A stretch of 64,000 nt of DNA. It comes from an uncultured Gemmatimonadales bacterium (GTDB taxonomy: Bacteria > Gemmatimonadota > Gemmatimonadetes > Gemmatimonadales > Gemmatimonadaceae). How positions within the stretch are numbered: the first letter of the stretch is position 1; every line of letters starts with the position of its first letter. Below are positions 1-64,000 of the stretch, in pieces. The stretch spans positions 896,001 through 960,000 of the forward strand of contig CAWBZV010000005.1 in NCBI GenBank assembly GCA_963793305.1, read 5' to 3'. Under the pieces are notes generated by a model that worked only from the letters and a program-made list of their open reading frames with translations, ran no database searches and was not told the DNA's origin. Position numbers and translations under genes: made by a program.

Positions 1-2541
1 GATCGTCGCGTGCGCCTCGGCCACCCACGTTTGCCACGTCCCGGTCTGAGCCGGATCGCGCCCGGCCATCACCGCCTTGATGAGCCGCTCCGCGCCATCG
101 AGCCGGCCCCAGGTGAGGTCGTTCTGACGCCACCCTCGATTGAGGAAGGCGCCGAAGTTCCGAAGCGCGGTGCCGGCCAACTTCGGCGAGAGCGGCGGCC
201 GGCGATCCACGCGCTCATTCACGATCTCGGTCGCGTCCTCCGGCGAGATCCGCACGACGTCGATGCGCGACAGGTTGCCTTGCACCGCCGTCGCGTAGCG
301 AATCGGATAGGTCACCGAGTCGACACACTCGAACGAGTCGTACACGAACCGGACGACATCCCGGACCTCGACCCATCGCGCGTTATCGGTGGCACTCGAG
401 GTGAAGAGCGTATCGACCAGCTGGCTCGCCTCCCGCATCGGGGGCGTGACGCGGTTCGCGACCGCGTAGGCAATGTCGTCGAACGCCTTCCACTGTTGCC
501 CCACGAGTTGGTCCGCGTAGGCGAGCCGCTCGGTCTCCGTGGGGAGCGCCAGCAGCTTGGCGACGCTCTCGTGCGTCAGCGCCGCCGCATCGACCGCGAC
601 GGCGAGCGCGTTGACCGGCGTCTCCGGTTTGCCGCGGGCGCCCCGGGCCGTCAGTGTGTCCTGCGCGCGGCGCAGGGACTCGTAGGCTGTGCTCAGCGTC
701 TTCGAGAGCACCGCGATCGCCCGTTGGATATTGACCACATCGTCAGGCGTCCACGTGGTGCGCGCCCGCGCGAACAGGCTGTCCTCGGGCTGCTCGCGAT
801 CGGGCATGACCCGATCGATGTTGGCGCGGATGGCGTCCACGAGACGATCGGTGCGGTCGTCCATGGCCGACAGGGTGTCGAGCCGCATCAAGGTGAGATC
901 GAGGCGTCGCAGGCGATAGCTGAGGTCGAAGCGAAACAGAAAAGCGTTTTCGGTCTCTCGCGCGTCGCTCGCCGGCGGCGCACTCGTGGCCGCTGGAATG
1001 GTCTTCGACACGGCCGGCGCGTTTTTCTGGTGCTCTTCCGCGAACCGTCGCTCACGCCACGCGCGGGCGAGGTAGCGAATCGCCCGCACATCATCGGATT
1101 CGGCCGGGAATCCCGCGAGCGTCGCGATCACGTTCGCGAAGTCATCGGTGACGCTCGCGACTTTGAGCCGGTGAAATCCGGCGTAGGACGGCCCCAGTTT
1201 GTCGATCCGCTCCTGCAACCCTTCGGACGCCCAAGCATACCCTTCAGTGCGCATGACGTCCGCGCGCTCCTGGAACGTCGCCGGTGAGCTCCGAAAGCAC
1301 TTGCCCGCGATCAGCACGCTCAAATTGCCGTTGGATCCGCTCAGGATGCGGTCCACCCGGTCGATCAACTGGTTGCGTTCCGCCACGCGTTGGAGCTCGT
1401 CGCGAATCGTCTCTTGGCCCGCCAGCGTGAGCGCGGCGATCGTGTTCTCTACGACCGTCGGCCGCGGCACCGGCGCGCCATCGGCAGTCGCCACAATGAC
1501 GTCTTCCGGGTGCTGCGGCGACGGCTCGACGTAGATCAGCTTGCGGTCCATCGGTTTTGTCCCGCGCACCGCCGACAACGCGTCGATGGCGTAGCTGAAC
1601 GGCTTGTTGTCCAGGTACCCGCCGTCGCCGAACGCGTGATTCTGCACGTCATAGATGGCGCTGTCGGTATCGACCGAGGGCGGGGCGACGTACTCGGGGA
1701 AATACCGTTGCCACCGGGTCGTCGGCCCGGCTCCCAGAACAGTCACGATGTCCCTGATCTGCACGGGCTCGAACGCGATCGGAAAAGCCGACGTGCACCT
1801 CGCCGCGAACGCCAGCATCGGGTTCTCCGATGCCGCGAAGTCGTCGGCCACCTTCGGCGCGAAGCGAAACCGGAAGAATTTGCGATGCCAACTCTCGGTC
1901 ACGCGTTCGTCGGACAACGACAGGTAGATGGGCAGCCCCTGAATGTCCGTCGTGGTGACGAAGCAATCGATGCTGTCAACCAGCGCTCCACGGCTGGCGG
2001 CTGCTGCCTTGGACTTGTCCATCCCGTCGAACGCGTTGTACAGCAGCTTGAGCATGCGACGACCGTTGAGCAGCGACGGCGGCGGGTCATCGAACGGAAT
2101 GTGCGGGAGGGCCGACTGCTTGTCGTAGAGCAACGTGCTCATGTCGGCGAGTTGGATCCATAAGCTCGCCAGCTGGTCGAGCTGCTGGCCGTGCGCGAGC
2201 GCCTTCGCCAGGTAGATGCCGTTGATCCCACCGGCCGAGGTGCCGGAAACGATGTCGACAATGAAGCGGGTGTAGATGGTTCCGGGCCCGCTCGAACTGA
2301 CCCGGTCGCTGTGCAGCACCTTGGCGAGGCGCCGGTAGACCCGCTCGGTCGGGGTCAACTCTTCGTCGGCGAAGCGGGCGACGGTCGGATCGGTGGGATC
2401 CGGCGCCGTCGCCCGCACCATGCCGAGCAGTTCCTGCACGACACCATTGATGTACACCGCCAGCGACACGCCGCCGTAGAGGACCACGGCGAACCGCAGT
2501 TCTCGCCGCACATCCATTGCCGGGCGGTTCAGGTCGGCCAT
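1..2541 (-). CDS. Patatin-related protein (DUF3376-type), truncated by the left window edge
   Basis: Not in the ORF track because it has no stop in the window. Hand translation from ATG 2541: MADLNRPAMDVRRELRFAVVLYGGVSLAVYING, VDIVSGTSAGGINGI (GxSxG), FAARCTSAFPIAFEP, DGGYLDNKPF. Confidence 0.9.
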   Translation of the reverse strand, partial: MADLNRPAMDVRRELRFAVVLYGGVSLAVYINGVVQELLGMVRATAPDPTDPTVARFADEELTPTERVYRRLAKVLHSDRVSSSGPGTIYTRFIVDIVSGTSAGGINGIYLAKALAHGQQLDQLASLWIQLADMSTLLYDKQSALPHIPFDDPPPSLLNGRRMLKLLYNAFDGMDKSKAAAASRGALVDSIDCFVTTTDIQGLPIYLSLSDERVTESWHRKFFRFRFAPKVADDFAASENPMLAFAARCTSAFPIAFEPVQIRDIVTVLGAGPTTRWQRYFPEYVAPPSVDTDSAIYDVQNHAFGDGGYLDNKPFSYAIDALSAVRGTKPMDRKLIYVEPSPQHPEDVIVATADGAPVPRPTVVENTIAALTLAGQETIRDELQRVAERNQLIDRVDRILSGSNGNLSVLIAGKCFRSSPATFQERADVMRTEGYAWASEGLQERIDKLGPSYAGFHRLKVASVTDDFANVIATLAGFPAESDDVRAIRYLARAWRERRFAEEHQKNAPAVSKTIPAATSAPPASDARETENAFLFRFDLSYRLRRLDLTLMRLDTLSAMDDRTDRLVDAIRANIDRVMPDREQPEDSLFARARTTWTPDDVVNIQRAIAVLSKTLSTAYESLRRAQDTLTARGARGKPETPVNALAVAVDAAALTHESVAKLLALPTETERLAYADQLVGQQWKAFDDIAYAVANRVTPPMREASQLVDTLFTSSATDNARWVEVRDVVRFVYDSFECVDSVTYPIRYATAVQGNLSRIDVVRISPEDATEIVNERVDRRPPLSPKLAGTALRNFGAFLNRGWRQNDLTWGRLDGAERLIKAVMAGRDPAQTGTWQTWVAEAHATI

Positions 2542-2639
2542 GCGTCAGTATGGAACCCCAGTACGACCTTCGCAACACACTCACAATGTCAAGATTGTGT
2601 TTCGTTGACGGGCGTCGAGACTACCCTAGCTTGAGTAGC

Positions 2640-5045
2640 ATGCTGGATACTCTACGCCAAGACGCCCGCTTTGCCCTGCGTCAACTCCGGGTCGCGCGAT
2701 CCTTCTCGGTCGCCGCGATCGGCACACTCGCTTTGGGGATCGGTGCGACGGTCGCGGTCTTTAGCGCCGTCGAGGCGGTCGTCCTCCGACCATTTCCGTT
2801 CACCCAGCCCGACCGGGTCGTCAATCTCCATCCGGCGCGGAATGGCGCCGCGATCGCGGTCTCGTCAAACCTCGAGTTCGCCACCTGGCGCGAGCTCCCT
2901 CACGCGTTCGATAGTCTCGTCGCGATCTCTCAGGGGGCCTCGTTCATCCTGAGTCGCGCGGACGCCCCTGAGGTGCTGACGGGCGCCCGCGCGTCGTCCG
3001 CATTTACCCACGTGCTGGGCGTCGCGCCGGAGATCGGGCGTGGATTCTCTCCGGCGGATGAACAACCAGGAGCGCCACACGTCGTGCTCCTGAGCCACAC
3101 GCTCTGGATGCGGGACTATAACGGAACCCGTACTGTGCTCGGCCAGACGGTGCGGCTCGATGGCGACACGTACGTCATCATCGGCGTGATGCCCGCTTCG
3201 CTCGACGCGGTCAGCACCGGTGCGCAACTCTGGGTCCCGCTGACCCTGTCGTCCACCGACCTGCAGGACTTCAAGGCGCGCTACCTCCAGATCGTCGGCC
3301 GGCTCGCGCCGGGCGTGTCACTTGCGCAAGCGACCGCCGCGGTCGATGCCTCCGAGCGGAAGCTCGCGGCGGAGCACCCGATGTGGGGCACGGGATATAG
3401 CGGGCAGGTGACGCGATTCTCCGACGACATGATCGGCGCCTTCCGCACGCGGCTCTTCATTCTGCTGGGCGCGGTGTCGTTCGTCTTCCTCATTGCCTGC
3501 GTGAACGTCACGAACCTCCTGCTCTCGCGCGGCAGCGCGCGCGTGCGCGAGATGGGCGTCCGCACGGCATTGGGCGCGAACCGCGGCCGGCTCATCCAGC
3601 AGCTGCTCACCGAAAGCGCCGTCTTGAGCGCGTGCGCCGGCGCCGCGGGCATAGCGCTGGCCTATGCCCTGATGAGAGCCGTCGTGGCCGCCAGTCCACC
3701 CGGCATCCCCCGGATCGAAGAGACGCGCATTGATGGCGCGGCGCTCCTTATCGCCATCCTCGCGTCCGCCGTGTGCAGCGTGCTCGTTGGTCTCTTTCCC
3801 GCGTTTCGTAGCGCGAAGCCAATGCTTCGAGGGGGCTTGAGTGAGACCAAAGACCGCGGTCGTGCGCGTGGCGCGCTGGTTGCCGCCGAGGTGGCGCTGG
3901 CCATGGCGCTCTTGGCCGGCGCGGGACTGTTGATTCGTTCCGCATGGGCGATCAGCCACGTCGACCCCGGGTTCGACGGCCACGATGTGCTCACCGCACA
4001 AGTGCTGCTCCCGCCCGCGCGGTATGACTTCGCCAATGGGGTCGTCACCTACAGGGCCATTCGGGATGCCGTCGCCAGGACCCCGGGTGTGCAGCAGGTC
4101 TCTCTGACGTCGTCGGCGCCCCTCACGCCACCCATCCAAGTCGGCATCGGCGCCGAAGGCCGGCCGTACATCGACGGCGAGCGTCTCGTCACCAACGGGT
4201 TTATGGTGAGCCCCGATTACTTCGCCACGATGAAGCTGCATATGCGCTCGGGCCGCGACTTCGCCCAGACGGACAACGCGAACGCGCCGCTCGTGGCTAT
4301 TATCAACCAAGCGCTGGCGAAGAAGCTCTGGCCGAATGAAGACGCGGTCGGCAAGCGCTTCGAGGGCATGGATCCCAGCCACCAGCACCTCATGCAGGTG
4401 GTGGGCGTCATCGACGATGCCAGGACGATTGGTCTGGAGCAGGCTCCCACGCCCGAGTTCTACATCCCGTTCGAGCAGGTCCCGCCACCGCTCTGGTCCG
4501 GCCTCGGCGGCTCACTCATCATCGCCGCGCGTACGGCGACCGACCCTGCGATGATGGAGCGCGCCCTCCGCCAAGCGGTGGCCAGCGTTGACCCGAGTCT
4601 GCCGCTTGCCCAGGTCGCGACGATGGACCAACTGGCCCGTACATCGCGCGCCACCGCGCGCTTCAACACGCTGCTGTTAGGGCTACTGGGCGCGATCGCG
4701 CTCCTGTTGGCGAGCGTCGGCGTCTACGGCGTGATCGCCTACTCCGTCGCCCAGCGCACCCGCGAGATCGCCCTCCGGATGGCCCTGGGCGCGACACCGC
4801 CCGCGATCGCCGCGCTCGTGGTGCGCCATGGACTCACGCCGATCGTGATTGGGGCGGTGATCGGCGGCGTGTTGTCCGCGGCCACCACGCGTCTCTTGCG
4901 CGAGCAACTCTACGGCGTGGGGCCCGGCGATCCCACGACGATTCTGGCGATCGCCACGCTCCTCCTCTTCGTCTCGCTCGTCGCGGCCTGCATTCCGACC
5001 TGGCGCGCCATGACCATCTCGCCGGCTCGCGCATTGACGGCATAA
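2640..5045 (+). CDS. ADOP-family duplicated ABC permease (MacB/FtsX-like)
   Basis: MLDTLRQDARFALRQL...LALGIGAT, LIACVNVTNLLL, GVYGVIAYSVAQRTREIALRMALGA; two MacB/FtsX repeats. Confidence 0.92.
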   Translation: MLDTLRQDARFALRQLRVARSFSVAAIGTLALGIGATVAVFSAVEAVVLRPFPFTQPDRVVNLHPARNGAAIAVSSNLEFATWRELPHAFDSLVAISQGASFILSRADAPEVLTGARASSAFTHVLGVAPEIGRGFSPADEQPGAPHVVLLSHTLWMRDYNGTRTVLGQTVRLDGDTYVIIGVMPASLDAVSTGAQLWVPLTLSSTDLQDFKARYLQIVGRLAPGVSLAQATAAVDASERKLAAEHPMWGTGYSGQVTRFSDDMIGAFRTRLFILLGAVSFVFLIACVNVTNLLLSRGSARVREMGVRTALGANRGRLIQQLLTESAVLSACAGAAGIALAYALMRAVVAASPPGIPRIEETRIDGAALLIAILASAVCSVLVGLFPAFRSAKPMLRGGLSETKDRGRARGALVAAEVALAMALLAGAGLLIRSAWAISHVDPGFDGHDVLTAQVLLPPARYDFANGVVTYRAIRDAVARTPGVQQVSLTSSAPLTPPIQVGIGAEGRPYIDGERLVTNGFMVSPDYFATMKLHMRSGRDFAQTDNANAPLVAIINQALAKKLWPNEDAVGKRFEGMDPSHQHLMQVVGVIDDARTIGLEQAPTPEFYIPFEQVPPPLWSGLGGSLIIAARTATDPAMMERALRQAVASVDPSLPLAQVATMDQLARTSRATARFNTLLLGLLGAIALLLASVGVYGVIAYSVAQRTREIALRMALGATPPAIAALVVRHGLTPIVIGAVIGGVLSAATTRLLREQLYGVGPGDPTTILAIATLLLFVSLVAACIPTWRAMTISPARALTA

Positions 5046-5088
5046 CTCGCCGAATTTACCCGATGTCGTGTCCGGTAGTCCCATAGAT

Positions 5089-5358
5089 ATGGAACTCAAT
5101 GTGGGACTCGGACAACTGCAACGGGTGTTTGGCGAGTGGGCCGGTGTCTTCGGCGGCGGCGAGTGGGTGATGATCGGTGACGAGCGGAAGCCGCTCGCGT
5201 GGCTCCTCACGAGCCTCTCGCGCTGCCAGGATCAGATGCCCTCGTCCGTCTGCGTCGTACTCGACATGGACGATGGCTCGACCTTCGCCCAAGCCGTCCG
5301 CTCCATTCGCGCCCGCCGCCGCCAAAAGCCCCGGCGCTCCCGCAAGCGGCTGGCATGA
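5089..5358 (+). CDS. Hypothetical protein
   Basis: 89-aa ORF with gene-like composition between co-oriented genes; no motif recognised. Confidence 0.5.
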   Translation: MELNVGLGQLQRVFGEWAGVFGGGEWVMIGDERKPLAWLLTSLSRCQDQMPSSVCVVLDMDDGSTFAQAVRSIRARRRQKPRRSRKRLA

Positions 5359-5371
5359 GTTAACGTCCGCT

Positions 5372-5777
5372 ATGGCCTCCATAGCGGACGAGATCAAGCG
5401 AGAGAAGATCCGGCGCGCGAGACTCGCCGGCCCCGACTGCGTCACGAGACAGGCGACCGTCGCGGAGCCGGAAGCCCAAGCCGACCAATACGTCGCCGGG
5501 CCTCATCTACATGCTGAACGGGGCACGACAGCACAGCTACACGGATCCCTTCGACCGGACGAGTCCCCCGATCGTGATCGGCCCGCACTGGATGATCCTG
5601 TGGCCCTTTGATGCCAAGGCTGCCGGGATCGGGACCATCATGCGCGATGGGGGCACCATGGTCATGTTCGCCGGCACCCCGTATGCCCACCTGCACGTCT
5701 GCGGCTCGCCGTGGGACGGAAACGAATACCATCCAGGCGACCGCGCCGTGTGGACGATGACCTACGCCCGCCCTTAG
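5372..5777 (+). pseudogene. Frameshifted (possibly also internally deleted) conserved hypothetical protein
   Basis: MASIADEIKREKIRRARLAGPDCVTRQATVAE continues after a +1 shift near 5468 as RKPKPTNTSPGLIYMLNG...IGPHWMILWPFD...MFAGTPYAHLHVCGSPW. Confidence 0.6.
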
Positions 5778-5982
5778 CGCGCGGTGTACACCGTTGCGAC
5801 GATAGCGACCACGGCGTAGATCACCGTGCTGGCGGGCAGCTTGTCGCCGAATTCCGACATGGAAAGCAAGAGTCTGTTGATCGTATGCACGGCTAGCAGA
5901 CGAAAAGCACAAGCCGTGCGCAACGCGCCGGGAACTATATATTCAACCCGATGGTTGAATGTATCACAAACCGGGGAGACAA

Positions 5983-6738
5983 ATGCCGAGACATGAGACC
6001 GGAACCCGCGAGGAGTGGCTCAAAGCGCGCCTCGCGCTGCTGGACGCCGAGAAGGAGCTCACGCGGCACAGCAATGACGTAGCGCGGCGGCGGCAAGAAT
6101 TGCCTTGGGTGCCGGTCGAAAAAACCTATCGATTCGACACGGACGATGGGCGCGCCTCACTGCCGGACCTCTTCAAGGGCCGCTCGCAACTCCTCGTCTA
6201 TCATTTCATGTTCGGCCCCGACTTCAAGGCGGGTTGCCCATCCTGCTCCTCGATTGCCGACGGATTCAATGGCATCGCCGTCCACCTCGCCAATCACAAC
6301 GTCATGCTGTGGGCGATCTCGCGCGGGCCGCTCGCCAAGCTCCAAGCGTTCAAGAAGCGGATGGGCTGGACGTTCCCGTGGGCGTCATCGGGCGACACCG
6401 ACTTCAACGCCGACTACGCGGCCTCGTTCACCGACCAGCAACAGCGCGAAGGCATCGAGTACAATTTCCGACGCGAGGCCCCCGTGGACATCACCGCCGG
6501 AGGTACCGACATCGACCACGCGGGCCAAGCCGGAACCGATGACCTCACGTTTCTGCGTGAGCGGCCCGGCGTGAGCGCGTTCGTGCTCGAGGATGGCGTC
6601 GTCTACCACACGTACTCCGCGTACTCCCGCGGTGTCAATGGCCTGTGGGGCATGTATCAGTGGCTCGACCGCGCGCCCAAGGGGCGCAACGAAGCGAAGG
6701 GCGTCTGGTGGCGCCATCACGACCGGTACCCGAGCTAG
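5983..6738 (+). CDS. DUF899 thioredoxin-like protein
   Basis: LLDAEKELTR...RRQELPWV, QLLVYHFMFGP...GCPSCS, WLDRAPKGRNE; RBS GGGGAGA. Confidence 0.92.
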   Translation: MPRHETGTREEWLKARLALLDAEKELTRHSNDVARRRQELPWVPVEKTYRFDTDDGRASLPDLFKGRSQLLVYHFMFGPDFKAGCPSCSSIADGFNGIAVHLANHNVMLWAISRGPLAKLQAFKKRMGWTFPWASSGDTDFNADYAASFTDQQQREGIEYNFRREAPVDITAGGTDIDHAGQAGTDDLTFLRERPGVSAFVLEDGVVYHTYSAYSRGVNGLWGMYQWLDRAPKGRNEAKGVWWRHHDRYPS

Positions 6739-7679
6739 GCCAAAAACTGCTTGACGAGCACGGCGGTGTCGTCGGGATTCTCCTCGGGGAAGAAGTGCCC
6801 GCCCTTCATCGCCTGTCCATGCGCGGACGGAGCCCATTGGCGCCAAATGCCGAGTGGGCCGCCGTCCTTGGCGTAGAAGCTGTCGAGCGGGCCGCCCTCC
6901 GCCCACAGATGCAGCATCGGACATTCGATTTGCTTGCCCGCTGCCTTGTCGGCCCGATCGTGGTCGACATCGATCGTCGCCGCGGCCCGATACTCTTCGC
7001 AGATCCCGTGCACGCGGGCCGGATCGCGATACGTTGACAAATACTGCTCGAGAATCTCCGGGCCGAATGAGCCGTGGCCGAAGGGATTGTCGAAGGCCGC
7101 CTTGGGCGCGCCGAGCAGATAGCTCTCCGGAAGCGGCGCCAACTGCGAGAGCAGGATCCACGGCCAGTAGGTTCGTGCGAAGCGTGCGTCGGATCGGTCC
7201 CACGCCTCCATGATCGGGATCACGTCGAAGACCGCGAGACGCTCCACGTGCGTCGGATGGTCGAGGGTGAGACGATAGGAGACCCGTCCGCCGCGATCGT
7301 GGCCGATCAGTATGAACGTTGGAAAGCCGAGCTTGTCCATCACCTCGACCAGCTCCTTGGCCATCGCGCGCTTGGAGTATGGAAAGTGATCGTCCGTGGA
7401 CGCGGGCACGCCGCTGCGACCGTAGGCCCGCAAGTCGACGCAGATCACGGTGTGATCCACGGCCAGCTTTGGCGCCAGATAGCGCCACATGAGGCTCGTG
7501 CGCGGGAAGCCGTGCACCATCAGAATCGGCGGCCCCTTGCCATACCGGCGCCCGAAGATCGTGTTGCCGGACACGTCGACTTGAAACGTCTCGAACGGAT
7601 CCATAGGAAAAACACCCTCAGTAAGAGCTGCCACCGTTGCGACCGTTAGGGCGCCCAGAAAAGTACGCCGTTGCATCAT
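6735..7679 (-). CDS. Alpha/beta hydrolase, haloacetate-dehalogenase-like, with possible Tat signal
   Basis: HGFP, DLRAYGRS, YSKRAMA, GHDRGGRV nucleophile, GGHFFPEE; N-terminal QRRTFL. An internal ATG start (MDPF) is also possible. Confidence 0.88.
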   Translation of the reverse strand: MMQRRTFLGALTVATVAALTEGVFPMDPFETFQVDVSGNTIFGRRYGKGPPILMVHGFPRTSLMWRYLAPKLAVDHTVICVDLRAYGRSGVPASTDDHFPYSKRAMAKELVEVMDKLGFPTFILIGHDRGGRVSYRLTLDHPTHVERLAVFDVIPIMEAWDRSDARFARTYWPWILLSQLAPLPESYLLGAPKAAFDNPFGHGSFGPEILEQYLSTYRDPARVHGICEEYRAAATIDVDHDRADKAAGKQIECPMLHLWAEGGPLDSFYAKDGGPLGIWRQWAPSAHGQAMKGGHFFPEENPDDTAVLVKQFLA

Positions 7680-7699
7680 ACGGTCTTGATCTCGCCGCC

Positions 7700-7918
7700 A
7701 TCAATGCGCACATCGCTCCCGGCTGCGGGACCGCACCGGCAATATTGAGCAGCGCATCAATGCGATCGAGCGCCCGAGTGAAGGCGTCGATGGTCATCGC
7801 CAGCCCGCCGAACGAGTACGAATAGTGGCGCCCGGTTGGGACCTCGGTAAATCCGAAGCCCGGAAGATCCGGCGCGATCACCCGATACCGCGTCGCGAGA
7901 CGCGGGATGAGCTCGCGA
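7700..7918 (-). pseudogene. Chimeric remnant: alpha/beta hydrolase fragment joined to an SDR-like fragment
   Basis: RELIPRLATRYRVIAPDLPGFGFTEVP...TIDAFTRAL runs directly into RIDALLNIAGAVPQ; no intact start or end. Confidence 0.65.
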
Positions 7919-7997
7919 GGGCAATCGAGGCGCGGCTGACGAATTGGTGTCGGATATCCGACAGTGACGAACTGTCGTCGTGCGATCAGATTGTGGC

Positions 7998-8651
7998 ATG
8001 TTCATCCCACTCGCGTACGAGCGTCTGTCCATCGCGGAGTCCCTGGCCAGAGCGACCGACTTTTACGATGTGATGCGGCGGCGGCGCACGACGCGCCACT
8101 TCTCGCCAGAGCCCGTTCCACGCGAGCTCATCGAGCTGGCGATCCACACCGCCGGCACGGCACCATCCGGTGCACACCTGCAGCCGTGGACGTTCGTCGC
8201 CATCTCCGATCCCGAGCTCAAGCGCCTGTTGCGGGAAGCCGCCGAGGCAGAGGAGCGTCGCTTCTATCAAGAGCTCGCGCCGCCAGAATGGCTCGAGGCG
8301 CTGGCGCCACTCGGCACCGATGAGCACAAGCCACATCTGACCGACGCACCATGGGTCGTCGTGCTGTTCCGGCAGGTGTACGGGATGCGCTCAGACGGTG
8401 GCAAGCGCACGTACTATTACACGCAAGAGTCCTGCGGCATCGCGGCGGGCCTCTTCATTGCCGCGGTGCACCGGATGGGTCTGGTGACGCTGACACACAC
8501 CCCGAGCCCCATGGGGTTCTTAAGCGAGCTGTTGGAGCGCCCGGCGAACGAGCGCGCGATGCTCGTTATGCCGGTCGGGTATCCGGCGCCCGACGCCCGC
8601 ATACCGGATCTCGAGCGCAAGCCACTCGCGGAGATTACGGTGTGGAAGTAA
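7998..8651 (+). CDS. Nitroreductase family, iodotyrosine deiodinase-like
   Basis: RRTTRHFS, AGTAPSGAHLQPW, EAAEAEERRFY, LAPLGTDEHKPHL, LVTLTHTPSPMGFL. Confidence 0.88.
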   Translation: MFIPLAYERLSIAESLARATDFYDVMRRRRTTRHFSPEPVPRELIELAIHTAGTAPSGAHLQPWTFVAISDPELKRLLREAAEAEERRFYQELAPPEWLEALAPLGTDEHKPHLTDAPWVVVLFRQVYGMRSDGGKRTYYYTQESCGIAAGLFIAAVHRMGLVTLTHTPSPMGFLSELLERPANERAMLVMPVGYPAPDARIPDLERKPLAEITVWK

Positions 8652-9180
8652 CCGCGTGAAATTCGATGGCATAGTCCACGGGTCCACCCAGATGGGGACT
8701 CGTGATGTGCGCGATCATGCGCAGACGTTGCCCGCCGTCTTCCACCACGTATTGAAAGGCGCTGCCGCCGCTTCCGGCGTCGCAAAATTGCGTCAGCGTA
8801 TCCGCGACCACGGTCTCGTGCGCGCGGCAAACGTCGCCGTGGCCATTGTCCCAACGGATGATCGCGCCAGCGCGAGGTAACGTCATCGCCTTGCCCGAAT
8901 CTCCCTGCGTGCCAACAGAGTCCGCGAGAACGATCACGCGAAGTACGCCCGGTAATGTGTTGGTCTCGAGCAGCCGGCGACGAGCGATCCGGTGCGCGGT
9001 CGGCAGCATCCCGTGTACCCCTCGATCAACGGCCTGCTGTACGGCCGGAAGCTGCCCGGTGTCCGGCGCATACGCGTACTGCCCCGGACGCTCGAAGAGA
9101 GCGCCCGAAGCAGTGCTGTCCTGGGCAAGGGCGCTCCGTCCAACAACGACGAACGCGACAATCCACCAGGCGCGAGTCAT
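8635..9180 (-). CDS. Hypothetical exported protein
   Basis: Signal-like MTRAWWIVAFVVVGRSALA|Q; starts 1 nt after the stop of the upstream gene. Confidence 0.7.
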   Translation of the reverse strand: MTRAWWIVAFVVVGRSALAQDSTASGALFERPGQYAYAPDTGQLPAVQQAVDRGVHGMLPTAHRIARRRLLETNTLPGVLRVIVLADSVGTQGDSGKAMTLPRAGAIIRWDNGHGDVCRAHETVVADTLTQFCDAGSGGSAFQYVVEDGGQRLRMIAHITSPHLGGPVDYAIEFHAVTSTP

Positions 9181-9181
9181 A

Positions 9182-9763
9182 TCAGAGCGCCGACCGAACG
9201 ACGCGCTGCACGTCGGACTGCGCCGACTTGAGCTTGAACGCACCAATGAGCATGATAATTCCGCCAACGACCGCGAATCCCGATATCAGTCCCATGATCG
9301 CCGCCAGCGTGGCGCCTTGATAGTAGAAGGCGAAGCCGCCGGCAACAATGCTCAAAACCCCAAATGCCATCGTCCAACCCCACGGCAGGTCGGCTGCTTT
9401 CTGCTGCACCGACACGTATACGCCGATTGAGCCCGTCAGGATGAGCCACCAGGCGGCCCAGACCACCGCGAAGGCCAGCGACAACACGGGATAGAAGAAC
9501 AGGGCGGCCATGCCGAATCCGACGCTGACGATGCCGCCGAGGAGCATGAGCCACCAGTGGTTGTACAGCGGCTTGAGATCGAACGAGTGCACGATGTTCG
9601 TGAAGCCATCGACGAGCGCCCAGATCGCGATCACGAGCGCGAACGCGGCAACCGACTCGAGTGGCCGCGCAAAGATGAAGATGCCGAGCGTAATCGAGAA
9701 CAGGCCGCGGAGCACGAGGCCCCACCAGGCGCGATTGAGTATGGTGGTCACGTCCTTAGGCAT
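9182..9763 (-). CDS. HdeD/DUF308 membrane protein
   Basis: AWWGLVLRGLFSITLG and about 6 TM segments in the DUF308 repeat pattern. Confidence 0.88.
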   Translation of the reverse strand: MPKDVTTILNRAWWGLVLRGLFSITLGIFIFARPLESVAAFALVIAIWALVDGFTNIVHSFDLKPLYNHWWLMLLGGIVSVGFGMAALFFYPVLSLAFAVVWAAWWLILTGSIGVYVSVQQKAADLPWGWTMAFGVLSIVAGGFAFYYQGATLAAIMGLISGFAVVGGIIMLIGAFKLKSAQSDVQRVVRSAL

Positions 9764-10145
9764 TGTCCCCTCCGACTGCGGCCGAGAGCTCGCTCAGCGA
9801 ATCGTCGAAGTCGGCCTTCGCCTGCTGCCAGTCCGCGGACGTCGCGCGGAGCAAGGCACTGCCTTTCGTCACGACGGTCTCACGCGCGGCGCGAAGCCGA
9901 TCCGCTACCGGCGCGGTGCCGATGGCGTCAATGTGTCCCTGGAGCTCGTCGCGGTACTTCGCGATCAACGTCTGGATCTCGCCGAGCTTGACCTTGGCTT
10001 GATCCGCGGCGGACCCGGCCGCCACGCGGAGCGCTTGCTCCGTCATGACCCGATCGCCTTCCAGCCGCGCCATCTCCCGGCTGGTGGCGTCGAACGCTTG
10101 ACGCCGCGCCTTGAGCTGAGCGGACAGTGAATCACTTGTGTTCAT
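9756..10145 (-). CDS. Hypothetical helical/coiled-coil protein
   Basis: Strong RBS AGGAGG; overlaps the start of the HdeD-like gene. Confidence 0.75.
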   Translation of the reverse strand: MNTSDSLSAQLKARRQAFDATSREMARLEGDRVMTEQALRVAAGSAADQAKVKLGEIQTLIAKYRDELQGHIDAIGTAPVADRLRAARETVVTKGSALLRATSADWQQAKADFDDSLSELSAAVGGDNA

Positions 10146-10235
10146 GCACCCTCCTGAGTTACGTGTGTCACGTACACATACTCAGGCTCGATCGCCAACG
10201 CGTAATACTTTTTTGCGATCACGGGTATGCTACCG

Positions 10236-11135
10236 TCAGGCCAGCCCCTCGACGATGCGGCGGAAGATGCGCGTCCGCGCCGATCGGTCATCCGTGCGCG
10301 ACACGAGCTGCGTCTCCAACGGGATCGCAACATCGGTGAGCGGCACATAGCGAACCGTCGGCGGTATCGCCGGCCGCGCCGTGGTGGGCAGCAACGCCCA
10401 TCCATAGCCGCTCCCCACGAGCGCGAACGCGGTCGCGGAGCTGATATCCACCTGACCAATGGCGGGAATCAACCGCGGCGTAAAGCCGACTTGATGAAAC
10501 GCGCCGAGAATACGATCGAACATCGTCGGGTGCACGGCCCGGTCGTACCACATGAAATCATACGGTTCGAGGTCCACCGCCGAGATCTTGGCGCGCCGTG
10601 ACAGCGGATGGCCACGAGCGACGATCACGCCCGACATGTGGTCCTCCGTCACGGTCTCCATATTCACGTCTGACCGCGCCGGCTGCATCGCATAGCCGAT
10701 CCCGGCGTCGATGGCCCGAACCAACGTCGCCTCGACCATCGCGATCGACGCCATCGACTCCAGGTGGACCGCCACCTTCGGTGCCGCCTTCCGGTACCGC
10801 GCGAGCACGGTCCGAATCCACGCCGGGCGCAGCTCGGGGTTGACGACGCCCACGACCAATGGCCCGTCCTCGCTCTCTCTCGCATCACGCGCTCTCGCGA
10901 TCGCCGCCGTCGCCTCGGCCAGCGTCCGGCGCGCCCCTTCCATGAATCGCTCGCCGGCCTGCGTCAGGTGCACGCCGTGCGCGCTTCGCGCGAACAGGGT
11001 CACACCCAGCTCGCGCTCCAGATCCTGGATCGTGCGGCTGAGCGCCGACTGGGCCACGCGCAAGTGCTGCGCGGCGCGACGGACGCTACGTGCATCGGCA
11101 ACCGCGATGAACGCCCGCAGGTGGCGAATCTCCAT
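10236..11135 (-). CDS. LysR-family transcriptional regulator
   Basis: MEIRHLRAFIAVA...AAQHLRVAQSALSRTIQDLERELGVTLFAR HTH; 299 aa. Confidence 0.95.
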   Translation of the reverse strand: MEIRHLRAFIAVADARSVRRAAQHLRVAQSALSRTIQDLERELGVTLFARSAHGVHLTQAGERFMEGARRTLAEATAAIARARDARESEDGPLVVGVVNPELRPAWIRTVLARYRKAAPKVAVHLESMASIAMVEATLVRAIDAGIGYAMQPARSDVNMETVTEDHMSGVIVARGHPLSRRAKISAVDLEPYDFMWYDRAVHPTMFDRILGAFHQVGFTPRLIPAIGQVDISSATAFALVGSGYGWALLPTTARPAIPPTVRYVPLTDVAIPLETQLVSRTDDRSARTRIFRRIVEGLA

Positions 11136-11156
11136 AGCGCGATAATATGTTGCATT

Positions 11157-11402
11157 ATGGCAGATGAGGATATGCGGGCGGAGCTGGAGCGGCTGCGCAA
11201 GGAAAACGAGTCCCTCAAGAAGGGCGCGGCCAAAGGGGTCTCACTCAAGGTCAGTGAGAAGGGCGGGGTCTCGGTCTACGGGCTGGGGCGCTTTCCCATT
11301 ACCCTGTACAAGGAACAGTGGGCCAAGCTCCTCGACATGGCCGAGGACATCCGGGCGTTCATCGCGACGCACGACAAGGAGCTGAAAACGAAGGGGCAGT
11401 GA
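11157..11402 (+). CDS. Small conserved hypothetical protein
   Basis: MADEDMRAELERLRKENESLK...LKVSEKGGVSVYGLGRFPITLYKEQW. Confidence 0.85.
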   Translation: MADEDMRAELERLRKENESLKKGAAKGVSLKVSEKGGVSVYGLGRFPITLYKEQWAKLLDMAEDIRAFIATHDKELKTKGQ

Positions 11403-11406
11403 CGCC

Positions 11407-13542
11407 TCACGGGGCGATCCGGTGAACGCACTTGATAGTCAATGTCGCTGTCAGCGGCCGATCGATCGCCCGCCCATCCGGGAACCGAAACCGGGATAAT
11501 GGGTCCGTCGTGTAACCGGAGTTCCAGACGACGTAGATGTCGTCCCCGATGATCGGCGTCCAATGAAACCGAAGGTCGAAATCGGTGCGATTGAGCGCGT
11601 TGTCGTACTGGGCGAAGCCGAGGAAGTCCGCGACCGTCGTGAACGCGTACTCCAATCGCGCCGTCGACTGGATAGCCGCGAAGTGACCGACCGGGAGTGA
11701 GACCTCCGTCCGTGTGACCCCTCCGCCCAGGATGAGATGACCGCCCGAGCGCCAGGTCACGCCACCGTCGGTCTCGGTACTGTGCCCGTTGTAGAACGTT
11801 CCCGTTGACACGAACGCGAATCCGCTGATCGGCCGGCCGAGGGATGTCTGGTACTGCGCCCCAACTTGGGTCCACCAGTAGTCGCCGGCCCGAATCGTGA
11901 CGCCGCGAAACACGGTGAACGTGTCCGGTGGCGCGTCCATAAACCGCTGCACGGTCCAATAGAACTGGTCGCCGTTGTCGAGGGTCCCGCCCACCGGATG
12001 CCACTCGATGAGGGCGTTCTGCCAGCCCTTGCCATCGTGGTTCAAATAGATATCCCATGACGGGATCTGGAAATCGAATTGCCTGATGCCGAGCACGTGG
12101 GGTCGCGGCATGAAATCGATGTGCCCGTCGAGCTCCAAGGCGTCCGTGCGGCGAACAAAGCCGAGCGTCGGCGCGAACCCGGAATCGTACTGGGCGACCG
12201 AGATGTTGTTGTCGAAGAGATCGTTCGGAAAGTCGGTTCCGATTCTCCAGGCGGCTCTCGTCCCCGCCGTGTCGGGTGTCTGCGTTCCCGCGACCCAAAA
12301 CTGCGGCTCGATATTCTGATTGCCGATTTTGAGAGGAAAATCTCCATCGATGCCCGCCGCCACATCGCTGCCGTGCACGCTCGAACCGGTGCGAGCCGTG
12401 ACGATCGCCCCAATGTACGAGCGATCGAACACGTCGCGCTTGATGCGCACGACGGCATCGTTCGCGTCATCGATCCCGCCGGTCCGCGTGTCGAGTACGC
12501 CCAGGGTCCACGATCCCGCTTTGCCCGTGAGGCGCGCCCCGGCCAGGATGGGTACGACGGCGCCGGAATCCGTGAGGCCGATGCGCCGCGAGTAGAAGAG
12601 CAGGGCGTGATCGTTGCCGAAGTCGAAGATGCCGCTCGATTCGAGGAAGAACGTGCGCTTCTCGGGGAAGAACGTCGGAAAGCGCGTGAGATTGATCACC
12701 TGGCTGTCGACTTCGACCTGCGCGAAGTCGGTATTGACGGTGAGGTCCGCCGTCATCGTTCCTGACACCGCGAGCTTGGCGTCGACCCCCACTTTCCCGG
12801 CGCCGCCCGCGCCGCCGATACGGTCGCCGACCGAATCGTGCGGCGCCTGAAATGCGTCCGCCAGCACGTAGGGCAGGATCTCGATGTCGCGCGTGCGACT
12901 CACGCCATCGAGTCCCGTGAGCTCGCCCTCGCCGTCGAGTTGATACAGGCCTTGGGTTCGTCTCCACCCGGACCACAGATCTTCTTCGTTTCGCCGACGG
13001 ATGAACCGCCGCACGTTGAACCCGAACGCCGCGGTCGCGCCCGCCGTGAAGCGCAAGGTCCGGAATGGAATGCGAAAGATGGCCGTCCACCCGGTCGAGT
13101 CTTTGCTGGTCGTCACGGTCCAGATCCCGTTCCAATCCTGGTTGACGTTGTCGCCTTCGGTGATCTGCGCATCCCAGCGCGCGCCGTTGGGGTTGGTCTG
13201 GAAAAGCCAGCCGCCACGCCGGTCGTGGAAACTGTCGATCAGGATCGTCAGGTTGTCGTCGGCCGAGAGATCGGCATCGCGTCGAAGCTGGGTGGCCCTG
13301 ATGGCGCTCGCGTGCTGATCCCAGGCCCGAACGGCGACGTACAGCGCGTCATGATCCCGCAGGATTCTGACGACTGTGCGCTCGCTCGCGGGCGCCCCTT
13401 CCACCGGGTCGCGCTGCCGAAAATCGATTATCGAGTCGGCCGTGGCCCAGGCCGCGGAGTCGACCGTCGCCACGGCGCGCACGCCGATGGTGGCCGAGTC
13501 GCCAGCGCTCACGAAGAGCGCAACACTGAGTAGACATATCAT
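11407..13542 (-). CDS. DUF5916 / CBM9-like outer-membrane or exported protein
   Basis: Signal peptide, DSFHDRRGG...TNPNGA, TVNTDFAQVEVD...NLTRFPTFFPEKRTFFLE, LFYSRRIGL. Confidence 0.88.
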   Translation of the reverse strand: MICLLSVALFVSAGDSATIGVRAVATVDSAAWATADSIIDFRQRDPVEGAPASERTVVRILRDHDALYVAVRAWDQHASAIRATQLRRDADLSADDNLTILIDSFHDRRGGWLFQTNPNGARWDAQITEGDNVNQDWNGIWTVTTSKDSTGWTAIFRIPFRTLRFTAGATAAFGFNVRRFIRRRNEEDLWSGWRRTQGLYQLDGEGELTGLDGVSRTRDIEILPYVLADAFQAPHDSVGDRIGGAGGAGKVGVDAKLAVSGTMTADLTVNTDFAQVEVDSQVINLTRFPTFFPEKRTFFLESSGIFDFGNDHALLFYSRRIGLTDSGAVVPILAGARLTGKAGSWTLGVLDTRTGGIDDANDAVVRIKRDVFDRSYIGAIVTARTGSSVHGSDVAAGIDGDFPLKIGNQNIEPQFWVAGTQTPDTAGTRAAWRIGTDFPNDLFDNNISVAQYDSGFAPTLGFVRRTDALELDGHIDFMPRPHVLGIRQFDFQIPSWDIYLNHDGKGWQNALIEWHPVGGTLDNGDQFYWTVQRFMDAPPDTFTVFRGVTIRAGDYWWTQVGAQYQTSLGRPISGFAFVSTGTFYNGHSTETDGGVTWRSGGHLILGGGVTRTEVSLPVGHFAAIQSTARLEYAFTTVADFLGFAQYDNALNRTDFDLRFHWTPIIGDDIYVVWNSGYTTDPLSRFRFPDGRAIDRPLTATLTIKCVHRIAP

Positions 13543-13577
13543 GCTAGTTATCTAGCATACAGCTAGAAAACTAGCAT
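13541..13577. promoter_or_regulatory. Tandem palindromic operator candidates ATGCTAG-N4-CTAGCAT
   Basis: Perfect 7-bp arms at 13541-13558 and near-perfect CAGCTAG-AAAA-CTAGCAT at 13560-13577, abutting the DUF5916 start codon. Confidence 0.6.
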
Positions 13578-13584
13578 CGTTGGC

Positions 13585-14292
13585 TTACGGCACGGTTACA
13601 GCGATGATCCCCGCAAATTGACCATCCGTACCTGGCCGATCCGGCGCCACGTAGAACTGCGAGATGGCGCCATCGAGATAGAGGGCATCCGGGCAGTGGA
13701 GCGCATCGCGAAAAATCGCCGCGAACGTGTAGAGATTGACAGGGTCACGCGCCATGGCAAACACAATAGTCCCATCGCTGCGTACCCCGACGCCGTTCCG
13801 CACGTACTTGGACAGGCCCGCGGGGTTGAACGCCGGATGGATGCGACCGCCAGACACAAGCAGCGGCCCGGATTGCACGGCGAGATCCGGTGTCACTGCG
13901 AGAGCAGGGTAGGCGTCCGACTCTACGATTGCCGCCCGGCCCTTCGTCACGTAGAACACACCGTTCGGTTTCAGATAGAAATTGGGCGGCGGATCGGCGG
14001 TCGAGTCCCGGGTATTGAGTGGGACCAGCATGTGGCGTTTCTGGACGAAGAGGCCGAGCGGGACCTGCCCGACCGCGAAGATCCCGCCATTCGTCGCGAA
14101 CGCCAGGTGCCGCCCGTGCGAGCGCACGATCGAGTCGAGTCGAGCGAATGAACCTATTGGCCGCCCACTGGCATCGCGCCAGTAGAGTTCGACGTCGTCG
14201 CGTCCTATACTGAACTCGCAGACCGATACCTGCACACCGCCGACGTCCCGCGTAGTGCACAACCCAACCAGTGCCGCGATCGCCAAAATCAT
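13585..14292 (-). CDS. Phosphodiester glycosidase family (YigE/NAGPA-like) exported protein
   Basis: FATNGGIF, NFYLKPNGVF, QSGPLLV, VRNGVGV, ALYLDGAIS. Confidence 0.88.
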   Translation of the reverse strand: MILAIAALVGLCTTRDVGGVQVSVCEFSIGRDDVELYWRDASGRPIGSFARLDSIVRSHGRHLAFATNGGIFAVGQVPLGLFVQKRHMLVPLNTRDSTADPPPNFYLKPNGVFYVTKGRAAIVESDAYPALAVTPDLAVQSGPLLVSGGRIHPAFNPAGLSKYVRNGVGVRSDGTIVFAMARDPVNLYTFAAIFRDALHCPDALYLDGAISQFYVAPDRPGTDGQFAGIIAVTVP

Positions 14293-14655
14293 ATGAGAGC
14301 CTTTCTGATCCCAGCTGCGCTATTGGTCATATCCAACACGTTCATGACGTTCGCCTGGTACGGCCACCTGAAATACGAGAAGACGGCCTTGTGGATCGTG
14401 ATCCTCGTGAGCTGGGGCATCGCGTTCTTCGAGTACTGCTTTCAGGTACCCGCCAATCGCATCGGCAACATCGCGGGTACCTCGGCCGGCCAGCTCAAAA
14501 TCATGCAAGAGGCGATCACCTTGGTCGTGTTCGCCGTCTTCGCCCGCCTCTACCTGGGCGAGCGACTCACCTGGAACTACTACGCCGCCTTTGTGCTGAT
14601 CTTCGGCGCAGTATGCCTCGTCTTTATTCCGGCGTCCAGTGTGGGTGGCTCGTGA
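14293..14655 (+). CDS. DMT-family small membrane protein (DUF486)
   Basis: SNTFMTFAWYGHLK, SWGIAFFEYCFQVPANRIG, QLKIMQEAITL. Confidence 0.92.
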   Translation: MRAFLIPAALLVISNTFMTFAWYGHLKYEKTALWIVILVSWGIAFFEYCFQVPANRIGNIAGTSAGQLKIMQEAITLVVFAVFARLYLGERLTWNYYAAFVLIFGAVCLVFIPASSVGGS

Positions 14656-15382
14656 ACAGACCGTCGACGATGCCGATCCGGTAGGCGATAAAAAGGCCGA
14701 AAGCGAGGCTGATCGCGCCGGACGCGACTCGGAGCCCACGGGGGCTGATCCACCCGAACGGCAAGCTGATGACCATCGTCATGAGCATCATCCCAACGAT
14801 GGTGCCGAGCCCGAAAATCAGCAGATAGAATACCGCCAGACCGGGATCGTGAATCGTCGTCAGCACGAGCAACGCGACGGCGGCCGATCCGGCAAGACCG
14901 TGCACGATCCCGACCATCAGGGGTCGGACGTACCGATAGGCGCCCAGCGCGCCGAAGTGCCGGTCGAGCCAGCCGAGTGGCGTTGCTTCAGCCGCGTGCG
15001 AATGCGCTTCGGGCTCATGTCCGTGCACGTGCGTGTGCACATAGTCGCCATGCTCATGCGCATGTGCATGCACGTGTTTCGAGCGTGGAATGATGCCTCG
15101 AAGGTTCATGAACCCGAGTAGCACCAGCATCACACCGACGGTCCATTCCATGGAGAGCCCGAGGCGCGGTGGGATCACCCAGCCGAACACGATGATCCCG
15201 CTTCCGACCGCCAGTATCGTCAAGGTGTGCCCGACGCCCCATACCGCGCCGATGGCCGCGGCGCCGCCGACGGATCGTTGCCGCGTGATGATCGTCGTCA
15301 CCGCGATGACGTGGTCGGGGTCAGTGGCGTGGCGCATCCCCAAGAAGAATCCCAAGGACAGAACCGCCAGGAGCCCGGTCAC
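14624..15382 (-). CDS. High-affinity nickel transporter (HoxN/NicO-like)
   Basis: GMRHATDPDH motif, His-rich loop, GIVHGLAGSAA; last gene of the hydrogenase operon. Confidence 0.9.
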   Translation of the reverse strand: MTGLLAVLSLGFFLGMRHATDPDHVIAVTTIITRQRSVGGAAAIGAVWGVGHTLTILAVGSGIIVFGWVIPPRLGLSMEWTVGVMLVLLGFMNLRGIIPRSKHVHAHAHEHGDYVHTHVHGHEPEAHSHAAEATPLGWLDRHFGALGAYRYVRPLMVGIVHGLAGSAAVALLVLTTIHDPGLAVFYLLIFGLGTIVGMMLMTMVISLPFGWISPRGLRVASGAISLAFGLFIAYRIGIVDGLFTSHPHWTPE

Positions 15383-16038
15383 GGAATCGCCGCCTCCAGC
15401 AAGGCGACGAGCTCCCCCATGCCTTCGCCGGTCTTGGCCGAGACGGCCAATGTCCGCATGCCGGGCCGTACAGCCTGCACGTTGCGTTCGATGGCGTCCC
15501 GGTCGAACTCCACGGCAAGGGCGAGGTCCATCTTCGTGATCACCGCGACGTCGGCGGTATTGAAGATCGTCGGATACTTGAGCGGCTTGTCTTCACCTTC
15601 GGTGACCGACAGGATCACGCAGCGCAGGTGCTCTCCCAGGTCATACGATGCGGGGCACACCAGGTTGCCCACGTTCTCGAGGAACAAGAAGTCGAGCTGG
15701 TCCAACGCCCATCCGTCAAGGGCTTGCTCGACCATCGCCGCATCGAGGTGGCAAATGGTACCCGTGGTGATCTGCCGGACTTGGGCGCCGCTCCGCGCCA
15801 GGCGTGCGGCGTCATTCTCGGTCGCCAGGTCGCCAACGAGCGCTGCCACCCGATATCGCCTGTGCAAGGTCGTCAGGATTCTCTCGAGCAACATCGTCTT
15901 TCCCGAGCCCGGGCTCGATACCAGACTGACGACAAAGACCCCGTTCTCCTGAAAGCGATCTCGCAATGCCCGCGCGAGGATATCGTTGTGCTTGAGGATA
16001 TTCTGCCGCACCTCGACCAGTCGCGGAGCCATGGTCAT
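15379..16038 (-). CDS. hypB: Hydrogenase nickel incorporation GTPase HypB
   Basis: SSPGSGKT, TGTICHLDA, ENVGNLVCPA, SVTEGEDKPLKYP. Confidence 0.97.
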   Translation of the reverse strand: MTMAPRLVEVRQNILKHNDILARALRDRFQENGVFVVSLVSSPGSGKTMLLERILTTLHRRYRVAALVGDLATENDAARLARSGAQVRQITTGTICHLDAAMVEQALDGWALDQLDFLFLENVGNLVCPASYDLGEHLRCVILSVTEGEDKPLKYPTIFNTADVAVITKMDLALAVEFDRDAIERNVQAVRPGMRTLAVSAKTGEGMGELVALLEAAIP

Positions 16039-16277
16039 GACTCGATCTCCAACGCCACGAGCTCCAGCTCCCGGCCGTCGGTATCCTCAATCACGAGACG
16101 TGAACCGGCAATCGGCGTGTCCTGGCATGCGATGTCGAACGAAAACGCCAACGCCTCCTTGGCGACACCAGCCAACTGGCCGATCTTCACATGCACGGCA
16201 CATACGCGCCCGCCCAGGCGCCCGCCTTCCTCCGTGGCGATTTCCACGAGGCTCACGGCTACGGACAATTCGTGCAT
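16035..16277 (-). CDS. hypA: HypA nickel metallochaperone, short form lacking the Zn finger
   Basis: MHELSVA N-terminus and GRELELVALEI C-terminus; 80 aa, no CxxC. Confidence 0.9.
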   Translation of the reverse strand: MHELSVAVSLVEIATEEGGRLGGRVCAVHVKIGQLAGVAKEALAFSFDIACQDTPIAGSRLVIEDTDGRELELVALEIES

Positions 16278-18412
16278 TGCCCAAAGGCCGCGAGCGCGGC
16301 TTGGCCGAGGCTGATCCCGCCATCGTTCGGCGGAACGAGGTGGTTGGTCCACGCGCCCAACTCACCCTGCACAATCATATTTTGTAGGACACCACCCGAC
16401 GCCACCACGGTATCGACGTCGTGTGTGTCACACAGAGTCGCAATCGCGCCGCGCAGCCCACGAACGAACCCGGCGTGGAACGCCCGCGCAATCGCATTGA
16501 CATCGCGCCCACGTCCGCGATCCCTGACAACGCCGGCGAGCAGCGGCCGAAAATCCAGCTCGGCGCCGTCGAACGGAAAATCATACGGCGCGGTGTGACC
16601 TGATCTTCGCGCGCACTGCTCCAGCCAGATCGCCGCTTGCCCTTCGAACGAGATCGGCCGCATCCAGCCGAGGACCGCGGCGACTGTGTCGAATAGCCTT
16701 CCGGTGGAGGTGGTGGTGAACGTTCGTGTTCCGCTCCCGAGCACGGCGAGCGCGTCACGATATCGGTCGGAGTCGAGCTCGACATCGATCTGATGCAAGA
16801 ACCCGGCGGCCGCCTGCACGGGATGCCGCGCCGCCGCATCGCCGCCGACGAGCGCGGCTGGCCTGAGATGCGCGACGCGCTCGAACCCGCGCGCCACACT
16901 GCCGACGAAGATCTCGCCACCCCAGATAGTGCCGTCGTCGCCATACCCCGTGCCGTCGAGCGCCACACCGAGCACACGCCGTTCCCACTCGCCGCGCTCG
17001 GCGAGCACTGAGGCCACGTGTGCGCGATGATGCTGCACTCTCAGTGACACACCGCTCGCGGAGCGGTACTCCGGATGCGCGTCGCCGACGACGAGGGCCT
17101 CGGCGCGGTCCACACGGTACATCCGGAGGAGGTCATCGATCGTCTCGCGAAACGCGCGAAAGGATTGGTAGTCGTCGAGATCCCCAATGTGCTGACTCAC
17201 GAACGCTTGGCCATCGACCACCAGCGTGATCGTATTCTTGAGATCGGCGCCGAGCGCGAGAATCGGCCGGTCGGTCGGAATGGTCGCCACCGCCCCGGGC
17301 GCATACCCGCGACTCCGCCGCAGAATTATCGGCCCGGGACGCACCACGGAATCCTCGATCCGCCGCGCAATCGGCCGCTCGCCGACCAGAAACCCGTCCG
17401 CTATGCCGCTGAGCCGTTCGCGCGCCTCGCGGTCCTGATACGCAATCGGCTCGCTCGACCGATTGCCGCTCGTCATCACGAGCGCCGTCGGCGCGCCTGC
17501 CGCGAACAGCAGGTGATGCACCGGAGAGTACGGCAGCATGATCCCGAGCTCGTCGTTGTCGGGCGCGACACCCGGTAGCTTCACGGTGCCGGGCACGAGC
17601 ACGATGGGTCTGGCGCGACTGGTGAGCAACGCCACGGCCTCGTCGGATAACTCGGCCAGTCCTCTCGCCGCGTCCACGTCCCGCACCATGACCGCGAACG
17701 GCTTCTCCTTTCGGTATTTTCGCTCCCGCAACGCGACGACCGCGGCCGCGTTTCGTGCATCACATGTCAGGTGATACCCGCCAATCCCTTTGACCGCCAG
17801 AATCCATCCTTCCCGCAGCCGTTCGGCGGCGCCTGCAAGGTCATATTGCGGTCCGCACGCGGGGCAGCAAACGGGTTGCGCATGGAATCGCCGATTCGCA
17901 GGGTCATGGTATTCGTTTGCGCACAATGCATCCATCCGCCACATCGCCATCGTCGTGGCCGGGCGATCATACGGCAGCTCGCGCACAATCGAATACCGCG
18001 GTCCACAGTTCGTGCAATTAATGTACGGGTACAAAAACCGCGGATCGCCCGCATCGAACAACTCGCCAAGGCACGCGTCACACGTCGCCAAATCGGGGGA
18101 GATGGGAACGACCGGCGGATCGGGTCGCCGACTCTCCCGAATCTCGAAGTCGCCCAGTCCAGCAACATCGGCCGGTGCAACGTCGATGGCCGCAATCGCG
18201 GCCGCGGGCGGCGCATGCGCGCGCAGCGCGCCGAGAAACGTGTCGAGGTCATCGTGCGACCCTTCGAGGTGAATCTCCACGCCGTCCCCGGCGTTCAGCA
18301 CCCACCCGGCCAACGTGTGCTCATGCGCCAGTCGATAGACATACGGCCGAAAGCCGACCCCCTGCACGATGCCGCGCACGCGCACCGAGCACGCGCTCGT
18401 CACTCCGGTCAT
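16259..18412 (-). CDS. hypF: Carbamoyltransferase HypF
   Basis: VRGIVQGVGFRP, CTNCGPRYS, RFHAQPVCCPACGP, VQHHRAH, DGTGYG, PPNDGGISLGQ. Confidence 0.97.
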   Translation of the reverse strand: MTGVTSACSVRVRGIVQGVGFRPYVYRLAHEHTLAGWVLNAGDGVEIHLEGSHDDLDTFLGALRAHAPPAAAIAAIDVAPADVAGLGDFEIRESRRPDPPVVPISPDLATCDACLGELFDAGDPRFLYPYINCTNCGPRYSIVRELPYDRPATTMAMWRMDALCANEYHDPANRRFHAQPVCCPACGPQYDLAGAAERLREGWILAVKGIGGYHLTCDARNAAAVVALRERKYRKEKPFAVMVRDVDAARGLAELSDEAVALLTSRARPIVLVPGTVKLPGVAPDNDELGIMLPYSPVHHLLFAAGAPTALVMTSGNRSSEPIAYQDREARERLSGIADGFLVGERPIARRIEDSVVRPGPIILRRSRGYAPGAVATIPTDRPILALGADLKNTITLVVDGQAFVSQHIGDLDDYQSFRAFRETIDDLLRMYRVDRAEALVVGDAHPEYRSASGVSLRVQHHRAHVASVLAERGEWERRVLGVALDGTGYGDDGTIWGGEIFVGSVARGFERVAHLRPAALVGGDAAARHPVQAAAGFLHQIDVELDSDRYRDALAVLGSGTRTFTTTSTGRLFDTVAAVLGWMRPISFEGQAAIWLEQCARRSGHTAPYDFPFDGAELDFRPLLAGVVRDRGRGRDVNAIARAFHAGFVRGLRGAIATLCDTHDVDTVVASGGVLQNMIVQGELGAWTNHLVPPNDGGISLGQAALAAFGQCTNCP

Positions 18413-18738
18413 TCGCCGACCACACACCCACGGCCTTGCCAGCCGACTTGCACCACCGTGCCATCCTGCACGAGCACAGGCACAGTCCGCTCGGGGCCGG
18501 CGTACGAGCGCATGCGGTCCCGCGCTTGCGTGTCCGTCTCGACGTCGTACTCGGTAAACGCGACGCGCCGCATCTCCAGCCACTCCCGCATATCGCGCGT
18601 GTAGGGACACGTCGTCGTCCCGAACAGCTCTAGCCGCGCTGCGCTGCGGCTAGAGCTTCGCTTCGAGGCGTCGCTCCGCTCCGCACGAAGCGGGTCGGTT
18701 GGACAGATCTCGGCTGCGCCTCGATCAGGCGTTGGCAC
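18409..18738 (-). CDS. Glutaredoxin-like protein with an in-frame palindromic insert near the N-terminus
   Basis: LELFGTTTCPYT...YDVETD...RTVPVLV...VGWQGRGC; nearest plausible start is GTG 18738 (uncertain). Confidence 0.8.
   Translation of the reverse strand: MPTPDRGAAEICPTDPLRAERSDASKRSSSRSAARLELFGTTTCPYTRDMREWLEMRRVAFTEYDVETDTQARDRMRSYAGPERTVPVLVQDGTVVQVGWQGRGCVVGE
18627..18715 (-). repeat. Hairpin-rich REP-like element, copy A
   Basis: Minus strand reads TCCAACCGACC...GCGGAGCG...GCGAAGC, then the hairpin AGCTCTAGCCGC/GCGGCTAGAGCT; shares TCCAACCGACC with the copy at 62831. Confidence 0.6.
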
Positions 18739-19876
18739 GGATGAGATGGTAGATGGAAGCCTGGACTTCTTGAATCCGCGGGATGTAATCCGACCGCACG
18801 ACGATGCAGTGATCCGCCAACCCACGCCGCCGAATCTCACCGCCGTCGTACCCGAGCAGCGCCACCGTCACGAGCTCACGCTTCCGCGCCTCTTCGAGCG
18901 CGGCGATCACATTGCGCGACCCACCGCTCGTCGAGATCGCAATGGCGATGTCGCCAGGCGCGGCGTGGGCGATGAGTTGTCTTAAGAAAATGACATCGAC
19001 GCCAACGTCATTCGCGATCGCCGTGATGTTCGCCGGCTCCATCGCCAGCGATATCGCGGGCATCGGCACATATCCCTCGGGCGGGGCAACGCAGTCCAAC
19101 GCCCAATCGTTGGCGTCGGTCGCCGAGCCGCCGTTGCCGAAGATGATGAGCTTCGAACCCTGTCTGACACTCTCCCGAATCGCCAGCGTCGCGTCACCGA
19201 TGGCGTCGGCCTCCTCGGCCGCGACCGTCGCGCGCAGCGCGCTGTCGTCAGAAACCTTCGCGATGATGGATCCGGCGACATCCGCCATCGGAACCGACTG
19301 CCCCCGCGCCAGAAACGGATACAGGAACTCGGCCTGCCCAACGTCGTGCCCGAGCTCGCGGTGCTCGAAGAACACGTGCACCGTCTCCCACAACGTGTGA
19401 TACAGGATCTCGATCATCTCCTGATGCATGAACGGATCGTGCGTCACCGCTCGAATCGCGTACGACCCGGCCGAGCCGGGAAGCGCGAACGTCATGGCCC
19501 CTCGCGATCGCGCCACCGCCAGCGCCGCCCACACCGCCGGATCACCCTCCGGCGGCCCGAAACCCATGACGATGTCCTCAGGCCGCAGGATGGCATCGAG
19601 CCACGCCGGAAACTCCGGCGAAATGTCGAGCGCGGGCAACGCTCGCTTGCCGACGATGACGGGATGCACGAACTCGACGGACACGTGCTGCGCGTCAGTC
19701 GCATACGACCCTCGTCCGAACGCGAGCAACCGCCCGCCGCGCAGAAAGCGCTGCGCCATCTCTTCGCACGCCTCCGCCAGCACCACCGCCTCGCGCGCGA
19801 AGAACGCCTCGAACAACTGGTTGCGTTCGAGCAACCCCTGTTCGATCTGCGCACCAAGTCCCAATCGCGTCAACAT
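18725..19876 (-). CDS. Tandem SIS-domain (GmhA-like) protein of the hydrogenase cluster
   Basis: Two SIS repeats: FGRGSYATDAQHVSVEF and FGNGGSATDAND...ISTSGGSRNV...IPRIQE. Confidence 0.9.
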   Translation of the reverse strand: MLTRLGLGAQIEQGLLERNQLFEAFFAREAVVLAEACEEMAQRFLRGGRLLAFGRGSYATDAQHVSVEFVHPVIVGKRALPALDISPEFPAWLDAILRPEDIVMGFGPPEGDPAVWAALAVARSRGAMTFALPGSAGSYAIRAVTHDPFMHQEMIEILYHTLWETVHVFFEHRELGHDVGQAEFLYPFLARGQSVPMADVAGSIIAKVSDDSALRATVAAEEADAIGDATLAIRESVRQGSKLIIFGNGGSATDANDWALDCVAPPEGYVPMPAISLAMEPANITAIANDVGVDVIFLRQLIAHAAPGDIAIAISTSGGSRNVIAALEEARKRELVTVALLGYDGGEIRRRGLADHCIVVRSDYIPRIQEVQASIYHLIRANA

Positions 19877-20883
19877 ATGCGAGGCAGAGGATCCCCGACG
19901 AGCATATCCACGATGCGGCTCCCGCCGTACCCCGTTGTGACGAGCACGGAGCCGGCTGGCTCGCTCTTGATCTCACCAATAAGCGCTGCGCGCTCGCCCA
20001 TTGCCGCCAACGCCATCTCGGCATACTCGGCCGCAACAACCGTCAGGAATTGCCCTTCGTTGGCAATGTGTAGTGGATCGAGACCGAGTAACTCGCAGGC
20101 GCCTCTGACCTCCGCACGGACCGGTATGAGCTCTTCCAGGAGATGAACGCCGAAGCCGCTGTCGAGGGCCAGCTCATTGAGTGTCGTCGCGACCCCGCCC
20201 CGGGTCGGATCGCGCATCCACCGCACACCGGGGCCCGCGGCTCGCATCAACGCTTCCACGAGCGGGAAAACCGATCGCGTGTCCGACTGGAGATCGGCCT
20301 CCAGATCCAGCTCCCCACGCGCGAGCAAGATCGTGATCCCGTGATCCCCGATGGGCCCCGAGACAATGATCTTGTCCCCAGGTTGAACCTGGCGGGGCCC
20401 GAGCACGAGCCCGGGGCGCCGTAGTCCAATCCCTGTCGTCGTGATGTACATCTGGTCGGCCTTGCCGTGCTCGACGACTTTCGTATCGCCACCGACGATC
20501 GCAATCCCGGCGCACGCGGCGGCCTGTGCCATCGCGCGCACTTCGGCCTCGAGGACACTCGTCGGCAATCCCGCCTCGAGCACAAACGATACGACCATCG
20601 CCACCGGCGTGGCGCCAGATACCGCGAGGTCGTTCACGGTACCGTTGACGGCCAACTCTCCAATGGACCCGCCGGGGAACTTGAGCGGCGTGACGACAAA
20701 CGCGTCGGTCGTAATGGCCACTGCCGCTCCGTCGACGTCGACCGTCGCCGCATCGCCGAGCGACTCGTGCGCATCGTAGGCATCGCGCATGAGCAACGGC
20801 GCGATCAGCCCGTCGATGAGGCGCCGGGTCGCCTTGCCGCCGGCGCCATGGGCCATCTCGATCTGCGGCTCGCGAAATTTCAC
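19870..20883 (-). CDS. hypE: Hydrogenase maturation protein HypE
   Basis: HGAGG, NGTVNDLAVSGA, GDTKVVE, RDPTRGG, C-terminal PRIC; GTG start overlaps the hypD stop. Confidence 0.97.
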   Translation of the reverse strand: MKFREPQIEMAHGAGGKATRRLIDGLIAPLLMRDAYDAHESLGDAATVDVDGAAVAITTDAFVVTPLKFPGGSIGELAVNGTVNDLAVSGATPVAMVVSFVLEAGLPTSVLEAEVRAMAQAAACAGIAIVGGDTKVVEHGKADQMYITTTGIGLRRPGLVLGPRQVQPGDKIIVSGPIGDHGITILLARGELDLEADLQSDTRSVFPLVEALMRAAGPGVRWMRDPTRGGVATTLNELALDSGFGVHLLEELIPVRAEVRGACELLGLDPLHIANEGQFLTVVAAEYAEMALAAMGERAALIGEIKSEPAGSVLVTTGYGGSRIVDMLVGDPLPRIC

Positions 20884-22005
20884 ACCGTTGCGGGCTGGCG
20901 CCCCAACGTCTTCCGATGCTCGTAGTTGTAGTACGCTGCGCATGATCCTTCCGAGGAGACCATCAACGCCCCGACCGGCCGCTCGGGCGTGCACTCGCGC
21001 CCGAACAGTTTGCACTGCACAGGCTTGAGCACGCCCTTCAAGACTTCACCGCACTGCGCGGCCTTGGGATCGGTCACCCGCACCCCCGCGATGTCGAATC
21101 GGCGCTCGGCATCCCACTGCGCGTAGCTCTCCTTGATCCGCAGGGCAGACTGCGAGATGAACCCGAGCCCGCGCCACTCGAAGAACGGCCGCAGCTCGAA
21201 CACCTCGGCCATCGCCGAGAGCGCGGCCCGGTTGCCTTCCCAGGGAACGACGCGCTTGTATTGGTTCTCGACGATCGAGGTACGCCGTTTGATCTGCCGC
21301 AGCAACATGACGATCGATTGCAGCATGTCGAGTGGCTCGAACCCGGAGACGACGATCGGCCGCTTCTCGTCCCGCGCGATCCACTCATACGGCCGGCATC
21401 CAATCACGGTCGACACGTGCCCGGGACCGATAAACGCGTCCAGTCGCATATCGGGTGAATCCAATATCGCCCGAATAGCGGGGATGATGGTGACGTGGTT
21501 ACAGAACACCGAAAAATTCTTGATGCCCTCGGCTTTCGCCCGCATGAGCGTCAACGCGGTCGATGGCGCCGTCGTCTCGAACCCGATGGCGAAGAACATG
21601 ACGTGCCGGTCGGGATTGGTTCTGGCCAGCTTGAGGGCGTCCGATGGCGAGTACACGATGCGCACATCCATGCCCCGCGCCTTGTGCTCCAAGGGGCTGC
21701 CGTGCGCACCCGGCACGCGCATCATGTCGCCGAACGCCGCGAAGATGACCTCGGGCTGCCTGCCGAGCGCGAGCCCGTCATCGATCCGCCCCATCGGAAG
21801 CACGCACACGGGGCATCCCGGCCCGTGAATCAACTCGAATGTTCTCAGGCAGGACATCCTTGAGCCCGAACCGATAGATCGCGTGCGTATGGCCACCGCA
21901 CACCTCCATGAACCGATACCGACGCCCGGGGTCGGTCAGCCACCGGATCTCCTCGGCGACCGTGTTGATCACCTCGGGATCGCGAAACTCATCGACGAAT
22001 CTCAT
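20880..22005 (-). CDS. hypD: Hydrogenase formation protein HypD (+1 frameshift near 21839, probably an assembly error)
   Basis: MEVCGGHTHAI in one frame; HGPGCPVCV, GFETTAP, GPGHVS, GALMVSSEGSCAAYY in the next. Confidence 0.95.
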
Positions 22006-22277
22006 GAGGACTCCAGCCCGTAGCCGCGGACCTCTTCCATCGCCGCCAGGTCTTCGCCGAGGATTCTTAACGTTCGCATCTGCTCGGCCGCGTCCTGCTC
22101 GCTGATCTTGCTCATCGCGAAACCGACGTGAATGAGGACCCAGTCGCCAGGAACTGGATGCTCATCGACGAGCAGCCCGAGATCCACGCGCCGGCGCACC
22201 CCATTGACGTCAACGAGCGCGAGCGTCGCGTAATCGGCGACCATCTCGACGATCTTACCGGGAATCGCTAGGCACAT
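22002..22277 (-). CDS. hypC: HypC/HupF chaperone
   Basis: MCLAIPGKIVE...GDWVLIHVGFAM. Confidence 0.97.
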   Translation of the reverse strand: MCLAIPGKIVEMVADYATLALVDVNGVRRRVDLGLLVDEHPVPGDWVLIHVGFAMSKISEQDAAEQMRTLRILGEDLAAMEEVRGYGLESS

Positions 22278-22409
22278 TTGGCGACAATGTGGAATGTACA
22301 CCTGAACTCATCGAGCCTGAGCGTCGTTTGATCGGCGACCATCTCGACGATACTATCGGGAATCGCTAGACACATTGGCGACAATGTCGAATGTACACTT
22401 GAGCTCATC
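22233..22409. repeat. Diverged direct duplication (about 80 bp, period about 98 bp) of the yceI-end/hypC-start junction
   Basis: atcggcgaccatctcgacgat...gggaatcgctag...ggcgacaatgt...aatgtacac...ctcatc at 22233-22312 and at 22331-22409. Confidence 0.9.
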
Positions 22410-22916
22410 CTTTGCCTTGACCGCCCCACCTGCGGCGCTCACGAGCTTGATTCCGTAGTCAGTCTGTCTGACACTGAACTCACCATACGCCCGCAGTGTC
22501 GCAGGACTGACAATCGTACGCGCATTCACAGGCTGCCGGCGCGAAGCGCCGTGCAGCGTGAGATTGCCCGAAAGGGCAACATCGAATTGCCCATCGCCGG
22601 TGCGCTTCGTGGTGGTAACGGAGGTCGGCGAATCGTACGAGATAGTCTGGTATTTCGATATCTCGAGCACTTGATCCCGCATGATGCTCTCGATCTCCTC
22701 CCGATCGCGACTGCTGACGTCGTCGATGAGCTCCAACGAAGCCCCGGTGATCGAGAGCGCCAACGACGCGTCGGCGCCCGATTCCGGATCGATGTTAACC
22801 TCGCCCTCGTACTGCCGGACCGCAAATGTCGGATTGTGCGCCAGCGCCGACAACATGCCGGCCGCAAACGCCTTGATCGTGAATTTGCTCACGCCAACCT
22901 CGATCCTATACCTCAC
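22353..22916 (-). CDS. YceI-family (polyisoprenoid-binding) protein, no signal peptide
   Basis: VLEISKYQTISY, GNLTLHG, GEFSVRQTDYGIK, VKAKDELKCTFDI. Confidence 0.88.
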   Translation of the reverse strand: MRYRIEVGVSKFTIKAFAAGMLSALAHNPTFAVRQYEGEVNIDPESGADASLALSITGASLELIDDVSSRDREEIESIMRDQVLEISKYQTISYDSPTSVTTTKRTGDGQFDVALSGNLTLHGASRRQPVNARTIVSPATLRAYGEFSVRQTDYGIKLVSAAGGAVKAKDELKCTFDIVANVSSDSR

Positions 22917-23113
22917 ATAGCTCTGAGCTTCAGATATCGGGCCACATCGGGCACGGCGTTCTGGATCAGGTCGACTGGCCGTATCTGCCCCAGCAATTGC
23001 CGAACGTTCCGGTTCGACAAGATCAAGCCGGCGCCGAGGACCGCCAGCGCCACTCCGCCGAACAGGAGCATAGTATCCCGATCGGCCGCGTCGTCATTCT
23101 CGACTGCTCTCAT
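22913..23113 (-). CDS. Small membrane protein with PDxxRYLxxRxM C-terminus (DUF6893-like)
   Basis: One TM segment, ends VPDVARYLKLRAM; RBS GGGGGAG. Confidence 0.8.
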   Translation of the reverse strand: MRAVENDDAADRDTMLLFGGVALAVLGAGLILSNRNVRQLLGQIRPVDLIQNAVPDVARYLKLRAM

Positions 23114-23853
23114 CGCTCCCCCCATTCAAGAATTTCGCGATCAGCAACTCCACGACGGTCGCGGCCTGCACGACAGCGGCCTCTACTTCGGGACTCAGCC
23201 CCATCTGCCCTTCCGGCGGCCCCAGTGTGACCGGCTCACACCCGACGATCAGTACGTTCTTCAACGTCGCGCCTTGCGCCCTCGACAGCCGCAACACGTG
23301 CAGGGGATTCATGTCGTGCGCATCGAATGTCGCCGGGTCGCTCTCGTGCTCGATGTCGGGCTCGATGACAAAGAATGTCGCCCGGAGTCTTCCCCCACGG
23401 ACACGCGTCGACGAGGATGACGTGGTCGTACTCATCCATGAGGGCAAACGCGAGATCGTACCCTCGTATGCCAAAATCGACGACGTTCACACCAGCGGGG
23501 AACTCGCGGCAACCGAAATGCCTGACGACCTCGACCCCGAACCCGTCGTCGCCCATGAAGATGTTGCCGATCCCGGCTACGAGAACCCGTGGCGGCGAGG
23601 GTTCCGGCGGCTCGGCCGCCGCCTCTATGAACTCCAACTCGGCCGGCGCAAAGAAGAACCGATGCGCGGGCGCGCGCGGCCCGAGGGCTCGGCCCGGGTC
23701 GTCGTCGAGCACGACCACGACGTGCTCCTGCCCGCCGTAATCCCGCTCGACGGACGCCACTCGCGCCAACTGACCCGCCAGCGCGAGATCGAAAATGTCG
23801 CCCCGCACTTTGGGCTGAAGCCGCACGCGATCCCCGGGCTGCAGCGTGGTCAT
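23094..23853 (-). CDS. Hydrogenase maturation endopeptidase with extra N-terminal domain (+1 frameshift near 23380)
   Basis: VAGIGNIFMGDDGFGVEV, DFGIRGYDLA; after the shift DAHDMNP, IVGCEP, GLSPEV. Confidence 0.9.
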
Positions 23854-24608
23854 ACGGGTCTCATCGTCCCATGCAGCTTCATGAGCTGCTCGGCCGCGAG
23901 GGATTGCGTGCGCTCCAACAGCGCGCGACCCTTCTCGTCGGACGCGCGTATCTCGCGCTGCTCATCGTCGGTCAGCGTCAGGATCCGGAGCGACAGGATC
24001 TCATCGATCTCCGTGCTATCGTAGAGATCCCCGGGACTCTCGTCCGCGATCTCCGGATAGTCGTACACAATGATAGGAGACGACAGCATGATCTGATGCT
24101 GTCCGCGCGGACCCGCCAGTACGGGCCACGTCCGAAGGTTCCGGCACTCGCCCGCCGTCGCCCGATAGATCTCCGGCGGGTCGATCATCGAGACGAACTC
24201 TCCGTTCGACACGCCGAGAATCGTGTGCGTCGCCGCCATCGAGTGCCCGGACTCGGGCGTGTTGACGATTCGGGCGCGGAGTCTCAACGTGCGGTCGGCA
24301 TACCGGAGCGTGGACACCTCGACCACGCCACTCAACGAGGCCCAAGCGAACGGCGTCGAGCCCATCGCGCTGGTGGTCACCTCGCGCTCGACCGGATCGG
24401 GCGTGAGCTCGATGAACCGCACGCGCACATCGAACGTCGTCGCCGCATCGCCCATGACGAGACACTCGGTCTGCATGTACTCGCCGGGCGCGATGACGCC
24501 GAAGTTGAACGGCTGGCGATTCTTGAGCGCCGATGGGCGGTACGGGTAGAGCAGGTACCCTTCGTAGAGCAACACATTGGCGACTTTGTCGACGTCGGTG
24601 ATGGTCAT
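23850..24608 (-). CDS. Conserved group 1h hydrogenase accessory protein (HhaC-like)
   Basis: LLYEGYLLYPYRPSALKN, LSSPIIVYDYPEIADESPGDLYDSTEIDEILSLRILTLTD. Confidence 0.85.
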   Translation of the reverse strand: MTITDVDKVANVLLYEGYLLYPYRPSALKNRQPFNFGVIAPGEYMQTECLVMGDAATTFDVRVRFIELTPDPVEREVTTSAMGSTPFAWASLSGVVEVSTLRYADRTLRLRARIVNTPESGHSMAATHTILGVSNGEFVSMIDPPEIYRATAGECRNLRTWPVLAGPRGQHQIMLSSPIIVYDYPEIADESPGDLYDSTEIDEILSLRILTLTDDEQREIRASDEKGRALLERTQSLAAEQLMKLHGTMRPV

Positions 24609-25234
24609 ACGCGCGTCACCTCCTCCATCACTTGCTCCCAGGTGGGAATGCCGCGAGCGATCTTGAACCGGTAGAGCCGCTCGAAGATGTCCCGCCGGAG
24701 CGCCAACCAGGCGAGGTTCGGATAGTACTGATCCATGAGATTCTTCCATACCTTCACCGGGAGCCGGAACTTCGCCTCGCGGTCCCAGGGGATCGGCGCG
24801 ACCTGCAGCGCCCCGGACGCATCCTGATAGAACACGCTGCCGCTGAACTGAAACGTGAGCGGCACCTCGCCATCGGCGAGCGCATAGAAATACTTGGTCG
24901 CCGCGACGTTGAAGTCGAACGTGCACGGCACGGGCATCTCGACCGTGGTCTCGCGAGTGAACGACGGCACGATCACACCCACGTGCGTCCACAGCAGGCT
25001 CTTGAGCGTCGTGCCCCAGCGATCCCGCTCGCCGAAGAGGTCCCGGAGCTTCGCCGCTTCCTCGCTATCGTACTGGCGGCGCACGACGTCGAGCTGGATC
25101 TGGCACCTCAGGACCACGGTGTGGACCGCCTCGTCGGATGGCTGGTTCGTCACCCGCAGCGCGAATCCCAACATCGGTACGAGAGCAAAGGGCGTCACCG
25201 ACGCGCTCTCAACGGCGAACGATAGATCAGGCAC
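24605..25234 (-). CDS. DUF6084 group 1h accessory protein (HhaB-like)
   Basis: LRCQIQL, LFGERDRWG, PCTFDFNVAATKYF, IPWDREA. Confidence 0.88.
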   Translation of the reverse strand: MPDLSFAVESASVTPFALVPMLGFALRVTNQPSDEAVHTVVLRCQIQLDVVRRQYDSEEAAKLRDLFGERDRWGTTLKSLLWTHVGVIVPSFTRETTVEMPVPCTFDFNVAATKYFYALADGEVPLTFQFSGSVFYQDASGALQVAPIPWDREAKFRLPVKVWKNLMDQYYPNLAWLALRRDIFERLYRFKIARGIPTWEQVMEEVTRV

Positions 25235-25788
25235 GACGCCTCAGCTCGTTGAAGAAGTCCGCGATCGCCACCCACACCTGCGTTCCCCCCGAGAGCCCCT
25301 TCCACTGTGTTCGAATCAACCCCACCAGCCGGTAGCACTGGTCGATCGGCGCCACGAAATACTCCGGCACGGCGCGATTGACGAGCAGGGCTTCGAACGT
25401 CAGGCGCCAGCCCTATGTCCTCCCACGTGTCGAGGTCTAGCGCGGACTCCGTTGCCCCAGCCGGGCTCGGATAATACGCCACCACACGCTTATGCGGCGT
25501 GGAATGGACGAAGAACGCCAGGTTGATCGGAATCCCGAGCGCGTCCCATTGCGCGTTGCTCATCTGAAAGTCGCTCAAGAGTCGCACGCGCCGAGGCACG
25601 CGCTTGCGCGTTGTCGTCCGCTCGAACAACACGGCGCAGGCGCCACACGCGCAGATGAGCCGTCGCTCGCCCACCTCGAGCAGATGCTCGTGGTCGCTGT
25701 GCAAATCGGTCCCACACAACTCACACCGCTCGGTCGCCCGCGAGCGGGCATTGAACTGGCGCAGGCGATTGAACGCGGTCGCGCCCAC
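25227..25788 (-). CDS. DUF5947 group 1h accessory protein (HhaA-like; +1 frameshift near 25397)
   Basis: ERCELCG...HEHL...CACGAC, YPSPAGATES; after the shift EALLVNR...PIDQCYRLVGLIR...WKGLSGG. Confidence 0.88.
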
Positions 25789-26234
25789 TAGCGCCTGCGC
25801 TCCAGCATCACCAGCGGCTCTTGGCGCTCCACGACGATCGAGTCGACCTCGGGGGCGGCCTCTCGAAGCGCCTCTTCAATGGTTCGGACGAGCGACGTCG
25901 GGCCGTCGACGCGCACGTGCGCCGATGAGTCATCGACGCGTAAGATCTCGACCTTTCCCTCGTGTGTCCGCAATGCCTCTCGGACCCGCTTGGTGGCGTC
26001 CCACGGATGCAGGTCATGCAACAACAGCAGCGTGCGCACTTTCGGATCCCGCGCGAATCGCTCCAGCAGCGCCTCGCCGGGCGCGCCACTCGCGCGCGTC
26101 AGGTCGAGGAGACGCCCGAGTCCAGCGGCATGGAGCTCCATCACGGCCTGCAACAACTCCTTTGACATGGCTTTCGAGGCCGGGTCACTCCCGGCCTCGA
26201 GTTGCTCCACCAGCTCGGCGATGCGCTCGATCAA
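25788..26234 (-). CDS. NifU-like protein of the hydrogenase cluster, lacking CxxC
   Basis: LLQAVMELHAAGL...LLLLHDLHP...IEEALREAAPEV; TTG start overlaps the hhyL stop (start uncertain). Confidence 0.8.
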   Translation of the reverse strand: MIERIAELVEQLEAGSDPASKAMSKELLQAVMELHAAGLGRLLDLTRASGAPGEALLERFARDPKVRTLLLLHDLHPWDATKRVREALRTHEGKVEILRVDDSSAHVRVDGPTSLVRTIEEALREAAPEVDSIVVERQEPLVMLERRR

Positions 26235-28024
26235 GGTTGTATCCCGAACATCGGCGTGTGATGCGTCTCGAGCGTCTTGCCGTTGCCGAGGTACATGTGG
26301 ACGCCGCACGGCAGACAGGGATCGAAGCTCCGCACGGCGCGCATGATGTCGATGCCCTTGAACGAGTCCGGCCCGTTCTCCTCGAAGATCGGCGTGTTCT
26401 GCACGGCATCTTCGTACGGTCCGGGCGTCCCATAGACATCGCGCACGCTGCCGTTCCACGGCGTCGGCGGATACGGGTGGTAGTTGGCGATCTTGCCTTC
26501 GCGGATCACGACGTGATGCGACAGCACGCCCCGGACGGCCTCGTGGAATCCGCAGGCGATGGCCTCGTCGGGCACCTTGAACTCGCTCCACGTCCTGGTG
26601 CGCCCCGCATGGAGCTCGGCCAGCGCCTTATCCACGAAGTAGTACGCGCAGGCGCACGCATACGCCTGGAAGTACGTGCGCGCGCGGTCACGCTCGAGCG
26701 CGTTGCTCCACTTTGGGATCTTCCACTCGAACTCGGTCTCCGGCAGCGTGGCGGTCTTCGGCAGATAGATCTTGACACTCTTGCCGGTCGCTTTCACGTA
26801 CCCAATGTCAACGATGCCGGCCAACGCCGTGGCCCAGAATCTGGCGATCGGCCCGCCACCGGTATCGAGCGCCAGATAATCTTTGCCGTCGAACCACCGC
26901 GGCGACATGGTCCAGCTGTACTTGTCATCGAAGTCGCGCTTCTGCGGACGGGGTATCGTCGTCTGGTTCCATGGGTGCCGCTGATCAACGGGGTTCCCAA
27001 GCGGGTCTTGCCGCACGAAGGTCTCACTATTCTGCCAATCGTCGTAGAACGAATGCCCCAGCAGAATCCTGATCCCCAGATTGATATCAACCAAATCATG
27101 CGTCACCAACTTCCCATCGACAACGACGCCAGGCGTGACATACATAGCGTCGCCCCACGTCGACATCTTCTTATACGTGTAGTCACACGCATCGGGATTA
27201 TTGAACGACCCCCAGCAGCCGAGCAACGTCCGCCGATACCCAACCTTCTCGTATCCCGGTAGCGCCTCATAGAAGAAGTCGAACAGATCATCATGCAACG
27301 GCACGACCTTCTTCATGAACTCGGCGTATCTCGCCAGCCGGACGAGATAGTCGGTAAAGAGCTGGATGGTAGGCACGGTCCCAACGCCGCCAGGATACAG
27401 CGTCGACGGATGCACATGCCGTCCTTCCATGAGACAGAACATCTCACGGGTATATCGACTGACCTGTAGCGTCTCGAGATAGAACGACCCGGTGAAGGGA
27501 TTCAGCGCGGTCATGATGTCCGCGATGGTCCGAAATCCGTGCTGCTCGGCGTGAGGGGATTGGGTCTTCTTGGCCTTCTCCCAAACGCCAGGATTCGTGG
27601 CGCGCACCATCTGCTCGCAGAAGTCGACGCCGACCAGGTTATCCTGGAAGATGTTGTGATCGAACATGTACTCGGCCGCTTCGCCGAGGTTGACGATCCA
27701 CTCACCGAGCGCGGGCGGCTTGACGCCAAAGGCCATGTTCTGCGCATACATGGCGCAGGTCGCGTGATTATCGCCGCAGATCCCGCAGATGCGACTCGTA
27801 ATGAAGTGCGAGTCGCGCGGGTCTTTGCCTTTCATGAAAATGGAATAGCCGCGGAAGATCGACGATGTGCTATGGCACTCCGCGACTTCTCTGTTCTCGA
27901 AGTCGATCTTGGTGAAGATGCCGAGGCTCCCGACAATGCGCGTGATGGGATCCCAGTTCATCTCCACGAGTTTGCGCGATTTCCCCTCGCTGCCAGCGCG
28001 CCCCGTGGGGGCAACAGTTGTCAT
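26231..28024 (-). CDS. hhyL: Group 1h [NiFe]-hydrogenase large subunit
   Basis: WDPITRIVGSLGI, L1 motif SRICGICGDNH, L2 motif RSFDPCLPCGVH followed by a C-terminal extension. Confidence 0.96.
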   Translation of the reverse strand: MTTVAPTGRAGSEGKSRKLVEMNWDPITRIVGSLGIFTKIDFENREVAECHSTSSIFRGYSIFMKGKDPRDSHFITSRICGICGDNHATCAMYAQNMAFGVKPPALGEWIVNLGEAAEYMFDHNIFQDNLVGVDFCEQMVRATNPGVWEKAKKTQSPHAEQHGFRTIADIMTALNPFTGSFYLETLQVSRYTREMFCLMEGRHVHPSTLYPGGVGTVPTIQLFTDYLVRLARYAEFMKKVVPLHDDLFDFFYEALPGYEKVGYRRTLLGCWGSFNNPDACDYTYKKMSTWGDAMYVTPGVVVDGKLVTHDLVDINLGIRILLGHSFYDDWQNSETFVRQDPLGNPVDQRHPWNQTTIPRPQKRDFDDKYSWTMSPRWFDGKDYLALDTGGGPIARFWATALAGIVDIGYVKATGKSVKIYLPKTATLPETEFEWKIPKWSNALERDRARTYFQAYACACAYYFVDKALAELHAGRTRTWSEFKVPDEAIACGFHEAVRGVLSHHVVIREGKIANYHPYPPTPWNGSVRDVYGTPGPYEDAVQNTPIFEENGPDSFKGIDIMRAVRSFDPCLPCGVHMYLGNGKTLETHHTPMFGIQP

Positions 28025-28031
28025 ATTGTCC

Positions 28032-29093
28032 TCAAGCCCTGGGGTGATATCCCGTGGTCAACTCTCCCCGCGGGTGGCGCCACTTCGGTTCTTTATTGAG
28101 GGTCGTATTCGTAAAGGATCTCAGCGCTCGAATCGTGCGCCCGTAGATGCTGATGCTCGCGGCGGAGACTTTCGCGCCCGGCGGCTCATCCATGAACGGC
28201 ATGAACTTGTCGGGGAACCCGGGCATGGTGCATCCGATGCAGATGCCGCCGACGTTCGGGCACCCGCCGATGCCCGCCATCCATCCCCGCTTCGGCACGT
28301 TGCAGTTCACGACCGGCCCCCAGCATCCGAGCTTGACGATGCACTTGGGCGAGCCGTACTCGGTCGCGAAATCGCCTTGCTCGTAGTATCCGGCGCGATC
28401 ACATCCCTCATGCACCGTCTTCCCGAACAACCACGTCGGTCGTAACTGATCGTCAAGCGGAATCATTGGCGCGAGACCGGCAACCTGATACAGGAGATAG
28501 AGCACGGTCTCCATGAAGTTGTCAGGCTGCACCGGACACCCGGGCACATTGACAATCGGGACACCCGCTTTCGACCGCCAATCCCATCCGAGATAATCCG
28601 CGAGTCCCATGCACCCGGTCGGGTTGCCGGACATTGCATGGATGCCACCGTACGTGGCGCACGTCCCGATCGCGACAACTGCGAGGGCCTTTGGCGCGAG
28701 CCGATCGATCCATTCCGTGGTCTTGATCGGCTGCCCGGTTTTGGTGTCAGTGCCGAGCGCGGCCCAGTACCCATCGGGCCCGTGGATCTTCTCGTTCGGG
28801 ACTGAGCCCTCAACGACGAGCACGAACGGATCGAGCTTCCCTTGCTCGGCTTGATACCAGAACTTCATGAAATCCGAGCCGTTCTCAACCGCGAGAACGG
28901 GGTTGTGCAAATGGACCTTGGGCAAACCGGGAATAGCGCCGAGCAACACGTCTTCGATGCTCGGCTGTGTCGCCGCGGTAATCGAGACCGTATCGCCATC
29001 GCACCCCAGGCCGGCGGTCATCCAGACGATGTGGATCTCGGGAACCGGCGACGGCCGCTGCGTCTTGCGACCATAAGGCACGGTGTCGGGCAT
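28032..29093 (-). CDS. hhyS: Group 1h [NiFe]-hydrogenase small subunit
   Basis: AGLGCDGD, GTCATYGG, PGCP, HEGCDRAGYY, CIVKLGCWGP, GGCPNVGGICIGC; no Tat signal; RBS GAGGGG. Confidence 0.96.
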   Translation of the reverse strand: MPDTVPYGRKTQRPSPVPEIHIVWMTAGLGCDGDTVSITAATQPSIEDVLLGAIPGLPKVHLHNPVLAVENGSDFMKFWYQAEQGKLDPFVLVVEGSVPNEKIHGPDGYWAALGTDTKTGQPIKTTEWIDRLAPKALAVVAIGTCATYGGIHAMSGNPTGCMGLADYLGWDWRSKAGVPIVNVPGCPVQPDNFMETVLYLLYQVAGLAPMIPLDDQLRPTWLFGKTVHEGCDRAGYYEQGDFATEYGSPKCIVKLGCWGPVVNCNVPKRGWMAGIGGCPNVGGICIGCTMPGFPDKFMPFMDEPPGAKVSAASISIYGRTIRALRSFTNTTLNKEPKWRHPRGELTTGYHPRA

Positions 29094-29151
29094 AGCCCCT
29101 CGATGCGCGTTGTGGTGGCTTTGAGATACCGACACGAGCCGGCCGCAACAA

Positions 29152-29190
29152 GCGGGGACATCCCGCGATGTCCTAGGGGAATCCCTTAGG
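29152..29190. promoter_or_regulatory. Tandem palindromes upstream of hhyS (candidate response-regulator sites)
   Basis: GCGGGGACATCCCGC (29152-29166) and CCTAGGGGAATCCCTTAGG (29172-29190); centres 22 bp apart. Confidence 0.6.
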
Positions 29191-29202
29191 TCGAACCGCT
29201 AC

Positions 29203-29877
29203 TCAATCACTGCTCAGCCGCCACTCGATCGCGCGCTGCATCAACGCGCGCGCGCTCGGGAGCGACAGCTTGTCCTTGATGTGCGCTTGATACGATTCGA
29301 CGGTCTTGATGCTCAAATGCAGTTGCTCGGCGATCTCGCGCGTCCCGTGGCCGTCGCCGATGAGCCTGAACACTTCGAGCTCGCGGTCGCTGAGCGTCGA
29401 GACGAGGCTCTGCGGCGAGTTGCCTTGTTTCGAGACGAGCTGTTGCAGCATCGTGTTCGCGATGCGATCGCTGACGTACACCTCGTGGCGCAAAATGCGG
29501 CGGATCGCCACGAGCACCCGCTCGGTGGCTTCCTGCTTCATGATGTAGCCGTTCGCGCCCGCCCGCAGGGCTCGCTCGGCGTAGAGCGACTCGTCGTGCA
29601 TCGACAGGACGAGAATGGGCAGGTTGGTATCGGTCGCCCGAATGCTCTTCAGTAGGTCGAGTCCGTCGGGCCCATTGAGCGAGATGTCGAGTACCAAGAC
29701 GTCGGGATTGAGCGCGGCAAGCGCGGCGGGGACCGGCCAGGCTGCCTCAGCCTCGCCGCAGACTATGAGATCCGGCTCCTGATTGATGAGCAGCGTCAGG
29801 CCCTGTCGGACGATCGGGTGATCGTCGACGAGAAAGACGCGGTACCGATCGGTCACGCGCGCAGCGGGAATCGACAC
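29203..29877 (-). CDS. NarL/LuxR-family response regulator
   Basis: LVDDHPIVRQGL, LDISL, GYIMKQE, LSDRELEVF...LSIKTVESY HTH; exact start uncertain. Confidence 0.95.
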   Translation of the reverse strand: MSIPAARVTDRYRVFLVDDHPIVRQGLTLLINQEPDLIVCGEAEAAWPVPAALAALNPDVLVLDISLNGPDGLDLLKSIRATDTNLPILVLSMHDESLYAERALRAGANGYIMKQEATERVLVAIRRILRHEVYVSDRIANTMLQQLVSKQGNSPQSLVSTLSDRELEVFRLIGDGHGTREIAEQLHLSIKTVESYQAHIKDKLSLPSARALMQRAIEWRLSSD

Positions 29878-31256
29878 GAGACCACCGTCCCGCGCTCCGG
29901 CCCGCGCCGCACTTCGACTGATCCGCCGACCAAATTCGCGCGATATCGCATGATGTGGAGCCCCAGTCCGCTTCGGCTCGGCAATGTGTCGGGCAATCCC
30001 ACCCCATCATCCTCGATAGTGATATTGCCCTCTTCCGCCGATCGCCGCAACGAGACGCATACGCGCGTCGGCCTGGCGTGGCGGATGGCATTGTTCACGG
30101 CCTCCTGCACGATGTGATACACCTGCGTTGCCACCCTCACATCGGGCACCTCGATAGGCTCATTGCACCGTATTTCACAAGGGATGCGAAAGAGGTCCTC
30201 GACCTCTCCGGCCCACCGCTTGAGCGCGGCGAGCAGACCCTCCGCGTCCGACAACACCGGCAGCAGGCCCCGGGACAGCTCGCGAGTCTTATTGATGGCC
30301 TCGTTGACGAGCCGGACGATCTTGGCTGCATCCGCCGGCTCGGCCATCTGCCCGTCGGCGAGCTTCTGCTCCAGGACCTTCGACATGAAGGCAATGCCCG
30401 TGAGATGCTGACCGAGGCCGTCGTGCAGATCCTGTGCGATCTGTCGCTGCACCGTGGTGCTGACATTGAGGATGGCCTCTTCCATCCGCTTGCGCTCCGT
30501 GATGTCGATGCCGGTCGCGATCACCGAGCCGGGGGAAAGCGTCGTGCACGACCAGGCAATGCGCCGCTGGCCTCCATCCGCATCGGTCAGCCAGCTCTCG
30601 AACTCGCTGCGAGCGACAGTCTGGGGAGGAATCGAGAACAACTCGCCGAACGATCGTCCGTTGGCCGTGCGCCCCAGCAACCGCTCGCACGCGCGGTTGG
30701 ACCGGATGATCTGCCCGGAGGGGTCCAGGACGACGATCAGCGCGCCGACAGTGTCGAGGATCCCGGACACGACGTTGCGCTCCTCTTGCAGCGCTTCCTC
30801 CGTGCGCTTGAGCTCCGTGATATCGAACGCGACTCCGTGGATGAACCACGGACGCCCGTCGTCACGCCGCACCATCTTGGCTTCGCAGTGGAACCACACC
30901 ATGTGGCCATCGCGCGCGATGACGCGATACGCCGATCGCAACGGCCGTCCCGTCAGGAACATCTCGGCCGCTTCGATGCTCCAGCGTGAGCGATCGTCCG
31001 GGTGCACCTGGTTGTACCAGCGCACGGGGTCCTCGAGCCATTCCGCTTGTGTGAATCCGAGCACTTCTTCGATCCGCGGACTCACATATGCTTCACCGAT
31101 GCCGCGGTCGAGGTAGGCCATGAAGACGACGGCTTGGACCTGCTCGACCAGCGTCCGGTACCGGGCCTCGAGCGTGTGCTCTTCCATCTGGCCCGGCGGT
31201 CCGACAAAGACCGACGCGAGCCCTACGAGCGTGGCCTCCGCTTCTATTTGATTCAC
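29853..31256 (-). CDS. Soluble PAS-PAS sensor histidine kinase (HisKA_3 type)
   Basis: YVSPRIEEVLGF...VHPDDR PAS, IAQDLHDGLGQHL, QEAVNNAIRHA, DDGVG, GLGL; no TM segment; GTG overlaps the upstream stop. Confidence 0.93.
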   Translation of the reverse strand: MNQIEAEATLVGLASVFVGPPGQMEEHTLEARYRTLVEQVQAVVFMAYLDRGIGEAYVSPRIEEVLGFTQAEWLEDPVRWYNQVHPDDRSRWSIEAAEMFLTGRPLRSAYRVIARDGHMVWFHCEAKMVRRDDGRPWFIHGVAFDITELKRTEEALQEERNVVSGILDTVGALIVVLDPSGQIIRSNRACERLLGRTANGRSFGELFSIPPQTVARSEFESWLTDADGGQRRIAWSCTTLSPGSVIATGIDITERKRMEEAILNVSTTVQRQIAQDLHDGLGQHLTGIAFMSKVLEQKLADGQMAEPADAAKIVRLVNEAINKTRELSRGLLPVLSDAEGLLAALKRWAGEVEDLFRIPCEIRCNEPIEVPDVRVATQVYHIVQEAVNNAIRHARPTRVCVSLRRSAEEGNITIEDDGVGLPDTLPSRSGLGLHIMRYRANLVGGSVEVRRGPERGTVVSCRFPLRA

Positions 31257-32215
31257 GTGCGCCGCTTGTTGAGGGAGGCCTGGGTAAACCGCCGCAGCGC
31301 GTGAATGGCCTTACCGTATGTCATGACCGCGGCCGTCGAGAGCAGGGAACCGGGCGGCTGATTCATGAAGGGTTGAAACTTGTCCGGAAATCCAGGCATA
31401 GTGCACCCGATGCAAATGCCGCCCACGTTGGGACAACCGCCGATCCCACTCATCCATCCCCGCTTCCCGACGTTGCACTGCACAACCGGTCCCCAGCAGC
31501 CGAGCTTCACAATGCAGGTCTTCGCTCCGTACGTATCGGCGAACTCACCTTGCTCGTAATATCCTCCACGATCGCACCCTTCGTGCACGGTGCTCTCGAA
31601 GAGCCAACGCGGCCTCAGCGACTCATCGAGCGAAATCATCGGCGCGCGTCCCGCCGCCATGTGCAATAAATAGAGCAGCGTCTCCATCATATTATCGGGT
31701 TGCACGGGGCAACCTGGGACGCATACGATCGGAATCTGCGCCTGGGACCGCCATTCCCAGCCCAGGTAGTCGGGCAAGCCCATGCAACCGGTCGGGTTGC
31801 CTTGCATGGCGTGAATGCCGCCGTACGCCGAGCATGTGCCCGCGGCGACGACGGCCCAGGCATTCGGCGCCAGGCGATCGATCCACGTGCACGTCTTGAT
31901 CGGTTCCTTCGTGGTTGGGTCAGTGCCGAACGATGCCCAGTAGCCTTCGCCGGCGAGCGATTCATCCGGAATCGAGCCTTCGACGACCAGGATGAAGGGG
32001 CCGAGTTTTCCTTCGGCCCCACGCCTGAAGATGTCGACGAACTCGTCACCGTTCTCGATCGATAGGAACGGGTTATGCAACGTCACCTTCGGAATCCACG
32101 GAATCGCGCCGCGCACAACATCTTCGATACTGGGCTGCGTCGCGGCGGTCATCGCAATCGTATCGCCGTCGCAGCTCAAGCCGGCGGTGAGCCAGAGAAT
32201 CGAGATCTCATTCAT
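31253..32215 (-). CDS. Second (orphan) group 1h hydrogenase small-subunit paralog
   Basis: AGLSCDGD, GTCSAYGG, PGCP, HEGCDRGGYY, CIVKLGCWGP, GGCPNVGGICIGC; shorter N- and C-termini than hhyS. Confidence 0.94.
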   Translation of the reverse strand: MNEISILWLTAGLSCDGDTIAMTAATQPSIEDVVRGAIPWIPKVTLHNPFLSIENGDEFVDIFRRGAEGKLGPFILVVEGSIPDESLAGEGYWASFGTDPTTKEPIKTCTWIDRLAPNAWAVVAAGTCSAYGGIHAMQGNPTGCMGLPDYLGWEWRSQAQIPIVCVPGCPVQPDNMMETLLYLLHMAAGRAPMISLDESLRPRWLFESTVHEGCDRGGYYEQGEFADTYGAKTCIVKLGCWGPVVQCNVGKRGWMSGIGGCPNVGGICIGCTMPGFPDKFQPFMNQPPGSLLSTAAVMTYGKAIHALRRFTQASLNKRRT

Positions 32216-32324
32216 GTCACACGCGCGCTCGTGGGCCTGGTTGGCGGTGATCGGCATCGTCGGTTACGTCGTCGCTCGCGCGTTGCCCGACGTTGCTCGT
32301 TATCTACGCATACGCCGTATGTAG
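32214..32324 (+). CDS. 36-aa membrane peptide, DUF6893-like paralog
   Basis: MSHARSWAWLAVIGIVGYVVARALPDVARYLRIRRM; same C-terminal motif as 22913-23113. Confidence 0.7.
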   Translation: MSHARSWAWLAVIGIVGYVVARALPDVARYLRIRRM

Positions 32325-32360
32325 GACGTTACAGCCCTGGAGAACGCTGGCGGTTCTCTC

Positions 32361-32514
32361 GATGGTTCTGAGTGGCGCTTCGCGCCGCTCGCTTTGCTCG
32401 CCAAACGCAAACGCTGGAAGCAGCGAAGCGATCAACGCCGAAGTGACTAGTACCCGTAGCGGTCAACGCCGGAAGCGAAGCGACGGCGGGCGCGAAGCGC
32501 CACTCAGAACCATC
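32361..32514. repeat. 154-bp element with perfect 26-bp terminal inverted repeats (MITE/REP-like; could act as a bidirectional terminator)
   Basis: gatggttctgagtggcgcttcgcgcc at 32361-32386 and its reverse complement at 32489-32514; lies between convergent genes. Confidence 0.85.
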
Positions 32515-32753
32515 TATTTGTTGATCGCGCCTTTCACTTTGGCCTCGAGATCAGCAAGCTCCGCGTGAAACTTGCTGAGCCCGGCATGACTCGCAGCGCC
32601 GACCTGCTGCATGACCGCATTCGCCTTAGCCCTCAACTCGGCGAGCTTCTGCGTGCTCGCCGTCTGAGCCTTCGCGCCCGCCGCCGCAAGCTCGCCCTTG
32701 ACCTTCGTCATCTCCGCGTTGAGCGCGTCCAACCGCTGGTCCATCGAATCCAC
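32514..32753 (-). CDS. Small coiled-coil hypothetical protein
   Basis: RBS GGGAGG before GTG; Ala/Lys-rich helical sequence. Confidence 0.75.
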   Translation of the reverse strand: MDSMDQRLDALNAEMTKVKGELAAAGAKAQTASTQKLAELRAKANAVMQQVGAASHAGLSKFHAELADLEAKVKGAINK

Positions 32754-32845
32754 GCCGCCTCCCAGTTTTTTGGATGCGGATGGCTAGCGCCGGACTGATG
32801 CAATTGTCAAGGCGATAGTAGTACCGATGAGCCCGGCGAGCAATG

Positions 32846-33476
32846 TCATCGCCGCCCCGCCTTCGTGCCCGTCTCGAGCTTGTTCCGCACCTCTCTCACA
32901 ACGCCGCTCGCCAGACGGCCCTCGTGCTCGGCCATGAACCCTCGCACGGCCTCGGGATCGCGCTTCGCCAAATCTCGCAGCGCCCACGAGAGTGCCTTCC
33001 AGACCATTGGCTCGCCGTCAGCCGCGCTCATCCGGCAGACGCGCAGTGTGCGCGACGCCGTCTGACCGAGCGTGCTGACGAGCGCCGCGCGCCGCCACCA
33101 CACGTTCTTCGACATCGTCCACGCCCTAACCTGCGAATCCGAGATCCCCCCAGTCCGCCACGCGGGCCCCGCGAGAAGCTTCCCAAAGCAGTCGGCGTCG
33201 AACCAACTCGGTGAGATGCACGCCAAGCCGTATCACCGTGCGGTAGCTCAGGGAACCCATCGCGCCAGCGTGGTACGCGCAGAGCTCATAGCCGACGAGA
33301 CGCAACGCAGTGTCGTCGCTTTCGACCAAGGGCCACACGATCCCGAGCACCGCCGTGGCCGGCGCGTCGGCGAGCGTCCGCGAGAACGCCCGTCGCACCG
33401 TACGAACGCTCCGCGTATCTCGACGCGGGAGCGCCCGTACGGCGCGGCGTATCTCAGTGACAACTGTTCGTGACAA
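32846..33476 (-). CDS. DNA alkylation repair (AlkD-like HEAT repeat) protein (+1 frameshift near 33211)
   Basis: SWFDADCFG...NVWWRRAALVST...MVWKALSWALRDL...VVREVRNKLETG. Confidence 0.85.
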
Positions 33477-34288
33477 TCCGACGGGCGGTGAGGTCGAGCG
33501 TGCACGCGAGGAGCTGCGTCCCCCGCATGGCGTCGAAGACGCCGAGCGGGATCTGCGTTTGCCCGTTGAACGTCACGACAATGTGCCGCGAGACGGTCGC
33601 GACCTTGTGAACGCCATGCGTCGTGTGCGTGACCGTCAGCGTGACCCATCGCGCGAGCGTCCCTGAATGTCGGCGCGGTGACGCCATTCCGCGGATTCGG
33701 GAACGTCACGTCAGAAGCCGTGTCATACGCCACACCGCTGTACGTCCGGTCCAGCCCCGGCGTCTGGTGCGTGGCGGTATCCGCATCGAGCCCCGTCGCA
33801 TTCCACACGTGCGACGTCGCCGATGCCAGGGTCGGACTGCCGGTGACATCGAGCCCCCAGTTGCGCGTGGCATGGGCGACGAACCGCGGGTCGTTATCGG
33901 CCTCCACGAGCGACGCCGTAAACGCGATCGAGTCCGTCGACGCGACCACGAACATGTTCTGGCACACGCCGCCGGCGAAGTATTCCCAGGTCGCGGCGTA
34001 CGCAACGGTATCGGGATGCGACTCGGACTGCGAGAACGTGATCGCGCCGCTGTTCGAGTGCATCGTACACGGAGTCGTCGATGGCACGACGCTGGCCAAT
34101 GTGCTGCCGGCGGCTTCCGCCTGGGCGAAGAATGCCGCACCCGTCGCCACCGCGGGCGCGGAGCTCGCCGCGATATCGGTGCTCATCTGCTGATCCGACA
34201 GCGCGTCGCCCGGTGCGGTCGAATTGCCGTTGCACGCCCCCAACGCCAAGATCGCGGTGAGGGTCATTGAGACTCGCGAGGTGTGCAT
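33454..34288 (-). CDS. Hypothetical lipoprotein (+1 frameshift near 33667)
   Basis: RBS GGAGG, lipobox LGAC; Thr-rich beta sequence continues as SGTLARWVTLTV...CTLDL after the shift. Confidence 0.78.
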
Positions 34289-35280
34289 TAGTCCTCCTGG
34301 ATGAGTCGAGTGCACCAAGCATCGAGCTCGGCGTGCTCGGTCTGTGCGCCGGCCCGCTCGAACAGCTCGAGCGCGGCCCGCGCGTGCTGCTTGGCCTCCG
34401 CCACGGCCCCGCGCGCCGCCGCCAACTGCGCGCGCGCGCGAAACGTCTCGGCCTCGAGCAGCGGGTTCGCATGCCGCGCCGCGAAACCGGATGCGCGCTC
34501 GAGCGCGGCCGCCGCATCGGCGAACGCACCCGCCGCGATGCAGGCCAAGCCCAACACGCGGAGCCCGTCCGCGGTCCCCGCCGGATCACCGAGCCCGAGA
34601 CACTCGGTCGCGCCACGCAGCGCCGCGACTCGCGCGACCGCGTGGTCGCCGCGGCGCAGCGCCAGCTCGGCCCGGCCGATCCGGGCCAGCGCCGCCAGGC
34701 GCGCCGCCGGCACGGCGCGCGCGAACTCGATCGCGCGCTGCTCGCACTCGTCCGCCAGATCCAACTCGCCCAAGTCCCGATAGCTGATGGCCATGTTATG
34801 GTAGCTCTCGGCCAACCCCCGGACGTTCCCCAATCGCTGATACGCCGGAACGGCGAGCTTGTACATGACGAGCGCATCGACGCGACGACCGCGGACGTTG
34901 GCGATCTGCCCGAGGTTATTGATGGCGCGCGCGACGAGGAGCGGATCGTCCTCCTGCTCCCCGAGCTCCACAGCGCGCCGGAACGCGAGCTCGGCGCCAT
35001 CGAGCTGCCCGAGCTCGAACTGCGCGGCGCCCCACAAATTCATCGCCCGTCGCCGACTCACCCAATCACCACTCCGTTCGACATCGGGCAGCGTCCGCCG
35101 CAACCACGCCTCCGCCTCGCGCGCGCGCGCGGAACGGAGCAGCGCCTCGCCGACGAGCGCCACTTGCTCCGGCTCGGGTGCCCCGTCGGCAAGATTGCCC
35201 AACAGGTGCAGCACCTCGCCCCATCGCCCGGCGCGAGCGTGCTCGCGCGCGGAGACGAGTCCCTCAGTAAGCAGTGGCAT
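34288..35280 (-). CDS. Tetratricopeptide repeat protein
   Basis: ARAINNLGQIA, AESYHNMAISYRDLGELDLA TPR units. Confidence 0.85.
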   Translation of the reverse strand: MPLLTEGLVSAREHARAGRWGEVLHLLGNLADGAPEPEQVALVGEALLRSARAREAEAWLRRTLPDVERSGDWVSRRRAMNLWGAAQFELGQLDGAELAFRRAVELGEQEDDPLLVARAINNLGQIANVRGRRVDALVMYKLAVPAYQRLGNVRGLAESYHNMAISYRDLGELDLADECEQRAIEFARAVPAARLAALARIGRAELALRRGDHAVARVAALRGATECLGLGDPAGTADGLRVLGLACIAAGAFADAAAALERASGFAARHANPLLEAETFRARAQLAAARGAVAEAKQHARAALELFERAGAQTEHAELDAWCTRLIQED

Positions 35281-35806
35281 AGACGGTAAAGCCGTCGACA
35301 CGCCCCGTGACGTTCTGCAAATCCTGCCGCGTGTTGCTCGAGACCTTATGCCACGGCTCGCCGGGGTTCTCCTGCTTCCACAGCGACAGACTCGACTCGT
35401 TGGTTGGCGAGACGCTGTGCTTGGCGTGCGCGTATGACATCGTGAGCTCTGCCGGGTGACCATTGACGAAGGTGAGGCCGGCCGGCTGGAACCCGACGAT
35501 GAGGCGCGTCGAATCGGCGATCGCCACGGTAATGAGGACCGAGTCGCCCGTCGTCATGGACAAGGCGTTCGCGGGGACATTGAACGTCATGAACGGCACG
35601 GAGTCCTGGTAGTAAATGACCACGCCGCGGTCCTGGCCCGCGACAGCGTAGAACTGCACGGTGTCAACCAGAAACCCCGGCGCGCCCGAATCGGGCGTGA
35701 GAAAATGCAATGCCGATTCCGGCGCCACGGGGTCAGGAGCGAGCGTGGTCCCACATCCGGCAATCGCCAACGCGGCAGCGATCGTCAGTACCGGCCTATG
35801 CTTCAT
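35264..35806 (-). CDS. Hypothetical lipoprotein
   Basis: Lipobox IAGC; ends [13 protein letters not shown]. Confidence 0.8.
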
Positions 35807-37181
35807 CAGTTATCTCATCCGGCTCATCGAGCAGGCGTTTGAGTCGAGTACGTGAAATGCCGAGTTGCCGCGCGGCTTCACTCTTGTTGCCGCGACACCG
35901 TTCGACCGCCGAATGCACGGCGGCCCGGATCGTCGCGTCGAGTGGCTGCAGTCCCATCCCCGTGCCGGCGCCGGGTACACTGGCGGCGGTCGGCTCGGGA
36001 TCGGTAATGAAATCCGCGGGCTCCAACGTCGTAGCATTGGAGAGGAGCAGCGTCCGCTCGATGATGTTGCGCAACTCTCGCACGTTTCCAGGCCAATCCC
36101 GTGCGGTCAACGCAACCTGAGCACTCCTGCCAAGTACCGGCTCAGGCAGGCCGTACTCGACCGCGAACTTGGCGATAAAATGTCTCGCCAAAGGTACGAT
36201 GTCCTCTCGACGTGCTCTCAGCGAAGGGAGCGTAATGGGCACAACGTTGAGCCGAAAATAGAGATCTTCCCGAAAGGCACTGCGCCGCACAGCGTCAGCC
36301 AGGTCAACATGCGAAGCGGCAATAACGCGCACGTCGACCGGAATGGGCCGAGTTCCCCCAACGCGCCGTAGGACGCGCTCCTCGAGAACCCGGAGCAGCT
36401 TCCCTTGGAGCGGCCCGGCCAGATGCCCGATCTCATCGAGCAACAGCGTGCCACCGTGCGCCAACTCGAACAGGCCGGCCTTCGCGTTCGTCGCGCCGGT
36501 GAACGCCCCACGCTCGTGCCCGAACAACTCGCTCTCCAGCAACTGATCGGGAATCGCCGCGCAGTTGACGTCAACAAACGGTGCTGCCTGTCGCGGCCCT
36601 TGATAGTGAATGGCGCGCGCGACGAGCTCCTTGCCCGTCCCGGTCTCGCCATTCAAGAGCACCGTGACGGAAGGGTGGGGGATCACGCGCGCCGCGCGCT
36701 CCAGCGCCGCGTTGAGCGCCGCGCTCGTCCCGATGATGCCATCAAACCGATATTTCTCGCGCTCGACGTCCGTGAACGTTGCCCGCGCGGCCGCGGTCCG
36801 CATGGTATCGAACCGCTCCCTGAGCCACGACGCGAGCACGTCGCGATCGCCCGGCAACGCAAAGTATTCAGAGGCGCCCGCTCGCCCGATCGTTCCCGCG
36901 AGCCGGTGGTCCGCCCGTGCTCCGACGGCGCCGACCTCCATGCCGCTGCCCACGAGGCGCCGCACGAGCGGCTCGAGCTGCTCTTCTTCGCCGGGCGCCA
37001 CCACAAGCGCTATCGCGTCGGACCGCGGCGCGACGTCGCCGGGATCCGCCGTCATCGTGAGCATGACGTCGCACTCGGTGGCGAGGTGCGGCCACAGCGT
37101 GCGGAACGACTCGCCGTTCTGAATGACGACGAGACGTGGTCGAAGCTCTGTTGCCGTGGCCAAGCGGGCCGTGCCGCTCAA
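35796..37181 (-). CDS. Sigma-54-dependent Fis-family transcriptional activator
   Basis: [41 protein letters not shown]-terminal HTH; start uncertain. Confidence 0.94.
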
Positions 37182-37389
37182 TTTCTCATAAGCTTGGGCG
37201 CCACCATAAGTATTCCTATGAAAGGCAGGGTCCGCGCCGGGCTCGTCAATGCCAACCTGGAGATAACTTACGCTCCCGTAAGTATTTGGCCATTGTGATC
37301 TAGATCACAGTCAACGCGACTGGTTCGAATCGATGCACGTCTGTATCGATTCGGGCCGCCGTTGCGCGATGGGTCCATTTCCGGCAACC

Positions 37390-37920
37390 ATGCTTCTCGT
37401 GCATCCCGACATTGATTCCGACGCCCTGTTCGCTCTCTTCTATAATGAGCTTCACCAGCTGGCCGAGGCGAGCCTGCGTCGAGCTGGCGCGGCGCTCACG
37501 CTCGGCGCCACGACGCTGATCCACGAGGCGTATCTGAACATTGCGGGACGCCAGAACGTCGCGTTCGTGGACCGCGCCCGGTTTCTCGCTTACGCGTCGC
37601 GCGCCATGCGTGGTCTCACGATCGACTACGCGCGACGCCGGCGCGCGGCGAAGCGCGGTGGTGGCCTCCTGATCACGCTCGACGACGAGTCGCCCTCCGC
37701 CGAAACCATTCACGCCAGTGGAGAGCTCGAACGCTTGGGCGATGCGCTCAACGACCTCGCCAAGCTCGAGCCGGCGTTGGCCGACCTGGTCGACATGCAT
37801 TTTTTCGCCGGTTTCTCGTTCGCCGAGATCGCCGAGTTGCGCGGCGTCTCCGATCGCACGGTGCAGCGCGACTGGCGAAAAGCGCGGCTATTGTTGCATC
37901 ACGCGCTGCTGGAGAGCTGA
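37390..37920 (+). CDS. ECF-type sigma factor (kinase-associated type)
   Basis: FYNELHQLA...TTLIHEAYL...AMRGLTIDYARRRRAAKRGG...RTVQRDWRKAR. Confidence 0.92.
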   Translation: MLLVHPDIDSDALFALFYNELHQLAEASLRRAGAALTLGATTLIHEAYLNIAGRQNVAFVDRARFLAYASRAMRGLTIDYARRRRAAKRGGGLLITLDDESPSAETIHASGELERLGDALNDLAKLEPALADLVDMHFFAGFSFAEIAELRGVSDRTVQRDWRKARLLLHHALLES

Positions 37921-40489
37921 CGCCTGTTTCGTGAGCGGGTGCTGCTCGCCCGCTCCGGCTTTGAGCGCCGTCACCGCGCGCGCGATCGCCGTGCGCGCCG
38001 CGGCCGTATCGCCACGGGCCAGCAGCGCGCGCGCCTCGACGAGACGTGCCTCACCGACGAACGCGCTCCCCGTCTCCGTGAGCGAATCCCGCGTCGCGAG
38101 GGCGCGTGCGTCCGCGGCATACCGGAGCGCGTCTGCCGTCTGCCCGGCGTCGACCGCCAGCTCGCCGGCGAAGATGAGCGACGAGTAAAAAATGTACCGC
38201 CGCTTGCCGTCGAAGTACCCGACCGTGCGCAGTACGTCGGTGACGTGCTGCTGCGCATCTGCGCGATGGCCGGTCAGGAACGCGAGACGACCATCGAGCA
38301 AGCGATAGTCGGTGATGTAATCGTCCGTCTTCGCCAGATCAGGGTTCGCGCTCAACGGAAGGAATCGCGCCATCGTGCGCCGCGCCGCGGTGACATCGCC
38401 GCGGCGGAGCTGCGCTTCGGCCAACCCGAAGAGCGACCGCCCCAGCCAGTACCGATCGGTGTCGGCGGTCGCCTGCGCGGCGAGCATCCCGAAGTACTTG
38501 CCGGCGGAGTCGAAGTCGCCCTGGTCCATCGCGATGTCGGCGTAATGAATCAACGGCTGCGCTGGCAAGCGCCCCGTGGGGTCGCTCTGTCGCGCGCGAA
38601 CCAGCACGTCGTGGAACGCGCGCTCCGCCTCCGCCGTCTCGCCCAGTTGCATGAGAGTGATCGCCATATCGTGCTCGTTGATCGCGGCATCCATGGTCGT
38701 GCCGCGACCCGACGAATCCAGGACTGCGCTGGCCCGATGATACGCGGCGATCGCCTCGCGGTACTGGTGCTTCTGGTCCAGCGCGCCGCCGAGCGTCTCG
38801 AGGAGCTCCAAGTAGAACGCGTCGGAGGTTTTGCCCAGGCTGTCACGGATCTGAATCGCTCGGCGGACGTCGTCGGCGCTCTCCTCCGGATGCCCGCGCG
38901 AATCTTCGAGCAGGAGTTGCGCGCGCGTCGCGAGACAGAATGCGTGGGCTTCCGGGTCCGGCCGCGCCCGGAGCAGTGACTCGGCCACGGCCGCGGTGCG
39001 CAAGGCATTGTCGTAGGATCCGCGAGTTCGCAAATGGTCCGCCTGGCGGCACCGAATCCCGGCCAGTTGGTCGACCGTGGCGAGCGACTCCGCGCGGGTG
39101 AGGAGGGCGACGCGGATCTTGTCGTCGCCCAGATCCCCGTATCGGTCCGAGAGCTGCATGAGGAGCGCGGCCAGGATGCGCGGGTCGCCGGCGTATTGCC
39201 GTTCGAGGACCGCGCGCGCGCGGTCGACGATCTCGCGCATCGTGAGCGGCGTGTCGCCCAGTTGCGACATGAGCAGTTGCTGGAACTCGACCTGCGCGTC
39301 GGCGCGCGTGCTGGCGAACACCGCGGCGTCGCGTTGCCGTTTGGCGTTCTGCATCTGCGCAATCGAGAACACGGTCGCGGCGACGAGCGCCAGGGCCGTT
39401 GCGCCCGCGGCCGCGACCGCGGTGCGATTCCGCCGAACGAACTTTCGCGCGCGATAGGAGAGCGAGCTCCGCCTGGCGCTGATCGGCTCTTGATGGAGAT
39501 AATGCCGCAAGTCGTCGGCGAACGCCGCCGCCGTCTGATACCGCTCGTGCGGATCCTTCCGCAGGGCTTTGTCGACGATCGTGCCCACGTCGCCGAGCGG
39601 CAATGGAGTCGGCTGACGCTCGTGGAGCGCGCGAAGCGTATCGATCGGCGTCTCACACCCTTCGGCGGTCGGGTGTCGGCCGGACAGCAGCTCATAGAGC
39701 AGCACGCCCACCGCGTAGACGTTGGTCGCGGTCGTCACCACATCACCGGTCGCCTGCTCCGGTGCGGCGTACTCCGGTGTCAGGACGCGCGAGCCCTCGA
39801 TCGTCACGCCTTTGGCATTGAGCAGCTTGGCGATGCCGAAGTCGAGGAGCTTCACCGTCCCGTCGGCGGTCACCAAGATGTTCGACGGCTTGAGGTCGCG
39901 ATGGACAATGAGGTTCGCGTGCGCATGGCCGATGGCCCCGAGCACTTGGAGCACGAGCTCCAGGCGCTGGGCCATCGTCAGATGGTGGGCGGTGGCGTAC
40001 TTATCGATGGGCTGACCGTCGACATACTCCAGGACGAGATACGGCTGCCCGGCCGGACTCACGCCGGCGTCCAGCAACCGCGCGATACCCGGGTGCGTCA
40101 GCCGCGCCAGGACGGAGCCTTCGCGCCGGAAGCGCGCCTGCCCGCCGGGACTGAGTCTCGCGAGATTTAAGAGCTTGACCGCGGCCAGTCCCTCGAATCG
40201 TCCATCGGTCCGGCGCGCGAGCCATACGGTGCCCATTCCACCGTGTCCGAGCTCGTGGGCGAGCGTGTAGGAGCCGAGGACGAGGCCCTCGAGCGTGACG
40301 TTCGAGTGGCTCGGAGAGGAATCCGCTCCGGTCGGCGTCTGCCTCGCCCGACAGGAACGATGCGATTTCGTCCGCGAGACCTGGCGACGATTGCCGGAGG
40401 TCGCTGAGCCACGTGTCGCGCTCCTCGTCCGAGAGATCGAGGACCCGGTCGAGCAATGGCTCCAGCGCGCGCCAGCGGTCGTGATCCAT
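37888..40489 (-). CDS. Ser/Thr protein kinase with TM and TPR region (+1 frameshift near 40301)
   Basis: MDHDRWRALEPLLD N-terminus; GHGGMGTVW, HRDLKPSN, DFG, YAAPEQ. Confidence 0.93.
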
Positions 40490-40557
40490 GACGCCACGAT
40501 AAGACGTGTCGGGTTTCGCGGCTAGCCCGCGATTGCATGGGTAGCCCAGGAGCCCAC

Positions 40558-41912
40558 ATGCGGATCGCCGTGGTGTTGGTTTTCGTTCTCGCTGCTTGTT
40601 CAGATAGCGTCACGACCACCAGTCCTCGTTCTCTCGTTCACGCGCAGCGTGACGCGGTCGACCGGTCGACACTCGTCAGTACCGTTCGATCGCTCGCTGC
40701 CGGCCGCGGCGTCGTGCCCCTGCCGCAGGCGCCGCATGTCCGCCCGGCGCTGGCGCGTTTAGGCCGCGCACTCGCTTTCGACAAGATCTTGAGCGGCAAC
40801 CGGGACATTTCCTGCATGACCTGTCATCTCGTCGCAACTCGCGACAGGCGATGGCCGCAGCTTACCCATTGGCACAGGCGGCCTTGGCTTGGGTCCCGCA
40901 CGCGCGCTCGCCGGGGGGAGCATCATCCCGCGCAACGCGCCGCCTCTATTCAACCTCCACGCGATGCCGGCGCTCTTCTTCGACGGCCGCGTGTCGGTCG
41001 ATGCCGGTGGCCAGTTCCACACGCCGGCGGGCGCACAGCTCACGCCGGAGATGACGCGGGTGTTCGAGTTCGGCGCGCTTTCCGCTCAGCCGCTCTTCCC
41101 GGTGGTCAACACGGCCGAGATGCGCGGTACAACCGGCAATCACCTCGCGGCGCTTCCCGACACGGACTTCCAGGGCATTCTGGAGTGCCGCGATGCAGCG
41201 TCTGGGCCGCATCCCGCGCTATCGTGAGATGTTCGAAGCGGCGTACCCCGGCACGCGCTTCGATGACATGACGTTCGCTTACGCGACGAACGCGATCGCG
41301 GGCTTCATCATCGCGAACTTCACGTTCGATCGCTCGCCGTGGGATCGGTTCCTCGGCGGCGACGACGATGCGCTCACGACCGATCAGCTCCTCGGCGCGC
41401 AAGATTTCTTGACGCTCAAGTGCTCGATCTGCCACAACGGATCGACGTTCAGCGATTTGCAATTCCATGACGTGGCGCTCGCCCAATTCGGTCCGGGCGA
41501 GGGTGTCGCGCCGAATCCGCGCGATGACTTTGGGCGCATGAACGCGACCGGCAATCCCGCGGACATTTATCGCTTCCGCACCTCGCCGTTGCGCAACATT
41601 GAGCTGACGGGGCCGTACGGCCACGCGGGCCAGTTCAAGGAGCTGCGCGCGTTCGTTGCGCACTACAGCCAGTCAGACATTGCGCTGCGCAACTACGACC
41701 CGAGCCAGATCGACCCGATTCTCTACGGTACGCTGCTCAACAATGTCGACGCCGTGCTCGCCGCGCGCGACACGCTGCTGCAGGGCGTTGTGATTCCGGA
41801 TACCGTCGTTGACCGGCTGACGACGTACATGTCCGCCCTGACGGATCCGCGCGCGCGCGACCTCCGGCCCGTTACACCGGCGCGCGTGCCGAGCGGGTTG
41901 CCCGTCGACTAA
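40558..41912 (+). CDS. Di-heme cytochrome c peroxidase/MauG-family lipoprotein (+1 frameshifts near 40830 and 41179)
   Basis: Lipobox LAAC; LSGNRDISCMTCH, RNAPPLFN, FFDGR, CSICHNG, FRTSPLRNIELTGPYGHAG. Confidence 0.9.
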
Positions 41913-43555
41913 CGGTGGTGTCCTCCTCCGCCTACTCTCGCCGGCATTCGTGCCATGCCGCCGCTCCGGGCAGTGTTGTACCGGAAGTTGAGCTCCCGGT
42001 GCTCCGCCTCCTGCCGTTGATACATCTGCGCGCGCGATTCGGTCGGTCGCGGATTGGCGAACTCCTGCATGTGCCGCGATTCGAGTTGTCGCCGCTCTTG
42101 GTCGTACGACTGATCGAGTGATGTGCGTCCGGGGCGGGCGAGCCTGGTACCTGGCGCGCCGGCTGAACGGATCGGCCGGGACTCGCCGGGCGGCGGGGCA
42201 TGTAGTGCCTCGACGGAACGGCTCGCCAGTCGTGCCGGCGGAGCAGCGCCACGCTGGCCTATGAACCGACCGCGCGTCGGCTCAACGCCCGGGCCGCGGT
42301 CGAGCACTCCGGCTTTACTGAGGTCTGACGCCGACGGGTGTATGGCGTCGCGGCCCACGCGCTCGCCGTCGCCGAATGCGCGCGACGGCACGGCCGTGAC
42401 TGCGCCAGGGATCGCCCGGTTGCGGTACGCAAAGTTATGGACGTCCACAAATTCCCTGCCGCCGTTCAACCGCTCGCGATATCGATCTCCGACGCGATAC
42501 CATGGCACGAACGGCTCACGCGGAGCGAGTGGGAACCAGCCGACGCCGAGCCCCCATGTCGATCCGCCGACGAAAGCGACGAGTCCCGGTGCCCAGATGG
42601 GGTCATAGATGAGCGGTCCGGGGCACCATCCCCACGCACTGCCGATGAACGCCCATCGTCCATAGTGAAACGGCGCCCATCCCCACGAATACCCATCGAC
42701 CCAGCTCCAGCCCCAGGGCTCGACCCACTCCCAGCTGCCGATGGAGTAGGGCGACCAGCCGACCGCGACGGTCGTCGGGAACCACACCGCTCCGTAGTCG
42801 GGATTGTCGACCCAGCCGCCATACGCGTCGAGATCCTCGAGGCCGCCCATGTCGGCGGAGACATATCGCGCCGAGGCGGTCGCGCGGTCTTCTCTCTCAT
42901 CGCGACCGCGCGCCCATTGGTCGAAGTCATCGCTCGCGCCGGCGCTCGTTACGTTGACGGTCGCGGTGCTGTCGCCACGAACGAGTGCGGTCTGACCCGC
43001 CTCGACCTGCGTGTTCGACCCGTTCGCCGTGATCTGCGCGTGGCCGGACCACGCGGTCACGCGCGTCGTGTCGCCCGAGGTCGAGACATCGATCCGATAT
43101 TCGCCGTCCTGATCGAGGATGATCGCGGAGTTCGGTGCGTCGATCTCGTAGTCTTTCTTGATGTCCATCGCCTTGACGCGCACGTCGATCGATCCTTGCG
43201 GCACGCGAAGCTGCAGCATGTCGTCGTCGAGATGGACGACGTCGACCTCCGTCTCGCGCGCCGCGCGGAACGCGTTGGGTCCCACCTCCACCTCGACGTG
43301 CCCGACGCTGTCGACCCAGAGCGCATCGCCGGTCGTGACTGGACGGTTCGGCTCTGGAATGGCCCACGTGTCGGCCGCGGCGGCCCGAAACGAGACGGCG
43401 CCTTCGAGGAACGCGAGACGCCCGACGTGCGCGGGCGGATCGTCGGCGTCGGGAGGGGTCGGTACTGGGCCGGGTGACTCGGTGGACTGCGCGTAGCCAT
43501 AGCAGCCGGCGACGACGAGCACCGCGGCGATGAGACTGAGGCGATCAGTGCGCAT
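41909..43555 (-). CDS. FecR-like/DUF6600 lipoprotein
   Basis: Lipobox VAGC; GLEDLDAYGGW...YGAVWFP...WGWAPFHYGRW. Confidence 0.88.
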   Translation of the reverse strand: MRTDRLSLIAAVLVVAGCYGYAQSTESPGPVPTPPDADDPPAHVGRLAFLEGAVSFRAAAADTWAIPEPNRPVTTGDALWVDSVGHVEVEVGPNAFRAARETEVDVVHLDDDMLQLRVPQGSIDVRVKAMDIKKDYEIDAPNSAIILDQDGEYRIDVSTSGDTTRVTAWSGHAQITANGSNTQVEAGQTALVRGDSTATVNVTSAGASDDFDQWARGRDEREDRATASARYVSADMGGLEDLDAYGGWVDNPDYGAVWFPTTVAVGWSPYSIGSWEWVEPWGWSWVDGYSWGWAPFHYGRWAFIGSAWGWCPGPLIYDPIWAPGLVAFVGGSTWGLGVGWFPLAPREPFVPWYRVGDRYRERLNGGREFVDVHNFAYRNRAIPGAVTAVPSRAFGDGERVGRDAIHPSASDLSKAGVLDRGPGVEPTRGRFIGQRGAAPPARLASRSVEALHAPPPGESRPIRSAGAPGTRLARPGRTSLDQSYDQERRQLESRHMQEFANPRPTESRAQMYQRQEAEHRELNFRYNTARSGGMARMPARVGGGGHHR

Positions 43556-43596
43556 GGATCCTTAATGTAGTCACTCTCGTGATCAGTCGAGAATCG

Positions 43597-43629
43597 ATTG
43601 GCACCAATATATCAGGCACATTTCTCGCA
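43597..43629 (+). promoter_or_regulatory. Palindrome ATTGGCACCAAT plus a sigma-54-like -24/-12 element
   Basis: Palindrome at 43597-43608; AGGCAC-N5-TCGCA (GG-N10-GC) at 43614-43629, upstream of ATG 43654. Confidence 0.4.
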
Positions 43630-43653
43630 GCATTATTCGACGGGAGGTGTGCC

Positions 43654-43917
43654 ATGTATATCGCGATGGGCCTCTGTGCCCTCATGCTCGCCGCCGGGCC
43701 TGGCATCACGAAAGACCAGGCTCAACGGACGGCGATCGCCGCAGTGCGCGGTGGAACGGTGAAGTCCGAGCGCCAGGCCACTGAGGCAGGTAAGCCTGTG
43801 TACGAGTTCGACATCAATGTCGCCAACAAGGGATTTGTCGAGCTTGTCACCGTCGACGAGAACACCGGCAAAGTGGTCGGTGAGACGTACGACGGTCCTC
43901 AAATGAGACACGGGTAA
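43654..43917 (+). CDS. PepSY-domain small exported protein
   Basis: ITKDQAQRTAIAAVRGGTV...VYEFDI...VTVDENTGKVV; RBS GGGAGG. Confidence 0.88.
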   Translation: MYIAMGLCALMLAAGPGITKDQAQRTAIAAVRGGTVKSERQATEAGKPVYEFDINVANKGFVELVTVDENTGKVVGETYDGPQMRHG

Positions 43918-43955
43918 GCTAGATTCTCCTCTCGTCGTCAATACGGGAGGAGTCG

Positions 43956-44805
43956 ATGGGCCTGGATGCATCATTGGGCCGACGCCACCTGCTGACGCTG
44001 GGCGTCGGCTCAGTGATAACTGCGTCGCTCCGTACTCTGTTACGCCAACCGCCGCCGCAGGGTTGTGCGCCGCCGATCCCGCAGCATCACGAGCCCGCGA
44101 ACGGCGGGCCGTGCCCCTATCCCATTCCATGGCTCGACAAGAACGGCAACCATAACCAGGCCGCCGGCCCGAACGTCGAGCTGTCCAGCATCTATCACTT
44201 CAAGGGACAGCTCGCTCGAATGCAGCGGCTTCCACGGCATGGGAACGGACAATGCCGGCAACCGGCTTGCCTGGGGCACTCCTACGACGGACTACAGCGT
44301 CATGTCCGGCGAGTACTGGGCGGCGCGCACGGCGCACCAGGCGATATTCGCCCACACATGACTGACCGTGTTCAAGGGGCCGGCGGTCCCGACGAACCAG
44401 ATCCACGATTTTCATCCACCGATCTCGCCTGAAGGCCTGTACTGGGTCACGCCCGTGCCCGCGTCGGGCCTCACGATGAGCACGGATGCTCGAACGGCTA
44501 CGATGCGCCTGACGAACGTGCCGATCATCGACCAACCACGCTGGCCAGCGATGGATGCCGAGACGACGCCCGCATTCATGGATTGCACGGTCGTGTGGAC
44601 CGCGACTGACCAGCCGGTGAAGTACGAGGACCCGATGCGGCAGTATCGCTTTGAGGGGCACATCGCGACCGCGCAACTCGAGGCGACCGTTCGCGTCCCC
44701 GAGATGGGGTTCACCTTCACGACCGATCCGCTCGCGCAATCGAAATGCGATTTCGCCGTGATCGGGAACGCGGTCAACGGCAAATACTACGAGACGGCTC
44801 ATTGA
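43956..44805 (+). CDS. Tat-type exported protein with in-frame UGA (candidate selenoprotein); +1 frameshift near 44220
   Basis: RBS GGGAGGAG, GRRHLL; after the shift ...AIFAHT-TGA(44359)-LTVFKGPAVPTNQIHDFHPPISPEGLYW... stays in frame to 44805. Confidence 0.65.
44362..44400 (+). other. SECIS-like hairpin
   Basis: GUUC-AA-GGGGCC-[GGC]-GGUCCC-GAC-GAAC; the G-initiated loop begins 20 nt after the UGA. Confidence 0.45.
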
Positions 44806-46142
44806 CCGCCGCGCAACTCGATCAACGTACCGACCAGGAGGTCGTGCGCGTGGTCTTCGCGTACCTCGCGTGCGCGACGATCTGGCTGCTGGTCGGAACG
44901 GGGATCGGGTTCTATGTCGCGCTCAAGTTCGTCTGGCCCGATCTGGGCGTCGCGAGCTTTCTGTCGGAGCCGCGGCTCCGGCCCGTCCACACGAATCTCG
45001 TGCTCTTCGGGTGGGCCTCGCTCGCCCAGATCGCGATGGCGCTGCTCGTCGTGCCGCGCACGTCGCGGGCCTTGTTGTTCAACTCCCGCTTGGCGTGGAT
45101 CAGCCTCATCGCCATCAACATCTCGCTGGTGACCGGTACGATCTGTCTCATCGCCGGCGTCAACAACGGGATGCAGGAGTACCGCGAGTACCTCTGGCCC
45201 GTGATGGCGCTCTATGTCGCGGCGCTCGTGCTGCTGCTGTACGTCCTGTATCGCACCGTGGCAAGCCGCGGGACATCGTCGATCTACATCTCGAACTGGT
45301 ACATCCTCGGCGCGTTCGCCTGGATCGCCACGCTCATCACGATCGCGTACTTGCCGTGGTACCAGCAAGGCCTGAGCGAGACCGTCATGCAGGGGTACTT
45401 CATGCACAACGCCGTCGGCATGTGGTTCACGCCGATGGTGCTGGGCCTTACGTACTACACGCTCCCGAAGCTGCTGAACAAGCCGGTGTACTCATACGCG
45501 CTCGGCGTGCTCGCCTTCTGGACACAGCTCGCGTTCTACCCAATGATCGGCGCTCACCACTTTGTCTTCAGCCCGACGCCATGGTCCCTCCAGACCGTCG
45601 CCATCGTGTTCAGCATCGGGATGGTGGTCCCGGTCGTCGCCGGCTCGGCGAACTTCCTGCTCACGATGCGCGGTGAGTGGAGCAGTGTCCGCAACAGCTA
45701 CGCGCTGCCATTCATCTTTGTCGGCGTCATCATGTACTTCGTCGCCTCGATGCAGGGAACCCTCGAGGCGTTTCGATCGCTGAACATGGTCTGGCACTTC
45801 ACGGACTTCACGGTCGCGCATTCGCACATGGCGATGTACGGATTCGTGACGTTCCTCATCTGGGGCTCGGTCTACGGGCTCGTGCCCTCGCTCACGAAGC
45901 GGCATCCGCCGCTCGTGCCGGTCGGCATGCATTTCTGGCTGGCGTTGATCGGGCTCACGATCTACGCCACGTCGATGATGGTCGGTGGCACGCTGCGCGG
46001 CCTGTCGTGGATCCAGAGCGCACCGTTCATCGACTCGGTGTCGTTGATGGCGCCCTACTGGACCGCCCGCGCGCTCGGCGGCGGTCTCATGGTCCTGTCG
46101 CACCTCGTGTTCGCGTACAACGTGTGGCGGATGCGGCCATGA
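44802..46142 (+). CDS. ccoN: cbb3-like heme-copper oxidase subunit I (divergent)
   Basis: RLRPVHTN, MHNAVG, YPMIGAHH, HFTDFTVAHSH; about 12 TM; TTG start overlaps the upstream TGA. Confidence 0.88.
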   Translation: MTAAQLDQRTDQEVVRVVFAYLACATIWLLVGTGIGFYVALKFVWPDLGVASFLSEPRLRPVHTNLVLFGWASLAQIAMALLVVPRTSRALLFNSRLAWISLIAINISLVTGTICLIAGVNNGMQEYREYLWPVMALYVAALVLLLYVLYRTVASRGTSSIYISNWYILGAFAWIATLITIAYLPWYQQGLSETVMQGYFMHNAVGMWFTPMVLGLTYYTLPKLLNKPVYSYALGVLAFWTQLAFYPMIGAHHFVFSPTPWSLQTVAIVFSIGMVVPVVAGSANFLLTMRGEWSSVRNSYALPFIFVGVIMYFVASMQGTLEAFRSLNMVWHFTDFTVAHSHMAMYGFVTFLIWGSVYGLVPSLTKRHPPLVPVGMHFWLALIGLTIYATSMMVGGTLRGLSWIQSAPFIDSVSLMAPYWTARALGGGLMVLSHLVFAYNVWRMRP

Positions 46143-47035
46143 TGCACCTCAACACGCATAAGAATCTGCCGCTGCTGTTCGGCCTCGCGTCGGGCGGATT
46201 CGTGGTTCTGAGCCTCATCATCGGGGTCGGTCCATCTCTTTGGGTACAGCGGCACAACGCCCCGCTCCCAGGCTCGACCCCACTGACCGCCGAGGAACAG
46301 GCAGGCCTCCGGGTCTTCGTCTCGGAGGGTTGCGGATACTGCCACACCCAGCAGATTCGCCCGCTGTCGGAGGACACGCTCTACGGTCGCCCATCGGCCC
46401 CGGGCGACTATGCCCGGCTCACGACACTCAGCCCCTGGATCCAGGTCCCGGAGATCCTCGGCACCGAACGCACGGGTCCGGACCTGAGCGACATTGCCGC
46501 GCGACAGCCGAGCGATGTCTGGCAGTACATGCACTTGTATCAGCCGCGCTCGGTTGTCCCGCAATCGATCATGCCGGCATTCCCATGGCTGTTCGGTCCC
46601 AATCGCGAACCGACTCCGCGCGCGAAGGCGCTCGTCGCGTACTTGCTGTCGCTCAAGCAAACGCCGATTGGAACGCCGAAGAGCGCGGCTGGCGGCGGGG
46701 GCGCGGCCGGCGCGCAGGTCTTCGCGACGCGCTGCGCCAGTTGCCATCAAGCATCGGGCGCTGGAGTTCCAGGGGCATTCCCACCGCTCGCCGGAGACTC
46801 GGTCGTGAACGGACCGGGAACGGCGCAGATCGACATTGTCCTCAACGGACTCCACGGCAAGGCCATCAACGGCGTGAGCTACGCGAGCGCGATGCCGGCG
46901 TGGCGCACGGTGATGTCGGACGCCGAGATCGCGGCGGTCATTACGTATGAGCGCGCGAGCTGGGGCAATCACGGCTCTCCGGTGGCGGCGACCGATGTGG
47001 CCGCCGAACGCGGCACGACATCGCCTGCGCCATGA
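46139..47035 (+). CDS. ccoO: cbb3-like subunit II fused to an extra cytochrome c domain
   Basis: EGCGYCHTQQIRP, RTGPDL, SIMPAFPWLF; C-terminal CASCH...MPAW. Confidence 0.88.
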   Translation: MMHLNTHKNLPLLFGLASGGFVVLSLIIGVGPSLWVQRHNAPLPGSTPLTAEEQAGLRVFVSEGCGYCHTQQIRPLSEDTLYGRPSAPGDYARLTTLSPWIQVPEILGTERTGPDLSDIAARQPSDVWQYMHLYQPRSVVPQSIMPAFPWLFGPNREPTPRAKALVAYLLSLKQTPIGTPKSAAGGGGAAGAQVFATRCASCHQASGAGVPGAFPPLAGDSVVNGPGTAQIDIVLNGLHGKAINGVSYASAMPAWRTVMSDAEIAAVITYERASWGNHGSPVAATDVAAERGTTSPAP

Positions 47036-47856
47036 CGACCCCGGCGTCGCACGGTGTCCGCATTTATCTCGACGACGGCGCGACGCCGATCGCCGAGTTC
47101 GATCCGCCGAGCGTGTTCTCGCTCGACACGGAGCGTTTGACGGATGGTCCGCACACGTTGCGGGTCGAAGCGATCGACGAATGGGGACACCGTTCCGAGC
47201 GCGTGATTCCGTTCGAGGTGCGCAACGGACCGGGGATCGCGGTCGAGGGGATCGCGGCGGGCGAGACGGTCGGCGGCCGGCGGTCGATCGTCGTCAACGC
47301 CTACGCGGCGGGTCGCGTCGAGACGTGGGAGCCAGTGCGCGCCGAGACGCCCACGCCGATCCCCTCGTGGGTGTGGGTCGTGTTCCTGGTCATGGTGGCC
47401 GCGGGGGTGTTCTACATCGCCCGCGAGTGGCAGCCGCCCGCGCGATTCGCGTCGACGCCGACATACGCGGCCTGGGCGTCGCCGACTGCGTCTCGTGCGG
47501 TCATTGCTCCGGCGACCGACCGCGGCGCCGAGTTGTTTCGGGTGACGTGCGCCAATTGCCATCAGGCGAACGGTGAGGGGCTACCAGGCGCATTTCCGCC
47601 ACTGGTCGGCGATCCCGTCGTGACTTCGTCCGATACGAAAGAGCATGCGCAGATCGTCTTGTTCGGCTTGTCCGGCCGCGTCATCGGCGGCGTGCATTAC
47701 ACCGCGCAGATGCCGGCGTGGGGTGCTCAGCTCTCTGATGAGGAGATCGCCGCGATCATGGATTACGAGCGTTCCGCGTGGGGTAACGCGGGGGCGCCAA
47801 CAACGGCGAAGTTCGTGAGCACGGTGCGCGCTGCGCACGTGACGGCGACCCCGTGA
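47032..47856 (+). CDS. Membrane-anchored cytochrome c with N-terminal Ig-like domain
   Basis: LTDGPHTLRVEA beta domain, one TM, CANCH...MPAW. Confidence 0.88.
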   Translation: MTTPASHGVRIYLDDGATPIAEFDPPSVFSLDTERLTDGPHTLRVEAIDEWGHRSERVIPFEVRNGPGIAVEGIAAGETVGGRRSIVVNAYAAGRVETWEPVRAETPTPIPSWVWVVFLVMVAAGVFYIAREWQPPARFASTPTYAAWASPTASRAVIAPATDRGAELFRVTCANCHQANGEGLPGAFPPLVGDPVVTSSDTKEHAQIVLFGLSGRVIGGVHYTAQMPAWGAQLSDEEIAAIMDYERSAWGNAGAPTTAKFVSTVRAAHVTATP

Positions 47857-48164
47857 CGGAGCAGAGCACGTACTCGCAGTCTCCCATGGGCCGTATGGGA
47901 GAACCTCCCTCCGGGCCGCTCGACTACGTCATCGTCGCGATCGCCGTCGTGTTCGTAGCGGCAGCCGCGATCCAGACCGTCCGCCGGCTGATCCATCCGG
48001 GCGAGGACGCGCCGGATCACATCAAGCGCTCAGTACTGCTCGACGACCCCGATCCACGATGTCTGGGGGGTCCGGGGGGCGTAGTTGGGGTTTGCCCCCC
48101 GGAGTCGAACCGACCAGTCGAGGAGCGCGAAGCGCTGCATCGACGTGCCGCGGAGCGGCGCTAG
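47853..48164 (+). CDS. Small membrane protein of the oxidase operon; 3' end reads through a repeat element
   Basis: GTG overlaps the upstream stop; one TM, then HPGEDAPDHIKRSVL. Confidence 0.7.
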   Translation: MTEQSTYSQSPMGRMGEPPSGPLDYVIVAIAVVFVAAAAIQTVRRLIHPGEDAPDHIKRSVLLDDPDPRCLGGPGGVVGVCPPESNRPVEEREALHRRAAERR

Positions 48165-48165
48165 A
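48063..48165 (+). repeat. Hairpin-rich REP-like element, copy B
   Basis: TCCGGGGGGC/GCCCCCCGGA hairpin, then AACCGACCAGTCGAG...TCGACGTGCCGCGGAGCGGCG, closely matching 62834-62883. Confidence 0.8.
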
Positions 48166-48988
48166 GCGCTTTGACGGCCAGCGCGTCCGCGGGGCGACGC
48201 TCGATCGTGTACATGAGCGTGAACGGCAGACGGCGTTCTTCGACGACGTTGAACGCCTTGCGGAGCTCGCGCTCCATTTTCCGCTCGTTGAAGCCGAGGT
48301 GTCCGCCCGTCCATTGGGACTCGAGTCCGCTCGTGTCGCCGAGGATGCCCGCCTTGAGCGCATCGGCCACGGGAATGTGCTCGTGGGCGAGGCCGAGGGT
48401 GCTCTGCGTGACGTAGCGTGTCAGGAACCCAATGCCCGTCATTCTCGGAATCGAGATAATGATGCGGGCCGGCGGCGCGAGAAACGTGATCAGGTCCCGC
48501 AAGAACTGCACGCGATATGCATTGCAGTCCGTGCCCGCTGGGGCGTCGGGTCCAACGTGCTCGAGCGTCTCCAGCAGGAACATCACGCCGTACTCCCGAT
48601 CGCCGCGGGGGCCGAGCAGGCGCGCTCGCAGCACGGGGAGGGGCATCTGGTGGGAGTTGATGACGTCGACGGACTCGAGGTGGGATTCCTCGACGACTTG
48701 CTTCGCGATCGGAATGACGCGCGGGTCGTGGTCGACGGCCGCGACCCGTGTGAAATAGCGCGCGAGGGAGGGCAGGAGGACCCCATCGGCGCAGCCGAAG
48801 TCGATCGCCCCGGTCTTGTAGAACCACGGCCGGGCCAGGGACAGCGCGATGTCGAACCGCCGCCGCTTGAGGGCCGCGATCGGTCCAGGCCGCAGGTAGT
48901 TATAGTGTGCGTAAGTCCGGTAGGGGCCGATATAGCACTCTGATTCAGACTCCAGAATGCCCGGGGCCGGTCGGACGAAGTAGCGCAT
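48161..48988 (-). CDS. Class I SAM-dependent methyltransferase
   Basis: IDFGCADG, FLLETLEHV. Confidence 0.85.
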   Translation of the reverse strand: MRYFVRPAPGILESESECYIGPYRTYAHYNYLRPGPIAALKRRRFDIALSLARPWFYKTGAIDFGCADGVLLPSLARYFTRVAAVDHDPRVIPIAKQVVEESHLESVDVINSHQMPLPVLRARLLGPRGDREYGVMFLLETLEHVGPDAPAGTDCNAYRVQFLRDLITFLAPPARIIISIPRMTGIGFLTRYVTQSTLGLAHEHIPVADALKAGILGDTSGLESQWTGGHLGFNERKMERELRKAFNVVEERRLPFTLMYTIERRPADALAVKAL

Positions 48989-49056
48989 CTAGGTGAAAAA
49001 TTTGATCGGGCCGGGCTGAAACACAATACCATATACACCTTAACCACTACCGCATT

Positions 49057-49257
49057 ATGCCATACGCCTCGAACGGCCAGTTGCCCCCCGGAGTCCGCGA
49101 TCACCTCCCGGCCCACGCCCAGGACATCTATCGCGAAGCCTTCAACCACGCGTCCGTCGAGTACGCCGGCGAGGGTGAGTCGGCCGCTCACCGGGTCGCG
49201 TGGGCCGCGGTCGAAAAGAAGTACGAGAAACGCGACGGCAAGTGGGTTGCGAAATAG
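49057..49257 (+). CDS. chaB: ChaB-family protein
   Basis: LPAHAQDIYREAFNHA...AHRVAWAAVEKKYEK. Confidence 0.93.
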   Translation: MPYASNGQLPPGVRDHLPAHAQDIYREAFNHASVEYAGEGESAAHRVAWAAVEKKYEKRDGKWVAK

Positions 49258-49269
49258 CCCAGGTCGCTC

Positions 49270-49288
49270 TATAATATTGGTACCAATA
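49270..49288 (+). promoter_or_regulatory. TATAAT -10 box overlapped by the perfect palindrome TATTGGTACCAATA
   Basis: TATAAT at 49270-49275 and palindrome at 49275-49288, upstream of pal. Confidence 0.55.
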
Positions 49289-49306
49289 CTATCCGAGGCT
49301 CGGGTC

Positions 49307-49861
49307 ATGTCCGCGCGCGTCGCCACTCTCGTGCTCACCGCCGCCAGCTTGCTGGCCGCCTGCTCCCATCACACTCCACCCGCGACCACACCGGCGCCGC
49401 AGCAACAGGCGGCCGCCCCGACTCCGCCAGCCGCTCCAGCGCCGACCCCCGCTCCTACTCCGGTCGCGAAAGTCGACGACAGTGCCATCCGCTCGGCGCT
49501 CACGCAGATGACGTTCTTCGCGTTCGACCGGTCCGAGCTCTCTGACCAGGACCAGACGACCCTCGCGGCAAAGGTCCCGATTCTGGCCGCGAACCCCACC
49601 GTCGCAATCCGCGTCGCCGGCAACTGCGATGACCGCGGCTCCGACGAGTACAACCTCGCCCTCGGCCAGCGCCGTGCCGAATCCGCGAAGCGCTACCTGA
49701 CCGAGCACGGGATCGCCACGACCCGCGTCGCGACCATCAGTTACGGGAAGGAGCACCCGATCTCGGCAGGCGATAACGAGGCGTCATGGGCGCAAAATCG
49801 CAACGATCAATTCGAGATCACGTCCGGCGCCAGCGTCCTTCAGGGCCCGCAGACGAACTAG
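49307..49861 (+). CDS. pal: Peptidoglycan-associated lipoprotein (OmpA family)
   Basis: Lipobox LAAC; FAFDRS, GNCDDRGSDEYNLALGQRRA, SYGKEHP. Confidence 0.9.
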   Translation: MSARVATLVLTAASLLAACSHHTPPATTPAPQQQAAAPTPPAAPAPTPAPTPVAKVDDSAIRSALTQMTFFAFDRSELSDQDQTTLAAKVPILAANPTVAIRVAGNCDDRGSDEYNLALGQRRAESAKRYLTEHGIATTRVATISYGKEHPISAGDNEASWAQNRNDQFEITSGASVLQGPQTN

Positions 49862-49957
49862 TTGTATAGAACACGGCTAGAGTCGCCACCGTTGCGATTC
49901 TAGCCGTCGTTCGTTTCGCACTGGTCATGATTCGACCCACGCTTTAGCGTTGGGGCC

Positions 49958-52456
49958 ATGACAAAACGTGCCTGGTTGATCGTCGGTGCATTCAGCGCCG
50001 CCGCTTGCGCGCAAACGCCGAAGCCGTCAGTCGGCGTCACCCCCGCCGCCGCTCCCAAAGCCGATTCGGCTGAGCCGATTAAGGCCTACGACAAGGTCAT
50101 CACGTCGAAGGCCATCACACACGTTGGTCTCATCACGACGCACCAGCTCGACGACAAACTCTACTTCGAGCCGCCACGGACGGTTCTCGGAACCGACATG
50201 CTGCTCGTCACGAGTGTCGCCCGCGCCAGTACCGGGCAAACGAAGCAGTACGGCGGAGACTGGGTCCGTAACTACGTCGTGCGCTGGGATCGCATCGGCC
50301 ACCGCGTCGTCCTGCGGAGCGTCGGCTACGATGTCGTCGCCGATACGACGCTCCCCGTTGCCCGTGCGGTTCGCGGATCGAACTACCCGACAGTGATCGC
50401 CTCGTTTCCGATCGAGACGTTCGGCCCGGACTCGGCGCCCGTCTTCGAAGTGTCGAAGCTCTACACGACGGGCGTGACCGAGATGGCCGCCTTCAAGGAA
50501 CGGCTCGATGACAAGCGCTCGTTCGTCGAGCGCGTCCAAGCCTTTCCCGATAACGTAGAAATCGAAGGCACGCAAACTCAGGGTGGGGACGCGAAACACT
50601 CGACCGAAAGCGTCCTCGCGCACTGGAGCATGGTGCGGCTCCCCGCCGATCCGATGATTCCTCGTCGCGCCGACCCGCGCGTCGGATATTTCACGGTCCA
50701 ACAGACCGACTATGGCACAACCGAACAGCGTTCAGCGAAGCGCGAGTACATCGGCCGCTGGCGTTTGGTAAAGAAGGACCCCTCAGCCGCCGTATCGGAG
50801 CCGGTCAAGCCGATTGTCTACTACGTCGATGCGGGGACGCCAGCCCAATGGGTGCCGTGGATCAAGAAGGGCATTGAAGACTGGCAACCTGCTTTCGCCG
50901 CCGCGGGATTCTCTCACGCGATCATCGCCCGCGAAGCGCCAACGAACGACTCCACGTGGTCGCCGGACGATGTGCGCCACACCGTCATCCGCTGGCTCCC
51001 GTCGACTGTGGAAAACGCCTACGGTCCTCAACTGGTCGACCCGCGCACGGGCGAAGTGCTGAACGGCTCCGTGCGCATGTTCCACAACGTGATGAATCTG
51101 TTGAGAGACTGGTATACCGTGCAGGTAGCGCCACTCGACGCTCGTGCGCAACGCTGGCCGCTACCCGATAGCCTGATGGGTTATCTCCTGGAAGGTGTCG
51201 TGGCACACGAAGTGGGCCACACGCTCGGTCTCCGTCACAACATGCAGGCGTCGAGCGAGTATCCCGCCGACAGCGTCCGCAGCCGCACATGGGTCCACAA
51301 GATGGGCCACACGTCGAGCGTGATGGACTACGCGCGCTACGACTACGTGGCGCAACCGGAAGACTCGATCAACGTCAACGATCTGGTCTTCCGTATCGGC
51401 CCCTACGACACGTTCGCGATACACTGGGGCTACGCGCCGGTCGCGGTCAACGAGTCCTCCCAGCCGGGTTCCGGCGCGCGCGCGCCAGGCGCGCTCACCG
51501 GCACCGCGGCGTCCGACGCCGAGCGTCCCACGCTCGACCGGTGGGCGATGGTGCAGGACACGGTACCATGGTTGCGGTTCTCGGAAGACTATGGTATCGG
51601 CGGCCCCGATCCCGGTGTCGAGACCGAGGCGGTCGGCGATGCCGATGCCGTCAAGTCCACGGGTCTTGGGTTCAAGAACATCGCGCGCATCGCGCCCATG
51701 ATCTCGCGCATCGCCACTCACGCGGGTGAGTCGGATAGCGATGTCGTCGAGCTCTACGACCGCCTCGTCGGCCAGTGGTCGCTCGAAGCCGGCCACGTGG
51801 CGCACATCGTGGGTGGCGAGTGGACGCGGCACAAGTCCGGGAGCCAGCCGGGCCCGGAATACGAGCCGATCAGCGCCGCGCGCCAGCGAGCCGCCGTGGC
51901 GTTCCTCGCGGACCAGGTCTGGCGGACGCCGAGCTATTTCCTGGATCGGAGTCTCTTATACCGCGTGGAGCCCGAGGGAGCGCTCGAGCGCTTGCGGCGG
52001 GCGCAGGCGTATCCGCTGCACGCGCTCCTGGAGGTCGATCGCATCCGCCGCATGACGGAAATCGCCGCGATCGCGCCGTCGGGTGGCGAGGTCTATGATG
52101 GGGCGGCGATGATGGCCAATGTCCGGCGCGCGCTTTGGTCGGAGCTCGACGCGAAAGAGGTCCGGGTCGACGCGTTCCGGCGGAATCTCGAGCGCGAGCA
52201 TCTGGTCGCACTCGACTCGCTCCTCAATCCGGCGCTGCCGCCAAAGGAAGACAAGTCAAACGACGGATCCGCCGCCACCAACGTCCCCGCCGTGCGTCCA
52301 AACGAGACCGACTCCCGCGCCCTCGCCCGCGGGGAGCTCGTCGCCATCCGCGACGCCGCACGAGCGGCGTTGCCCCGAGCGGCCGATCGGATCACGCGGC
52401 TCCATCTTCAAGAAACGATCGCGGAGGTCGATCAGAGTCTCGGCGAGAAGCCCTAA
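49958..52456 (+). CDS. Zinc-dependent metalloprotease lipoprotein (DUF5117/DUF5118 type)
   Basis: DPRVGYF, KPIVYYVD, HEVGHTLGLRHN, SVMDY. Confidence 0.92.
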   Translation: MTKRAWLIVGAFSAAACAQTPKPSVGVTPAAAPKADSAEPIKAYDKVITSKAITHVGLITTHQLDDKLYFEPPRTVLGTDMLLVTSVARASTGQTKQYGGDWVRNYVVRWDRIGHRVVLRSVGYDVVADTTLPVARAVRGSNYPTVIASFPIETFGPDSAPVFEVSKLYTTGVTEMAAFKERLDDKRSFVERVQAFPDNVEIEGTQTQGGDAKHSTESVLAHWSMVRLPADPMIPRRADPRVGYFTVQQTDYGTTEQRSAKREYIGRWRLVKKDPSAAVSEPVKPIVYYVDAGTPAQWVPWIKKGIEDWQPAFAAAGFSHAIIAREAPTNDSTWSPDDVRHTVIRWLPSTVENAYGPQLVDPRTGEVLNGSVRMFHNVMNLLRDWYTVQVAPLDARAQRWPLPDSLMGYLLEGVVAHEVGHTLGLRHNMQASSEYPADSVRSRTWVHKMGHTSSVMDYARYDYVAQPEDSINVNDLVFRIGPYDTFAIHWGYAPVAVNESSQPGSGARAPGALTGTAASDAERPTLDRWAMVQDTVPWLRFSEDYGIGGPDPGVETEAVGDADAVKSTGLGFKNIARIAPMISRIATHAGESDSDVVELYDRLVGQWSLEAGHVAHIVGGEWTRHKSGSQPGPEYEPISAARQRAAVAFLADQVWRTPSYFLDRSLLYRVEPEGALERLRRAQAYPLHALLEVDRIRRMTEIAAIAPSGGEVYDGAAMMANVRRALWSELDAKEVRVDAFRRNLEREHLVALDSLLNPALPPKEDKSNDGSAATNVPAVRPNETDSRALARGELVAIRDAARAALPRAADRITRLHLQETIAEVDQSLGEKP

Positions 52457-52538
52457 GAACGTCTTGGTCAGCGCGAAGGCGTCGGCAACGGTCAACATGG
52501 TTCTGGCCAATGCCGGCGCGGGGCCCTAGCGTGTTCGC

Positions 52539-53366
52539 ATGATGAAGCGCTTGGGCGTAGCGCTGGTCGCGCTCAGCAGCAGCGTGGCCAGCGCACAGGG
52601 CCGGCCGTTCTCGTTCACGGTGCCGTTTCCGGACGAGACGCCCCAGGCCGTGGTCCGGTATGACGGGGGTTGGAGCAATGGCTCGTTCGAGCCGCTCTCT
52701 GGCGACCATATCCAGCAGACCTCGGAGCTGGACTCGCCAATTGGCTCGCGCGTGCTCCTCATGATGTCGGGTGGTGAGGCGTTTTTAGGTCCCGCCGCCA
52801 GCCGCCAGCTGGAGCCGAAGAGTCCCACCAGACGCTCGATGGAGCAGGTCGAGACGCTCGTCGACGTGCTGCGATTCTCAGGCTGGCACTTGGCTGCGAG
52901 CGCGGGCGCGAGGCACGATTTCGACGGGAGTGTGATGGCCTTGAGCCGGTTGAGCCTCAGTCGGACAGCGGCGACGTGGTCGTTCGCCGCGAACGTGTAC
53001 GCCACCAAGCCTGTCCAGGGCGCTGTCCTGAGCCCCAAGGGAATTCCATGGGCCAACGTCACGGCCTCGGTCGGCGCCACCAGGAACGTGACACCGGGCG
53101 TGAGCCTCGGCATAGAGACAGTCGCGGGCAATGCCGAGAGTCTCTTGTCGCACGGGCTCACCGGATCGGCGGCGATATTGATCGCCCCGCTCGCCTCATT
53201 CGCGCTGCCGGGTCATCGCGCACGCCTGACCGTGAGTGGCGGGCCGATCGTACAGCCGTACAACGGCGGTGTATCGTCCTTTGAATCGATCGGCAAGTAC
53301 TCCACGCCGATGCATGTGCGGCAAACCGGTTACAACCTGCGCCTCGCGGTGAGCTTCGGGCTCTAG
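52539..53366 (+). CDS. Hypothetical exported, possibly beta-barrel, protein
   Basis: Signal peptide ASA|Q; amphipathic strands; ends [11 protein letters not shown]. Confidence 0.72.
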
Positions 53367-53379
53367 TACAATTTCGGGC

Positions 53380-53841
53380 ATGACAGTGCCTAGCGCGGGC
53401 CAGCCCGCACCGGATTTCACGCTCGCCTCGACGAGCGGTCAGAACGTCACGCTCTCCTCGTTCCGCGGAAAGAACAACGTGCTGTTGGCGTTCTTTCCGC
53501 TGGCGTTTACGAGCACGTGTACCGCCGAGCTCTGCGAGTTTCGCGATAACTTCGATGCCTTTATCGGGAAGGGCGTAGAGATTCTCCCGATCAGCGTCGA
53601 CTCCGTGCCGACGCTGGCCGAGTTCAAGGCCAAGCATCAGTTCAAGACTGATCTCGTCAGCGACTTCAAACGCGAGGCCTCAAACGCCTACGGCGTGCTG
53701 TTGCCCGACAAGTTCTTCTCGAATCGCGCGTACTTCTTGATCGACAAGAGCGGCACCGTTCGGTGGGCTCACGTCGAGGCTACGCCTGGGCAGAAGCGCG
53801 AGACGAACGAGATCTTCGGCGAGATCGCGAAGCTGAAATAG
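53380..53841 (+). CDS. Peroxiredoxin (AhpE/BCP-like)
   Basis: [31 protein letters not shown]. Confidence 0.93.
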
Positions 53842-53850
53842 CACGCAGCA

Positions 53851-53976
53851 CGCTGTGCCACTGCTCGCTGTGCCACTGCTCGCTGTGCCACTGCTCGCTG
53901 CATCACTGCTCGCTGTGCCACTGCTCGCTGCACCACTGCTCGCTGCACCACTGCTCGCTGCACCACTGCTCGCTGC
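53851..53976. repeat. 15-bp tandem repeat, 8 full units
   Basis: Unit CGCTG(TGC/CAT/CAC)CACTGCT between the convergent prx and hsp20 genes. Confidence 0.95.
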
Positions 53977-54179
53977 GCGAGCGCCCGACGACGTATCGGC
54001 TCCGGCGATGTTCGGTACAGCAGATCGCCTGCGCCGATACGTCGTCGGGCGCCCTTTGGCTCAGCCCCGGAACAATTCGCCCATGTGCACGGTTGCGCGT
54101 CTTTCCGCCATGCTAACAATGAGCAGCACACGGTCGCGCGAAGCGCGCTGTGTGATTCGCGTCGTGTTATGCGCGCCGA

Positions 54180-54569
54180 TTACGCGGCGGTCTTGATCTC
54201 GATCTTACGTGGAGCGGGAACCGCAGCCTTCGGAACCCGAATGGTCAGCACGCCATTCGCGTACTGCGCGTCGATCTTGCTCTCGTCCAGCCCCTTAGGC
54301 ATACGGAACGACCGCGTGAACGAGCCAAACGTCCGCTCGACGAGGTGATACCGCGTCTCGGTATCGCCCTCTTTACGAGTCGACTTCTTCTCACCTTTCA
54401 CGGTGAGCACGCCATTCTCATACGTGATCTCGACCGCACTCGGATCGATACCGGGCAATTCGACCGTGATGCCCACGTGGCTCGCCGACTCATTGACGTC
54501 GACGACCGGCGCCCAGCCCCCGAGCAGCAGCTCGCGCTGGTTGGCCCACCGCGTCCGATAGATAGTCAT
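54180..54569 (-). CDS. Hsp20/alpha-crystallin small heat-shock protein
   Basis: PVVDVNE, ELPGI, ERTFGSFTRSF, AQYANGVLTIRVPK. Confidence 0.95.
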   Translation of the reverse strand: MTIYRTRWANQRELLLGGWAPVVDVNESASHVGITVELPGIDPSAVEITYENGVLTVKGEKKSTRKEGDTETRYHLVERTFGSFTRSFRMPKGLDESKIDAQYANGVLTIRVPKAAVPAPRKIEIKTAA

Positions 54570-54754
54570 ATGTATTCCCCAATGTTGAATTGTGATCAGT
54601 TATCGCATAACTGGGATGGCAACGTCCATTCCCACTTGAGCTTGCCATTTCGGCCTACAGCATCTGCCGACGCTGATGTGCTCTGCGTCACTTTTGCAGC
54701 CGTGACCTTTCGGCTACTTTTTCGGTCAGCTTGTCCGAGGGGGATACCGTTCTC

Positions 54755-55939
54755 ATGGTCGAGACGACCGCACCACAACCAATCGCGGAGGCCGCTCTGG
54801 CCGCCGTGAAAGCCGAGCTCGCTTCAGCGGACGTCCCAGCGGACGTCACGCGAAGAGTGCTCGATGTGGTGCATGCCGCCCTCGCCGAGGAACGGCACTT
54901 CCTGACCAAGATCGTGGATTCGTTGCCGTTGGGTCTCTACGCGGTGGACCGGGAGTACCGGGTGCAAGCGTGGAACCGTAAGCGGGAGTCCGGAATGCAG
55001 GGCATCGCCCGCGGCAACGCGCTGGGCCGTACGATCTTTGAGATCCTCCACAGGCAGCCCGCCGAGTCGCTGAAGCAAGAGATCGACCGAGTGTTCGCGA
55101 CCGGCGAGCTGGAGCAGTTCGAGACCGAGTCGCGAGCGAGCGGCGAGGCAAGGACGTACCGGATCTCGAAGATCCCGATGCACCTCCACGCGGGCGACGA
55201 TGTCACCCACGTGATCACGGTCGGCGAAGACATCACGGAGTGGAAAGAAGCGCTGCAGCGCGTGGCCCAGGCGGAAAAAATGGCTGCCATCGGGCAACTT
55301 GCCGCCGGCGTAATGCACGAGATCAACAATCCGCTCGCCACGATCTCGGCCTGCGCCGAGAGCCTTACGCTCGAGCTCGGCGACCTTGAGTACCTGAAGT
55401 TCATTGACGCCGAGGTCGAACGCTGCAAGCGCATCATCGATGGGCTGCTCGACTTCAGCCGCAAGCGCTCGTTCTCGAAAGAGCCGGTCGAGATCAACGC
55501 GACCGTCGAGCGCACGCTATTTCTCCTGTCGCACCATGCCCGCTTCAAGCGCATGGCGGTAACCAGAGTGCTCGGCCCCAAGGCGATCGTGAGCGCCAAC
55601 GCGGACCAGCTCATCCAGATCTTCATGGCGCTGCTGCTCAACGCCGCCAATGCCACCGAGCAAAAGGGACAGCAGGCGAACGTTACGGTGCGCACGAGCG
55701 TAGCGAGTGCGACCGTCAAAATAGAGATCATCGACAACGGCGTGGGCATCCCACGCTCCGAAGTCGGCAAGCTGTTCGAGCCGTTCTACACGACAAAACC
55801 CCCCGGGCGTGGAACCGGCCTGGGGCTCTCGATCTGCTACGGACTGGTCGCCGAGCACGGCGGCCGGCTCGAAGTCGAGAGCACTCCCGGATCAGGGAGC
55901 ACGTTCCGCATCGTCCTGCCCATGGAATCCGTCGTATGA
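54755..55939 (+). CDS. PAS sensor histidine kinase (NtrB-like)
   Basis: EKMAAIGQLAAGVMHEINNPL, FEPFYTTK, GTGLGL. Confidence 0.93.
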   Translation: MVETTAPQPIAEAALAAVKAELASADVPADVTRRVLDVVHAALAEERHFLTKIVDSLPLGLYAVDREYRVQAWNRKRESGMQGIARGNALGRTIFEILHRQPAESLKQEIDRVFATGELEQFETESRASGEARTYRISKIPMHLHAGDDVTHVITVGEDITEWKEALQRVAQAEKMAAIGQLAAGVMHEINNPLATISACAESLTLELGDLEYLKFIDAEVERCKRIIDGLLDFSRKRSFSKEPVEINATVERTLFLLSHHARFKRMAVTRVLGPKAIVSANADQLIQIFMALLLNAANATEQKGQQANVTVRTSVASATVKIEIIDNGVGIPRSEVGKLFEPFYTTKPPGRGTGLGLSICYGLVAEHGGRLEVESTPGSGSTFRIVLPMESVV

Positions 55940-57364
55940 AAGAGCCTTCGCACATCAAGATTCTGATCGCCGAAGATGAGGAGATGCTCGGCGGCGTGCT
56001 GCAGCAATTTCTGACCGGCAAAGGTCACCAGGTCACGGTGACGCATGACGGTCGATCGGCGCTCGAAGCGCTCAAACGCGAGGAGTTCGACGTCGCCCTC
56101 CTCGACATCGTGATGCCGGAGCTCGATGGCCTCGAGGTGCTCCGTCATCTCCAAGAGGAGCCGAATCCTCCCCAAGTGATCATTATCACGGGGAACGGCA
56201 CGATCGAAACGGCCATCACGGCGATCCGCCTGGGCGCCTACGACTATCTGTCGAAGCCCTACCGGATGGCGGAGATCGACGTGCTCGTGCGTCGCGCATG
56301 GGAAAAGCGCCGGCTGGCCACCGAAAACGCGCTGTTGCAACGCCACCTGGAACGCGCGAACGGCGTTCCGGAGATCGTCACGCGATACGCCCCGATGCAA
56401 GCGGTGCTGGCGCTCGTGGAACGGGTAGCAAAAAGCGACTCGCCAGTTCTAATCACGGGCGAATCCGGTACCGGCAAGGAACTCGTAGCCCGTGCACTCC
56501 ACCGTCTCTCCGAACGCTCATCGGGCCCGTTGGTCGACGTCGACTGCGCTTCGACGACGGACGCGCTGACGATGGAGAGCGAGTTATTCGGTCATGAGAA
56601 GGGCGCGCTCCCGGGCGTACTGAAGCGGAAAACAGGTCTCTTCGAGCTGGCATCTCGGCGGCACCCTGTTCCTCGACGAAATCGGTGATCTCGATCTCCG
56701 CGTACAGGGAAAGCTGTTGCGCGCGCTCGAGAGCGGGGGCTATACCCGTCTCGGCGGGTCGCAGAAGCTCGATGTCGACTTCCGCGTCGTCGCTGCCACC
56801 AAGCGAGACATTCGCGAAGATGTCATGGACCGCAAATTCCGGAGCGACCTGTTTTTCCGGATCAACACGATCAGCATCACGCTCCCGCCGCTGCGCGATC
56901 GAGTCGTCGATATCCCGATCCTGGCCCAGCACTATCTCAAGCATTTCGGCGGCCAAACCCCGCCGACGCTGAACGATGACGCCATCGCGGCCATGGAGAC
57001 GTACCCCTGGCCCGGCAACATCCGGGAGCTCAAGAATGTCATTGAGCGGGCGGTGCTGCTGGCCAATGGTGGCAACATCGCGCGGCGGGATCTCCCGTTG
57101 TCCAATGGCACGGCGTTGGCCGCGGCCGCGGCGACGAACTCGGCGCCGCACGCGACGAACGGCCCGCATGGCGCCCCGCCGTACGTCGGCGACGAGAATG
57201 GCAAGAGCCTCTCGCTGGCCGAGCTGGAACGCCGGCACATCGAGGCCGTATTGAATCGCGCGAACTGGCACCAGGGCCGCGCGGCGGCGCAACTCGGGAT
57301 CTCGTCCAAGACCTTGTACCGGAAGATTCGGGAATACGGTTTCGTCCGCCCGCGGAACGTGTAG
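55936..57364 (+). CDS. NtrC-type response regulator with non-canonical GAFTGA loop (+1 frameshift near 56656)
   Basis: Receiver, GESGTGKE, ELFGHEKGALPGV; after the shift GTLFLDEIG, WPGNIRELKN, Fis HTH. Confidence 0.92.
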
Positions 57365-57373
57365 CTTGCGGAC

Positions 57374-58045
57374 ATGAAGATCCTCGTGATCGAGGACGAT
57401 CCAACCGTAGGGCAGTTCGTGAAGCGGGGATTGGAGGAGCAACGCTGGGGCGTCGATCTCGTTGGCGATGGCGAGGAGGGCGAACGCCTGGCCAGCTCCG
57501 ACAGCTACGACCTGGTCATCCTGGACATGCGGTTGCCCGGCAAGCCCGGGCTGCAGGTCCTGCACTCGCTTCGCGCGCGCGGCATCGTGGTCCCGGTCTT
57601 GGTCCTCACCGCGCAAGACGCGGTCGACGCGAAAGTCCAGACGCTCCGCGCCGGCGCCGACGACTACGTCACGAAGCCGTTCGCATTCGAGGAGCTCCTC
57701 GCCCGGGTCGAAGCCGTCTCCCGCCGGCCCCGCGCGCTGACGACACCCGCGCTTCGGATCGATGACCTCGTGCTCGACCGCGATACCCACGAAGTGCGGC
57801 GCGGCGAGACGGCGATCGAGCTCACGCCGAAGGAATACGCGGTGCTGGAGTATCTCGTGCGCCACGCCGGAAAGGTGATGAGCCGCACGCTGATCACCGA
57901 ATACGCGTGGGGCTATCACTTCGACCCGGGCACGAACATCGTCGACGTCGTGATCAATCACCTGCGCAAGAAGATCGACGCCGGCCACGACCACAAGCTG
58001 ATTCACACCGTCCGAGGCGTCGGTTACGTCGTAAAGGTCGGATAA
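57374..58045 (+). CDS. OmpR-family response regulator
   Basis: MKILVIEDD, GADDYVTKPF, LTPKEY, TVRGVGY. Confidence 0.96.
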   Translation: MKILVIEDDPTVGQFVKRGLEEQRWGVDLVGDGEEGERLASSDSYDLVILDMRLPGKPGLQVLHSLRARGIVVPVLVLTAQDAVDAKVQTLRAGADDYVTKPFAFEELLARVEAVSRRPRALTTPALRIDDLVLDRDTHEVRRGETAIELTPKEYAVLEYLVRHAGKVMSRTLITEYAWGYHFDPGTNIVDVVINHLRKKIDAGHDHKLIHTVRGVGYVVKVG

Positions 58046-58051
58046 CGCACC

Positions 58052-59527
58052 ATGGCGAGTATTCGGGCGCAGCTGACAGCGGCGTACGCCGCCGCGCTCC
58101 TCACGACCGTCGCGGTGTTTGCCGCGATCTCCTACGCCACCACGCTCTCGGCCGATCGCACCGCGCGCCAGCACGCGTTGGAGCAGTACGTCGCGTCCGA
58201 AGCCGACCTCTTGCTCCGCACGGTGGAGCAGGCGGAAGCGAGTGGCGAGCCGCTCGTGACGTACACGACCGTCATCATCAACAAGAAGCTCGACAGCATT
58301 CCCAACGTGACCCCGAAGCTCCGGACCGTGCTCGAGGGCGTTCCGGACTACGCGCTCGTGCTCGACGCCAAGGGCCGCACGCTCTACAACTCGTTCGCGT
58401 TTCGCCAGCTCGATCAAGATGACCAAGTCGCGCTGAGCCAAGCCGCGCTCGCGCTGCGCGCCGACACGTTCCCGCCCGCGACCGTTAAGCTGCGCTCCCG
58501 TCAACTCCTGGTCATGGCCCGCAGCGTGCCCTCCGCCGGCCCGATCACGCGCGTCGTCGCGGGATCGGAGGCCAAGGACGAGGGCGTCGCGCCGATCGCG
58601 CTCGGCAGCGCGATCTTCATCGCAGCGCCGATCATCCTCTTGATCTCGATCGCGGCCGCCTACGTGATCGCCGGCCGGGCGTTCCGTCCGGTCGATGGGA
58701 TCATCAACGAAGTCGAGGCCATTACCGACGGCCGCAGCTTGCATCGCCGCCTGGCGCTCGACGGCTCGGGCGATGAGCTCACGCGGTTGACCCGCACGCT
58801 GAACGCAATGATCGAGCGCCTGGAAACATCGTTCGCCGCGCTGCGGCGCTTCACCGCGGATGCCAGCCACGAGCTCAAGACGCCGCTCACGGTCATGCGC
58901 GCCGACGTGGAGCGGGCGATGGCCATCCCACACGCCTCGACAGAGCAACTCGAAGCGCTTGAGGAAGCGCTGCGGGAAGTCAGGCGCATGTCAGATCTCG
59001 TGGACAGTCTCTTGACGTTGGCGCGCGCCGATGAGGGACGGTTCGATCTCATGCGTGAGCCCGTCCCACTCGAGCCCTTGGTTCGCGAGGTGTATGAAAC
59101 GGCGGTGATATTGGGTGAAGACGCCGGGATCAGCGTGTACCTGCCCGTGCTCGAAGACGTGACCGTTTCCGGCGATCCTACACGGCTCCGGCAGTTGTTT
59201 CTCAATCTGGTGACCAACGCCATCAAGTACACGCCGCGCGACGGACGCGTCGACTTGAGCCTTAGCAAACGGCTGGACGCGATCACCTTCACGGTGCGCG
59301 ACAGCGGTATCGGGATCGCCGCCAACGACTTGCCGCACATCTTCGATCGGTTCTGGCGCGCCGACCGCGTCCGTTCCCGCGCGTCCGAACGCGGCGGGTT
59401 CGGGCTGGGACTGGCCATCGCTCAATACATCGCGCACGCCCACGGTGGCTCGCTCACCGTCAGTTCTCGGCTCGGCCGTGGCAGCGTGTTTACCGTGACG
59501 CTCCCGATCGATTTAAGCAACTCTTAA
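58052..59527 (+). CDS. HAMP-domain membrane sensor histidine kinase
   Basis: Two TM segments, FTADASHELKTPL, NLVTNAIKYT, GLGLAI. Confidence 0.95.
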   Translation: MASIRAQLTAAYAAALLTTVAVFAAISYATTLSADRTARQHALEQYVASEADLLLRTVEQAEASGEPLVTYTTVIINKKLDSIPNVTPKLRTVLEGVPDYALVLDAKGRTLYNSFAFRQLDQDDQVALSQAALALRADTFPPATVKLRSRQLLVMARSVPSAGPITRVVAGSEAKDEGVAPIALGSAIFIAAPIILLISIAAAYVIAGRAFRPVDGIINEVEAITDGRSLHRRLALDGSGDELTRLTRTLNAMIERLETSFAALRRFTADASHELKTPLTVMRADVERAMAIPHASTEQLEALEEALREVRRMSDLVDSLLTLARADEGRFDLMREPVPLEPLVREVYETAVILGEDAGISVYLPVLEDVTVSGDPTRLRQLFLNLVTNAIKYTPRDGRVDLSLSKRLDAITFTVRDSGIGIAANDLPHIFDRFWRADRVRSRASERGGFGLGLAIAQYIAHAHGGSLTVSSRLGRGSVFTVTLPIDLSNS

Positions 59528-59607
59528 TCTCGTAATCATTCCGCCACAAATGTCGATGGCTAGCTTCTGGCCTTACGTGATCGAGTCTCACGCCGCCAGG
59601 AGCCCAA

Positions 59608-60312
59608 TTGTTCAACACGCTGTTGGAGTCGAGGCCCAAGAAGGAGAAGCGGGGAGGCGGGACCGTCTTTAGCGTCGTCATGCACACGCTTTTGATCGTC
59701 GGGGCCGCCGTCGCCACCGCCAATGCGGCCATCCACAACGAGAAGACGAAGGAAGAGAAGATCCAATTCGCCGAGGCCCCAAAGCCGGAGCCCCCGCCGC
59801 CGCCGAAGCAGGCGCCCCCGCCCGACGTGACGGTCGCTCCGCCGCCGCCCAAGGGCTTCCAGGTGCTGACCGCGCCGGTCAACATCCCCGACGTCCTGCC
59901 GAACGTCGACCTGTCGAAGAAGGTGACCGACGAGGCCGACTTCTCTGGTAAGGGCGTGGCCGGTGGTTCGTCGAAGGGCAAAGAAGGCGGCACAGGCGTT
60001 GTGACGGACCAACCCTACTTCGACTTCCAGGTCGAGAAGCAGGCCGGTCCAGTGCCGGGCAGTCCCACGCCGGAATACCCGGAGATGCTCCGGTCCGCGA
60101 ACATCGAGGGCGAGGTACTGGCGCAGTTCGTCGTCGACACGAGTGGCAAGGTCGACATGGTCACGTTCAAAGTGCTGAAGTCGACGAACGATGCGTTCAC
60201 CGACGCGGTCAAGCGCGCTATGCCCCGCATGAAGTTTTTCCCCGCCGAGATCGGTGGGCGCAAGGTGAAAGAGCTGGTCCAACAGCCCTACGCGTTCAAC
60301 CTGAGCAAGTAA
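59608..60312 (+). CDS. tonB: Energy transducer TonB
   Basis: TM with SxxxH motif, Pro-rich linker, PEYPEML...GEVLAQFVVD. Confidence 0.88.
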   Translation: MFNTLLESRPKKEKRGGGTVFSVVMHTLLIVGAAVATANAAIHNEKTKEEKIQFAEAPKPEPPPPPKQAPPPDVTVAPPPPKGFQVLTAPVNIPDVLPNVDLSKKVTDEADFSGKGVAGGSSKGKEGGTGVVTDQPYFDFQVEKQAGPVPGSPTPEYPEMLRSANIEGEVLAQFVVDTSGKVDMVTFKVLKSTNDAFTDAVKRAMPRMKFFPAEIGGRKVKELVQQPYAFNLSK

Positions 60313-60330
60313 CCCCGAGGCGTCGTCACA

Positions 60331-61068
60331 ATGAATCTCTCGCTGGTAGACCTCTTCGTATCGATGGGACCCTTCGCGAAGGGGATTGTCGTGGTGCTGG
60401 CCATCATGTCGATCTTCTCGCTGTCGATCATGATCCAGAAGTGGTGGAACCTCCGCTCGGCCCAGGTCGAGACCCGCAAGTTCGCACCCGAGTTCTCGCA
60501 GTTCCTCGAAGAGGACAACCTCGGCGAGGCGATCAAGCTGGCCGAAGGCTATAAGAAGTCGCACGTCGCCCGCGTGCTCGGTGGCGCCCTGGGCGAGATC
60601 AAGCCGTTGATCCAGGAAGGCTCGGTGACGGTCGCCGACATCAACTCGGCCGAGCGCGCGGTCGAGCGCGAGATGCTCATGAACATCGTGCTCTTGAAGC
60701 GCGGCCTGGGCGTGCTGGCGACGGTCGGCGCCACGGCGCCGTTCGTCGGACTGCTCGGCACGACGATGGGTATCGTGAACGCGTTCACGGGTATGGCCGC
60801 GTCGGGTTCGGGCGGTCTGTCGGCGATCTCGGCCGGTGTCGCCGAGGCGCTGATCACGACGGCGTTCGGTCTCTTGGTCGCGATCCCGGCGGTGTGGGCG
60901 TACAACTACTTCCAGACGAAGATCGACAACCTCACGGCTGAGATGACGTACTCCTCGAAGGAGATGATCGACTATCTCATCAAGGGCGTCTCGGGCGAGT
61001 TCGGTCGGTCGCGCTTCACGCGCGAGTTCAACACGGCGTCCGGCGCCAACGCGCCGATCGCGCAGTAA
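60331..61068 (+). CDS. exbB: MotA/TolQ/ExbB proton channel
   Basis: ATAPFVGLLGTT, EALITTAFGLLVAIPA. Confidence 0.9.
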   Translation: MNLSLVDLFVSMGPFAKGIVVVLAIMSIFSLSIMIQKWWNLRSAQVETRKFAPEFSQFLEEDNLGEAIKLAEGYKKSHVARVLGGALGEIKPLIQEGSVTVADINSAERAVEREMLMNIVLLKRGLGVLATVGATAPFVGLLGTTMGIVNAFTGMAASGSGGLSAISAGVAEALITTAFGLLVAIPAVWAYNYFQTKIDNLTAEMTYSSKEMIDYLIKGVSGEFGRSRFTREFNTASGANAPIAQ

Positions 61069-61077
61069 GAGGCTTCT

Positions 61078-61548
61078 ATGGCGATGTCCATGGGAGGCGG
61101 CGGAGTCAAAGCCGAGCCGAACGTCACGCCGATGATCGACGTGATGCTCGTCCTCCTCATCATCTTCATGATCGTGATTCCGGCCATCAGTGCCGGATTC
61201 AACGCCCAGCCCCCGAAGGGTGTGAACCTGAAGGCGCACCCCGAGGAGTCGAGCGACCAGGTGCTCGGCATTGACATCAATGGCGTGTACTATCTGAACA
61301 AGAAGCCGATCCGCCACGAAGATCTCGGTCCAGCGCTCAAGCAGATCTACGATAACCGGACCGAGGACAAGGTGCTGTTTCTCAAGGCGGACGCTGGCCT
61401 CGAGTACTCGAAGGTGATCGATGCCATCGACGTCGCCGCGAAGAACGGCGTGCGCATGACCGGCATGATCTCCGATCAGCGGCCGGGCACGAGCTCCGGG
61501 GTCGCCGGCGACAACCCGATGGAGAAGTCCAGTGGAGGGAAGCCATAA
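61078..61548 (+). CDS. exbD: ExbD/TolR protein
   Basis: PNVTPMIDVMLVLLIIFM. Confidence 0.9.
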   Translation: MAMSMGGGGVKAEPNVTPMIDVMLVLLIIFMIVIPAISAGFNAQPPKGVNLKAHPEESSDQVLGIDINGVYYLNKKPIRHEDLGPALKQIYDNRTEDKVLFLKADAGLEYSKVIDAIDVAAKNGVRMTGMISDQRPGTSSGVAGDNPMEKSSGGKP

Positions 61549-61964
61549 TGGCGATGTCCACTGGGGGCGGCGGCGGTCTCTCGAACGAGCCGAACGTCAC
61601 GCCAATGATCGACGTGCTGCTGGTGCTGCTGATCATCTTCATGCTCGTCGTGCCGATGGCGCGGAAGGCGATCGACATCCAGTTGCCTGATCCCACGCCG
61701 CAGCAGGTGCCTTCCACGCAGTCCGACCAGATCGTGCTCGAGGTCTGCAAGAACAACAGCTACTCGATCAACAAGCAACCGGTCGACCCGACGCCTCAGG
61801 CGCTCGCCGCGAAGATCAAACAGATCTACGATCCCCGCCCCGAGAAGATCATTTTCGTGAAGGGGTGTCCGGAAGCGAAGTATCAGGACGTCATCACCGC
61901 GATGGACATTGCGCGTGGTGGCGGCGTCAAGGTCATCGGCGTTCCGCCCAAAGATACGAAGTAG
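61548..61964 (+). CDS. exbD: ExbD/TolR protein, second copy
   Basis: PNVTPMIDVLLVLLIIFM. Confidence 0.9.
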   Translation: MAMSTGGGGGLSNEPNVTPMIDVLLVLLIIFMLVVPMARKAIDIQLPDPTPQQVPSTQSDQIVLEVCKNNSYSINKQPVDPTPQALAAKIKQIYDPRPEKIIFVKGCPEAKYQDVITAMDIARGGGVKVIGVPPKDTK

Positions 61965-61981
61965 CGGTTAGCTTTCATTCC

Positions 61982-62764
61982 GTGAGCGATCACGGACCAA
62001 CCGGCGGCCGACGACCCTATCGGCCGCCGGTAGGCATTCCGGAGGGCAATGAGCGGCGCTGGCGCGGCCTCGTCGCGTCCATTGCGATACACGTTGGCAT
62101 TCTCGCGTTGCTGCTCATCCCGCCGATCGCCGCCCTCCTGATCATCGATCCGCGCACGGCCGGCTTCTTGGGCCCCCGCGGCGGCGGCGGCGGCGGCCGC
62201 CGCGCGAGCGAGGGCCTGCACTACATGGACGCCGTGGCGCCCGCGGCGGCGACCACGAAACCGAAGCCGCCGCCTCCGGTACCACCACCGGTCCCTCCAC
62301 CACGCGTGCCGCCCAAGGTGCCTCCCCCGCAAGCGCCCGCGCCCGCGCCAGCGGCTGCCGCGCCGAGCGCCGACACCACACACGGGCAGCCCGCGTCAGG
62401 CACCGGTGGTCCAGGCTCGGGTCCAGGCACAGGTGGTGGCATTGGCGCTGGAACCGGTACCGGCATTGGGAATGGCAAGGGCCCGGGCACTGGTGGCGGC
62501 GGTGCCACGAAAATCAAGGCGACCGCGAAACTCGTCACCGCCTACTCCGTCGACCCCCCCAAACACCCGCGCCCCTTTCACCTCGTAGCCACATTCGAGG
62601 TCGCGGCCAACGGTGTAGCCCGCCTATTGAGCGTGAACAAAGCAGATGACGGGGACTTCAACAAGAAAATGCACGATCATCTGGTGGAGACTGAATTCCG
62701 CCCCGCGACACTCGCGAATGGCACCCCAGTAATAGACACAGTAGTAGTAACTGCCGACTATTGA
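61982..62764 (+). CDS. TonB-like Pro/Gly-rich protein
   Basis: SIAIH TM, Pro- and Gly-rich linker, FRPATLANGTPV C-terminus; GTG start inferred. Confidence 0.75.
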   Translation: MSDHGPTGGRRPYRPPVGIPEGNERRWRGLVASIAIHVGILALLLIPPIAALLIIDPRTAGFLGPRGGGGGGRRASEGLHYMDAVAPAAATTKPKPPPPVPPPVPPPRVPPKVPPPQAPAPAPAAAAPSADTTHGQPASGTGGPGSGPGTGGGIGAGTGTGIGNGKGPGTGGGGATKIKATAKLVTAYSVDPPKHPRPFHLVATFEVAANGVARLLSVNKADDGDFNKKMHDHLVETEFRPATLANGTPVIDTVVVTADY

Positions 62765-62778
62765 GCTCAAGCTAGGGA

Positions 62779-62911
62779 GCGAAGGCGATATGTCGTCGAA
62801 GTCGGCCTGTAGCCCCGGCGTGAACGCCGTTCCAACCGACCAGTCGAGCGGCGTATGCCGCGTCGACGCGCCGCGGAGCGGCGACGAGCTTCGACGACAT
62901 ATCGCCTTCGC
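62779..62911. repeat. Hairpin-rich REP-like element, copy C, with perfect 23-bp terminal inverted repeats
   Basis: gcgaaggcgatatgtcgtcgaag at 62779-62801 and its reverse complement at 62889-62911; core shared with 48108-48160. Confidence 0.88.
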
Positions 62912-62986
62912 GACGACGCTGGGCACCGCTAGCCAAGCCCTTCCCGCCGGGGTAGTTTTGCCAAGCTTTTTCACGCCCGAGGTGGA

Positions 62987-64000
62987 ATGACGAGCGTCGC
63001 CGCGCATCCGGACGCGACACGAGCTGCAGACTCACGACCGCACGCGGACTTCGTCAGAGCCCTGACCCTCACCGACGCGACCATGCTGGTCGCCGGCTCG
63101 ATGGTCGGCTCGGGTATCTTTATCGTCTCTGCCGATATCTCGCGCACGGTTGGATGGCCGGTCTGGCTCCTCGCGGCCTGGGTGATGACCGGCATCATCA
63201 CGCTGCTCGGCGCGCTCGCCTACGGTGAGCTCGCCGCGATGTTCCCAAACGCCGGCGGCCAATACGTCTACCTGCGCGAATCCCTCGGCCCGCTGATCGG
63301 ATTCCTCTACGGCTGGACGTTGTTCGTCGTCATTCAGACCGGCACGATCGCCGCGGTCGCCGTAGCCTTCGCGAAGTACCTCGGCGTCATCATCCCGTCA
63401 TTATCGCCCGATGCGTTCACGTGGCTCCCACACGCGGCGGTCAAGACACCCGATGGATCGATCGAAATCGGCCTCTCGCCACAGCGCATCGTCGCCATTC
63501 TCTCCCTCTGGGTCCTGACCTGGATCAACCTTCGCGGCATTCGCGAGGGCAAGTTCATCCAAACGACCCTCACCGTTATCAAAGTCACGGCGCTCGTCGC
63601 CCTGATCCTGTTGGGTCTCACGGTCGGCCGCAACGCCACCGCTCTCGCGGCGAATTTCAGCGCCGGCCACTTCGCGCCGAACCTGTCGTCGCTCGCCCCC
63701 GCCTTCGCGATCGTCTTCGCCTCGGCCATGGTCGGCTCGCTCTTCTCGAGCGACGCCTGGAACAACGTGACGTTCGCCGCCGCCGAAGTCCAAAACCCCA
63801 AGCGCAATCTGCCGCTCGCGCTGGTGCTCGGCACGGGCCTGGTAATGCTCCTCTACGTGTCGGCCAACATCTCGTATCTCAGCGTGCTCCCGCTGCATGC
63901 GATCGCCACGGCGCCGCAAGATCGCGTCGCGACCGCCGCCATCGCCGTGGTCTTCGGCAGCTCGGCCGCCGTGATCATGGCCGTGGCCATTCTCATCTCG
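62987..64000 (+). CDS. APC-family amino acid permease, truncated by the right window edge
   Basis: Hand translation: LVAGSMVGSGIFIV, GALAYGELAAMFPNAGGQYVYLRE, DAWNNVTF, NPKRNLP. Confidence 0.95.
   Translation, partial: MTSVAAHPDATRAADSRPHADFVRALTLTDATMLVAGSMVGSGIFIVSADISRTVGWPVWLLAAWVMTGIITLLGALAYGELAAMFPNAGGQYVYLRESLGPLIGFLYGWTLFVVIQTGTIAAVAVAFAKYLGVIIPSLSPDAFTWLPHAAVKTPDGSIEIGLSPQRIVAILSLWVLTWINLRGIREGKFIQTTLTVIKVTALVALILLGLTVGRNATALAANFSAGHFAPNLSSLAPAFAIVFASAMVGSLFSSDAWNNVTFAAAEVQNPKRNLPLALVLGTGLVMLLYVSANISYLSVLPLHAIATAPQDRVATAAIAVVFGSSAAVIMAVAILIS

Follow-up and report, generated by a model that had tools for sequence, protein, structure and literature searches.

A spare group 1h small subunit with its own kinase and regulator as the probable switch of an atmospheric-hydrogen hydrogenase

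Introduction

Soil bacteria can subsist on atmospheric hydrogen by means of the enzyme that hhyS and hhyL encode. In the DNA analysed here, a stretch of 64,000 nucleotides from an uncultured Gemmatimonadales bacterium (the window), a second small-subunit gene lies ahead of hhyS and hhyL together with genes for a histidine kinase and a response regulator, which raises the question of what a hydrogenase subunit does in such company when it has no large subunit of its own. The gene itself had not gone unnoticed. Among Acidobacteria, Acidobacteriaceae KBS 83, Edaphobacter aggregans and Pyrinomonas methylaliphatogenes are reported to have an 'additional copy of hhyS' or 'hhyS homolog', which lies ~3,600 bp upstream of their structural genes (PMC8027828). 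In the same report hhyL was upregulated in carbon-starved stationary phase, and a transcript of the homolog was detected in KBS 83 and not in E. aggregans; the accessible part of that paper ascribes no role to the extra gene and offers no phylogeny, no operator and no partner kinase. The gene very probably belongs to the same family as the paralog described here, for which the start-to-start spacing is ~3,120 bp in the window and ~3.6-3.75 kb in the Acidobacteriota genomes of our sample. No functional description of the spare hhyS was found in the literature searched, which covered few subscription papers. New in the present analysis are the candidate operator, the helix-PAS1 input of the kinase and the Gemmatimonadota case.

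Results

The preliminary description of the locus had placed the paralog (SSU2), a soluble PAS-PAS HisKA_3 kinase and a NarL/LuxR regulator in overlapping order ahead of hhyS, and this layout is present (Table 1). The paralog stop overlaps the kinase GTG as GTGA. The regulator was scored as a protein of 224 aa; from another GTGA overlap, its start is probably the one preferred in the table. Pfam agrees with the classes assigned (PAS_3, PAS, HisKA_3 and HATPase_c in the kinase), and the features expected of a NarL/LuxR two-component system are present: a HisKA_3 and HATPase_c pair with its phospho-His, a REC phospho-Asp with a GerE helix-turn-helix and, on comparative grounds, a palindromic site at the target promoter. 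HhyL, which carries a C-terminal extension, is the only group 1h large subunit in the genome, confirming that SSU2 has none of its own; the one other large subunit, on contig C10, shares 25% identity and comes with a small subunit of its own. Downstream, the accessory block encodes NifU-like, DUF5947, DUF6084, protease, DUF6893, YceI, HypCDE, SIS, glutaredoxin, HypF, HypAB and nickel transporter proteins, with several ORFs apparently frameshifted. A further small DUF6893 gene diverges from the paralog, the two ATGs overlapping as CATG, and its comparison with the closest record (L042, 97%) gives dN 0 and dS 0.30.

Table 1. Features of the hydrogenase locus, with positions in the window
Feature	Position	Strand	Remarks
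SSU2, kinase-linked group 1h small-subunit paralog, 320 aa	31253..32215	-	alternative in-frame upstream ATG 32257
Soluble histidine kinase: N-terminal helix, PAS1, PAS2, HisKA_3 (His278), HATPase_c	29853..31256	-	Pfam
Kinase N-terminal helix, aa 3-17, motif AExxLxxLAxVF, candidate docking element	31206..31250	-	conservation
PAS1 of kinase, aa 28-160, co-occurs with paralog	30777..31175	-	
NarL/LuxR-type response regulator, Asp64	29203..29877	-	Pfam Response_reg + GerE; probable start 29856
Palindrome, 17 bp, candidate operator of regulator	29173..29189		minus-strand sequence CTAAGGGATTCCCCTAG
hhyS, catalytic small subunit, N-terminal arm and TTGY tail	28032..29135	-	probable start ATG 29093
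hhyL, group 1h large subunit, intact L1 RICGICGDN and L2 DPCLPCGVH	26231..28024	-	
Accessory and maturation block, downstream	14624..26591	-	names from visual inspection and from resemblance to annotated plasmid loci
DUF6893 small gene, divergent from paralog	32214..32324	+	E 4.8e-08

In phylogenies the paralog places among group 1h small subunits, and all 53 small subunits labelled as kinase-linked by their gene context fall in one clade (SH-aLRT 98%) that spans phyla. By its position in the tree the paralog is thus an old separate clade and no recent duplicate, as the preliminary description had anticipated. Five members of the clade stand in complete small-large-kinase triplets, the large subunits of which have intact L1/L2 motifs and lie within one 97% clade of 8, and L167 and L174 each have a full accessory operon led by a clade member. 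Since these relatives retain an intact large subunit of their own beside the kinase, the module probably descends from a full group 1h sensory hydrogenase whose large subunit was later lost, and assembly from an orphan subunit is improbable. No large subunit occurs within 1 kb of the paralog at any of 80 related loci. Two loci were set aside because they appeared to be deletion mosaics: L241, where hhyL comes straight after the cassette, and L204, which holds mosaic remnants. L241 is still one row in the small-subunit and large-subunit trees.

Paralog and HhyS are 68% identical. The FeS ligands, the same as those of HhyS as first described, are invariant or nearly so among 83 aligned paralogs and comprise C15, D18, C128 and C169; C247, C261, C268 and C271; and H211, C214, C234 and C240, each set presumably serving one of three clusters. 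The absence of the N-terminal arm and of the C-terminal tail had also been put forward as traits of SSU2, and only the former generalises: the PYG[RK]-type arm is found in 0/76 paralogs and 64/67 HhyS, whereas the TTGY tail, seen in 2/83 paralogs and 75/79 HhyS and in additional paralogs from further searches, is commonly lost without being, as far as the alignments go, a defining feature. The NKRRT/A ending without EPxWR, a stretch kept by most paralogs, is peculiar to the window lineage (the window, L042, P0007 and P0008). Two cysteines distinguish the paralogs from HhyS, C109 (77/83 versus 4/79) and C165 (82/83 versus 4/79), while the core is largely common to both and 13 paralog-specific fixed residues lie within aa 281-320. 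Pairwise dN/dS of 0.035-0.087 (7 pairs) indicates that the paralog is under purifying selection. For SSU2 by itself, AlphaFold modelled aa 199-320 poorly (mean pLDDT 63.9) and the model was left aside; a complex prediction of SSU2 with three 4Fe-4S clusters and kinase aa 1-161 scored 0.00 (controls not folded).

The kinase linkage, surveyed by synteny as had been suggested, is conserved: at 80/80 related loci the paralog is followed by a kinase that shares this N-terminal helix and PAS1. This helix-PAS1 unit sits on unrelated kinase cores (HisKA_3, HisKA-REC and GAF-HisKA), and PAS2 is dispensable, being missing from L044, L055 and L058. Judged from these neighbourhoods, the constant partner of the paralog is the helix and PAS1, not the HisKA_3/NarL output. 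Helix residues A6, L10, L13, A14 and F17 are invariant in 71 rows chosen for this motif. The PAS1 alignment holds one invariant cysteine (C124) and, unlike cofactor-binding PAS sensors of the LOV and NreB (FeS PAS) types, neither several conserved cysteines nor a LOV motif; fold matches were generic, at 16-26% identity. In a helix-PAS1 profile search multi-PAS proteins predominated, and a plasmid match to PAS1 (38%, Ca. Manganitrophus) with no hydrogenase nearby was taken as a generic PAS domain.

Co-occurrence was counted in two samples of 401 genomes each, from Acidobacteriota and from the window's own phylum. In the former the identical 11 genomes hold both paralog and PAS1, among them G743, where the two are unlinked; in the latter 5 hold the paralog and 6 PAS1, the sixth at a contig end. 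All 11 and 5 paralog genomes also carry catalytic small- or large-subunit genes, and the paralog was found in none of the 382 and 388 sampled genomes that lack group 1h genes. The module is absent from 8 of the 19 group 1h genomes of the Acidobacteriota sample and is therefore not required, and G450 and G466 have another kinase ahead of hhyS and no paralog. One further genome, G402, a single case among 10 hand-picked ones, has an intact paralog and a hybrid kinase on a single-contig 5.2 Mb chromosome in which no HhyL, HhyS or HypD and no PF00374 match over the cut-off was found; borrowing of HhyL is therefore impossible there. Its paralog has a dN/dS of 0.065-0.067 (two pairs), and such pairwise values are compatible with recent loss of the operon. 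Matches in RNA runs took small shares as contigs, were mostly to relatives, and are no measure of expression.

A tie between the regulator and hhySL had been proposed as well, and a palindrome just upstream of hhyS, with the consensus ATCGGGGAWTCCCCGAT (also given as ATCGGGGA(A/T)TCCCCGAT), tracks the regulator. It occurs at 49/51 loci with this regulator versus 0/14 with another regulator type, the latter being largely Blastocatellia, so that lineage and regulator type are confounded. Out of sample it was found in 4/31, and the regulator is in the genome in all 4, once on another contig. The palindrome is probably the binding site of the regulator, and resembles the NreC site. Similar boxes on C10 and C23 near a different NarL-type regulator make cross-talk possible. 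Autoregulation found no support, the palindrome being upstream of the paralog in 1/80 loci and absent there in the window. A sigma-70 scan gave nothing above chance (1 versus 0.9). The promoter region is squeezed in the window lineage.

Discussion

Because paralog, kinase and regulator form one gene block with a probable regulator site before hhyS, they most likely constitute a switch for the atmospheric-hydrogen hydrogenase. As to how the spare subunit would act, the favoured version, to which we give about an even chance, is that the three genes switch the hhySL operon, with SSU2 borrowing HhyL and signalling the H2 or redox state to the kinase. SSU2 would bind three [4Fe-4S] clusters and pair with mature HhyL of the catalytic operon to give a minor sensory heterodimer, which would dock on the kinase helix and PAS1, probably through the clade-specific C-terminal helix at aa 281-320. 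The reduction state of the FeS wire, set by H2 oxidation against electron demand, would then determine kinase activity. By standard chemistry, for which the sites are present, His278 would phosphorylate Asp64 of the regulator, and a regulator dimer would bind the palindrome and control hhySL-hyp transcription, a step for which the comparative support is strong. More tentatively, at somewhat short of an even chance, one may speculate that the system is an undescribed sensory group 1h lineage, independent of group 2b in its evolution, with a portable helix-PAS1 adaptor fitted to several kinase types, which shed its large subunit in Acidobacteriota and Gemmatimonadota, so that the lone subunit captures part of the high-affinity HhyL, senses near-atmospheric H2 and sets its own operon via the operator.

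A circuit of the same layout, similar in logic to NreA/NreB, could be run by SSU2 without any large subunit. SSU2 would then sense O2 or redox state by its FeS clusters or thiols, dock on helix-PAS1 and turn on hhySL in response to energy or reductant stress; the extra cysteines C109 and C165, with the exposed Asp/3Cys proximal cluster, would form the sensing site. We consider this unlikely, at perhaps half the weight of HhyL borrowing. The paralog-specific cysteines, the want of a large subunit near the paralog, the conserved G402 gene and the published starvation induction of hhyL (PMC8027828, as far as accessible) speak for it. C109 and C165, however, also occur in 4/6 and 5/6 of the paralogs that retain a large subunit, the paralog is confined to group 1h genomes in both samples, and G402 is a lone hand-picked case that recent operon loss could explain.

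It is improbable that SSU2 serves catalysis as a second small subunit with a different electron outlet and only happens to be transcribed together with an unrelated two-component system. Its identity to HhyS, its full ligand set and the accessory operons of L167 and L174 fit such a role, but paralog and PAS1 stay together despite swaps of the kinase core and even where unlinked, and G450 and G466, which have another kinase before hhyS, lack the paralog. Slightly less probable still is that the SSU2-HhyL complex signals nickel status or the maturation of the hydrogenase and not H2; SSU2 would then bind HhyL only once this is matured, and the complex would feed back on the kinase. Consistent with this, kinases bearing PAS1 often adjoin hypB, hypF or protease genes in metagenome contigs, and the C-terminal peptide is supposed, in the accessible text of PMC8229454, to keep the subunits from assembling before the NiFe site has been loaded; the invariance of all medial and distal cluster ligands, and G402, would be left unexplained. 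That the paralog is a recent duplicate or a decaying relic carried with the operon, which the undetected E. aggregans transcript (PMC8027828) and the shortened C-terminus and tight promoter of the window lineage might suggest, is effectively refuted by one clade across phyla and dN/dS <0.09; at least 592 pattern matches in genome contigs, some of them possibly HhyS, also speak against it.

Regulatory systems of group 2b include HupUV-HupT-HupR and HoxBC-HoxJ-HoxA, in which HoxA is an NtrC-type regulator. In the latter, from Cupriavidus necator, the soluble histidine kinase governing hydrogenase genes is coupled to a hydrogenase small subunit, according to the accessible parts of the sources (PMC10073562, PMC8229454, PMC5037454). 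The present cassette shares the genetic linkage of a small subunit to a PAS kinase and differs in that its subunits are group 1h, the locus has no dedicated large subunit, HhyL is C-terminally extended, SSU2 lacks the long C-terminal extension of HoxB, and the regulator, of Response_reg and GerE, is not NtrC-type. The closest solved structure, the group 1h small subunit HofK of C. necator AH (PDB 5AA5; E 1.5e-156 over aa 2-317), has the same ligand pattern; unlike SSU2, it carries both arm and TTGY tail and adjoins its own large subunit, with no kinase in a 9 kb locus. From catalytic HhyS, SSU2 further differs in not standing directly before hhyL. DosR is NarL-type too. The group 1h (Hhy) operon of Mycobacterium smegmatis is likewise under two-component control, by DosST/DosR (PMC13098282); as described in the accessible text, that system responds globally to O2 and redox state and takes no input from a subunit of hydrogenase descent, whereas the cassette is local.

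The cassette offers a concrete and testable circuit in strains that are cultured and harmless, made up of a single input protein, a single docking domain, a single regulator and one probable 17-bp site. If SSU2 does borrow the catalytic large subunit, this would be a new way to build a gas sensor, by subunit sharing. Counts of hhyS in metagenomes include a clade that is, on this reading, non-catalytic.

A conserved cassette ahead of hhySL

The preliminary description placed a second group 1h small-subunit gene (the paralog), a PAS kinase and a NarL-type regulator ahead of hhySL, and all of these genes were confirmed on the minus strand, with hhyS and then hhyL downstream of the regulator; the Pfam matches bear out the kinase and regulator classes. 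Kinase His278 and regulator Asp64 are both present, and the regulator can be read from 29856, which would make both gene junctions GTGA overlaps. As also proposed, the paralog has no large subunit of its own: tblastn of its genome (G000; 5.72 Mb, 92% complete) found a single group 1h large subunit and, on contig C10, one unrelated hydrogenase pair.

Features of the cassette, its surroundings and the other hydrogenase of the genome (window positions unless a contig is named)
Feature	Position	Strand	Remarks
Paralog (second small-subunit gene)	31253-32215	-	gene reading in window
Kinase	29853-31256	-	Pfam: PAS_3/PAS, HisKA_3, HATPase_c
Regulator	29203-29877	-	Pfam: Response_reg + GerE
Candidate operator CTAAGGGATTCCCCTAG	29173-29189		upstream of hhyS
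DUF6893 gene	32214-32324	+	head-to-head with paralog, CATG common to both
Second DUF6893-like gene	~22919-23080	-	
Inverted-repeat element (ATGGTTCTGAGTGGCGCTTCGCGC and complement)	~32365-32520		upstream of cassette
Second [NiFe]-hydrogenase (L041)	G000 C10:76000-92000		twin-arginine small subunit, cytochrome-like neighbours

A scan with the paralog's C-terminal signature gave at least 598 matching stretches, and the best 80 loci were studied (4 titled Gemmatimonadota, the rest Acidobacteriota), the closest being L042, a record titled Gemmatimonadaceae that is 97% identical. The kinase N-terminus lies directly downstream of the paralog in 80/80 of these best loci, a conserved linkage. Six loci end too early to be followed beyond the kinase; in the remaining 74, hhyS comes after a close ortholog of the window's regulator (52), a distant NarL-type regulator (14) or no regulator (1), and 7 have no hhySL nearby. 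What stays constant in the kinase is a helix (AExxLxxLAxVF, residues 3-17 in the model) plus the first PAS domain (PAS1), behind which the 16 kinases scanned have HisKA_3, HisKA-REC or GAF-PAS-HisKA cores and 0, 1 or 2 extra PAS domains. The cassette is real and conserved, and it is almost certainly regulatory, acting on the hhy operon. In one genome, G405 (L099, L159, L160), both the paralog cassette and the hhySL operon occur twice.

The paralog clade

The best 120 homologs of the paralog are 79-97% identical to it, closer than the neighbouring HhyS (68%), and have the C-terminal signature in common. In a FastTree of 169 rows (G157 supplying one outgroup row), a 99% branch sets 83 paralogs apart from the rest. 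Rows there were labelled by best identity, and we therefore relabelled by gene context in a quick IQ-TREE (LG+G4; 86 hand-picked rows), where 53/53 kinase-linked rows form a separate clade (98% SH-aLRT) and the window protein clusters with other Gemmatimonadota paralogs, amid Acidobacteriota rows. The paralog is thus not a recent duplicate. Its pairwise dN/dS is 0.035-0.087 (7 pairs); that of HhyS is 0.023 (one pair). All cluster ligands are retained, C109 (77/83) and C165 (82/83) are clade-typical, and fixed paralog-specific residues cluster near the C-terminus, where aa 281-320 holds 13 of them and no other 20-residue block more than 3. Absence of the N-terminal arm is general (76/76 paralogs; 64/67 HhyS have one), but loss of the TTGY tail, seen in 81/83, is not clade-defining because further paralogs elsewhere keep TTGY.

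Co-occurrence was followed in two samples of 401 genomes, each including its own centre genome, in which kin are not independent and PAS searches scored only 9 candidates per genome. In the phylum of G404, 25 genomes match at E 1e-80, 19 of them group 1h-like; 11 of these 19 have the paralog, and a separate helix-PAS1 search returned exactly the same 11 genomes. In G743 paralog and kinase lie on separate contigs. In the sample from the window's own phylum, group 1h small subunits occur in 13 genomes and the paralog in 5, with PAS1 in those 5 and in G119, whose contig stops at the kinase. G433 in the first sample and G157 in the second each gave one low-identity match; none of our conclusions depends on these two unpublished genomes. 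At lower identity the association is looser, with a PAS1-like domain in L226 and L238 but no small subunit in the 7 kb ahead of it. G450 (L150) and G466 (L149) have no paralog in the genome and carry another kinase, coiled-coil-PAS-PAS-HisKA_3, plus a NarL regulator before hhyS. The own-phylum sample also contains small subunits of only 47-50% identity (L014-L019, L026), a separate hydrogenase group that served as outgroup.

A candidate operator

A matrix built from loci with a close regulator (consensus ATCGGGGAATCCCCGAT) was scored by leave-one-out on 67 hhyS upstream regions, with 12 or more as positive. Close-regulator loci were positive in 49/51 cases (misses: L100, L106) and distant-regulator loci, largely one class, in 0/14; of two loci without adjacent regulator, L068 was negative and L091, with the regulator 2.7 kb further up, positive. 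The window site scores 17.0 (shuffled maximum 3.9). Four of 31 loci outside training were positive. Three of these, L157, L158 and L125, carry the regulator in cis; the fourth, L124, belongs to G404, where the cassette is on another contig. No regulator was found elsewhere in the two genomes checked behind the 27 negative loci. In G405 the palindrome is present at the regulator-bearing hhySL operon, the only one of its two scored.

Across G000, 22 sites score at least 13, the window site ranking fifth; 11 of them are on C10 and C23, near another NarL-type regulator. These eleven boxes, which resemble GTCAGGGAWTCCCTGAC, occur at C10:67000-136000 and on C23, probably a DosR-like hypoxia regulon. 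Nearby are genes that by eye look like those of universal stress and BON proteins, and the NarL-type regulator (C10:94080-94742).

Possible partner and origin of the proposed sensory unit

The extra gene itself is already in print: PMC8027828 describes an additional hhyS in KBS 83 and E. aggregans, placed ~3,600 bp upstream as it is in P. methylaliphatogenes, its transcript detected in KBS 83 and not in E. aggregans, and hhyL raised ~125-fold and 3.5-fold in stationary phase. Our literature search found no functional study of the paralog; the accessible portion of PMC5900883 does not mention 'two-component' or 'sensor', and according to PMC13098282 the sensors behind atmospheric H2 uptake are still to be worked out. 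The AH is described as a dimer of heterodimers (PMC5902676). Gene structure, clade, selection, co-occurrence and candidate operator are established here. The paralog may bind HhyL and dock on the kinase helix-PAS1; these contacts, the signal and the sign of control are inferred. The cassette would work like the group 2b system outlined in PMC10073562, PMC8229454 and PMC5037454, yet does not belong to that group.

Ten genomes were chosen in which hhySL had not been seen next to the paralog. In 8 of them HhyL is encoded elsewhere, and G409, a draft, has hypD. A stand-alone redox sensor, working without a large subunit, stays in play because G402 (L072; a single 5.2 Mb contig) retains the paralog and a hybrid kinase, and its paralog looks constrained by dN/dS although no HhyL, HhyS or HypD was found there and no PF00374 match exceeded the cut-off.

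Assembly of the sensor from an orphan small subunit, as first suggested, probably gives way to another reading. Metagenomes were scanned with a divergent PAS1 alignment; among the best 80 of 516 matches, 5 loci have the complete small-large-kinase triplet, and in another 5 a large-kinase pair is cut off by the end of the contig. The triplets' small subunits fall inside the kinase-linked clade of the context-labelled tree; in a 41-row tree, eight large subunits, six of them next to a kinase and two taken from related contexts, share one clade (97%), their L1/L2 motifs intact. One kinase of this set has PAS1 in common at 52% and little else. The simplest reading of these sequences is that a complete sensory pair lost its large subunit in the studied lineage, an order of events that we infer, the base of the clade not being settled by the trees.

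Upstream neighbourhood

At least 7 other loci have a divergent DUF6893 gene 250-400 bp ahead of the paralog; in the window and L042 the spacer is gone. The ATGGTTCTGAGTGGCGCTTCGCGC element, REP/MITE-like by eye, differs between these two, and a short coiled-coil-like ORF lies just past it on the minus strand. Genes named by eye as ECF sigma factor, Ser/Thr kinase, sigma-54 activator and TPR genes (33126-40500) adjoin the cassette and are apparently unrelated to it.

Follow-up and report, generated by a model that had tools for sequence, protein, structure and literature searches.

The window, that is, the whole 64-kb stretch of DNA that was analysed, carries on its forward strand a gene for a predicted exported protein, which lies between a small PepSY-domain gene and a ccoN-like oxidase gene (see table). 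Frame 1 runs from the ATG at 43956 to 44219, with the twin-arginine motif at codons 9-10. Past 44219-44220 the frame stays open to 44805, apart from the TGA at 44359-44361, and the terminal stop (TGA, 44803-05) overlaps the TTG at 44802 of the ccoN-like frame in the shared letters TTGA. The ATG at 43956, the TGA at 44359, the hairpin behind it, the stop at 44803-05 and the other features listed in the original prediction were each located in the sequence. Purine runs resembling GGGAGGAG precede the starts in most homologs.

Features of the predicted selenoprotein gene and its immediate neighbours (window coordinates)
Feature	Position	Strand	Basis or remark
Small PepSY-domain gene, directly upstream	43654-43917	+	
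Shine-Dalgarno-like run GGGAGGAG	43945..43952	+	sequence
Gene for predicted exported protein, 282 residues, one predicted selenocysteine (codon 135), extra base discounted	43956..44805	+	
Predicted twin-arginine (Tat)-type signal peptide	43956..44048	+	RR conserved; cleavage site uncertain, no clear AxA in the window copy
Extra A within an AA pair	44219..44220	+	omitted in the spanning X1 contig; homologs stay in one frame
In-frame TGA, predicted selenocysteine, codon 135, context AIFAHT*LTVFKG	44359..44361	+	homolog codon counts
Core of the SECIS hairpin, with a stem of 6 bp and the loop GGC, which begins 20 nt past the UGA	44376..44390	+	pairing, covariation, frozen synonymous sites
ccoN-like gene (cbb3 oxidase subunit I), start overlapping the family gene's stop	44802..46142	+	COX1 and TIGR00780 below cut-off

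An assembly error most likely accounts for the extra A at 44219/20. A near-identical public contig (run X1, depth 8.7), the only one that spans the whole stretch, does not have the extra base; run X1 is possibly also the source of the window DNA. The codon at 44359-61 is unchanged in all four public runs compared, as assembled contigs and not raw reads, and on these contigs the check proposed for positions 44220 and 44359 came out in favour of the corrected frame, with the base absent from X1 and the TGA kept. An error at this site is also likely because other genes of the window look frameshifted. A cytochrome c peroxidase-like gene (40537-41912, +) and a Ser/Thr kinase-like gene (37888-40497, -), both named by eye, are each split between frames in the ORF list, which suggests further indel errors in the assembly. 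Elsewhere in the window, a low-complexity tandem repeat (HCSLC/HCSLH-like in one frame) lies at about 53855-54000, just past an AhpC/TSA-like gene.

In database searches the frame from 44221 matched 1496 proteins, mostly of about 145 aa and starting just past the UGA, while a profile search gave 995 representatives, many of which stop exactly one position before it. The codon itself was scored in the DNA of 194 loci, taken from 79 GTDB loci, the best 80 of 521 confirmed metagenome loci, and loci from profile searches of genomes; L092, L186, L187 and L225 (partial), L202 (weak) and the window's own copies were excluded, and L089 was entered at its TGA despite carrying an insertion. The column holds TGA in 192 loci, CGA in one (L076, also frameshifted) and TGG in one (L214). 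Once identical contexts are merged, TGA occupies 169 of 171 distinct contexts, with one CGA and one TGG, at protein identities down to below 30%. No TAA, TAG or Cys codon was found at the column in any of the 171, in agreement with the expectation that homologs keep an in-frame TGA and never TAA or TAG. The terminal stop varies freely (TGA 51, TAG 15 and TAA 11 in 77 loci). On the quick version of the tree, TGA is present on both main branches, between proteins less than 30% identical.

This conserved UGA has coding conservation on either side, as expected of a bacterial selenoprotein. Measured against 149 close homologs, uncorrected pN/pS comes to 0.18 upstream of the UGA and 0.25 downstream, indicating that both halves are under purifying selection. 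Some copies look damaged: L076 combines its CGA (L076:3692) with an upstream frameshift, L089 (L089:5139-5233) has an insertion just before the TGA, and frameshifts occur in four long-contig MAGs (L081, L084, L086 and L091). All six are either errors or pseudogenes.

Databases list the two halves as separate proteins of 140-150 aa, as would be expected of two adjacent genes, or of a family-wide pseudogene, with the TGA acting as an ordinary stop. Against this, the stop is never TAA or TAG, the halves follow each other without a spacer and in frame, just 25 of 157 loci have a possible start at codon +3 and there is no conserved second start; moreover, natural full-length forms with Ser, Cys, Glu or Trp exist, purifying selection acts on both halves, and these fold as one domain in the AlphaFold model described below. 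We regard an ordinary stop as highly improbable. From the sequence comparisons, it is highly likely that the locus is one gene and that it belongs to a new bacterial selenoprotein family, with selenocysteine predicted at UGA 44359.

The upper stem of the hairpin pairs 44376-81 with 44385-90 around the loop GGC (44382-84), and a weaker lower stem extends it to 44370-44397. Its energy is -13.3 kcal/mol. Stability alone is not significant (folding z = 0.19 to 1.10), and a loose SECIS-like scan of the window's own genome returned 1148 matches, useless as evidence; the single copy does not rise above chance, and the significance of the hairpin comes from the family comparison only. Codons +5 to +9 hardly change at their third positions across 156 close homologs, while neighbouring codons vary, and Pro +7 is CCG in 126 of 126. 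Across 87 distinct rows from 101 aligned loci, 98.9% of the cells of the 6-bp stem are paired, with two-sided changes at four of the six pairs. Its covariation score was reached in 0 of 500 shuffles, and slid controls were 31-65% paired. The lower 4-bp stem is weakly conserved (69% paired); of the hairpin as drawn originally, only the upper stem is strong. In a related strain (X2) the stem differs at two positions of its 3' arm, with pairing kept at both. In divergent clades the stem sequences are wholly different, and the loop, still led by G (GGC, GGT, GTT or GGG), stays at constant distance.

Using a SECIS rule whose loop-distance window (17-21 nt) was picked after inspection of the data, we found a conforming hairpin after 162 of the 169 TGAs as against 2-3% of control codons. 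Close contexts account for 133 of 136 (control in-frame codons, 2.0%), and contexts from profile-based genome searches, mostly divergent, for 29 of 33 (3.0%). The TGG form L214 has no such hairpin. An Rfam search of the hairpin region matched no family. Constraints given for bacterial SECIS elements in PMC13188914 are a hairpin 16-37 nt past the UGA, a loop of 3-5 nt that begins with G[G/U] and an energy below -7.5 kcal/mol, and the window hairpin fits them, with its G-led loop, 20 nt spacing, 6-bp stem and energy below that bound.

Database proteins that read across the column carry W (37), S (7, in three independent lines), C (3, not counting the U of the window's own protein) or E (1), and another four rows are fragments with frameshifts. 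The three Cys proteins (P0156, P0286 and P0296) are protein records only. Those with W come mostly from short JGI contigs and are neighbours of TGA-verified loci on the quick tree; some show another W at the usual end of the family, and in one clade of eight no member is verified from DNA. Gene calls reading UGA as Trp on short contigs would account for these records, the W forms in question being known from protein records only. A genuine TGG form does exist in L214 (genome G598), which has neither the hairpin nor the invariant Asp and has P0125 as a close relative. P0125 and P0279 both end in a motif that we take to be LPxTG-like (sortase-like) followed by a hydrophobic tail, which suggests that they are cell-wall-anchored variants.

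The natural TGG form with its relative P0125, the 37 W records and the scarcity of Cys forms could all be accommodated if the UGA were read through by a route other than selenocysteine, either by insertion of Trp or by programmed read-through stimulated by the hairpin. However, the TGG form has lost precisely the hairpin and the invariant Asp, the W proteins sit among TGA-verified loci, and several have W again at the family end. Furthermore, among the stops that end long frames in the window's own genome TGA is the most frequent (801 of 1424, shadow frames included), it ends the gene itself in 51 of 77 loci, and the hairpin fits the SelB-type pattern. Read-through of this kind is very improbable, and selenocysteine remains the preferred residue at the UGA.

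The genome of the window has selA, selB, a Sec-type selD and tRNA-Sec, so that every sel gene sought was found. Its selD (G000:C11:59733-60941) has an in-frame TGA of its own with a hairpin behind it, and is directly followed by tRNA-Sec; selA (on C2) and selB (on C14) are away from selD. Carriers without Sec machinery, which would have told against selenocysteine, did not turn up: all 80 genomes tested have at least part of the Sec gene set. These genomes carry TGA or CGA at the site and include the window's own; of the 79 GTDB loci, 50 were submitted. With the first marker, selA or selB, 76 of the 80 scored positive, one split and one partial selA being counted. Each of the four misses (G058, G071, G327 and G889) has tRNA-Sec together with a selD that bears a TGA, and three of them have selB. 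The background level is 70-87%, which for non-carriers counts the first marker only: among Terriglobia, with the carriers counted in, 124 of 151 have selA, as do 26 of 30 Ktedonobacteria and 16 of 23 family relatives, and 50 of 69 Chloroflexota have selB. Both selA and selB occur in the genome of the TGG form, too. Because Sec genes are common in the kin and the kin are not independent, the co-occurrence adds only moderate weight. Lineages in which Sec genes are this frequent are also worth a selenoprotein screen that does not depend on Cys homologs.

Taken together, the conserved TGA, the covarying hairpin and the Sec genes support Sec recoding of a predicted Tat-type exported protein, as proposed originally. 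Mechanistically, on the model of known Sec insertion in bacteria, the hairpin, 20 nt past UGA 44359, would recruit SelB-tRNA(Sec), and selenocysteine would be inserted at this codon. The folded protein, judging from its RR signal, would then leave the cell by Tat, its mature part forming a predicted all-beta domain like 8-stranded barrels. There, the selenolate would either coordinate a bound metal or attack a small molecule as a nucleophile, with detoxification as the probable, candidate role.

The gene downstream aligns with a same-genus ccoN from residue 2 of the TTG 44802 frame, and the genes that follow in the window are ccoN-, ccoO- and cytochrome-c-like. The family gene and these oxidase genes may be co-transcribed in the window. 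A protein that helps the neighbouring cbb3-type oxidase, perhaps by delivering copper or aiding assembly, would agree with the stop/start overlap at 44802-05, with the shared strand and with the absence of a terminator-like site between the genes; its His, Asp and Sec residues could also bind copper. The promoter and terminator scan gave nothing informative. Across 184 family loci (1.26 Mb), however, there was no match to ccoN, ccoO, cytochrome c or PepSY, and no neighbour family recurs in more than 19 of 157 loci. Moreover, 10 of 40 relatives have this type of ccoN and none of the 40 has the family gene, and the DNA upstream of the same-genus ccoN is unrelated. A role in oxidase function is improbable, and the coupling to a respiratory oxidase envisaged in the original prediction does not extend to the family: the link is local only.

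More generally, no conserved partner gene emerged across the 157 loci measured, of which 108 extend at least 2.5 kb beyond the UGA, and divergent loci share no neighbour. The commonest neighbours are a mixed DUF/hydrolase cluster (19 loci), two-component parts (18), cytochrome P460 (18) and SDRs (17), in varying places and on varying strands. A cytochrome P460 domain is encoded no more than 5 kb from the family gene in a raw count of 18 of 157 loci, and the two genes are sometimes directly adjacent; the P460 gene is found upstream in L052, L074, L081, L084 and L113, and downstream in L035, L048 and L168.

At the N-terminus, the two arginines are conserved in 49 and 46 of 50 rows and are accompanied by a hydrophobic stretch, as in Tat substrates. 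TAT_signal models gave weak matches in 9 of 20 members (Pfam) and 17 of 83 members (NCBIfam), and none for the N-terminal piece of the window protein. These features point to export of the folded protein by Tat. An AlphaFold model, with U modelled as C, places both halves in one all-beta domain (pLDDT 97.3, pTM 0.92). Foldseek returned no match at E <= 0.001 for either model, and VIA-align gave generic 8-stranded barrels only (rmsd 3.4-5.5 A, identity 10% or less, no clear top match); since the structural matches are all of this generic kind, they do not settle whether the fold is new or to which family it belongs. The barrels resembled are of the NspA/OmpW type, in membranes, and of the soluble CghA/Fsa2, AttH, 25-phosphosteroid lyase and acetoacetate decarboxylase types. 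Ktedonobacteria are not known to have an outer membrane. The Tat signal, the presence of the family in Ktedonobacteria and the two forms with sortase-like tails argue for a mature protein that is soluble rather than located in the outer membrane.

In the model, Sec135 probably sits at a strand bulge on the same face as the near-invariant Asp112 and His150, the face being assigned from strand register and secondary structure; His66, Glu75 and Asp192 are further candidate site residues. We somewhat favour an extracytoplasmic enzyme whose selenolate would act in a Sec-His-Asp pocket, as a candidate function suggested by this model. A thiol-disulfide oxidoreductase is unlikely because no resolving Cys is conserved. 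A thioredoxin-fold selenoprotein was also considered and rejected, there being no UxxC/CxxU-type motif and the model being all-beta, not alpha/beta.

The named records are mostly from Acidobacteriota, with Ktedonobacteraceae at 33% identity and single records from Binatia, Eisenbacteria, Aquilonibacter and Gemmatimonadaceae; the best database match of the window protein is P0003, at 88%, which suggests that the host belongs to Gemmatimonadaceae. Full matches were found in 10 of 151 genomes of Terriglobia, the class of G041 (about 7%; 12 counting two short matches), in 11 of 121 Ktedonobacteria, the class of G089 (9%), and in 14 of 401 members of its phylum, Chloroflexota (3%). Among the kin of the window the gene is sporadic, with none in 40 relatives (G012 counted as a non-match) and one full match in 250 class members. 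Three Chloroflexota genomes (G317, G644 and G898) have two divergent copies each, both with TGA. Carriers of the family are Acidobacteriota and Chloroflexota from soil and peat, with a few others. Soil lineages of these two phyla are usually credited with few selenoproteins. For one Acidobacteriota genome, PMC12013277 gives three.

The bacterial selenoproteome would gain in this way a widespread family in soil lineages, one whose present database form is either two hypothetical half-proteins or a protein with Trp at the site. It departs from two working rules, the thiol-oxidoreductase-type motif and the abundance of Cys homologs, and because it breaks both, it is a test case for what searches built on Cys/TGA pairs miss. 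Abundant Cys homologs are described as the rule for selenoprotein families in PMC12013277. In this family Cys forms, which ordinarily help to support a Sec assignment, are rare, a rarity that could explain why it was missed. More tentatively, and with somewhat less than even confidence, the family may represent an old, nearly Sec-obligate class of secreted selenoenzymes, on a barrel scaffold new to selenoproteins, with a Sec-His-Asp site that possibly holds a metal and would serve a chemistry to which Cys is ill suited. If so, it would have been missed because pipelines seek Cys/TGA pairs and gene callers split the gene, and further Cys-less selenoproteins would lie hidden in soil bacteria. 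As a small, well-modelled and predicted exported protein, it also offers a route to new selenium chemistry.

Searches against known families gave no core-domain match in Pfam (20 members, E <= 5) or in NCBIfam 20.0 (83 members, E <= 0.1), and no match in a PDB sequence search. DUF1838 (PF08894) is of similar length and is, by language-model features of one database homolog queried, among the nearest clusters, yet its HMM matched none of 20 members. A DUF1838 search of the window's own genome gave no match, and since the control likewise matched nowhere, this negative carries no information. To our knowledge, DUF1838 is not known as a selenoprotein. It is possible, if doubtful, that the family is a remote Sec-bearing branch of DUF1838 or of the AttH/Fsa2-CghA-type barrels, a descent that would be compatible with the selenoprotein reading.

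The literature searched in full text, to which most subscription journals do not belong, held no description of the family. The catalogue of 2026 lists 119 prokaryotic selenoprotein families and subfamilies in its Table 1 (PMC13188914), and none of the motifs in these entries (UxxC, CxxU, CU, GU and others), compared by eye, fits H-T-U-L-T or F-I/V-U-L-D; entries with CDD or PANTHER identifiers only, or with none, were compared by motif alone. Compared with that Table 1, Pfam and NCBIfam, a comparison that does not extend to BSepDB or Table S2 of PMC13326102, the family is very probably uncatalogued, and the earlier view that it can be assigned to no known selenoprotein is borne out by the model searches and the Table 1 motifs. 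It resembles the Table 1 entries of PMC13188914 in having a single Sec per protein, some listed families being extracytoplasmic as well, and differs from them in its non-thioredoxin fold and its scarcity of Cys forms. With respect to the bacterial Sec system (SelA/SelB/SelC/SelD and bSECIS), the recoding signal is of the standard kind, and all four genes are present in the genome.
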